Notes under the pieces: generated by a model
Database searches by the model: none
Told to the model about the DNA's origin: nothing
Seen by the model: the letters and a program-made list of their open reading frames with translations, nothing else
Shown: positions 1 to 32,831 of the stretch, piece by piece
Layout of the letters: the number at the start of each line of letters is the position of its first letter
Position numbering within the stretch: the stretch's first letter is position 1
Translations under genes and position numbers: made by a program
Assembly: GCA_965368225.1 (NCBI GenBank)
Contig: CBDUMF010000002.1
Location: 1-32,831, forward strand
Origin: an uncultured Elusimicrobia bacterium
Lineage (GTDB): Bacteria > Elusimicrobiota > Elusimicrobia > Elusimicrobiales > UBA9959
Length of the DNA stretch: 32,831 nucleotides
Reading direction: 5' to 3'

Positions 1-9
1 TTAGAGATA

Positions 10-25
10 GGGCGCATATGCGCCC
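10..25. repeat. Perfect 16-nt GC-rich palindrome GGGCGCATATGCGCCC, function unknown
   Basis: Read directly; it is its own reverse complement. No flanking T/A tract on either strand, so it is not a canonical intrinsic terminator. Confidence 0.9.
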
Positions 26-134
26 ACGCCCACAGCTACAACCTTTTACAAATACATCCGCCATTTTCCTCTTTTCGACATCTTTTAGATAAAATTTTAG
101 CCCGTGTATCTCTAACGGGGCGGCTACATTACTG

Positions 135-253
135 TTTTTTCTCTTCACTCCTCACTTTTTACTCTTTATCCTTTCCTGCTGCCCGTCCAGCCGTGTCCAT
201 CTGTCTATCCGTCTAGCCGTCTAACCGCCCAGCCGTCCAGCTGTCCAGCCGCT
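135..253. repeat. Strand-asymmetric (pyrimidine-rich on +) degenerate short tandem repeat arrays: a ~7-nt YYTCACT-like unit, then ~8 copies of an 8-9-nt CGTCCAGC-like unit
   Basis: ctcttcact/cctcact/ttttact/ctttatc, then ccgtccag/ccgtgtccat/ctgtctat/ccgtctag/ccgtctaa/ccgcccag/ccgtccag/ctgtccag. The period is not a multiple of 3 and no ORF is present. Confidence 0.8.
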
Positions 254-310
254 ATTTTGGCAGAGCCCTGTCCGCCGTTCGTTTGGCGGATGCGCTCTGC
301 AGCTACAACT

Positions 311-394
311 GACTCCCGACTTCCGACTTACAACTTGTGCTCCTGTGTTCCTGTGCTCTTGTGATCTGTAACTTGCGACTTGTGCCTTGTAAAC
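311..394. repeat. Degenerate 7-8-nt tandem repeat array (CGACTTC/CGACTTA, then NNCYTGTG-like units x ~8)
   Basis: gactcccgacttccgactta..acttgtg ctcctgtg ttcctgtg ctcttgtg atctgta acttgcg acttgtg ccttgta. Non-coding region just downstream of the minus-strand operon end. Confidence 0.8.
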
Positions 395-412
395 AGACCT
401 TTCCAGCAGACC

Positions 413-1645
413 TTATTTAATTTCCGCTATATATTTTTTAAGAGCAGAACAGAAAATGTCAATATCCTCTTCTTTGCTGTATATGTAAAAGGAAAGCCGG
501 CCAATAGATTTGATTCCGGAATTCAGTGCGGTTAAATCCGCGCAATGTCTTCCGGTTCTTATTGCAATAAAATGCTCGTTTGAATAATTATTCAAATAGA
601 TATTAAAGTCCTCCAGAGAAAAATTTTTTTCTACCGGAGTAAAGGAAAGTATAGAACCTTTCTGCAGTTGTTCCAGATCTCCGATTATCCTGATTTCCCC
701 AAAGAGAGAAATTTTTTTATAAGCATACTTTATTACTCTGGCTATTTGTTCCCTTATTTTCTTAAAGCCAATTTTTTCTAGAACACGGAAGGATTCCGCC
801 AGTGCCACGGCCCCGGCGTAATTCTGTATGCCCGCTTCAAATGAAACGTTTCCGTCTATATATTCACAATAATATTTCCGGCCTCTTTTATAAATCTCCT
901 TCACTATGCCGCCTCCGACCTTAGCCCTGGCAAGCTCGGATAAAAGATCGCTCCTCACGTACAAAACTCCGGTTCCGTACGGCGCCCCCATCTTATGCCC
1001 GGAAAAAGCGGCAAAGTCGGTATTTATTCCTCTCATATCTTCCCTGTGACTGGGTATATACTGCGCCTCGTCCACAAAGACCTTAGCGCCGAAATCATGT
1101 GCCACATCTATGAATTTTTCCACATCAATGCTCGAACCGAAGACATTGCTCGCCCTTGTAATACACACAAGCGCGACTTTTTTGTTTATCATTTTCTTAA
1201 AAATTTCAAAATTCGGCAGACACCCTTTAAGCGGAATTATTCTCAATTTAACCCTTCCCGCGTTCTCAAGCTTAAGGAACGGAAGAAAAACACTGTTGTG
1301 TTCAAGGGGGGACAACAATACCTCTTTTCTTTCCCCGGAAAAAACGAATGCAGAGGCAAGTATATTAACTGCCTCGGTAGTTCCGCTTGTGAATATTATT
1401 TCTTCCGGGAAAGCGCCTATGCTTTGCGCTACGCAATTTCTGGCCTCTTCGTATTTTTGCCCGGCTTCCTGAGACAGGATATGAACGGATCTTTTGCCCG
1501 CGCAACCGCCGAAGTTCGCCAAAAACTTTCGTTCAGCACTGATAGAGGACGCCATCTTAAGAGCAGAGCAGGCGCTGTCAATGTAAATCATTTTTTTCCC
1601 GCGAAACCTTCTATTTAATGCAGGAAACTCTTTTTCTATATTCAT
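413..1645 (-). CDS. Cysteine desulfurase, SufS/CsdA-like (class V PLP-dependent aminotransferase fold)
   Basis: 410-aa ORF. PLP-lysine context FSGHKM and a group-II desulfurase active-site loop RTGRHCA near the C-terminus. Its ATG (1645) directly abuts the TGA of the upstream rSAM gene (1646-1648). Last gene of the operon. Confidence 0.8.
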   Translation of the reverse strand: MNIEKEFPALNRRFRGKKMIYIDSACSALKMASSISAERKFLANFGGCAGKRSVHILSQEAGQKYEEARNCVAQSIGAFPEEIIFTSGTTEAVNILASAFVFSGERKEVLLSPLEHNSVFLPFLKLENAGRVKLRIIPLKGCLPNFEIFKKMINKKVALVCITRASNVFGSSIDVEKFIDVAHDFGAKVFVDEAQYIPSHREDMRGINTDFAAFSGHKMGAPYGTGVLYVRSDLLSELARAKVGGGIVKEIYKRGRKYYCEYIDGNVSFEAGIQNYAGAVALAESFRVLEKIGFKKIREQIARVIKYAYKKISLFGEIRIIGDLEQLQKGSILSFTPVEKNFSLEDFNIYLNNYSNEHFIAIRTGRHCADLTALNSGIKSIGRLSFYIYSKEEDIDIFCSALKKYIAEIK

Positions 1646-2488
1646 TCAAAAAACCTTGTGAATTTTAAGATAATCTTTTCTGGGTCCATAACAGATATTA
1701 GCATATTTGCATTTAAAGCATTTTTTAACGTACGTTTTTTCTCTCTCCTGAGGTCCGGGAATCTTTAATTTCATTTTTGCAATATCCACATGATAACCAT
1801 AGTACCTGCCGAGCATACACGGTGGAATATGGTCTATTTCAAACTCAACTCCGCTTCTTTCAAGAATATAACAGGCTTTTGAAAGAAAACCGGAAACCGA
1901 AGAATATTTTGGAACTATTTTTCTGGTTCGGGCTTTTCCCATAGCCTTAACGAAGCTAAACTGAACCCAGCCAACCCGAGGGCCCATCTTTTCCTTCACA
2001 AACCTGGCAAAACTCGGCAAATACCTGTAATTTAATTCGCATATTATATGGGTTATCCTAACTGCAACTTCCAATTTAAGCAAAAGATTTACGCCGCTAA
2101 TTTTCCTGTAAAAAAAGTCCCTCTGCGTTATTTTCCTGTCAAGTTTCGGATTTGCGGCTGAAATATTCACATTGAAATAGCCACCACTTGCTTTGACGAT
2201 TCTTGCAATTTTTTTCAATGCCCCGGCATCGTATCCTTCAATTAAAGAAGCGTTTGTCTGAATCTCCACCTTTTTCTTATTTTTAAGACAGCACAGCAGT
2301 ATTTCAAGCAGAACCGCCGGTTTCGCCAAAAACGGTTCTCCTCCGGAAATCTGAACAAGTTTTTCCTTTGACCTCTTAATATCGTCAAAAATAGACGTGA
2401 CTTCGATTTTTCCCCTCTGCCGCTCCGGTTCAAAAGAACAAAAAACGCAGCTTTGATTGCACCTATTTTCAATTTTTATCAAACTCAT
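1646..2488 (-). CDS. Radical SAM enzyme, small paralog family with C-terminal CxxCx5C-G motif
   Basis: N-terminal CNQSCVFC (Cx3Cx2C) 9 residues after the Met, a GGEP motif, and C-terminal CFKCKYANICYG...DYLKIH. Confidence 0.85.
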   Translation of the reverse strand: MSLIKIENRCNQSCVFCSFEPERQRGKIEVTSIFDDIKRSKEKLVQISGGEPFLAKPAVLLEILLCCLKNKKKVEIQTNASLIEGYDAGALKKIARIVKASGGYFNVNISAANPKLDRKITQRDFFYRKISGVNLLLKLEVAVRITHIICELNYRYLPSFARFVKEKMGPRVGWVQFSFVKAMGKARTRKIVPKYSSVSGFLSKACYILERSGVEFEIDHIPPCMLGRYYGYHVDIAKMKLKIPGPQEREKTYVKKCFKCKYANICYGPRKDYLKIHKVF

Positions 2489-2597
2489 TTCTCAATTTTG
2501 ACTCCATGAGTTTTTTGCTCAAAGGTATCCTCAACGCCCAACCTGATTTAAAAACGCTCACCTTTTTTTCATACACCATTTGCGCTTGCCTGTCTTA

Positions 2598-2723
2598 TCA
2601 CCGCCTTTTCTTCTTGCCAGGCGGCAGGGTTATCTCAAACTTTTCCCAACCGGGAAGATAAACAACCTTGCGCACTTCCCTTCGCGCAAAATCCTCACTC
2701 AAGGGTTCAAAATAAACCTGCAT
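2598..2723 (-). CDS. Hypothetical small protein, 41 aa from the ATG. The open frame continues upstream to 2834, in frame with the TGA of the preceding rSAM gene
   Basis: My own translation of the 346-nt gap. 78 consecutive sense codons (2834..2601) follow TGA 2835-2837 and end at TGA 2598-2600. The only ATG is at 2723, preceded by GAGGG. It falls below the 60-aa cutoff of the ORF track. Confidence 0.3.
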   Translation of the reverse strand: MQVYFEPLSEDFARREVRKVVYLPGWEKFEITLPPGKKKRR

Positions 2724-2834
2724 AAAACCCTCATCCCTTTCACCAAAAAGACCGGAGAAGACTGGTTTATAAATATGAATTTTATAGTCGCCATTGACAA
2801 TTATTCTATCTAACCTGCCACCGGTAAAGTGCGC

Positions 2835-4013
2835 TCATTTGATCCTCCAGAAATACTTGCCTTTTTTAAAAAATTTCTCGACCCTGTTCTTTCTGATGAG
2901 ACTTTCTCCCGCGTTTATTACCGCGTTCCCATCCGAACAGTCACGACAAAGCGTAATTCCTCCGGCGATTTTCAGAACCTCTTTTGTGGAAGCGGGAGAT
3001 TGGATTCTAAGCACCTCAAGAAGGCACCTTTCATTATCGGAAAGGAATACTTCCTTTATTGGTTTTCCGGGAGTCTTGAATGTCTCTTTAACGGGATTAA
3101 ACCCTTCCTCACCGAATACTTGCAGATAATTAAAATCCACTCCCCCGCACCTGGCGAAATAAGCGCATTCAAAACATGCCTTGACTCTTTTTTTGTTTTC
3201 ATTCGAGCTCAAGTCAAGATCAGTTTTTATTCCCTCCGGATCTGTCACAAGGGTATTAAACCGGTCAAGACCTATGGAAAGCGATTCCCTTCCTCTGATA
3301 AAACAGGGAGGCACATTCAAAAAAAGAATCTCATTTGAAAGCCCTACCCTCTCCATTAAGTTTATTGAGTCTCTAAAGTATTTCTGGACGTCCGGAAGAG
3401 AGATCTTAAGTTTATCACTGTTTTTTTTCATATTTCCAATATAAAGAGGATATATAATCACAAAATTGCTTATGCCGTTTTTAAGAAAGAAATGGATTAT
3501 TTCCGGCAGGCGATTGTAATTATAGCGATTTACCAGTATATTTGTTCCTAACCTGATTTTCCATATTTTAAGATTTTCAAGTCCCCGCATCGCTTGTTTC
3601 CAGGCTCCTTTGTAAACGAGTAATTTATCGTGCACCTCGGCATTATCGCTTAAAAAACTAAACTTGCAAAAAGTCAGACCCGCCCTAACCAGCCTTTCGC
3701 AGAATTTCCCGCTTGAAAGCAAAATTCCATTTGTCTGGATTCTAATAAAACCAAAACCCACTTTTTTTGCCAGGGAAATTATTTTAACTATATCGGGTCT
3801 CAAAAGCGGCTCGCCTCCAGTAAAGCCAATTCTTCTATATCCCGCGGCGTAAGCGCGGTATATGTTTTCTGCTATTGACTCAAAAGAGGCGTTCAACCTC
3901 TTGTCAAATGAACCCTGAGAGCAAAATAAACATCTTGCATTGCAATTGTAATTAAGGATTATCTCATAGCACTTGAGGTTTTCCTTTCTTTCACCAGGTG
4001 TTTTCTTTTTCAT
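2835..4013 (-). CDS. Radical SAM enzyme of the same paralog family, with an extra C-terminal winged-helix-like domain
   Basis: CNARCLFC motif, GGEP, and CFECAYFARCGG...YLQVFGEEGFNPV, followed by ~90 extra residues (ERCLLEVLRIQSPASTKEVLKIAG...KKGKYFWRIK). I chose the start at ATG 4013 because it forms an ATGA overlap with the upstream stop at 4010-4012. The track's longer start at 4076 would overlap 67 nt. Confidence 0.8.
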   Translation of the reverse strand: MKKKTPGERKENLKCYEIILNYNCNARCLFCSQGSFDKRLNASFESIAENIYRAYAAGYRRIGFTGGEPLLRPDIVKIISLAKKVGFGFIRIQTNGILLSSGKFCERLVRAGLTFCKFSFLSDNAEVHDKLLVYKGAWKQAMRGLENLKIWKIRLGTNILVNRYNYNRLPEIIHFFLKNGISNFVIIYPLYIGNMKKNSDKLKISLPDVQKYFRDSINLMERVGLSNEILFLNVPPCFIRGRESLSIGLDRFNTLVTDPEGIKTDLDLSSNENKKRVKACFECAYFARCGGVDFNYLQVFGEEGFNPVKETFKTPGKPIKEVFLSDNERCLLEVLRIQSPASTKEVLKIAGGITLCRDCSDGNAVINAGESLIRKNRVEKFFKKGKYFWRIK

Positions 4014-5050
4014 TGGCAGGTTAACCCCCGGTTTTTTCGCAATTCGATATTGTGAACTTCGCAAAACGCCCTGCATGTTATTGCGCTTTTTATAAGAGAC
4101 ATGTATTCTTTTCTCATAACTTTGGCCAGTTTTTTGTGGGACGCAATGGCGCTGCGCAACCTTTCACCGCTTAACTTCATACAATAATGGAAATAAGCGA
4201 AGGCCCCGGCGGAACACAACAAGCTTCTCACCCCGGCTCCATACCTTCGAGCAACAGAAAAAAAAGAGTGCCTTTTTTCCGCGTCAATCCGTAAACTAAG
4301 AAATTTTTTCATACCCGTTTTATCTGCGGAAACGGCTTTATCACAAGGAATAAAATGCCCGCTGGGAAGCAGAATAATATTCGGGCAATAACGAGGATTA
4401 TAATCCTTGTCGAGGCATTCAAAAATCAGCTCGTATACATTTCCCATCTCATATACTTTGCCCCCGCCTCTGATAATTTCAAAATACCACTTTCTGATTT
4501 TCATCATTTCCCGCTGAATAATCCTGATGTCGGCATCGGGCCATATTTCTGTTATGTCAGGAGTCCACATAATATGCCTGAAGCCGAAATTGTATATCTC
4601 TTTCACGAGTCTTGAAACCTCGCCTATTTTCTCCCTGGTTGCCACAAACGAAGCTGTGGCTCCACGCCTGGCAGATTCCCTGAAAATTTTTCTTATCTCC
4701 TTCACTTCAAAAAAATTAAATTGATTGAGACTTAAAACAATCTTGATTCTTTTATCCTGTGCAAAAGCGGCAAAATCCTTCGTCAATTTCATTCCGTTGG
4801 TAAAGATATGAATCGGACAACTGCTTTTGCGTCGTACATGTTGCACAATAGAGACAAGAAGTTTTTTATGAAGTAGCGGCTCGCCGCCCAGGAAAGTTAT
4901 TTTGGCATCTCTGCCGTAAAGTTCCAAAAATCTATTAACCGCATAGAGCGCACTTTTCCTGCTCAGAACAACAGAGGTCCCGGAATTTCTAATATAACAG
5001 TACGGACATCTTAAATTGCAGATATAACTCATATAAATGACAAGATTCAT
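4010..5050 (-). CDS. Radical SAM enzyme, anSME-like N-terminus with a partial SPASM/twitch motif
   Basis: CNLRCPYC 11 residues from the Met, GGEPLL, and CPNIILLPSGHFIPC (C..Gx4C). There is no full CxxCx5Cx3C. ATGA overlaps occur at both ends. Confidence 0.8.
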   Translation of the reverse strand: MNLVIYMSYICNLRCPYCYIRNSGTSVVLSRKSALYAVNRFLELYGRDAKITFLGGEPLLHKKLLVSIVQHVRRKSSCPIHIFTNGMKLTKDFAAFAQDKRIKIVLSLNQFNFFEVKEIRKIFRESARRGATASFVATREKIGEVSRLVKEIYNFGFRHIMWTPDITEIWPDADIRIIQREMMKIRKWYFEIIRGGGKVYEMGNVYELIFECLDKDYNPRYCPNIILLPSGHFIPCDKAVSADKTGMKKFLSLRIDAEKRHSFFSVARRYGAGVRSLLCSAGAFAYFHYCMKLSGERLRSAIASHKKLAKVMRKEYMSLIKSAITCRAFCEVHNIELRKNRGLTCQ

Positions 5051-5973
5051 TTTATTGCCTTAAGTTCTCCGTCCCCGTAATGTTTAAGATACTCCGTCCA
5101 TATTCCCTCGCAGATATTGAAAAGGCGACAGCCGAAACATCTAGGCGTTTTCCTTCTTGAAACCATCTGCCTTGAAATCACCGCATCTGTATTTTTGAAA
5201 TCAGGCGCCCAGTGTTGCGTAAAAAACAGCACTCTTTCATTTATATCGCTTATATGGCTTAAATGGCGGTGGAAATAACACAGCGGCACATATCTCACCT
5301 TCCAACGAGGAAAACCGTTTCTATCTCCCACATTAAGGACCTTTCTCATATATAGCGCACATTCGGAAATTTTCGGCACCAGATTTTCAAAACAATCATG
5401 CGCTCCGCCATACGTCGGGTCAACAAAGATAAATTCCACATTTTTAATTCCATACTTTATGTAAAGACGACCTATTTCAGGAAGGTAGCGCATATTGCTT
5501 TTTACAACAGTAGTGTTTCCGTTTATATTCTTAAATCCTAACTTTCTCAAATTCTCTATGCCTTTGACCAATTCGGAGAAACTGCCCGGAACCCGCGTAA
5601 GACGATCGTGAACTTCGCAGTTGTGCCCGTGGATGGAAAAAATGATTCCGTCTATGCCGGCTTCCACTATCTGGCGGGCAAATCTTATATCTGAAAAAAT
5701 CCTGCCGTTAGTCGAGGTTAAAACTTCATTTATACCCAACTTTTTGGCCGTTCTTACCACGCAGGCAAAATCCCTTCTTATCGTAGACTCCCCCCCTATG
5801 ATTTCCACTATATCGGCTTTTTCTTTCTTCGCCTTGTAAAGTTCCCTCACTATCTCGGAAGTGGTTTTTTCCGGAAAATCCCTTTTCCTGGAATCAATGC
5901 AAAAAACGCACTTATTGTTGCATTTATATCCGGTGAATATCACTATCTTTTTCAATCTCGTTGGAGCATTCAT
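5047..5973 (-). CDS. Radical SAM enzyme, small paralog family
   Basis: CNNKCVFC and C-terminal CFGCRLFNICEGIWTEYLKHYGDGELKAI. ATGA overlap with the upstream membrane-protein gene. Confidence 0.85.
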   Translation of the reverse strand: MNAPTRLKKIVIFTGYKCNNKCVFCIDSRKRDFPEKTTSEIVRELYKAKKEKADIVEIIGGESTIRRDFACVVRTAKKLGINEVLTSTNGRIFSDIRFARQIVEAGIDGIIFSIHGHNCEVHDRLTRVPGSFSELVKGIENLRKLGFKNINGNTTVVKSNMRYLPEIGRLYIKYGIKNVEFIFVDPTYGGAHDCFENLVPKISECALYMRKVLNVGDRNGFPRWKVRYVPLCYFHRHLSHISDINERVLFFTQHWAPDFKNTDAVISRQMVSRRKTPRCFGCRLFNICEGIWTEYLKHYGDGELKAIK

Positions 5974-7133
5974 AAAATTCCAGTAAGACGAAGAATATCT
6001 TTATTAAAAAGCAACATCAGCAAAACGCCGGCGAATATCCACAACGCAAAGGGTCTGCCCTTTATCACTTCTATCTTTGGGTCCTTGACATTAAGCCGTG
6101 AAAGCCAGTCTTTGAGCAAATCAATATGCTCCTTGCAAAAGCCATCCCTGAAAACATCGTCAAACGCGCCTTGAAAAACCGGGTTCTGCTTCAATAAAAG
6201 AAGTGTGGAAGTTGAAGGTATCATACCAGGCCCTAGTTCGTCCTTTCCCACGAAATAGGCGTCTTTTTTCTCCATTATAAACTCTATCATAAACCTTCCG
6301 ACAAAAAGAATGACGCTAAACTTAAAGACGTTTACGACAGCACCTGTTAAATAATTTAAAAGACGGTATGGAAAGAAGAAGTATCCACATATGAAATAGA
6401 TTAAATAAACAATACCGGAAAAGTAAAGCCATTTACGGCTTCTGAAAATTCCACCTATTCTGTCCCACAGAAAGAACAAGAAAAAAAATATTAAATCCGT
6501 CCTCTTCATAACATGTTCCAGGAAGCCCTTAAATTCCATCACGAAAATCTGATGAAATAGAAACAACATGGAAAGATTGACCGCGCAGGCCAAAAACGCA
6601 AATCTTTTTTTTCCGCCGGCCCTGGCAAGGGCAGTGAACCTCTCCTTTATTCCATTCCATTCCTCGCTAAAAAAATCCGACGGTCCAACGCGATTTATTC
6701 CTTCAGAAATATAATTGATAACGGCATAAACAGACGCCACCACAAATATATTTATCAAAACGCTTAAAAACAGGTAGCCGGGAAAAGTTTTAATAAAAGG
6801 ATTTATCAGCGGGAGTGATAACGAGCACAATATGAAAAATTTAGCATCCCCTGCCGGCCAAATCTCTCCGTACCACAAAACAACAGCGGCAATCACCGTC
6901 AGGGCAAAATGCTGAAGGAAAAGAACATAGAAAATCGGGTTCAGAAAATCCGAAACTCTGCCGTTTAAGCCGAGATAGGTGTTGACGCCTGACAGAAGCA
7001 TGGCGGCTATAAAAATCCTGGCTCCAAGCACCGTTCTTTTGTTAAATATTTTCCTGAATTCAAAATCCTCCTTGACCACGGCTACACACCATCCCAGAAA
7101 AAAAATCAAATAAGTCAGGGATATATATTTCAC
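5970..7133 (-). CDS. Polytopic membrane protein (~10 TM) with A24 prepilin-peptidase/CpaA-like aspartate motifs
   Basis: 387-aa hydrophobic ORF. D23 lies in KEDFEFRKIFN (compare the D-x5-I-P-N of the CpaA/TadV/FlaK type). D96 lies in WPAGDAKFF (compare G-x-G-D-x-K-L/F). GTG start forms a GTGA overlap with the upstream stop. Confidence 0.55.
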   Translation of the reverse strand: MKYISLTYLIFFLGWCVAVVKEDFEFRKIFNKRTVLGARIFIAAMLLSGVNTYLGLNGRVSDFLNPIFYVLFLQHFALTVIAAVVLWYGEIWPAGDAKFFILCSLSLPLINPFIKTFPGYLFLSVLINIFVVASVYAVINYISEGINRVGPSDFFSEEWNGIKERFTALARAGGKKRFAFLACAVNLSMLFLFHQIFVMEFKGFLEHVMKRTDLIFFFLFFLWDRIGGIFRSRKWLYFSGIVYLIYFICGYFFFPYRLLNYLTGAVVNVFKFSVILFVGRFMIEFIMEKKDAYFVGKDELGPGMIPSTSTLLLLKQNPVFQGAFDDVFRDGFCKEHIDLLKDWLSRLNVKDPKIEVIKGRPFALWIFAGVLLMLLFNKDILRLTGIL

Positions 7134-8020
7134 TTTGAGACCGCCTTGATCTCCGCGTCCCCGAAGAATTTATAATATTCTCTCATAAGACCCAGACAAT
7201 TTTTTCTTAACACGCATCCCCGGCATTTTTTCGTATAAATTCTTTCCTCTTTCGGCAAAGTAACCCAGGCATACCTGCGCAACACTGGAGGAAGAACGCA
7301 CAGAGGAAAATGATAAAGGCGAAATTCTTTAAACCGCTTTATGAAATTCAGATTTTTCATTATCGCAAAAGAAGAGTCTTCGAACCTGAGCGCTATTTTT
7401 TGACGGTTTTCAAAAGAGATGCCCTCTATTTCGTAATGTATCACCACCACTCTGTAGTCGCGGGCAGCAGCCAGTTTTTTCAGAAGCATTTTTACCAGGT
7501 CTCCGAAATCGGATATATTCTGTTTTATGAGGACTACTCTTATTTCCGTTTTTTGACCCCGGGAAAAGCGGAAGATATTTTTCAGGCCCTCCAGCGTTCT
7601 ATGAAAACTGCCTTTCGCTCCGCTTATCCTGTCATGCTTTGCCGCAGTTGAACCATGGATTGAAACTGCTATTTCAAAGGGAGGATTAGCTATGGCGAAA
7701 AATTTTTTTGCAAATTCTTGGTCAGCGAATTTTTTTCCGTTGGTTAAAAGGGTAACCTGAACATCTGGAACCCTTTTTCTAAGGTATGCAACAAATTTTA
7801 AAAAATCCGGATGAAGAGTGGGCTCTCCTCCGGTCAAACTTATATAGGAAGATTTATCAGCATTTTTATGGTAAACATCTTCCCCTTTCAGGTATTTCTC
7901 GAATTTCTTTATCTGCCATTTTAGCGAATACTGCCGGGGGTTTTGCAAAACGAACGAGCGCATATTGGTGCACATTATGCATTTATTATCGCATTTATTC
8001 CAAACGGCTATATCCGGCAT
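7130..8020 (-). CDS. Radical SAM enzyme, small paralog family
   Basis: CDNKCIMC and C-terminal CRGCVLRKNCLGLMREYYKFFGDAEIKAV. The track start at 8104 is a TTG overlapping the upstream gene by 71 nt. ATG 8020 (MPDIAVWNKCDNKC) gives the N-terminal length seen in the paralogs. Start is uncertain. Confidence 0.75.
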   Translation of the reverse strand: MPDIAVWNKCDNKCIMCTNMRSFVLQNPRQYSLKWQIKKFEKYLKGEDVYHKNADKSSYISLTGGEPTLHPDFLKFVAYLRKRVPDVQVTLLTNGKKFADQEFAKKFFAIANPPFEIAVSIHGSTAAKHDRISGAKGSFHRTLEGLKNIFRFSRGQKTEIRVVLIKQNISDFGDLVKMLLKKLAAARDYRVVVIHYEIEGISFENRQKIALRFEDSSFAIMKNLNFIKRFKEFRLYHFPLCVLPPVLRRYAWVTLPKEERIYTKKCRGCVLRKNCLGLMREYYKFFGDAEIKAVSK

Positions 8021-8033
8021 AGTCAGGCCAAAA

Positions 8034-9497
8034 TCAAAATTTCTCTCTGCTCTTTCTTCTTTCAGCGATACCTTCGCCCCCTGTTGACTCAAACCATGAT
8101 TCAAAAATTTTTCTATTTTTGCGGTCCTGGAGTCTTTCCGTCAAAACCTTAAAAATCCCCTTTTGCACACCACACCAATAGGAATTCCTCAAATTCCCCC
8201 ACGGAGTTTTTTGCTCCTCGTAATTATGAACCGGGCACACCCCGCAAAAAGGCTTGAAAGCACACCTGAAGCATTCGGGCTGATTCTCCAGACAGGAGGT
8301 TATTACGCACAGCTTTGAGGGGGCGCTTGCGACTACATCCGCATAAGAATGGTCCCTCACATTCCCCAACCTAAAGGAAAAATCCCTGCGGGCGCCCACC
8401 ATTCTTCCCTCATCGCAGGTGTAAACATCCCCATTCCAATTATAGGCAATCTGTCCTATAGCAGCTCCGCAGGGAGAACGCAAATCAAGATAATTCGGAT
8501 CTCTTCCAAAAAGCATTTTTTGAAGAATAATCGCCGCTGTTCGCTCGATAAATTTTTCGCCCCTTGAATTTATTTTCAGGCAATAATCCAACGCCCTTTT
8601 ATAAAAGAAAACAAAATCCTCTGCTCTATATCCAATTCTGGAGAAAACCTGCTTAGCGTATCCCACAGGGGAAAGGGGTCTTATAAAAATACCCCCCAAA
8701 CCCAGAGCACGATATTCATCTACTATCTCCCGGGGATAATCCAGCGAATATTTGGTCGTAGTCATCAAGGCAGAAGGCAGAGAGTCTTTTCTTCCCCTGT
8801 TCTTTTCGGAATAATCTGCGAAACGCTTCAGCCAGTTAACCGTAATATCGTAGGAGGAGCCACCGAAGTAAATTCTATTTCTATTGTGAACTTCTCTCGG
8901 TCCGTCAAGGGAGGTGCATACCGAAATCCGATTTTTATTGAGAAATTCAAACTTTCTTTCATCTAACAAGGTAAAATTGGTAACGACCGAAATTTCAAGA
9001 TTCTTGCCAAGACTTCGGTTCTTTCTCAAGGCGTAGTCAACCGTTTTTTTAAGCGTCCGCCAGTTTATCAGGGATTCTCCTCCCTGAAATTCTATGGTGA
9101 TATTTTTGTTTGGGGAGGACAAAGCCATGTCAACACATTTTCTGGCAGTTTCTTCGTTCATATCTGTATTTTTGAAATCCGCTCCCAGAGCACGGCAGTA
9201 AACGCAACGGTGATTGCATTTAAGGGTGAGAACAAAAATGTGAAGAGACGGCCCGTTTTCTCCAGGAGGATTTAAATCTTTAACCGCTGAAACTGCTTTT
9301 CCAAAATCGAGATGGGTTGAGAAAAAACCTTTCTTTTTCAGCTTGCGGGCTAAAGACGGTTTTTTATCAAATTTCCCGTTTTTGACCAAATCAAATTCCG
9401 AGGGTTCCAAAATCATCCAATTTCCAAAATCGTTGGAAATGAAAACCCCTTTTTCGGTCTTTTCAAAATTAAAATTTAAAAGTTTGTCTCTTTGCAT
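8034..9497 (-). CDS. Radical SAM/SPASM peptide maturase, HxsB-like (anSME type)
   Basis: CNHRCVYC. Full SPASM cysteine set: CGAAIGQIAYNWNGDVYTC, CFRCAFKPFCGVC and a final WCG. Collinear paralog of 12685-14097 and 19657-21099. Confidence 0.8.
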   Translation of the reverse strand: MQRDKLLNFNFEKTEKGVFISNDFGNWMILEPSEFDLVKNGKFDKKPSLARKLKKKGFFSTHLDFGKAVSAVKDLNPPGENGPSLHIFVLTLKCNHRCVYCRALGADFKNTDMNEETARKCVDMALSSPNKNITIEFQGGESLINWRTLKKTVDYALRKNRSLGKNLEISVVTNFTLLDERKFEFLNKNRISVCTSLDGPREVHNRNRIYFGGSSYDITVNWLKRFADYSEKNRGRKDSLPSALMTTTKYSLDYPREIVDEYRALGLGGIFIRPLSPVGYAKQVFSRIGYRAEDFVFFYKRALDYCLKINSRGEKFIERTAAIILQKMLFGRDPNYLDLRSPCGAAIGQIAYNWNGDVYTCDEGRMVGARRDFSFRLGNVRDHSYADVVASAPSKLCVITSCLENQPECFRCAFKPFCGVCPVHNYEEQKTPWGNLRNSYWCGVQKGIFKVLTERLQDRKNRKIFESWFESTGGEGIAERRKSREKF

Positions 9498-11766
9498 TGT
9501 TTTTTAATATCGGTCTTATCTCTCCTGAGCCGAACGTTTTCAAATAATCAGATGCCGCGCCCGCGCAATTAAGCAAAAACCTGCATTCATACTCAAAACT
9601 CATCTTGACCAGTTCATCCCCATACTGCGATTCGCGGGCATCTCCCCTGTCTTCGGGCAGAAGAACATCTGCAGCCATATCATGCTCTGGATAAAGAAAG
9701 CAAAGCGGTATATTCAATGTTTTTATGGATACATCCCCGGAAAGCGCCAAAGAAGCTTTTTTCACCGCTCTGGCGGCGGCTGTGTATGTAACGCGTAAAC
9801 TGCGTTTATTTTGAGAGTTTTTTTCAAAATTACCCGTATAGCGGGGAAACCACAAAATAAATTTTTTCACTTGATACTCGCCGAAATATCTTATCGTTGC
9901 AGTCAGAGTGTTTAAATTCAGACCCGTAAGAACGACAACCACGGTAAGGTCAATCCCCGCTTTTTTAAGATTTTCCAGCGCTTTTAAAGAAAGAGGCAAT
10001 TGCCTGCCCGTGCCAAAAAGTTCGGCATTTATCCTGTAATCGCGACTCGCCGTTTTCAGAAAAACAGAATTCAAACCAGCATTTTTAAGGAAGAGAAGGT
10101 AGTTATGATCGGCCAGCTTCATTCCGTTGGTAAGAATGGTTCTCTGAATAAACCCACTTCTTTTCGCCAACTTCAGAAAAAACCCGAGGTCCGCAGAAAC
10201 CGTCGGTTCGCCGCCCGCGAAAAGTATATTGTTAAAAAATTTTTTCGCCCGACACATATTTAGCGCCGCAACATTTCTGTTCAAAATGCCGCCCCTGTAA
10301 GAATTGGGGCAAAACAAGCAATTCAGGTTGCACCGTCCGCCGAACTGAAATTCATAAACGCTTGCTGAAAGACGATTGAAAAGAGGATTTGAAACAACGG
10401 GGAACTTTTTCTGCGCGCTTGATTTAATCTGAGAACGATATTTCCTTTCAAGAACCTTAGTTGTCCTGGCTTCAAAAAACTCTTTTTTTATCTCAAAAGC
10501 AGCTTCCTCCCTTTGCAGGACGGCATACGCCGGGCCGATGTCGGAGAGTATTTTCTTCCGTGAAAGATTCTTAATCTCTTTTCCAAAAACGGACTCAATA
10601 TTTTTCCCGAAGCGCGTTCTGAAATCTTTTTTGGGAATTCTTCCCCGGTGAAGCGTCTCAAGCAACACAAAGTTTATCATTTCGTCTTTCATGCTCAAAC
10701 CAACAAACTTTTCAATAGGATACTTTCCGCGTAAAAGCGCTTGCTCATATTTATACTCATCGCAGATATTCTGATATCTTGCCTCTCGTACGGCGTATGA
10801 AACCGCGCTGGGCCCGAGTCCCAAAATGGAATAGGATCCTTCTTCGCCCTGGTCATAACTGTATGGCCATTGATTGCCTTTCCTCTTATAGACCCAATGC
10901 CCACAGCGCATGATATATCCCGAAGAGGTAAGAATTTCAAGAGCCCTTCTTCTAAACCTCCGCGCCTCCTCCTTCGCCGCGCCGGATAAGGAGCCTTTCT
11001 TTTCCTCAAAAGCGCACTGATATCTTGGCTGAAAATCGAATATATAAATCCTTTCCAGATCCAGTTCCGCTATTTTTTTCACGTCTGCGATAAAACTTTC
11101 ATAGCCCTGATGCGGCAGACCGCACATTAAGTCCGCCTCAACCTGCTTTATGCCGATTTTCTTTGCCTTCTTCAAAATTTCAAGAGCGCGCTCTCCGTTC
11201 TGCACCCGATTATGCCTTTTCATCAATTTATCGTCAAGACTCTGAATTCCGACTGCAAGCCAGTGAACATTATTTTTCTTCAGCGTTCTAAGTTTCTCTT
11301 CTGTAAGTGTGGAGGGACTGGCTTCAAAAGCGATTTTGGTCCCAGAGGAAATATTGAAATTGGCCCTCGCAATTTTAAAAAACTCATCCAGGTCTTCAGT
11401 ATTCATAAGGCTTGGAGTGCCTCCTCCAACGCAAAAGTACCTTATTTTCCTCCCCCTGAAAGCGGATTTCATTAAACGCGCCTCCATCTCATATGCGCGC
11501 AGGAAATTTTTTATCTCTTTCCTTAAGCAGGGGACTTTCTTGTAAAACCCGCAGAAAGAGCATTCGCTCGGGCAAAAGGGGAAATGCACATACACGACAG
11601 GCTCGTTCGAATGCTTTTTGAGCGACCTGTTCCACAATTTCGTCAAATCAACGCCCTCGTTAAATCTTCCCCACGCCGCCATCGGAGGATAATTTGGCGG
11701 AAACTCGGGCAAAGTGTCGGCATCGCATTTTGAAAATAATTCCCTTAAAACTTCGTCTTTTATCAT
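9469..11766 (-). CDS. Fusion protein with two radical SAM domains: N-terminal HemN-like (class C rSAM methyltransferase/coproporphyrinogen-dehydrogenase-like) plus C-terminal small-paralog-family rSAM
   Basis: First cluster motif CPSECSFC with GGGTPS and a HemN_C-like segment (MKDEMINFVLLETLHRG...). Second motif CNLNCLFC with GGEPT and C-terminal CRFLLNCAG..DYLKTFGSGEIRPI. I chose the start at ATG 11766 (MIKDEVL..PPNYPPMAAW, which aligns with the N-terminus of 16586-17941), 1 nt after the upstream stop. Confidence 0.8.
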   Translation of the reverse strand: MIKDEVLRELFSKCDADTLPEFPPNYPPMAAWGRFNEGVDLTKLWNRSLKKHSNEPVVYVHFPFCPSECSFCGFYKKVPCLRKEIKNFLRAYEMEARLMKSAFRGRKIRYFCVGGGTPSLMNTEDLDEFFKIARANFNISSGTKIAFEASPSTLTEEKLRTLKKNNVHWLAVGIQSLDDKLMKRHNRVQNGERALEILKKAKKIGIKQVEADLMCGLPHQGYESFIADVKKIAELDLERIYIFDFQPRYQCAFEEKKGSLSGAAKEEARRFRRRALEILTSSGYIMRCGHWVYKRKGNQWPYSYDQGEEGSYSILGLGPSAVSYAVREARYQNICDEYKYEQALLRGKYPIEKFVGLSMKDEMINFVLLETLHRGRIPKKDFRTRFGKNIESVFGKEIKNLSRKKILSDIGPAYAVLQREEAAFEIKKEFFEARTTKVLERKYRSQIKSSAQKKFPVVSNPLFNRLSASVYEFQFGGRCNLNCLFCPNSYRGGILNRNVAALNMCRAKKFFNNILFAGGEPTVSADLGFFLKLAKRSGFIQRTILTNGMKLADHNYLLFLKNAGLNSVFLKTASRDYRINAELFGTGRQLPLSLKALENLKKAGIDLTVVVVLTGLNLNTLTATIRYFGEYQVKKFILWFPRYTGNFEKNSQNKRSLRVTYTAAARAVKKASLALSGDVSIKTLNIPLCFLYPEHDMAADVLLPEDRGDARESQYGDELVKMSFEYECRFLLNCAGAASDYLKTFGSGEIRPILKNNAKRQTFKF

Positions 11767-11767
11767 A

Positions 11768-12667
11768 TCACCCGCTTTTAACCGGCTTAAATTCCGACCA
11801 GCCGTAAATTTGCGGATATTCCCGCCACGGCCCCTCGCAAACATTAAAATAAGCGCATTTAGTGCACTTTTTGTGCTTGACCTTTCCCTCACTCCTGCGA
11901 TAATCCCCATAATTTTCCACATATACGTTCGCATCGACCACGGGCCCTTCAGGAATTATTCTCTCGGCCACGCACTGCTCATATCCCTTCATAAAACAAT
12001 AAGGAATGGCTTCCGTAAAACATAAAGTTTTGTTCCCAACACCTATGTCAAGTGCCCTGCGCACGTAGGGCATTATTTCGCTTTTCCTTGGAACTATCCA
12101 TTTTCTGTTTTTAAAAGCGGTCCCTATAATGTGAACAAACGCTAATTGAAACTGATCCACTTTAAGATACACAAGCAATTTGGCGAGTTCCGGAAGGTCC
12201 TTGTAATTGGCTGAAGTTATAACTGTATTCGTCAAAACATACATACCGAGCTTTTTACAATTCATTATCCCCTTCACCACCTGAGCGAAACTTCCCCTGG
12301 AATGCGTGAGACTTTCATGTATCTTGGCCCTTGAACCATGAAGAGAAGGCCCCATTTCGTTCACTCCGGCTTTCTTCAACTTAAGGCAATAATCGTAATA
12401 GGCAAACCTCCTTCCGTTTGTCTGAACCTGAATACTGGAAAAGCCCAATTTCTTTGCCTCTTTCACCGCTTCGATAAGATTCGGATGCAGAGTCGGTTCT
12501 CCACCGGTAAACACGACTCCGTTTATTTTTTTTGCTGCAGCGTCCTTTAAAATCTTTTTTATTTCCGAAAGTGGCCTGCGCTTTATTATGGAACGTTTGT
12601 CTCCCTGAGCGCAAAAATCGCAGCGATTATTGCAGTCAAATCCTATTTTAACATCTATTCTCTTCAT
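11768..12667 (-). CDS. Radical SAM enzyme, small paralog family
   Basis: CNNRCDFC and C-terminal CTKCAYFNVCEGPWREYPQIYGWSEFKPV. ATG 12667 is preferred over GTG 12724, which would overlap the upstream gene by 40 nt. Confidence 0.8.
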   Translation of the reverse strand: MKRIDVKIGFDCNNRCDFCAQGDKRSIIKRRPLSEIKKILKDAAAKKINGVVFTGGEPTLHPNLIEAVKEAKKLGFSSIQVQTNGRRFAYYDYCLKLKKAGVNEMGPSLHGSRAKIHESLTHSRGSFAQVVKGIMNCKKLGMYVLTNTVITSANYKDLPELAKLLVYLKVDQFQLAFVHIIGTAFKNRKWIVPRKSEIMPYVRRALDIGVGNKTLCFTEAIPYCFMKGYEQCVAERIIPEGPVVDANVYVENYGDYRRSEGKVKHKKCTKCAYFNVCEGPWREYPQIYGWSEFKPVKSG

Positions 12668-12684
12668 TGTCGAATTATACCGAA

Positions 12685-14097
12685 TCAAGATTCGTGAAGC
12701 GAAAGCCACTTTTTGAATATCCACATCGTTTCTCTGCTGTCAAGTTTTCGGCACAGCAATTTGAAAATTCCTCTGTAAATTTTACATCTGTCGTTCACAA
12801 TCATATTCCCCCAGAATGAATTCTGTGAGGACAGGTTCAACGCCGGCATTGCGTGGCAATAGGGATTCCAGGCACATCTGGAACACCTCACCTGATTAAG
12901 AAAATTGAAATTACTCAGAAGAAGAAGTTTGGAAAGCGGCCTGTTCAAGATGTCCTTGAAGGAATCTCTTTCAACACTGCCCAATTTAAGAGTTTCTTCA
13001 CCTGAGTTGGCGATCATTCTCGCTTCGTCACTTCCATATATTCCTCCATCCCAATTATACGCCAGACGCATGAGTAAATCTAAATTATGATATCTCGGGC
13101 GCTGGTAATTAAGCATATGACTGAGAAACAAAAAGGCACCTTTTTCATAAACGCCTATGCCTTTTTTATTGAGGGAAATAATATAATCCAGGGCCCTTTC
13201 GTAAAAAGACAAAAATTCCTCCGGCAAGTAACCGACTTTGTTCCAATGCGTTTTGGCCCTGCCGGTTTTATCCAGAGGTCCTACCTGAATTCGCACCAGA
13301 CCAAGGCGAAGATATTCATCCACTATTTCTTTGGGATAATTAAGCGAAAATCTGCTTATCGTGCATATTGCGTTCGGTTTTTCAAATTTCTTTTTAATGG
13401 CAAGAGCATTTATCCGTCCCAGCCATCTGACCGCTGCTTCGTAAGACGAACCTTTCAAGAGTTTTCTGTTAAGGTCGTGAATGAATTTAGGACCATCAAG
13501 CGAAGAGCAGACGACAACCCTGTTTGCCAACAGGAATTTTAAAATTTTCCCATCCATGACGGAGAGATTGCTTACTATGGAAAAACTTAACTCCTTTCCC
13601 TCCTTCTCACCGCGCTTCTTTGCCTTTTCAACTATATATTTCACAGCTCTAAAATTCAAGAGCGGTTCCCCTCCCTGAAACTCTATCATTATTTTCTTGT
13701 TCGGGACTGAAAAGATAAAATCAAGGGTTTTCCTGGCTGTTTCCAACGTCATGTCGCTTTCAAGCGGGCGAAACGGTCCGGCCGAGGCTCCGCAATAAGA
13801 ACAAAACGAATTGCATCTCTTTGTAACGCTGATTATATGAACATGAGGTCCTTTCCAGTCCATGAAAAAATTTCGCCGTAAACATTTCGCCGCCCTATCC
13901 ATGTCCAGATAGTCGGAAAAAAACATTCCTTTTTTCAAGCATTGTTTTGCTTTTTCTCCAACACTTTCGCCATTCACAAAAGACCTGAAATCCACACTGC
14001 TCAAAGAACAATTGAAGGAAAAAATGTTAGAGATAAAATATCTCTCTCTTATCTTCGCGAAATTAAAATCCATGGGTTTGGCGGGCGTTTTTTTCAT
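12685..14097 (-). CDS. Radical SAM enzyme, HxsB-like paralog with a degenerate SPASM domain
   Basis: CNSFCSYC. Collinear with the other two HxsB-like proteins but lacks the CGAA Cys, has YGSDEAR in place of YTCDEGR, and has CSRCAWNPYCHAM in place of C..C.....CGVC. ATGA overlap with the upstream gene. Confidence 0.8.
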   Translation of the reverse strand: MKKTPAKPMDFNFAKIRERYFISNIFSFNCSLSSVDFRSFVNGESVGEKAKQCLKKGMFFSDYLDMDRAAKCLRRNFFMDWKGPHVHIISVTKRCNSFCSYCGASAGPFRPLESDMTLETARKTLDFIFSVPNKKIMIEFQGGEPLLNFRAVKYIVEKAKKRGEKEGKELSFSIVSNLSVMDGKILKFLLANRVVVCSSLDGPKFIHDLNRKLLKGSSYEAAVRWLGRINALAIKKKFEKPNAICTISRFSLNYPKEIVDEYLRLGLVRIQVGPLDKTGRAKTHWNKVGYLPEEFLSFYERALDYIISLNKKGIGVYEKGAFLFLSHMLNYQRPRYHNLDLLMRLAYNWDGGIYGSDEARMIANSGEETLKLGSVERDSFKDILNRPLSKLLLLSNFNFLNQVRCSRCAWNPYCHAMPALNLSSQNSFWGNMIVNDRCKIYRGIFKLLCRKLDSRETMWIFKKWLSLHES

Positions 14098-15185
14098 GTG
14101 TAACCCTCCGCAAAAAGTTTGGCAAGATACTTCAGGTAACTCCTGAACCTCTCATGGGTATGCGATAGATGAAGGATTCGGGCAACGGCATTTTTGGCAA
14201 TCTCAGTTCTCCTGCTGTAGGCAATAGAACCTTCTTTTAGAGCCGGTAAAACATAATATTCTGCGGCACACTTTTGACAGCGCCTTGAATCCCGGCGCGG
14301 AAGACAGGCGTTAAATCTGTCTATTATCCCGCTTTCAGCAGAACCAATTGAAACTTTTCTTCTCTCCTCCATATTCGCCACAAAAGCATAGGGATAAAAT
14401 GCGAAAGTTCCGTCCGGATAGAGTTCAAGGTCCCTCAAAAAAGGACAAAAGGCGTTCGGATATTCTCTCTCTCTGAAAAATTCAAGGAAGGGTTCAAAGA
14501 GAATAAACTCGTTATTCTCGACCATCTGAAAGACGTCTCTCACAATCTCTTCCAGGTTTGCGGAAAAATTCTCGTAATCCTCCCTCCGCCACCTGAAGCC
14601 ATGAACGCATTCCAGGCCGATATTCCTGAAACCAATTCTCAAAAGTTCCCTGAAGTCCTCGTGCATACGGGTGGCCTGTTGTGGATGAACGCAGAAAATC
14701 ACATGGGCCCTTTCGCCCAATTCAGAGAGAATAAGCGAAATTTTAGGCATGAGAAGATTGTATGAACCCTGCCCGCCGGGAAGCTTTCGGGTAAAATCCT
14801 GAGTAGCAGAACTTCCCGAAAAACTTACGGAAAACCTTATATCATTTGCAGCTATATATTTCAGATGTCTTTTCTCGACCAGAAGTCCGTTTGAAGCAAT
14901 AGAAACTGAAAGTTGCTTTTTTCTTTTCGCGGCGATTTTTCTTGCCTCCTCTATTATTTTCGCGGATAAATCAAATGCAAGCATGGGTTCGCCGCCATAT
15001 ATTTCAAGGATTTTCTTTTCGCCGGGAGAGCCTATAAAAAAATCAAGTGACTTTTTTGCCTTCTCAAAAGGGATTCTCATATTCTCGCTCTTGTCGATGA
15101 AGCAATGAACGCATCTCAGGCAACAATCCGACGTAACAGCTATCTTGAATTTGTTTATCTCCTTGTTGAAAGTTGTTCTTTTCAT
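14094..15185 (-). CDS. Radical SAM enzyme, anSME-like N-terminus; possible HxsC-type partner of the adjacent HxsB-like gene
   Basis: CCLRCVHC (Cx3Cx2C counted from the first Cys), GGEPML, and a C-terminal CLPRRDSRRCQKC cluster. The HxsC assignment is only positional. Confidence 0.75.
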   Translation of the reverse strand: MKRTTFNKEINKFKIAVTSDCCLRCVHCFIDKSENMRIPFEKAKKSLDFFIGSPGEKKILEIYGGEPMLAFDLSAKIIEEARKIAAKRKKQLSVSIASNGLLVEKRHLKYIAANDIRFSVSFSGSSATQDFTRKLPGGQGSYNLLMPKISLILSELGERAHVIFCVHPQQATRMHEDFRELLRIGFRNIGLECVHGFRWRREDYENFSANLEEIVRDVFQMVENNEFILFEPFLEFFREREYPNAFCPFLRDLELYPDGTFAFYPYAFVANMEERRKVSIGSAESGIIDRFNACLPRRDSRRCQKCAAEYYVLPALKEGSIAYSRRTEIAKNAVARILHLSHTHERFRSYLKYLAKLFAEGYT

Positions 15186-15188
15186 AAT

Positions 15189-16256
15189 TTAGAAAATGGT
15201 TTTTACAACATTCTTCCTACGCTTTTTAATGGGCACAAACTCCGAAGTGCCGAAAATCTCTACATATTCCCTGTCTATTCCGCGACAAACCTTGCCAACA
15301 GAGCATCTCCGGCAAACAGGCAGCTTGACAGTCTGCTTGTTTTTCATAGTTGCCATATTTACCGTCTTGCCGTCCGGAAGAAGAAGGGGGTCCCCACTTT
15401 CCTCGTCCAGTTCCCAATCAGCAATAATATCCATGCAATCAGGAAAAAGGCAGGGCGGAAAATTGACAAGCATCCTTGAAAACGCAGGCATTTTATACTC
15501 GGTTAAGAGCTTAAGTCCTTCATACACTTTAGCTGCGGCCCTGGAAATGGAGATTTTGAGGGACTGAAGATTTTTGCTCATCATTCCGCGGTAATGAGCA
15601 TAAATTATGTTATAGTAATTGATACCAAGGTTCAAATAAGCCATCCTGAAAAACTCCGGAAAATTCCTGTAATTTAAGGCATTTAACACTTGATTGGTTC
15701 CGACTTCCTGTCCCATCTCCCTCACATTTTCAATCGCTCTCATCACTTTTTTAAAGGCTCCCTTTTTGTTTACAAGTTTGTCGTGGACCATTGAATTGTG
15801 TCCGTGTATGGAAATGTCAAACATATTGAAGCCACTTTCAGCAAGATGGCGAACATATGACTTATCAGAAAGTTTGAGCCCGTTAGTGCAGATTTTTACG
15901 CATTCATAACCCGCCTTTCTGGCAAAAGTCGCAATCTTGCCTATATCCTTTCTTAAACTCGGCTCCCCCCCTATAATAGCGGCTATCCAGGAGCCTTTTT
16001 TCCTACCTTCATACAGCGTTCTGTAAATCAGATTTATCTCGGGCTCGGGAAAAGCCCCGAAATCCTCAGGAGCGTTATAGCAAAACAAACATCTATTATT
16101 ACATGAGGAATTAACTGTAACCTCGCACACCCTGGCTTTCCTGTTTATCGGCCACTGAATATTTTTTACTCTTTCGCGAATGAAACTTTCGTCAGCTGAT
16201 GGGAATTTGCGCTTCAAATATTCATAATTTCTTTGGGAAACTGGCAAGACGGGCAT
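15189..16256 (-). CDS. Radical SAM enzyme, small paralog family; first gene of the long operon
   Basis: CNNRCLFC, GGEPS, and C-terminal CRRCSVGKVCRGIDREYVEIFGTSEFVPI. ATG 16256 is preceded by GAGG plus a 5-nt spacer. Confidence 0.85.
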   Translation of the reverse strand: MPVLPVSQRNYEYLKRKFPSADESFIRERVKNIQWPINRKARVCEVTVNSSCNNRCLFCYNAPEDFGAFPEPEINLIYRTLYEGRKKGSWIAAIIGGEPSLRKDIGKIATFARKAGYECVKICTNGLKLSDKSYVRHLAESGFNMFDISIHGHNSMVHDKLVNKKGAFKKVMRAIENVREMGQEVGTNQVLNALNYRNFPEFFRMAYLNLGINYYNIIYAHYRGMMSKNLQSLKISISRAAAKVYEGLKLLTEYKMPAFSRMLVNFPPCLFPDCMDIIADWELDEESGDPLLLPDGKTVNMATMKNKQTVKLPVCRRCSVGKVCRGIDREYVEIFGTSEFVPIKKRRKNVVKTIF

Positions 16257-16348
16257 AAAAACCTCTGTATGGCGGGAAAGTTTTGTTTTGGTAAAACAGT
16301 TCTCCCGGAAAGCATTCTAAAAAACCAGATTTATTCTGCAAATAACGT

Positions 16349-16372
16349 CTTGTATTCACATCGTGAATACAA
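16349..16372. promoter_or_regulatory. 10-bp-arm inverted repeat TTGTATTCAC-ATC-GTGAATACAA in the divergent intergenic region; candidate operator
   Basis: Read directly; coordinates +/-2 nt. It lies just upstream (minus-strand sense) of a weak candidate promoter, TTGCAG-16-TAGAAT, at about 16340..16313. Two ATTGCAAAGT direct repeats follow at about 16387-16411. Confidence 0.4.
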
Positions 16373-22441: not shown

Positions 22442-23746
22442 TTATAAAATCGTGGAAACCAAGTCAGCCAGCGGACTCCTTTCAGTTTTGGTGAAAGTCA
22501 AATGCCCGTATATCTTCTGTCCTCTGAACCTGTCAACAATGTAAATGAGACCGTTGGATTCAAGGTCCAGATAGGGATTGTCTATCTGAAATGGGTCCCC
22601 GGTAACCACTACCTTTGTTTTCTCCCCGGCGCGCGATAAAATAGTTTTTATCTCGTGTGGTGTGAGATTTTGCGCATCGTCAACTATCATGTATTGCTTG
22701 GGCAGGGACCTGCCCCTGATGTGAGTTACAGAGGCTATTTCTATTTTCTCGTTTTGCAAAAGATATTCAAAATGCTGGAGACCTTCATCCGGATGCCTTC
22801 TGTCCATAATGAATTCAAGGTTATCATAAATCGCCCCCATCCAGGGGGTGAGTTTTTCTTCCTTTGTCCCCGGAAGATACCCAATGTCTTTGCCGACCGG
22901 GATCACTGAACGGCAAATTATAAGTCTCTTGTAAATATTTTCATCTATTGCTTTCTGCAAGCCGCACGCAAGGGAAATAAGAGTCTTGCCGGTTCCCGCC
23001 GTCCCCAAAAGAGTCACCAACTTCACAGAATCGTCAAGAAGCAGGTCTATAGCGCATTTCTGCTCCCTGTTTCTCCCCTTTATCCCCCAGACTGAAGCAT
23101 CCTGCCTCATAAGTCTAATGGTGCCCTGCTTAAAAGGCAGTGTCCTGGCGGCTGCGGTTTTTTGGGGATCCTGGTGCGCCCTAAAAAAAATAAATTCATT
23201 CGAAGTCATATCACTAGTGTCAAATTCAATTTCCTTGAATTTATATAGTTTATCAATGATATTTCCCGGAACCTCCATATCTCTTGAACCCGAATACACC
23301 CCCTCAAATTTTACCTTGCCCGATTCATAGTCCTGAGATACAAGACCTATAGCTTCAGCCTTTATTCTCAAATTGGTGTCCTTGGTAACCAGAATTACTT
23401 TTTCTTTCTCGTTTTTTTTGTACCAGAAGGCTGTATTCAATATCCTGTTGTCCATTTCCTGGAGTTTAAATTCGGAAGGAAGCACAGCGGCGCGGTCAAG
23501 GTCCACCTTCAGAAGCCCCCCGCCATTTACTTCAACACCTATATCCAGCCTGCCTTTTTTTCTCAATTCATCAAGATTTCTTGACACTACTCTGGCATTT
23601 TTGCCCCTTTCATCCGGGGATGTTTTAAATCTGTCCAACTCTTGAATCACGGAAATTGGAATCACAACCGTATTGTCCTCAAATCTGGAAAAAGAATACG
23701 GGTCGTGAATAAGAACATTGGTGTCCAATATGAAAATCTTTTTCAT
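22442..23746 (-). CDS. PIN-domain plus PhoH-like ATPase (PhoH2/YlaK type)
   Basis: N-terminal PIN signature MKKIFILDTNVLIHDP, Walker A GTAGTGKT, and Walker B-like MIVDDAQN. Confidence 0.85.
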   Translation of the reverse strand: MKKIFILDTNVLIHDPYSFSRFEDNTVVIPISVIQELDRFKTSPDERGKNARVVSRNLDELRKKGRLDIGVEVNGGGLLKVDLDRAAVLPSEFKLQEMDNRILNTAFWYKKNEKEKVILVTKDTNLRIKAEAIGLVSQDYESGKVKFEGVYSGSRDMEVPGNIIDKLYKFKEIEFDTSDMTSNEFIFFRAHQDPQKTAAARTLPFKQGTIRLMRQDASVWGIKGRNREQKCAIDLLLDDSVKLVTLLGTAGTGKTLISLACGLQKAIDENIYKRLIICRSVIPVGKDIGYLPGTKEEKLTPWMGAIYDNLEFIMDRRHPDEGLQHFEYLLQNEKIEIASVTHIRGRSLPKQYMIVDDAQNLTPHEIKTILSRAGEKTKVVVTGDPFQIDNPYLDLESNGLIYIVDRFRGQKIYGHLTFTKTERSPLADLVSTIL

Positions 23747-23849
23747 TATTTTCGTTCAACCTTTTCTAATTGTAGCAAAAATCCGCGCAGATTTAACTTG
23801 CACGTAAAAAAATTGGTATGATAAGTTTAGATTAGAAAGGAGAAACAAT

Positions 23850-25238
23850 ATGAAAACCAATTTCAACCGAATTTCTCCCGCAAAAGGTCGTTTAGGGGTT
23901 CTAATACCCGGCATGGGAGCAGTAACAAGCACACTCATAGCAGGAGTAGAGCTAGTAAAGAAAAAACTTGCCAGGCCATTTGGATCTATCACTCAGATGC
24001 AAAGAATCAGATTGGGTAAAAGATATGAAAACAGGAACCCGCTCATAAAAAACTTCATGCCCCTTGCCGATCTGCGGGACCTTGTTTTTGGCGGCTGGGA
24101 CATATTTGAAGATTCCATGCATGTGGCGGCTCTCAAGGCGGGGGTTCTCTCCCCGGAGCAAATACTTCCTGTCAAAGAGGAACTCCGGTCTATACACCCG
24201 ATGCCAGCTGTTTTCGACAAAAAATTTGTCAAGAACCTTAAACCCAAACAGATAAAGCGACTAAATAATAAAATGGCGCAAGCAGAGGCATTAATCGAAG
24301 ATATACAAAATTTCAAAATGCGACACAATCTTTCGCGCCTTGTAATGGTATGGTGCGGTTCAACCGAAATTTTTATAAGCCCTTCCGCCATTCATGAAAA
24401 CCTACAAGACTTTGAAAAAGGTCTCAAGGAAAACTCGGCTTTGATATCTCCTTCTATGATTTACGCCTATGCCGCCATGAAAAGTGGCGTGCCTTTCGCC
24501 AACGGCGCTCCCAACCTTTCCATTGACGCGCCCGTTTTTGTTCATCTCGCGGAAGAAAAGAGAATTCCCATTGCGGGAAAAGATTTTAAAACCGGGCAAA
24601 CCTTGATGAAAACGATTCTGGCGCCCGGCCTTAAATCCAGAATGTTGGGGCTTAGTGGCTGGTACTCGACAAATATACTTGGCAATAGAGACGGAGAAGT
24701 TCTGGACGATCCAAAGTCTTTCAGGACAAAAGAGAAAAGCAAAATGTCTGTGCTTGACACCATTTTGGACCCCGACCTCTACCCGGAACTTTATTCCAAA
24801 TATCATCACAAGGTGCGGATAGACTATTACCCGCCGCGGGGAGACGCCAAGGAAGGATGGGATAATATAGACATCTTTGGCTGGCTTAAAATGCCTATGC
24901 AAATTAAAATAAACTTCCTTTGCAGAGACTCAATACTGGCAGCGCCGGTAATGCTGGATATTATTCTTTTTCTGGACCTTGCTCAACGAGCAGGGCTTAA
25001 AGGCATTCAGGAATGGATGTCATTTTTCTTCAAATCCCCGATGCACCGGCCAGATCTTAAGCCCGAAAACGACCTTTTCCTGCAACACATCAAACTGAAA
25101 AACACTTTGAGGATACTTGCCGGAGAAGAGGTTTTAGACCATTCGGGATTGGATTACTATGAGGGTCCAAAAGCCTCTCCGAAGGTTGCCCCTTCTCCCA
25201 AACCATACAAGAAGCGCGCAAAGACATGCAAAAAATGA
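23850..25238 (+). CDS. ino1: myo-Inositol-1-phosphate synthase (inositol-3-phosphate synthase)
   Basis: Collinear with archaeal/bacterial MIPS as I recall it: MIYAYAAMKSGVPFANGAPN, GKDFKTGQTLMKT, ILAAPVMLDIILFLDLA, FFFKSPM. Strong SD AAAGGAG before the ATG. Extra Lys/Pro-rich C-terminal tail. Confidence 0.85.
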   Translation: MKTNFNRISPAKGRLGVLIPGMGAVTSTLIAGVELVKKKLARPFGSITQMQRIRLGKRYENRNPLIKNFMPLADLRDLVFGGWDIFEDSMHVAALKAGVLSPEQILPVKEELRSIHPMPAVFDKKFVKNLKPKQIKRLNNKMAQAEALIEDIQNFKMRHNLSRLVMVWCGSTEIFISPSAIHENLQDFEKGLKENSALISPSMIYAYAAMKSGVPFANGAPNLSIDAPVFVHLAEEKRIPIAGKDFKTGQTLMKTILAPGLKSRMLGLSGWYSTNILGNRDGEVLDDPKSFRTKEKSKMSVLDTILDPDLYPELYSKYHHKVRIDYYPPRGDAKEGWDNIDIFGWLKMPMQIKINFLCRDSILAAPVMLDIILFLDLAQRAGLKGIQEWMSFFFKSPMHRPDLKPENDLFLQHIKLKNTLRILAGEEVLDHSGLDYYEGPKASPKVAPSPKPYKKRAKTCKK

Positions 25239-27817
25239 AGATTTTTTTCCCAATCGTTCTTCTCTTCATTTTGCAATCCGGATTTTCGCAGGTAACTGCG
25301 CCTGCTGCAGATAAAAAATCCCCAGAAGCATCGTCAAGCGAAAACGGTGGTTTGAGCAAGATACTGGATGAACTTTGGCAAACCCCGACTCTGCCTCCCG
25401 AAACAAAAAAGACATCATTGAAGGAAACAGATTCACTCCCCCCGGAAAAAACGAGCCAGAACCAGGATATTAATTCGTTGCCGGGCATAGCGAACATTGA
25501 ATCCACAACCGAAACTATACCGGCAGAAAGTCCCGAGCTCATAATTCCGGAAGAGGGAACAGAAGACAAAGGCCCCTGGGAAATAGGCGACATGCGCGTG
25601 GAAGGCAACATGCACGTGAAACCAAAAGTAATATTAAAGACATCGAAGGCGAAAAAAGGAAAACTCTACTATCAAAGCGACATCGATGCCGACATGGAAG
25701 CGATTTTGAACCTTGGAAGCATTGAAACAGTAACAATAGATTTAAGCCCCCTTGATAAAAAGCTTTCCCCTGAATATGCCGAACTGACAAAAAGTACATC
25801 GACATTTCGCATAGTTTATAAAATCCGCGAAAAGCCGCAAATAGAAAAAATACTGGTGGAAGGCAATGAAAAGTTATCTGATTCTTCCATAAAAAGAGCG
25901 ATGGAACTTGCGGAAAAAGATTTTTGGGATGAAATACAAATGAAGGAAGACATCGTAAAAATAACCGAGAAATACGTTAAAAGAGGTTTTATAAACGCAA
26001 AAGCGAATTATGTAATTGAAAAATCGCCGAAACCCAGCGCCATAATCGTGAAAATCAAGATAAATGAAGGAAAAAAGTGCCGGGTAAAAAGCGTAGAAAT
26101 CAAAGGGGTAAAATCTTTCAAAAAAAAGAAGCTCATCAAGAAGATGAAGAATCGTCCCAGGAAAATATACCGTGAGGAAGAATTCGAAAATGACATAAAA
26201 GAAATCTCGGATTTTTACAAAAACAAGGGTTTCAGCAATTTTAGAATAATTTCCTCGTCGGTAGCATTTAACGACGAGAAAAGCGAGGCCATGATTCAAA
26301 TAATCCTATCCGAAGGCAAAAGATACAACTTCGGAAAAACCTATTTCTCAGGAAACAGCGTTTATACGTCCCTGGAGTTGAAGGAGACTTTGGCACACAA
26401 AGTAAACAAACTATTCAAGCAAAATCTTCTCGACGACAGCTTGAGGGCACTGCAAAATAAATACGCCGACAGGGGATATCTGCGGGCGAAAATAGACATA
26501 ACAAAGAAGGAAAATCCAAAAACGGGCGAGTTAGACATATATTTTGACATAGAAGAAAACAATCCAATATATGTCGCGCACATAGACATAGCAGGCAATA
26601 AAGCCACAAAAACCTTTGTCTTCCGCAGGGAAATAGTACAAAAAGAAGGCGAGGTTTTCAGCTCCTCCAAAATCCGGAGAAGTCAGGAGAAAATATTTAA
26701 CCTGGGTTTCATAGACGACGTGCAACTGGCAATAAATCCAACCTCGGACCCCGACCATGTTGACCTTGTATTTGACATAGCCGAGGGCAAGCCCGGCATG
26801 CTTACCGCCGGGGCAGCGGTATCCTCAAACGAAGGTCTTATGGGTACTCTGTCCATTAATCACCTTAATCTTTTCGGCAGGGCCCAGAGACTTTCGCTGT
26901 CATGGCAGTTCGGCAAAAGAGTGCAGGATTATTATTTAAGCTGGACAACCCCATGGATAAAAGATCATCCCACGAGTCTTGGCGTTGACATCTTTAACAC
27001 AAGAAGGTACCGCCCTTACAAAGATTCTTTATCTGCTTACACTCAAAAGAGAAGCGGTTCCAAAATAACTATGGGCCCGAGATTTGAAAACGACAAGTAT
27101 CACTTAACCGCTTCCTACACATGGGAAAAAATCAAAATAACCGGCATCGAGGACCAATTCAAAACCGAATTAACCGGGGGCACAAGCGTAACATCTTCCA
27201 TTTACCTGGAATTTGCCCGGGACACACGAGACAATATATGGGACCCGACAAAGGGCTCCCGGGCCTCCATTGGAATTGAATTAAGCGGCGGTCCTTTGAT
27301 GGGTGATGTAAACTTTTACAAACCCAATTTTTCCTATAGCAATAACTTCAAGCTCTTTTCAATAGGTGATTATCCGTTTGTTTTGTCCTTCGCAAACAAA
27401 TTCGGATACGTCGCAAGGTTTGGTTCCACAAAAAGCGTGCCGGTATACGAGAAATATTTCATTGGTGGAGCTGACACCGTGAGAGGATACAATTCAAACG
27501 GACAGATAGGCCCTCCGAATGGAGGAAAAATCTACAACGTGTTCAATATGGAATTCAAATTTCCCCTGGCTCGTGAAAGGAAAAGAACAATCGTCCAATG
27601 GGGATTCTTTCTGGATATAGGAAATTCGTGGGAGGATTTTAGCGATATATCTCTGGGAATCGGCTCAAGCCAGAATCAATTAAAAGCCGGTGCCGGCTTC
27701 GGCATAAGATTTACGACTCCCGCCTTCCCGATAAGATTGGATTGGGGTTACGGTTTCAACCACAAATCGGGAGAGGATAGAAGCGATATATATTTTACTC
27801 TCGGGAATCTGTTTTAG
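25226..27817 (+). CDS. bamA: Outer membrane protein assembly factor BamA
   Basis: Signal peptide, POTRA-like repeats, a C-terminal beta-barrel region and a terminal ...YFTLGNLF ending in Phe. An alternative start at ATG 25235 forms an ATGA overlap with the ino1 stop. Confidence 0.85.
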   Translation: MQKMKIFFPIVLLFILQSGFSQVTAPAADKKSPEASSSENGGLSKILDELWQTPTLPPETKKTSLKETDSLPPEKTSQNQDINSLPGIANIESTTETIPAESPELIIPEEGTEDKGPWEIGDMRVEGNMHVKPKVILKTSKAKKGKLYYQSDIDADMEAILNLGSIETVTIDLSPLDKKLSPEYAELTKSTSTFRIVYKIREKPQIEKILVEGNEKLSDSSIKRAMELAEKDFWDEIQMKEDIVKITEKYVKRGFINAKANYVIEKSPKPSAIIVKIKINEGKKCRVKSVEIKGVKSFKKKKLIKKMKNRPRKIYREEEFENDIKEISDFYKNKGFSNFRIISSSVAFNDEKSEAMIQIILSEGKRYNFGKTYFSGNSVYTSLELKETLAHKVNKLFKQNLLDDSLRALQNKYADRGYLRAKIDITKKENPKTGELDIYFDIEENNPIYVAHIDIAGNKATKTFVFRREIVQKEGEVFSSSKIRRSQEKIFNLGFIDDVQLAINPTSDPDHVDLVFDIAEGKPGMLTAGAAVSSNEGLMGTLSINHLNLFGRAQRLSLSWQFGKRVQDYYLSWTTPWIKDHPTSLGVDIFNTRRYRPYKDSLSAYTQKRSGSKITMGPRFENDKYHLTASYTWEKIKITGIEDQFKTELTGGTSVTSSIYLEFARDTRDNIWDPTKGSRASIGIELSGGPLMGDVNFYKPNFSYSNNFKLFSIGDYPFVLSFANKFGYVARFGSTKSVPVYEKYFIGGADTVRGYNSNGQIGPPNGGKIYNVFNMEFKFPLARERKRTIVQWGFFLDIGNSWEDFSDISLGIGSSQNQLKAGAGFGIRFTTPAFPIRLDWGYGFNHKSGEDRSDIYFTLGNLF

Positions 27818-27837
27818 TTTTTTGTACAATTACTAAT

Positions 27838-28755
27838 ATGCGACATTTTCTCGCCAAAACCACGATTCTTGCCTTGCTACTCTTTGCCTTCCTGCCAGCG
27901 GTCATTTTTTCCCTTGAAATCTCGCTCGAGCAAAACAGAGCGGAAAGCGGAACCATCGGCTTTGTGGACATAGACAAGGTTTTTGCCATGTATTCCCTGA
28001 CGAAAGAGGAAAGAGAAAAATTCAAAAAAGAAGTGAAGAAAAGGCAGGATTTCATCAACCGGAAAAAAGAACAAATAACCCTTCTCGAGAGCGAGATAAA
28101 TAAACTCGAAAAAGAAAAAAAGATTGCTCTTGCCCTGATTCAAAAACAAAAGGAAGAGATTGCCTTATCAACTCCCACAGCCTTTGAATTTTCAGCGGGC
28201 GCCTCAACCTCTACAACCAACGCGCAGGCAAACGGCGCGGCAGTCCCCTCATCCTCCACTGTTTTGAATCAATCCACGACCACCGCGCCCTCCATGGCGG
28301 CTGTAAACATCTCCTCTTCCTCACATAAGTCTCCGGAGAAAAAACCTGCCGAACCTGAACCCGAGAACGACAAACCGTCTTCCCCTTCTTCATCAATTCT
28401 AATTAACCTGCCCGGCGTGGGAGATGTCCCCATCCCCTCACATAAATTTTCAATCTCGACATCCCCTGCCGAAATCCAGAAGGCGATTGAAGACAAAAAA
28501 TCCGAAATCCTTGAAATAAAAAGGGAAATAAGCGAATTCAGGGAAAAAGCCGAAAAAGAACTTTCAAATTACGAGAATTATAAAACCCAGCAAATCATTC
28601 TTAATATTTACAGGGCAATACGAGAACTCGCCCTCAAAGAAGGCGCAAGCGTGATAATAGACAAAAAATCAATCCTTTTCGGCAACGCCGCAGTGGACCT
28701 TACCAGCAAACTCCTGAAAAGATTAGAAGAAAAAGATACCAATGAAAATCAGTGA
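27838..28755 (+). CDS. skp: OmpH/Skp-like periplasmic chaperone with a long low-complexity insertion
   Basis: Signal peptide, [10 protein letters not shown] start, coiled-coil KE-rich arms, and the canonical position between bamA and lpxD. A ~100-aa S/T/P/A-rich insert is present. Confidence 0.65.
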
Positions 28756-29755
28756 AATAGCCAGAGTTTTCGATTGTAAATTTTATGGCGCCGACGCCGA
28801 CATTAACCGCGGCGCCGCTCTCGAGAAAGCCCGCAAGGGAGACATTGCCTATCTTGAAAATGTTAAAAAAGCAGGCCTCTTGAAAAACTGCGCCGCCTCC
28901 TGTATAATCCTACCCAGGAACCTGCCTGAGGAAAATCTCCCTGAAAAGTCGGCGGTGATTCTTACTTCCAATCCTAAACTCCTGTTCGCCAGATGTATGA
29001 AACTTTTGGAAGAAAAAAAGGAAGTCAAATCAGGTATCGATTCCTCGGCAAAGATATCAAAAAACGCCGAAATTGACAAAACCGCCTGCGTGGGACCTTT
29101 TTGCGTTATAGAAGAAAACGCAAAAGTAGGGAAAAATTCAGTGGTAGGCGCCGGTTCCTACATAGGTAAAAACTCAAAAATAGGGGATAATTGCCGCATA
29201 TATCCAAATGTCGTCATACTGGAAAACTGCGTGATAGAAAACAATGTCATAGTTCACAGCGCTGCTGTCATAGGTTCCGACGGCTTCGGGTATGTCCGCT
29301 CGGAAAAAGGACACGAGAAAATTCCGCAAATCGGCAAGGTAATAATAAAAGAGAACGCTGAAATAGGTGCAGGCTGCGCCATAGACAGGGGAGCACTCGA
29401 TGAAACAGTTATAGGCAAGGGCAGTAAAATAGACAATAATGTTCACATAGCACATAACGTAAAAATAGGGAAAAACTGCCTGGTGCTGGCGCAGGCCGGC
29501 ATAGCCGGATCCGTAACTGTGAAAGACAATGCAATAATAGGCGGACAAGCAGGTCTTGCAGATCATATAACCATAGGCGAAAACGCCGTAATAATGTCCA
29601 AGACCGGCGTCATGTTCGACATAAAAGACAATGCCGTGGTCTTCGGTCATTTCGCCAAGCCGAGAAGAGACGCTCTAAAACATGAGGTTCTTATATCAAA
29701 ACTTCCGGAAATGTATAAAATCCTAACAAAAATAAAGAAAAGACTTGGCGTATAA
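28742..29755 (+). CDS. lpxD: UDP-3-O-acylglucosamine N-acyltransferase
   Basis: N-terminal MKISEIA...GDIAYLEN domain followed by long hexapeptide (left-handed beta-helix) repeats. Gene context supports it. Confidence 0.85.
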
Positions 29756-29758
29756 AGA

Positions 29759-30637
29759 ATGTTCAGAAGAACTATATCCGCAAAAGTTTCGCTTGAAGGA
29801 CGCGCCCTTCACACAGGAGAACATTCAAAGGTAACTTTCCTGCCTTCTCCCACCCCTTCGGGAATCAGATTTATTCGCTTTGAAAATGGGGAAAAAAGAA
29901 TCCTTCCAGCCAACCTGGCAAATGCCGCTGAATCTGTCCGCGGAACAAACCTCAAAAAAAACGGGACTTCCATCCGTACAATCGAGCATATCATGTCGGC
30001 AGCTTTCGGGCTTTCTCTGGATGATCTGGACATTGAGATTAGCGCTTCAGAGCCGCCGGCTATGGATGGGTCGGCGAAAGAGTTTGTGTGCGCCCTTCTG
30101 AAAGCGGGCATCAGAGAAAAAAGACAGCAGAAAAAAAACCCTTTTTCAATCTCAAAACAATTTGAATTCGTGTCCCGGGAGTCTACCTATAAAGTTTTCC
30201 CGTCAGAAAAGTTTTCCGTCCGACTCAGATATTTAAACAAACACCCTTTAATCGGCGTTGAGGAGGCAATTTATTCGGAAGGAGACAATTATTTAAAGGA
30301 AATTGCTGGAGCGCGAACATTTTGTTTAATGGACGAAATCGAGTTCCTCCGCGCCAGAGGGCTCGGCAAAGGGGGTTCCTTAAAAAACGTAATCGTGGTT
30401 GACTCCGACAAATTCCTGGCGGAAGGAGGCTTGAGATTTACAAACGAACTGGCCCGCCACAAGCTTCTGGACTTTCTCGGCGACCTGAAACTCCTTAACC
30501 TGAATTTCAGAAATTTCAGCGTAGAAGCCGAAAGAACGGGACACGAACAAAACATAAAATTCGCGAGAATCCTTTTTGAAAAGTTGGAAACGCAGGAGGA
30601 TAAATGGAAAAGAGACTACCGCAAGGTAAACCTTTAA
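29759..30637 (+). CDS. lpxC: UDP-3-O-acyl-N-acetylglucosamine deacetylase
   Basis: LHTGE, TIEHIMSA, PAMDGSA and HKLLDFLGDL motifs. Confidence 0.85.
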   Translation: MFRRTISAKVSLEGRALHTGEHSKVTFLPSPTPSGIRFIRFENGEKRILPANLANAAESVRGTNLKKNGTSIRTIEHIMSAAFGLSLDDLDIEISASEPPAMDGSAKEFVCALLKAGIREKRQQKKNPFSISKQFEFVSRESTYKVFPSEKFSVRLRYLNKHPLIGVEEAIYSEGDNYLKEIAGARTFCLMDEIEFLRARGLGKGGSLKNVIVVDSDKFLAEGGLRFTNELARHKLLDFLGDLKLLNLNFRNFSVEAERTGHEQNIKFARILFEKLETQEDKWKRDYRKVNL

Positions 30638-31062
30638 GGGTTTTAAGCTGCCAGGAAATCTTAAACATAATACCGCACAGATACCCGTTTCTTCTCGTGG
30701 ACAAAGTGGAAATATACGAAGAAAACTCTCTTGCGGTTGGGATTAAATGCGTAAGCGCCAACGAACTTTATTTTCACGGACATTTCCCAAAAAAACCGGT
30801 GATGCCCGGCGTTTTCATACTCGAGGCGATGGCTCAGACGGCTGCCGCCATGATGCTGCAAAAAGCAGAGCTTGCAAGTAAATTTGCTTATTTTGCGGGA
30901 ATAAAAAATGCCAGGTTTAAAAAGCAGGTTCTCCCGGGCGACATTTTAAAATTGCACGTAAAAATGCTTAAATTTAAGAGAAAAATAGGAAAGGTTGAAG
31001 GCACCGCATTTGTAAACGGAGAAATTGCATCTCAGGCTGAATTGATATTCGCCGTCGATTAA
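30604..31062 (+). CDS. fabZ: 3-hydroxyacyl-ACP dehydratase FabZ
   Basis: IPHRYPFLLVD and FHGHFPKKPVMPGV motifs. AGGAGG SD before ATG 30604. Overlaps the lpxC 3' end by 34 nt. Confidence 0.9.
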   Translation: MEKRLPQGKPLRVLSCQEILNIIPHRYPFLLVDKVEIYEENSLAVGIKCVSANELYFHGHFPKKPVMPGVFILEAMAQTAAAMMLQKAELASKFAYFAGIKNARFKKQVLPGDILKLHVKMLKFKRKIGKVEGTAFVNGEIASQAELIFAVD

Positions 31063-31079
31063 CTCTGGATGAAAACATT

Positions 31080-31874
31080 ATGGCTATAAAAATTCACAAT
31101 ACCGCAGTGATAGACAAGCGAGCTGCCATAGGAAAAAATGTGGAAATCGCACCCTATGCAGTCATCGGCGAAAACGTGGTTATAGGAGACGGAACATTCA
31201 TCGGTCCTCATTCGGTGATAGAACACGCTGTAATAGGCAGAAACAATTACCTCAGCGCTCACGTCTTTATCGGCTTTGCTCCCCAGGATTTCAAATACAA
31301 AGGAGAAAGAACAAAAGTTCTTATAGGGGACAATAATATAATTCGCGAGGGGGTGTCCATTCACCGCGGCAGCGCCTCAACCAAAGTCACTATCATAGGC
31401 AGCGGCTGCATGTTCATGGCAAACTCTCACGCCGGTCATGATTGCAGAATCGGGAACAATGTGATAATGACCAATTCGGCCGCTGCCGCCGGACATGTGG
31501 AAATAGAGGACAACGCAATAATAAGCGGTTTGAGCGCCATTCATCAATTCGTGCGAATAGGCCGGCTTTGCATGATAAGCGGCGGAGCAATGGTAAATCA
31601 GGACATCATTCCGTACACCACGGCTCAAGGTGACAGGGCGCGTCCTGTATGTTTGAATGTCGTAGGACTTAAAAGAAACGGGATAAATGCTGAAAGCATA
31701 CGCTCCATCAAACGCGCCTTCAGAATTCTGTTCTTCGAGAATCTTTCCCTTGAAAAAGCTCTGGCTAAAATAAGAAGCGAAAACCTTTCCCCCGAGGCCC
31801 GGCACATAGCCGATTTTTGCGAAAGCTCCCGACGGGGAATAGCAAGACCCACAAAACAGAGGGGCGAAAAATGA
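31080..31874 (+). CDS. lpxA: Acyl-ACP:UDP-N-acetylglucosamine O-acyltransferase
   Basis: Begins IHNTAVIDKRAAIGKNVEIAPYAVIG, followed by hexapeptide repeats and a helical C-terminal domain. Gene context supports it. Confidence 0.85.
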   Translation: MAIKIHNTAVIDKRAAIGKNVEIAPYAVIGENVVIGDGTFIGPHSVIEHAVIGRNNYLSAHVFIGFAPQDFKYKGERTKVLIGDNNIIREGVSIHRGSASTKVTIIGSGCMFMANSHAGHDCRIGNNVIMTNSAAAAGHVEIEDNAIISGLSAIHQFVRIGRLCMISGGAMVNQDIIPYTTAQGDRARPVCLNVVGLKRNGINAESIRSIKRAFRILFFENLSLEKALAKIRSENLSPEARHIADFCESSRRGIARPTKQRGEK

Positions 31875-32734
31875 GCGATAAAAAAATAGGATTGATAGCC
31901 GGAGCCGGTCTTTATCCTCTCTCATTTGCCGAAGAAGCATCTAAAATGGGATACAAGGTCTATGTGGTATCCTTCAAGGGAATAACAAATAGCGGCATTG
32001 AAGACATCTCAGAAAAGGTGAAATATTTCAATCTTGGTCAGATAAGTGCGCCAATAAAATTTTTCAGGGAAAATGGCGTAAAGAAAGTTGTCATGGCCGG
32101 GAATGTTCCGCATATCTCCATATTCGGAAATCTCTACCCGGATTTGAGAGCCGCAAAAATACTTTTCCGTTTGAAAAGCAAGAGGGCTAACGCCATACTA
32201 AATGCAATTTCAGACGAACTTAGAAAAGACGACATAGAACTTGTCAATTCGGCGACTTTCCTGGAAAACCTTCTGCCAAAGCCCGGACTCCTGACCTCCC
32301 GCAAACCGTCAAAAAAACAAGTGGCGGACATAGAGTTCGGCTGGAAAATAGCGAAGCAAATAGCCGAAATGGACATAGGACTGACAGTGGTTGTAAAGGA
32401 AAAGACCATAATTTCAGTGGAGGCGCTTGAGGGAACGGATGAATGTATAAAAAGGGCGGGACAAATCTTTAAGCGAAATTCTCAAAACCCTGAAAACCTT
32501 GTCGTCGTGAAGGTGGCGCGCCCGCGTCAGGACATGCGTTTTGACCTGCCGGTCGTCGGCGCCAAAACCATAGAAAGCATGATTTCGGCAAACGCGACTC
32601 TCCTCGCCATCGAAGCCTACAAAACCCTCATACTTGAAAAACCTAAATTCCTGAAAAAAGCGAATGAAAACAGAATATCAGTTCTGGCCGTAAATCCCGC
32701 CGTAATGATTTTTCGGCGCGGGTGCTCAATATAA
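31871..32734 (+). CDS. lpxI: UDP-2,3-diacylglucosamine pyrophosphatase LpxI (DUF1009 family)
   Basis: KIGLIAGAGLYPL, GLTVVV..ISVEALEGTDECIKRAG and PRQDMRFDLPVVG motifs. I chose the start at ATG 31871, which forms an ATGA overlap with the lpxA stop. The track's 31817 start lies inside lpxA. Confidence 0.8.
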   Translation: MSDKKIGLIAGAGLYPLSFAEEASKMGYKVYVVSFKGITNSGIEDISEKVKYFNLGQISAPIKFFRENGVKKVVMAGNVPHISIFGNLYPDLRAAKILFRLKSKRANAILNAISDELRKDDIELVNSATFLENLLPKPGLLTSRKPSKKQVADIEFGWKIAKQIAEMDIGLTVVVKEKTIISVEALEGTDECIKRAGQIFKRNSQNPENLVVVKVARPRQDMRFDLPVVGAKTIESMISANATLLAIEAYKTLILEKPKFLKKANENRISVLAVNPAVMIFRRGCSI

Positions 32735-32831
32735 ATCACAGGTTCTGGCACAACCCGCGCTACGCGTAAGCGGAGTGAAACGCATACTACTTTTTTAACA
32801 CCGATTTTAACGTCAAAAGAGAAATTAAGAC

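What the first reader, a model, noticed from the sequence alone, without database searches (positions are those of the whole stretch)
5970..7133. Membrane protein with both catalytic-Asp motifs of A24 prepilin-type peptidases embedded in the rSAM operon
- The 387-aa, ~10-TM protein has D23 in DFEFRKIFN, matching the D-x5-I-P-N pattern of CpaA/TadV/FlaK-type peptidases.
- It has D96 in PAGDAKF, matching the G-x-G-D-x-K-(L/F) pattern.
- The 73-residue spacing is comparable to that of small A24 peptidases.
- It is translationally coupled (GTGA and ATGA overlaps) to rSAM genes on both sides.
- A24 enzymes remove short, positively charged leaders that precede a hydrophobic segment.
- The HxsA-like peptide has that general layout: a KKKNDKKRKNR leader, Gly26, then a hydrophobic stretch.
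- This protein could therefore be the missing leader peptidase and membrane-handling step. If so, it would be a new pairing of class III signal-peptide processing with RiPP-like maturation.
Basis: inference. Interest (0 to 1): 0.65.

Follow-up and report, generated by a model that had tools for sequence, protein, structure and literature searches.

The report
Flp-type leader peptidase inside rSAM cluster
This membrane protein is a previously undescribed relative of the small peptidases that trim Flp pilin precursors, built into a giant radical-SAM peptide-maturation gene cluster whose His-x-Ser repeat peptide carries a pilin-like leader, so it is a strong candidate for the unknown leader-cutting step of such systems.

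Summary
Window 5970-7133 (-) encodes a 387-aa protein with about 10 TM helices, D23 and WPAGD96AKF, joined by GTGA and ATGA overlaps to rSAM genes on both sides.

The window protein does not hit Pfam A24 on its own. Its family does: it has 890 clusters at 50% identity and 259 GTDB species, almost all Elusimicrobiota.
- 35 of 70 diverse members hit PF01478.
- A family profile matches CpaA/TadV-type Flp prepilin peptidases (hhalign 95.7%, E 1e-8; shuffles give at most 17.7 against 55.4).
- That alignment pairs D23 and D96 with the two catalytic Asp.
- D23, D96 and K98 are invariant.

In 86 loci the gene is flanked by HxsC-type rSAM genes.

The HxsA-like peptide has an invariant F-L-x-S-E-E-G/A motif before a hydrophobic segment. 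Real Flp prepilins share F(-7), L(-6), E(-3) and G(-1).

Most likely the protein is a dedicated leader peptidase cutting after G26. This is inferred, not shown.
- Asp juxtaposition could not be measured.
- Foldseek found no match.
- An AxA signal-peptidase site follows the hydrophobic segment.
- A second conserved protein family ('TYYP') is a rival substrate.

I found no description of this pairing.

The parts
5970..7133 (-). 387-aa polytopic membrane protein: CpaA/TadV-related A24-superfamily aspartyl peptidase with a C-terminal extension
   Evidence: ORF. Homologues. Family-level PF01478 hits. hhalign against CpaA/TadV at 95.7%, E 1e-8. AF2 pLDDT 86.
6684..7133 (-). A24-like core, residues 1-150: five TM helices (2-26, 31-56, 66-88, 94-110, 121-149)
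   Evidence: AF2 model of residues 1-150 with pLDDT 92.9. This is the region that PF01478 matches in homologues and that hhalign aligns to CpaA.
7041..7067 (-). Motif 1, D23-F-E-F-R-K-I-F-N31 (family consensus D-L-A-T-x-K-I-P-N); D23 is the putative first catalytic Asp
   Evidence: D23 is invariant in A1 and A2. It aligns to D24 of CpaA D-x3-R-R-V-P-N.
6834..6860 (-). Motif 2, W92-P-A-G-D96-A-K-F-F100; D96 is the putative second catalytic Asp (GxGD-type)
   Evidence: W92, A94, G95 and A97 are nearly invariant; D96 and K98 are invariant. The motif aligns to CpaA M-G-A-G-D85-V-K-F-F.
6069..6683 (-). Family-specific insertion, residues 151-355: amphipathic helix, about four more TM helices and a soluble alpha/beta domain (292-357). 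Absent from CpaA/TadV.
   Evidence: AF2 secondary structure. No Pfam match. CpaA proteins are 160-190 aa.
5973..6068 (-). Last TM helix with R-P-F362-A-L-W-I-F-A-G369, the counterpart of the PilD F-G-P-x-L-A / CpaA I-P-Y-A-A-Y-L-A helix
   Evidence: F362 and G369 are invariant. hhalign aligns the helix to the GspO FGPWLALG and CpaA IPYAAYLA helices.
7130..8104 (-). HxsC-like radical SAM gene; its stop overlaps the peptidase start (GTGA). The true start is probably ATG at 8020.
   Evidence: TIGR03977 gives 171 bits, below the cut-off of 268. This type is the upstream neighbour in 55 of 86 loci. Overlap read.
5047..5973 (-). HxsC4-like radical SAM gene; its start overlaps the peptidase stop (ATGA)
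   Evidence: NF038332 gives 150 bits, below the cut-off. This type is the downstream neighbour in 55 of 86 loci. Overlap read.
17944..18228 (-). HxsA-like 94-aa precursor: basic leader, F-L-S-S-E-E-G26, hydrophobic segment, A-Y-A56, seven H-x-S repeats, ARGGWC
   Evidence: NCBIfam HxsA3/HxsA4 hits are below threshold. Alignment A6.
18151..18171 (-). Flp-like leader motif F20-L-S-S-E-E-G26; proposed cleavage after G26
   Evidence: F20, L21, S23, E24 and E25 are invariant; position 26 is G in 15 and A in 2 of 17. Flp prepilins have F(-7), L/A(-6), E(-3), G(-1). hhalign P 0.0011, with 0 of 100 shuffles reaching the score.
18085..18132 (-). Hydrophobic segment I33-L48 of the HxsA-like peptide
   Evidence: Kyte-Doolittle maximum of 1.77 over residues 33-47. 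Conserved as VKTGxALGIxG.
17965..18030 (-). H-x-S repeat tract (H67-H88)
19657..21099 (-). HxsB radical SAM/SPASM maturase. Two paralogues lie at 8034-9497 and 12685-14097.
   Evidence: TIGR03978 scores of 488, 473 and 372 bits against a cut-off of 370.
21071..21520 (-). HxsD-like small protein. A second copy lies at 19370-19675.
   Evidence: TIGR03976 scores of 50.0 bits (cut-off 50) and 36 bits.
21533..22330 (-). 'TYYP' protein that heads the cluster: N-terminal basic and hydrophobic segment, invariant S-E, T-L-T-T-Y-Y-P-x-P-Y-G-G-Y, and a C-terminal CC motif. It is an alternative candidate substrate.
413..21099 (-). Extent of the co-directional cluster: 13 radical SAM genes, 2 HxsD, a Cys-rich membrane protein, the HxsA-like gene, the peptidase and a SufS-like cysteine desulfurase. 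One HemN-like gene (16586-17941) lies on the + strand.

Best explanation
The ORF encodes an inner-membrane aspartyl endopeptidase of the A24 superfamily. Its closest relatives are the small CpaA/TadV enzymes that cut Flp prepilins. It keeps their five-helix core, both catalytic Asp motifs and the last helix. Between TM5 and the last helix it carries a ~200-residue insertion of extra TM helices plus a soluble domain.

It is a fixed component of an expanded His-Xaa-Ser-type radical SAM cluster, not of a pilus locus.

Proposed mechanism:
1. The HxsA-like peptide has a lysine-rich leader ending in the invariant F-L-x-S-E-E-G, followed by a hydrophobic segment.
2. The peptide inserts N-in through that segment.
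3. The peptidase active site lies at the cytoplasmic membrane face and cuts after G26, as TadV cuts after the Gly of F-L-K-D-E-S-G in Flp.
4. The H-x-S repeat part is the presumed target of the HxsB/HxsC-type enzymes and ends outside the membrane. An AxA site (A-Y-A56) could then let signal peptidase I release it.

Shown: the ORF, the motifs and their invariance, homology to CpaA/TadV, gene linkage, and the leader motif with its likeness to Flp leaders.
Inferred: catalysis, topology, substrate identity, cut site and order of events.
For: Homology:
- Family profile against CpaA/TadV gives hhalign 95.7%, E 1e-8 over 112 columns, and 94.3%, E 1e-7 for the full profile.
- D23 aligns to CpaA D24, and A-G-D96-A-K-F-F aligns to G-A-G-D85-V-K-F-F. 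Controls score 7-18 against 55.4.
- PF01478 is the only recurrent Pfam family, hit by 35 of 70 members and covered end to end.
- D23, D96 and K98 are invariant at ~20% mean identity.

Topology:
- The basic loops after TM1 and TM5 place both Asp at the cytoplasmic face. This is read from the sequence plus the AF2 helices.

Linkage:
- The upstream neighbour is an rSAM gene in 82 of 86 loci and the downstream neighbour in 78 of 86.
- The HxsA-like gene lies immediately upstream in L072, L085/L187 and L167.
- The HxsA-like gene and the peptidase gene also lie in the same cluster in MAGs labelled Omnitrophota and Deltaproteobacteria.

Leader:
- F-L-x-S-E-E is invariant and the next residue is G/A.
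- The motif has the same register as four real Flp prepilins. The hhalign score of 19.7 compares with shuffles of 9.3 +/- 1.8, and 0 of 100 shuffles reach it.
- Among ~14,000 ORFs of the fetched loci, 47 of the 55 with a relaxed leader motif plus a hydrophobic stretch are HxsA-like.

Literature:
- Canonical HxsA undergoes N-terminal processing that is not ordinary signal-peptide removal, and the protease is unknown (PMC13128918).
Against: - The window protein itself has no Pfam or NCBIfam hit.
- There is no significant similarity to PilD/GspO-type A24 enzymes or to any solved structure by sequence or Foldseek.
- The D23-D96 distance in the model could not be read.
- After G26 come six largely charged residues (K-M-L-D-S-D), not an immediately hydrophobic +1 to +20 stretch with E5.
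- The hydrophobic segment is followed by AxA-type sites, so the N-terminus also reads as a Sec signal with a long n-region. The F-L-x-S-E-E-G motif could instead be the recognition element for HxsB/HxsD.
- Pfam Flp_Fap does not hit the peptide.
- About 21 clusters of types A and B have the peptidase but no HxsA-like gene in the cluster. Three such genomes do carry one elsewhere.
- No Tad or pilus assembly genes are present.
Confidence: 0.5

Rival explanations
1. The enzyme is the same, but the substrate is different or additional: the 'TYYP' proteins that head the cluster, and perhaps the Cys-rich membrane protein. These proteins share a conserved N-terminal membrane segment (…T-R-R-K-A-L-x-L-L-x-x-F-F-L-C-W-H-P-G-F-L-G-S-E…) that would act as a dedicated sorting signal.
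For: - TYYP-HxsD-HxsB-HxsD precedes the peptidase module in 34 of 86 loci. These include every compact cluster that lacks HxsA.
- 52 of 80 peptidase-bearing assemblies also appear in the truncated TYYP list.
- The hydrophobic segment is unusually conserved. S-E is near-invariant and E is present in 84 of 84 N-termini.
- Several paralogues per genome share only the N-terminal ~100 residues.
Against: - There is no conserved Gly or Ala on the cytoplasmic side of the hydrophobic segment. The conserved G-S-E lies on its far, predicted periplasmic, side, where an A24-type active site should not reach.
- There is no likeness to Flp or pilin leaders.
- In the Cys-rich protein the residue after MKK is W, G, Y or A, so it is not conserved.
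- Co-occurrence within one phylum is not independent evidence.
Confidence: 0.2
2. The protein is a non-proteolytic membrane component. It would act as a scaffold, an export channel or a docking platform for the flanking rSAM enzymes, having kept the A24 fold.
For: - It has a large family-specific insertion with a soluble domain.
- It is translationally coupled to rSAM genes on both sides.
- In canonical HXS, processing depends on HxsB/C/D themselves (PMC13128918).
Against: - Both catalytic Asp and the Lys of G-D-x-K are strictly invariant across 70 members at ~20% identity. That is the expected pattern for retained catalysis.
Confidence: 0.12
3. The protein is the cell's ordinary Flp or type IV prepilin peptidase and merely lies in this operon.
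For: - NCBI names two homologues 'prepilin peptidase'.
- The closest characterised relatives are CpaA/TadV.
Against: - The rSAM-peptidase-rSAM arrangement is conserved in more than 80 species with overlapping reading frames.
- No pilin, ATPase, platform or secretin gene lies in the window or in the flanks examined.
- The architecture, at twice the length of CpaA, is unique to this context.
Confidence: 0.05
4. The motif matches are chance features of a hydrophobic protein, and there is no relationship to A24.
For: - The protein has no direct Pfam or NCBIfam hit.
- Foldseek finds nothing.
Against: - Profile-profile E is 1e-8 with correct motif register, and the shuffle and reversal controls are clean.
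- 35 of 70 members hit PF01478 and no other family recurs.
Confidence: 0.03

Closest known systems
CpaA/TadV Flp prepilin peptidases (MEROPS A24, Pfam PF01478; e.g. the Ralstonia 'peptidase' next to an Flp pilin gene, L172:2687-3238)
   Same: - Five-helix core.
- D-x5-[IV]-P-N and A-G-D-x-K-F-F motifs in the same register.
- A last helix with a conserved aromatic/Pro motif.
- No N-terminal methyltransferase domain.
- hhalign 95.7%, E 1e-8.
   Different: - Twice as long, with a ~200-residue insertion (extra TM helices plus a soluble domain) before the last helix.
- The first G of G-x-G-D is P, A or S.
- Never found next to tad or cpa pilus genes, but always between radical SAM genes.
- The presumed substrate is an H-x-S repeat peptide rather than a pilin.
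PilD/GspO type IV prepilin peptidases
   Same: - The two Asp motifs and the F-G-P helix align in the expected order.
   Different: - The similarity is not significant: P 0.006-0.07, and HMM searches are negative both ways.
- There is no Cys-rich N-methyltransferase domain (PF06750).
Flp family type IVb prepilins (as the comparison for the HxsA-like N-terminus)
   Same: - A basic leader ending F-[LA]-x-x-E-x-G, followed by a hydrophobic segment.
- F(-7), L(-6), E(-3) and G(-1) are identical.
   Different: - There is no A-T-A-I-E-Y-G mature N-terminus. Six polar residues separate the Gly from the hydrophobic segment.
- An AxA site and an H-x-S repeat tail follow.
- There is no Pfam Flp_Fap hit.
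Canonical four-gene HXS antiphage system HxsD-HxsB-HxsC-HxsA (PMC13128918)
   Same: - HxsB above the curated cut-off, HxsD, HxsC-like enzymes and an H-x-S repeat protein.
- N-terminal processing of HxsA is part of maturation in that system.
   Different: - 99.7% of canonical systems are in Pseudomonadota, and 99.8% have four genes and no peptidase.
- Here there are 13 rSAM genes, three HxsB, two HxsD, a 94-aa HxsA without a peptidoglycan-binding domain, a TYYP protein and a dedicated A24-like gene.
- The cluster sits in a conserved chromosomal position (PhoH/BamA on one side; M20 peptidase and OTCase on the other in relatives). This suggests a housekeeping cluster rather than a mobile defence island.
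FlaK/PibD archaeal preflagellin peptidases
   Same: - General layout: a TM core with two Asp, a soluble domain before the last TM helix (from knowledge of PDB 3S0X), and one member with a weak PF06819 hit.
   Different: - No sequence or Foldseek match.

Membership tests
Peptidase A24 (PF01478) | The protein itself matches the family HMM | tested here: not met
   There is no PF01478 hit for the window protein even at E<=10, and no NCBIfam family.
Peptidase A24 (PF01478) | Homology shown at family or profile level | tested here: met
   17/40 and 35/70 full-length homologues hit PF01478, with a best E of 1.4e-7 and profile positions 2-100 of 104 covered. hhalign against CpaA/TadV gives 94-96%, E 1e-7 to 1e-8. 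Controls are clean.
Peptidase A24 (PF01478) | Two catalytic Asp: one after TM1 (D-x5-[ILV]-P-[ND]) and one in G-x-G-D-x-K-[LF] | tested here: met
   D23, D96 and K98 are invariant and align to the CpaA Asp residues. Two deviations: P30 is F in this protein, and the first G of the second motif is P.
Peptidase A24 (PF01478) | Both Asp at the same (cytoplasmic) membrane face and close in space | tested here: inconclusive
   The same face is inferred from the AF2 helices and the positive-inside rule. The distance could not be measured because model coordinates are not exposed. A covariation attempt failed.
Peptidase A24 (PF01478) | Fold like a solved A24 enzyme (FlaK) | tested here: inconclusive
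   Foldseek on the full-length and on the 1-150 models finds nothing at E<=0.001. E. coli GspO also finds no PDB relative by sequence, so the test has little power.
Peptidase A24 (PF01478) | Substrate with a class III (prepilin-type) signal: basic leader, Gly at -1, hydrophobic segment | tested here: inconclusive
   The HxsA-like leader matches Flp leaders at -7, -6, -3 and -1. However, the +1 to +6 residues are polar and an AxA site follows.
Peptidase A24 (PF01478) | Genomic association with type IV filament genes (pilins, ATPase, platform) | tested here: not met
   There are none in the window or in the gene tables of related loci.
Peptidase A24 (PF01478) | Endopeptidase activity dependent on the two Asp | not testable with these tools
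   This needs expression, D23A and D96A mutants, and N-terminal mapping.
His-Xaa-Ser (HXS) system | HxsB radical SAM/SPASM maturase | tested here: met
   Three copies score above the TIGR03978 cut-off: 488, 473 and 372 bits against 370.
His-Xaa-Ser (HXS) system | HxsA protein with H-x-S repeats | tested here: inconclusive
   Seven H-x-S repeats are present. The HxsA3 and HxsA4 models score only 26-27 bits against cut-offs of 55-65.
His-Xaa-Ser (HXS) system | HxsC radical SAM partner and HxsD | tested here: inconclusive
   The best HxsC match is 171 bits against 268. HxsD scores 50.0 against 50, and the second copy 36.
His-Xaa-Ser (HXS) system | Four-gene D-B-C-A architecture | tested here: not met
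   The cluster holds about 20 genes, 13 of them rSAM genes. The canonical architecture is described in PMC13128918.

The most novel reading that the evidence does not exclude
A Flp-type (class III) leader and a TadV-like peptidase have been taken out of pilus biogenesis. They now serve as the leader-removal and membrane hand-over step for radical-SAM-modified H-x-S repeat peptides. This would be a pilus-independent use of prepilin processing in RiPP-like maturation. It may also point to the unidentified protease behind the non-canonical N-terminal processing of HxsA in HXS antiphage systems.
Probability: 0.4. Interest if true: 0.78.

Novelty: new variant of a known kind. Interest (0 to 1): 0.66.

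Why it matters
- A24 peptidases are known only as processing enzymes of type IV filament subunits and a few archaeal class III signal proteins. A subfamily fixed inside a radical SAM peptide-maturation cluster, paired with a repeat peptide that carries a Flp-like leader, would extend both fields. It would give RiPP-like systems a new kind of leader peptidase acting at the membrane.
- It would also give a concrete, testable candidate for the processing step that the 2026 HXS study left unexplained.
- The same work defines a phylum-wide Elusimicrobiota cluster of 13 rSAM genes, the TYYP proteins and the peptidase, whose product and role are unknown.

Tried and rejected
Searches that found nothing:
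- Direct Pfam and NCBIfam scans of the protein gave nothing.
- PDB profile searches with A1 and A2 gave only spurious TM or designed-protein hits.
- Comparison with PilD/GspO-type A24 enzymes was weak: hhalign P 0.006-0.57, a PilD HMM against all locus ORFs was negative, and the reverse HMM gave P of 1e-3 to 1e-5. Only the CpaA/TadV comparison was decisive.
- Mean-field DCA on 254 family members, meant to infer TM1-TM4 contacts, was dominated by gap artefacts and was abandoned.
- PADLOC gave only generic rSAM/viperin similarity for the neighbours.
- Rfam found nothing in the window.
- Pfam Flp_Fap does not hit HxsA-like peptides; the Collagen hits are repeat artefacts.

Ideas tested and dropped:
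- The Cys-rich 365-aa protein looked prepilin-like (MKKKG-IIIIVG), but the Gly is not conserved.
This was later weakened by finding HxsA-like genes elsewhere in three of those genomes.
Full report
**Observation**

The ORF at 5970-7133 (-) starts with GTG and encodes 387 aa. Its start agrees with the aligned N-termini of homologues. D23 lies in E-D-F-E-F-R-K-I-F-N and D96 in W-P-A-G-D-A-K-F-F, 73 residues apart. The 4-base overlaps with the flanking genes were read directly: GTGA at 7130-7133 and ATGA at 5970-5973. Both neighbours are radical SAM proteins of the HxsC and HxsC4 kind, though below NCBIfam's cut-offs. AlphaFold2 with 40 homologues gives a confident model (pLDDT 86, pTM 0.80) with about ten membrane helices and a small alpha/beta domain at residues 292-357.

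**Is it an A24 peptidase?**

The protein itself hits nothing in Pfam, apart from a weak sub-threshold match to a TM-helix family (E 0.022), and nothing in NCBIfam. Its family gives a different answer.

- A word-indexed search found 184 homologues, all from Elusimicrobia MAGs. NCBI names two of them 'prepilin peptidase'.
- An exhaustive profile search found 890 cluster representatives at E<=1e-3 and 425 at E<=1e-10, mostly 375-550 aa.
- In 70 diverse members with ~20% mean identity, D23, W87, D96, K98, F362 and G369 are invariant.
- PF01478 is the only Pfam family hit repeatedly. It is hit by 17 of 40 close members and 35 of 70 diverse members, with a best E of 1.4e-7. It covers nearly the whole profile on residues ~11-135.

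Comparison with proteobacterial PilD/GspO was not significant, although the Asp motifs and the last helix aligned in order.

I then fetched real Flp pilin genes from plasmids. Beside one of them lay a Ralstonia TadV-type peptidase. I built a 35-member CpaA/TadV alignment from it.

- The family profile matches this alignment with 95.7% probability and E 1e-8 over 112 columns.
- The full-length profile gives 94.3% and E 1e-7.
- D23 aligns to the Asp of D-x3-R-R-V-P-N. A-G-D96-A-K-F-F aligns to G-A-G-D-V-K-F-F.
- The reversed alignment scores 12.0 and twenty column shuffles score 7-18, against 55.4 for the real alignment.

Homology to the Flp-prepilin-peptidase branch of A24 is therefore established at family level.

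Structure-based tests gave nothing. Foldseek found no match for either model, and PDB sequence searches do not reach FlaK even from GspO. I could not read model coordinates, so the Asp-Asp distance remains untested. A covariation attempt failed. The basic loops after TM1 and TM5 place both Asp at the cytoplasmic face. That is an inference.

**Context**

I examined 86 loci: 80 from GTDB species representatives, five of the six first fetched through homologues (L003 duplicates L022), and the window itself. All but one of the 80 GTDB loci are labelled Elusimicrobiota, Elusimicrobia, or simply 'bacterium'.

- The gene upstream of the peptidase is a radical SAM gene in 82 loci. The gene downstream is one in 78, and the rest are contig ends.
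- The common core is HxsC-like, peptidase, HxsC4-like, one to three further rSAM genes, then a SufS-like desulfurase.
- Upstream usually lie a 'TYYP' protein, HxsD, HxsB and HxsD.
- Expanded versions such as the window add a Cys-rich membrane protein, the HxsA-like gene, two more HxsB genes and HemN-like genes.
- No pilus genes occur in the window or in the gene tables examined.

The cluster sits in a conserved position near PhoH and BamA, and in relatives near an M20 peptidase and OTCase. This points to vertical inheritance rather than a mobile island.

**Substrate**

Seventeen HxsA-like peptides from very divergent clusters share an invariant F-L-x-S-E-E. The next residue is G in 15 and A in 2. 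A conserved hydrophobic segment (V-K-T-G-x-A-L-G-I-x-G) follows, then an AxA-like site, an H-(T/S)-N-Y motif and the H-x-S repeats.

Four real Flp prepilins read (R/K)-F-(L/A)-(K/R)-(D/N)-E-x-G|A-T-A-I-E-Y-G-L-I. F(-7), L(-6), E(-3) and G(-1) therefore coincide.

- hhalign puts G26 on the Flp cleavage Gly with P 0.0011.
- None of 100 column shuffles reaches the real score of 19.7; the shuffles average 9.3 +/- 1.8.
- A relaxed form of the motif plus a hydrophobic stretch picks 55 ORFs out of ~14,000 in all fetched loci, and 47 of them are HxsA-like.
- HxsA-like genes lie immediately upstream of the peptidase gene in L072, L085/L187 and the 469-aa variant L167.
- The HxsA-like gene and the peptidase gene also lie in the same cluster in MAGs labelled Omnitrophota and Deltaproteobacteria.
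- An archaeal-labelled contig carries F-L-I-E-E-R-G in the same register.

Several points count against the assignment.

- The six residues after G26 are polar.
- The AxA site makes the N-terminus read equally well as a Sec signal with a long n-region.
- The motif could be what HxsB or HxsD recognise.
- Flp_Fap is not hit.
- About 21 compact clusters lack an HxsA-like gene.

**Rival substrate**

The TYYP family is a rival substrate. It has 219 relatives in GTDB genomes, and all 78 loci kept by the scan are from MAGs labelled Elusimicrobia/Elusimicrobiota or simply 'bacterium'. It heads the cluster and has a remarkably conserved N-terminal membrane segment and an invariant S-E before T-L-T-T-Y-Y-P-A-P-Y-G-G-Y. 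Several paralogues per genome share only this N-terminal module. Its conserved residues lie on the far side of the hydrophobic segment, where an A24 active site should not reach. I therefore rank it second.

**Literature**

The canonical four-gene HXS system is an antiphage defence in which HxsA is N-terminally processed in an HxsB/C/D-dependent, non-canonical way. The protease was not identified. 99.7% of these systems are in Pseudomonadota and 99.8% have four genes (PMC13128918). Méheust et al. noted large rSAM suites in groundwater Elusimicrobia but no peptidase (10.1101/765248). Searches for an A24 or prepilin peptidase paired with rSAM/RiPP systems, and for HxsA3 or HxsC4, found nothing relevant.

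**Verdict**

The protein is a new, architecturally distinct branch of the CpaA/TadV-type A24 peptidases, dedicated to an expanded Hxs-like rSAM cluster. That it removes the Flp-like leader of the HxsA-like peptide after G26 is the best-supported mechanism, at about 0.5 confidence. It still needs a direct test.

Noticed in passing
window 21533-22330 (-); L003:6178-6867; 86 N-termini across the loci: The 'TYYP' protein family has no Pfam or NCBIfam match. It starts with a basic N-terminus and a conserved hydrophobic segment (F-F-L-C-W-H-P-G-F-L-G), then an invariant S-E, then T-L-T-L-T-T-Y-Y-P-A-P-Y-G-G-Y. Tail-fibre-like G-x-V-G-I-G-T...L-D-V repeats follow, and the protein ends in a C-terminal C-C-(R/K). 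The scan found 219 relatives in GTDB genomes; all 78 loci kept are from MAGs labelled Elusimicrobia/Elusimicrobiota or simply 'bacterium'. Several paralogues per genome share only the N-terminal ~100 residues, which looks like a sorting module.
   Followed up: partly
window 413-22330: The cluster is very large: 13 radical SAM genes (14 rSAM domains), comprising three HxsB, five to six HxsC/HxsC4-like, two HemN-like (one fused to a second rSAM domain, 9469-11934) and two PapB-like. It also holds two HxsD genes and a SufS-like cysteine desulfurase. It is conserved across Elusimicrobiota in compact and expanded forms, and its product is unknown.
   Followed up: partly
window 18212-19309 (-): A 365-aa protein has an N-terminal membrane anchor, a Cys-rich middle region and a K/E-rich C-terminal tail. 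It has no family match. It always lies just upstream of the HxsA-like gene, and here the two genes overlap by 17 nt.
   Followed up: partly
window 17944-18030 (-) and alignment A6: HxsA-like peptides end in one of two conserved C-termini, A-R-G-G-W-C or G-(Q/S)-W/Y, after the H-x-S repeats. They also share an H-(T/S)-N-Y motif just after the AxA site.
   Followed up: no
window 8020-8104: The listed TTG start at 8104 of the HxsC-like gene overlaps the HxsB gene upstream by 71 nt. Homologues are 293-298 aa, so the ATG at 8020 (M29), giving 296 aa, is the likelier start.
   Followed up: partly
window 16586-17941 (+): A HemN-like rSAM gene is the only + strand gene inside the cluster. The same inversion is seen in related loci L004, L008, L010 and L036.
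   Followed up: no
L006:7985-8632: In one relative the protein upstream of the peptidase module is a 215-aa secreted protein made of A-Y-C-(K/R)-(N/D)-A-(E/K)-A-G-(F/Y)-G-A-C-V repeats. It may be a different rSAM substrate.
   Followed up: no
L188, L193, L194: HxsA-like genes with the F-L-x-x-E-x-G leader occur in MAGs labelled Deltaproteobacteria and Omnitrophota, both with the peptidase gene nearby. One also occurs on a short contig labelled Candidatus Iainarchaeum. Binning errors are not excluded.
   Followed up: partly
L001, L002, L005, L003: Some relatives add U32-peptidase-like genes, tetrapyrrole-methylase-like genes and B12-binding rSAM genes next to the cluster. L084 comes from Elusimicrobia bacterium GWF2_62_30, one of the MAGs for which Méheust et al. 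report B12-binding-domain rSAM genes near a nitrogenase paralogue.
   Followed up: no
window 25226-32734 (+): An ordinary outer-membrane and lipid A block lies here, identified by reading the translations only: BamA, Skp-like, LpxD, LpxC, FabZ, LpxA and LpxI-like. It fits a diderm Elusimicrobiota genome.
   Followed up: no

What the first reader, a model, noticed from the sequence alone, without database searches (positions are those of the whole stretch)
9469..11766. Natural fusion of a HemN-like rSAM to a second complete rSAM domain, plus a free-standing HemN-like paralog
- One polypeptide carries CPSECSFC...GGGTPS...HemN_C-like (aa ~1-470) and then CNLNCLFC...GGEPT...C-terminal family motif. 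Two complete rSAM active sites in one chain is rare.
- A stand-alone HemN-like paralog (16586-17941) with a matching N-terminus (YPP(M/F)A(A/S)W) is transcribed divergently.
- HemN-like enzymes include the class C rSAM methyltransferases used in RiPP and natural-product pathways, such as NosN, TbtI and ChuW.
- C-methylation or methylene-bridge chemistry on His imidazoles or Ser is therefore a reasonable but unproven possibility.
Basis: partly seen in the sequence, partly recalled or inferred. Interest (0 to 1): 0.65.

Follow-up and report, generated by a model that had tools for sequence, protein, structure and literature searches.

The report
Fused HemN-like/HxsC-like double radical-SAM enzyme
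One gene in a large peptide-modifying gene cluster of an uncultured Elusimicrobiota bacterium joins two different radical-SAM enzymes into a single protein; the fusion is real and conserved in relatives, but the second half looks like a decaying or helper module, not a guaranteed second active site.

Summary
Window 9469-11766 (-) is one uninterrupted 765-aa gene.
- Residues 1-447 are a HemN-like radical SAM (rSAM) domain.
- Residues 448-469 are a linker.
- Residues 470-765 are a complete HxsC-like rSAM protein.

It is not an assembly artefact. About 38 homologue clusters of 690-800 aa share the architecture. Among species-representative genomes, all full-length matches are Elusimicrobiota MAGs. 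The gene sits in a ~20 kb His-Xaa-Ser (Hxs) cluster that is orthologous gene for gene in two of three related loci examined. AlphaFold gives a confident two-domain model (pLDDT 84.9): domain 1 matches HemN and domain 2 matches rSAM barrels.

"Two complete active sites" is only partly supported.
- Domain 1's Fe-S and dual-SAM residues are invariant across the family.
- Domain 2's CX3CX2C/GGEP is lost in 22 of 36 relatives, in at least three clades, and shrinks to a Cys-rich tail in others.
- Domain 2 is the fastest-evolving part (32% vs 52% identity).
- The window copy keeps CX3CX2C/GGEP but lacks two His and one Cys that are invariant in relatives with an intact domain 2.

Best reading: domain 1 is a class-C-like C1-transfer catalyst, tethered to an HxsC-derived docking or Fe-S module that acts on the HxsA repeat peptide. 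The chemistry is untested. This is a new variant of known kinds, of moderate interest.

The parts
9469..11766 (-). Fusion gene, 765 aa plus stop (9469-9471). HemN-like domain, linker, then HxsC-like domain.
   Evidence: Uninterrupted ORF. Start supported by the homologue alignment. About 38 fused homologue clusters. AF2 model pLDDT 84.9, pTM 0.82.
10426..11766 (-). Domain 1 (aa 1-447): HemN-like rSAM core plus HemN_C-like region. Contains CPSECSFC (11551-11574), GGGTPS (11410-11427) and the family-invariant WPYSYDQGE (10843-10869).
   Evidence: NCBIfam hits to STM4012, HemN and ChuW, all below cut-off. PDB HemN 1olt E 2.5e-30 and NocN 9p2u E 1.5e-22. Foldseek 1olt TM 0.80 over 440 columns. Motifs invariant in 36 of 36 family members.
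10360..10425 (-). Interdomain linker (aa 448-469). Low-confidence and poorly conserved.
   Evidence: pLDDT below 50 at residues 451-457. Variable length and sequence in the alignment. Logan contigs from runs X2 and X3 span it without indels.
9472..10359 (-). Domain 2 (aa 470-765): complete HxsC-like rSAM protein. Contains CNLNCLFC (10309-10332), GGEPT (10201-10215), a deviant beta4 motif LKTAS (10045-10059), and a C-terminal PLC...GDARES...ExxCx5C tail (9559-9711).
   Evidence: hhalign against the window's HxsC-like paralogues: probability 100%, E 1.6e-44, 281 columns end to end. BLASTP 24-26% identity over about 300 aa. NCBIfam best hit HxsC4, 69 bits against a cut-off of 500. Foldseek matches 7tol, viperin and MoaA. 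Substitutions H573A, H580N and C725E relative to all 13 intact relatives.
16586..17941 (+). Stand-alone HemN-like paralogue (451 aa, CRSKCFFC, GGGSPS). Divergent from the operon start at 16256.
   Evidence: NCBIfam HemN 156 bits and STM4012 155 bits, both below cut-off. 29% identity to domain 1. Orthologues at 45-47% identity in L001 and L004. Similar about-450-aa ORFs lie near the fusion in L006, L010, L011 and L018.
17944..18228 (-). HxsA-like precursor (94 aa), the likely substrate. Seven His-Xaa-Ser repeats (HVSHQSHGSHGSHGSHGSHGSH), C-terminal ARGGWC.
   Evidence: Six-frame repeat scan. Weak HxsA3 and HxsA4 hits, E 4e-6, below cut-off. 56% identical orthologue in L001.
19370..21520 (-). 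HxsD-like (21071-21520), HxsB (19657-21099), HxsD-like (19370-19675): core Hxs maturation module.
   Evidence: HxsB TIGR03978 488 bits, above the cut-off of 370. The two small proteins are 47% and 53% identical to L001 proteins that carry precomputed PF27806:HxsD hits.
1646..16256 (-). Operon that carries the fusion. It has 11 rSAM genes (12 rSAM domains): HxsB x2, HxsC-like x6, PapB-like x2 and the fusion, plus a conserved polytopic membrane protein (5970-7133).
   Evidence: NCBIfam and Pfam scans. Gene-for-gene orthology with L001 and L004 at 33-71% identity.

Best explanation
**What it is (shown)**
- The gene encodes a genuine, vertically conserved, lineage-restricted (Elusimicrobiota) fusion protein of an expanded His-Xaa-Ser (Hxs) maturation cluster.

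**Domain 1 (inferred function)**
- Domain 1 is the conserved catalyst.
- It is a HemN-like rSAM domain with a [4Fe-4S]-binding CX3CX2C and the residues that hold two SAM molecules.
- It most likely generates a SAM-derived methylene radical, as class C rSAM methylases (NosN/NocN, TbtI, ChuW) do. It would then transfer a C1 unit to an sp2 carbon, most plausibly a His imidazole of the HxS repeats of the 94-aa HxsA-like peptide encoded nearby.

**Domain 2 (inferred function)**
- Domain 2 is a whole HxsC-like rSAM protein welded to the C-terminus.
- Its family-wide conserved feature is the HxsC-type Cys-rich C-terminal tail (probably an auxiliary Fe-S site), not the rSAM site.
- Its main job is inferred to be tethering the HemN-like catalyst to the HxsA/HxsD substrate complex and/or relaying electrons. 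In the characterised HXS system, HxsC is the HxsD-binding subunit.
- In this window domain 2 still has CX3CX2C and GGEP, so a residual second radical activity is possible. It has nevertheless lost two His and one Cys that all intact relatives keep.

**Status of each step**
- Shown: the fusion, the folds, the conservation pattern and the genomic context.
- Inferred: substrate, C1 chemistry and docking role.
For: **The fusion is real**
- Uninterrupted ORF.
- About 38 homologue clusters of 690-800 aa at 33-45% identity over 96-99% of the query, and about 18 representatives at 50% clustering.
- Full-length matches only in Elusimicrobiota MAGs among 185,579 species genomes.
- BamA in the window is 58-71% identical to Elusimicrobia BamA.
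- Logan contigs cover the junction without indels.

**Folds**
- AF2 pLDDT 84.9, pTM 0.82.
- Domain 1 matches HemN 1olt (TM 0.80). Domain 2 matches GDGT-MAS, viperin and MoaA barrels.

**Domain 1 as catalyst**
- CX3CX2C and GGGTP are invariant in 36 of 36 members.
- Y59, E148, R187 and D212 align to HemN Y56, E145, R184 and D209, and to NocN Y34, R171 and D196. These residues bind SAM-I and SAM-II.
- Class C enzymes attack sp2 carbons (PMC10114718).

**Domain 2 as an HxsC-derived, decaying module**
- hhalign gives 100% probability, end to end, against the HxsC-like paralogues.
- The rSAM motif is lost in 22 of 36 relatives, in at least 3 clades of the domain-1 tree.
- In L014-L017 and L019 the domain is reduced to about 150 aa that keep only PPC...CxxCx5CPG.
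- Against L001, domain 2 is 32% identical and domain 1 is 52%. Most other stand-alone orthologues are 42-71% identical; only Pap_4010, at 33%, is as low.
- A relative with a degenerate domain 2 (P0014) still gives a confident two-domain model.
- The window differs from all 13 intact relatives at H573, H580 and C725.

**Context**
- The cluster holds the HxsA-like peptide, three HxsB above cut-off, two HxsD-like proteins and six HxsC-like proteins. It is orthologous gene for gene in L001 and L004.
- HxsC binds HxsD, and HxsB/C/D install a +8 Da (+C, -4H) modification on an HxS motif in E. coli (PMC13128918).
Against: - No biochemical data exist for any family member. Substrate assignment rests on gene neighbourhood only.
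- The canonical HXS system achieves its +C/-4H modification without any HemN-like protein, so a HemN-like C1 donor is not required for HxS chemistry.
- Domain 1 scores below the curated cut-off of every NCBIfam HemN-type family, including the ChuW/HutW methyltransferases. It replaces HemN's HRNFQGY segment with WPYSYDQ, so its chemistry could differ from all known HemN-like enzymes.
- In the window, domain 2's CX3CX2C and GGEP are intact, and its closest relative P0002 is also intact. A second active site therefore cannot be excluded here.
- No PAE or coordinates were available, so the predicted domain-domain geometry is unverified.
- A distant, independent HemN-like plus HxsC/MoaA-like fusion (P0226) sits outside any Hxs cluster. 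This architecture is therefore not intrinsically tied to HxsA.
Confidence: 0.5

Rival explanations
1. This is the first reader's reading: a true double enzyme. Both rSAM sites in this window's protein are active and carry out two consecutive radical steps on the same HxS motif without releasing the peptide. For example, domain 2 does HxsC-type H-abstraction or cross-linking and domain 1 inserts a C1 unit.
For: - CX3CX2C and GGEP of domain 2 are intact here and in 13 relatives, including the closest one, P0002.
- Domain 2 folds as an rSAM barrel.
- pTM 0.82 suggests a defined two-domain assembly.
- Fusions of HemN-like with HxsC-like domains recur: P0165 is a triple fusion, and P0153 and P0223 also combine them. 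That hints at functional coupling.
Against: - Domain 2's site was lost repeatedly in relatives whose clusters are otherwise orthologous, so it is not essential to the family's function.
- The window's domain 2 uniquely lacks H573, H580 and C725.
- Domain 2 is the fastest-diverging part.
Confidence: 0.3
2. Domain 1 is not a C1 transferase. It may act like HemN itself, with the SAM-methylene radical used only for H-abstraction, for example oxidative decarboxylation or dehydrogenation of the peptide C-terminus. Or it may act like HemW, as a non-catalytic cofactor- or heme-binding chaperone for the cluster's many Fe-S enzymes.
For: - HemN is the best structural and sequence match in the PDB.
- HemN-like proteins are functionally diverse and include chaperones (PMC10114718).
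- NCBIfam HemW gives E 7e-37, 127 bits.
Against: - All HemN and HemW models score below their cut-offs.
- HemN Cys71 is absent and the HRNFQGY segment is replaced.
- The gene is embedded in and co-conserved with a peptide-maturation operon, not with heme genes.
- The cluster ligands and dual-SAM residues are invariant, which argues for catalysis.
Confidence: 0.14
3. The cluster, and with it the fusion, makes or modifies a small-molecule cofactor, not the HxsA peptide. A tetrapyrrole is one candidate, as proposed for the rSAM-rich loci next to nitrogenase paralogues in groundwater Elusimicrobia.
For: - Meheust et al. (bioRxiv 10.1101/765248) describe up to 13 rSAM genes, some with HemN_C, near NifHDK paralogues in Elusimicrobia. 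They suggest a tetrapyrrole substrate.
- A distant HemN-like plus HxsC/MoaA-like fusion occurs outside Hxs clusters.
Against: - No Nif-like gene was seen. None of the window ORFs scanned matched one, and none is listed within +/-10 kb in L001, L003 or L004.
- Three HxsB score above the curated cut-off, and an HxsA-like repeat peptide and HxsD homologues are present and conserved.
Confidence: 0.05
4. The fusion is an artefact: a misassembly, or a lost stop or frameshift that joins two adjacent genes.
For: - Read support in public runs is thin (2-4x Logan contigs).
- The database gene call for this protein starts at M99 (P0001, 667 aa).
Against: - Dozens of independent assemblies from different studies encode the same full-length architecture.
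- Contigs from two runs cover the linker with no indels.
- AF2 models the linker between two well-packed domains.
Confidence: 0.01

Closest known systems
HemN (CgdH, PDB 1OLT) and class C radical SAM methylases (NosN/NocN 9P2U, TbtI, ChuW/HutW)
   Same: - Domain 1 has the HemN fold (Foldseek TM 0.80 over 440 columns).
- It has CX3CX2C and GGGTP.
- It has the conserved Tyr, Glu, Arg and Asp that bind SAM-I and SAM-II.
- It has a HemN_C-like C-terminal subdomain.
   Different: - It scores below every curated family cut-off (HemN 156/325, ChuW 137/400, HemW 127/205, STM4012 171/380).
- HemN Cys71 is Phe.
- HemN's HRNFQGY segment is replaced by the family-invariant WPYSYDQ.
- It carries a whole second rSAM protein at its C-terminus.
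- Its presumed substrate is a His-Xaa-Ser repeat peptide, not a tetrapyrrole, thiazole or indole.
HxsC of the HXS antiphage system (HxsD-HxsB-HxsC-HxsA; Li et al., Nat Commun 2026, PMC13128918) and NCBIfam HxsC / HxsC4
   Same: - Domain 2 is homologous end to end to the HxsC-like proteins of the window, including the C-terminal Cys-rich tail.
- Its best NCBIfam hits are HxsC4 and HxsC.
- It sits with HxsA-like, HxsB and HxsD-like genes.
   Different: - It scores far below cut-off (69/500 and 45/268).
- It is fused to a HemN-like enzyme.
- The host cluster has 14 rSAM domains instead of 2.
- The HxsA-like peptide is 94 aa with no identified peptidoglycan-binding domain (only weak HxsA3/HxsA4 matches in NCBIfam).
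- The cluster appears chromosomal, syntenic and lineage-wide in Elusimicrobiota. The canonical system is a 4-gene, mostly gammaproteobacterial defence cassette.
- The window's domain 2 lacks one Cys of the tail and two conserved His.
GDGT-MAS / Tes (PDB 7TOL), MoaA and viperin rSAM barrels
   Same: They are the best structural neighbours of domain 2 (7tol: 28% identity, rmsd 3.0 A over 221 columns). NCBIfam Tes and MoaA hits give E 1e-18 to 1e-10.
   Different: The similarity is only to the generic rSAM core. None of the substrate-binding or extra-cluster domains of those enzymes is present. The genomic context is unrelated.
Other multi-rSAM-domain proteins
   Same: Each has more than one rSAM domain in one chain. 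P0165 (HxsC4-like + HemN-like + HxsC-like) and P0153 (2x HemN-like + HxsC-like) combine the same two families.
   Different: They have different domain order and number and only 23-27% identity to the query. P0226 lies outside any Hxs cluster. None is characterised.

Membership tests
Radical SAM superfamily (both domains) | CX3CX2C [4Fe-4S] motif plus a GGE-type SAM motif on a partial (beta/alpha)6 barrel. | tested here: met
   Pfam PF04055 gives two stretches, E 1.5e-44. Motifs lie at aa 65-72 and 114-119, and at aa 479-486 and 518-522. The AF2 model shows beta/alpha alternation in both halves, and Foldseek matches rSAM structures.
HemN-like subfamily / class C rSAM methylases (domain 1) | HemN fold with a HemN_C-type C-terminal subdomain. 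| tested here: met
   Foldseek 1olt E 7.6e-27, TMt 0.80, 440 columns. phmmer against 1olt gives 2.5e-30 and against NocN 1.5e-22.
HemN-like subfamily / class C rSAM methylases (domain 1) | Residues for simultaneous binding of two SAM molecules (HemN Y56/E145/R184/D209; NocN Y34/R171/D196). | tested here: met
   Y59, E148, R187 and D212 align to them (roles from PMC12871812). They are invariant or at least 90% conserved in 36 family members. Actual binding of two SAMs was not tested.
HemN-like subfamily / class C rSAM methylases (domain 1) | C1 transfer from SAM to an sp2 carbon with SAH release. | not testable with these tools
   This needs an enzyme assay (5'-dA, SAH, CD3-SAM labelling).
Bona fide coproporphyrinogen III dehydrogenase HemN/CgdH (TIGR00538) | Score above the curated cut-off; fourth Cys (HemN C71); RNFQGY segment. 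| tested here: not met
   156.4 bits against a cut-off of 324.95. Position 74 is Phe, and WPYSYDQ replaces HRNFQGY.
ChuW/HutW (TIGR04107), HemW (TIGR00539), STM4012 family (NF006067) | Score above the curated equivalog cut-off. | tested here: not met
   136.7/400, 127.4/205.4 and 171.2/380.
HxsC (TIGR03977) / HxsC4 (NF038332) (domain 2) | Score above the curated cut-off. | tested here: not met
   45.1/267.9 and 69.4/500 for domain 2 alone.
HxsC (TIGR03977) / HxsC4 (NF038332) (domain 2) | Full-length homology to HxsC-type proteins, including the C-terminal PxC...CxxCx5C tail. | tested here: inconclusive
   The homology is end to end (hhalign probability 100%, E 1.6e-44). The tail, however, has Glu at the first Cys of CxxC (E725), unlike all 35 relatives.
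HxsC (TIGR03977) / HxsC4 (NF038332) (domain 2) | Genomic association with HxsA, HxsB and HxsD. | tested here: met
   Three HxsB score above cut-off. An HxsA-like repeat peptide is present. HxsD-like proteins are present, identified by homology to PF27806-annotated proteins.
Canonical HXS antiphage system (PMC13128918) | Four-gene hxsD-B-C-A cassette, with HxsA carrying a peptidoglycan-binding domain and about 5 HxS repeats. | tested here: not met
   The cluster is about 20 kb with 14 rSAM domains. HxsA-like is 94 aa with 7 repeats, and NCBIfam gave only weak HxsA3/HxsA4 hits. The paper reports that 99.8% of systems are 4-gene and 99.7% are in Pseudomonadota.
Canonical HXS antiphage system (PMC13128918) | Confers phage resistance. 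| not testable with these tools
   No cultured host. This needs heterologous expression and phage challenge.

The most novel reading that the evidence does not exclude
The HemN-like::HxsC-like protein is a single-chain, two-site radical machine. One site (HxsC-type) activates the His-Xaa-Ser motif. The other (HemN/class-C-type) delivers a SAM-derived carbon and builds a carbon-bridged His-Ser cross-link on a ribosomal peptide. That would supply a mechanistic template for the unexplained +8 Da (+C, -4H) modification of the HXS antiphage effector. It would also show, within one family, an rSAM catalytic domain decaying stepwise into a non-catalytic Fe-S/docking module.
Probability: 0.22. Interest if true: 0.8.

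Novelty: new variant of a known kind. Interest (0 to 1): 0.55.

Why it matters
**Link to open Hxs chemistry**
- The chemistry of His-Xaa-Ser systems is still unsolved. The only experimental study (2026) found a +C/-4H modification, could not reconstitute it and did not identify the carbon source.
- An Hxs-type cluster that has recruited two HemN-like enzymes, the family known for SAM-derived C1 transfer to aromatic carbons, points to a concrete, testable route for carbon insertion at His. One of those enzymes is physically welded to an HxsC module.

**Natural series of domain decay**
- The family ranges from an intact domain 2, through a motif-dead one, to a truncated Cys-rich tail.
- This could show which part of HxsC is needed for substrate or HxsD recognition and which part for catalysis.

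**Annotation**
- These proteins are currently labelled "coproporphyrinogen III oxidase family" or generic "radical SAM protein". For a peptide-maturation cluster that labelling looks wrong.

Tried and rejected
- **Assembly artefact.** Rejected on homologues, synteny and Logan contigs.
- **Alternative start at 11934.** Rejected. It overlaps the upstream gene by 167 nt, and the extension is absent from all homologues.
- **Public reads.** Only three low-depth DNA runs hold the sequence. No RNA runs were sought, so transcription is untested. Coverage of the gene is patchy.
- **Pfam scan for HxsD.** The local Pfam copy lacks PF27806, so the two small ORFs gave no hit. I used homology to annotated L001 proteins instead.
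- **Context of distant relatives.** P0129 and P0165 sit on contigs too short to be informative. P0226 is in a non-Hxs neighbourhood. P0153 is flanked by other rSAM genes on a 9-kb contig.
- **Foldseek on the degenerate-domain-2 relative P0014.** The table does not say which domain each hit aligns to, so it cannot show that the dead domain 2 still resembles rSAM barrels. I use only the AF2 confidence and secondary structure.
- **Promoter scan of the 330-bp divergent intergenic region.** It found one weak sigma-70-like site on each strand, not above shuffles (4 found against 1.8 +/- 1.3). This gives no weight either way.
- **Nitrogenase-paralogue link (Meheust et al.).** No Nif-like gene was seen among the window ORFs scanned or in three related loci.
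- **Literature search for multi-rSAM proteins.** No listed paper contained "two/tandem/dual radical SAM domains".

Full report

The ORF listing shows one open frame at 9469..11934 on the minus strand (821 aa from the first ATG), with a single terminal stop. It lies one base after the stop of the upstream gene (TGAtATG). In an alignment with 19 homologues all N-termini line up with this Met, and the 56-residue upstream extension is unique to the window. I therefore accept 9469-11766.

The quoted motifs are present:
- CPSECSFC at aa 65-72 and GGGTPS at aa 114-119
- CNLNCLFC at aa 479-486 and GGEPT at aa 518-522
- a Cys-containing C-terminal tail at aa 687-736

Pfam reports two separate Radical_SAM stretches.

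The stand-alone paralogue at 16586-17941 (+) is HemN-like. It has CRSKCFFC and is 29% identical to domain 1 over 465 aa, E 2e-51. It faces away from the minus-strand operon that starts at 16256.

**2. Is the fusion an artefact?**

No.
- A search of 5.8 billion proteins found about 38 clusters of 690-800-aa proteins that align over 96-99% of the query at 33-45% identity. Every one that carries an organism name comes from Elusimicrobia/Elusimicrobiota MAGs.
- An exhaustive HMMER scan of 1.84 billion 50%-identity representatives found about 18 fused representatives.
- In 185,579 species-representative genomes, full-length matches occur only in Elusimicrobiota MAGs.
- The window itself is Elusimicrobiota: its BamA is 58-71% identical to Elusimicrobia BamA.
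- The sequence occurs in hydrothermal-vent metagenome runs. Logan contigs from two different runs span the linker (10198-10459) with no indels. Contigs from a third run cover the unusual codons discussed below, with no differences.
- AlphaFold2 with a 36-sequence alignment gives a confident model (pLDDT 84.9, pTM 0.82). It has a short low-confidence linker (451-457) between two well-ordered domains.

**3. What the two halves are.**

*Domain 1 (aa 1-447).*
- Foldseek matches E. coli HemN 1OLT (E 7.6e-27, TM 0.80 over 440 columns).
- By sequence it matches HemN (2.5e-30) and the class C methylase NocN (1.5e-22).
- NCBIfam places it nearest STM4012, HemN, ChuW/HutW and HemW, but below every curated cut-off. 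It is HemN-like without belonging to any named family.
- The HMMER alignments map Y59, E148, R187 and D212 onto HemN Y56, E145, R184 and D209, and onto NocN Y34, R171 and D196. The NocN structure paper identifies this Tyr as the SAM-II stacking residue conserved in HemN-like enzymes, the Arg as the SAM-I carboxylate partner, and the Asp as bridging both SAMs (PMC12871812). All are invariant or nearly so across the 36 family members.
- It differs from HemN in two ways. HemN Cys71 is Phe74, and HemN's HRNFQGY segment is replaced by WPYSYDQ, which is invariant in the family.

*Domain 2 (aa 470-765).*
- It is a complete HxsC-like protein, not a generic rSAM domain.
- It aligns at 24-26% identity over about 300 aa with the stand-alone HxsC-like proteins of the window.
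- A profile-profile comparison gives 100% probability, E 1.6e-44, over 281 columns from end to end. That span includes the C-terminal PxC...GD.R.S...K..CxxCx5C.G tail.
- Its best NCBIfam hits are HxsC4 (69 bits, cut-off 500) and HxsC (45 bits, cut-off 268).
- Structurally it matches rSAM barrels: GDGT-MAS 7TOL (rmsd 3.0 A over 221 columns), viperin and MoaA.

**4. Context.**

The window from about 1646 to 21520 is an expanded His-Xaa-Ser cluster. It contains:
- three HxsB above the TIGR03978 cut-off (8034-9497, 12685-14097, 19657-21099)
- six HxsC-like proteins and two PapB-like rSAM proteins
- the fusion and the stand-alone HemN-like paralogue
- two HxsD-like proteins
- a conserved polytopic membrane protein
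- a 94-aa HxsA-like peptide with seven HxS repeats (HVSHQSHGSHGSHGSHGSHGSH...ARGGWC)
- an adjacent SufS

Every gene has a one-to-one orthologue, almost all in the same order, in two other Elusimicrobiota loci (L001, L004) at 33-71% identity. The paralogue is included, at 45-47%. Each paralogous rSAM gene has therefore kept a separate identity for a long time.

The only experimental work on Hxs systems is Li et al., Nat Commun 2026 (PMC13128918).
- The four-gene E. coli system is an antiphage defence.
- HxsB, HxsC and HxsD process HxsA and install a +8 Da (+C, -4H) modification on one SHRSS motif.
- HxsC binds HxsD.
- The chemistry could not be reconstituted.
- That canonical system has no HemN-like component and is 99.7% proteobacterial.

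**5. The conservation pattern changes the interpretation.**

Across 36 fused family members, domain 1's CX3CX2C and GGGTP are invariant. Domain 2's CX3CX2C and GGEP survive in only 14 members. On a neighbour-joining tree of domain 1, the 22 degenerate members fall in at least three separate clades, so the site was lost repeatedly.

In five further MAGs (L014-L017, L019) the C-terminal extension has shrunk to about 150 aa. It retains only the PPC...CxxCx5CPG tail. That tail is the one feature of domain 2 conserved in every member.

A relative with a degenerate site (P0014) still yields a confident two-domain model with beta/alpha alternation (pLDDT 87.3).

Against the closest relative (L001), domain 1 is 52% identical and domain 2 only 32%. 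That is the lowest value in the cluster, alongside Pap_4010 at 33%.

The window's own domain 2 keeps the two classic motifs. It differs from all 13 intact relatives at three positions that are invariant in them:
- H573 to Ala, the His of the S-x-H beta-strand motif that HxsC-like proteins share
- H580 to Asn
- C725 to Glu, the first Cys of the tail; Cys to Glu needs three base changes

Independent contigs confirm these bases. "Two complete active sites" is therefore true only at the level of the textbook motifs.

**6. Most likely mechanism.**

*Shown:* a conserved fusion of a HemN-like catalyst with an HxsC-derived module inside an HxsA/B/C/D cluster.

*Inferred:*
- Domain 1 uses two SAMs to make a SAM-methylene radical. 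Like class C methylases, which attack sp2 carbons (PMC10114718), it adds a C1 unit to an aromatic carbon. The obvious candidates are the His imidazoles of the HxS repeats.
- Domain 2 mainly tethers this catalyst to the HxsA/HxsD complex and/or carries an auxiliary Fe-S cluster for electron transfer. This would explain why its tail is conserved while its rSAM site decays.
- In this window a residual second radical activity cannot be excluded.

I put about 0.5 on this reading and about 0.3 on a genuinely bifunctional enzyme. Non-C1 or chaperone roles for domain 1 get about 0.14, a small-molecule or cofactor pathway about 0.05, and an artefact about 0.01.

**7. Novelty.**

Both parent families are known, and multi-rSAM fusions exist elsewhere. 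P0165, P0153, P0202 and P0252 are examples, and P0226 is an independent HemN-like plus HxsC/MoaA-like fusion outside Hxs clusters.

My searches found no paper that describes this fusion or HemN-like components of Hxs systems. NCBIfam has no model for it, and the sources name it generically.

I rate it a new variant of known kinds, with interest about 0.55. It offers a testable handle on the unsolved carbon-insertion chemistry of HxS peptides and a natural series of rSAM-domain decay. Nothing about its function is yet demonstrated.

Noticed in passing
window 1646-21520: An unusually dense rSAM cluster: 14 rSAM domains in 13 proteins over about 20 kb (3 HxsB, 6 HxsC-like, 2 PapB-like, 1 fusion, 1 HemN-like), plus two HxsD-like proteins, an HxsA-like peptide and an adjacent SufS (413-1645). 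It is orthologous gene for gene with Elusimicrobiota loci L001 and L004. The canonical HXS system has only 4 genes.
   Followed up: partly
window 17944-18228 (-): HxsA-like 94-aa precursor with a basic N-terminus, a hydrophobic segment, seven HxS repeats and a conserved C-terminal ARGGWC. It is convergent with, and 2 nt from the stop of, the stand-alone HemN-like gene. The orthologue in L001 is 56% identical and has more repeats.
   Followed up: partly
window 5970-7133 (-): Conserved 387-aa polytopic membrane protein inside the operon. It carries a WPAGDAKFF motif, and its L003 orthologue (36% identity) has a weak Peptidase_A24 (prepilin peptidase) hit. It could be the leader or processing protease for HxsA.
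   Followed up: partly
window 9469-11766; database protein P0001: The public gene call for this protein starts at Met99 (667 aa). That start is downstream of the first CX3CX2C motif, so the call would delete domain 1's Fe-S site. The homologue alignment supports the longer form.
   Followed up: yes
proteins P0165, P0153, P0202, P0252: Other metagenomic multi-rSAM chains. P0165 is HxsC4-like + HemN-like + HxsC-like (1138 aa). P0153 is two HemN-like + HxsC-like (1181 aa, from a groundwater MAG, flanked by more rSAM genes). P0202 and P0252 are three HxsC-like domains in tandem.
   Followed up: partly
L086 10001-12103 (protein P0226): An independent 700-aa HemN-like + HxsC/MoaA-like fusion. It lies next to arginyl-tRNA synthetase and an MJ0043_C-domain gene, with no Hxs genes nearby. 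The architecture has therefore arisen outside Hxs clusters too.
   Followed up: no
L004 6494-7531: The relative with a motif-dead domain 2 carries an extra rSAM gene, a duplicate of the C_15189-type HxsC-like gene (37% identity), that the window lacks. In L004 the C_11768 orthologue also lies after the fusion, not before it. This may be compensation; it was not tested.
   Followed up: no
window 18212-19309 (-) and 21533-22330 (-): Two conserved cluster-associated proteins (365 aa, Cys-rich with a signal/TM-like N-terminus, and 265 aa) have no Pfam or NCBIfam match. ORFs of matching size and position, also without a Pfam hit, lie in L001 (366 aa next to hxsA; 257 aa upstream of the first hxsD-like gene); homology was not tested.
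   Followed up: no
window 22442-32734: The right flank is ordinary housekeeping: PIN-PhoH, myo-inositol-1-phosphate synthase, BamA, Skp/OmpH and LpxD. The cluster is therefore chromosomal and not obviously on a mobile island.
   Followed up: partly
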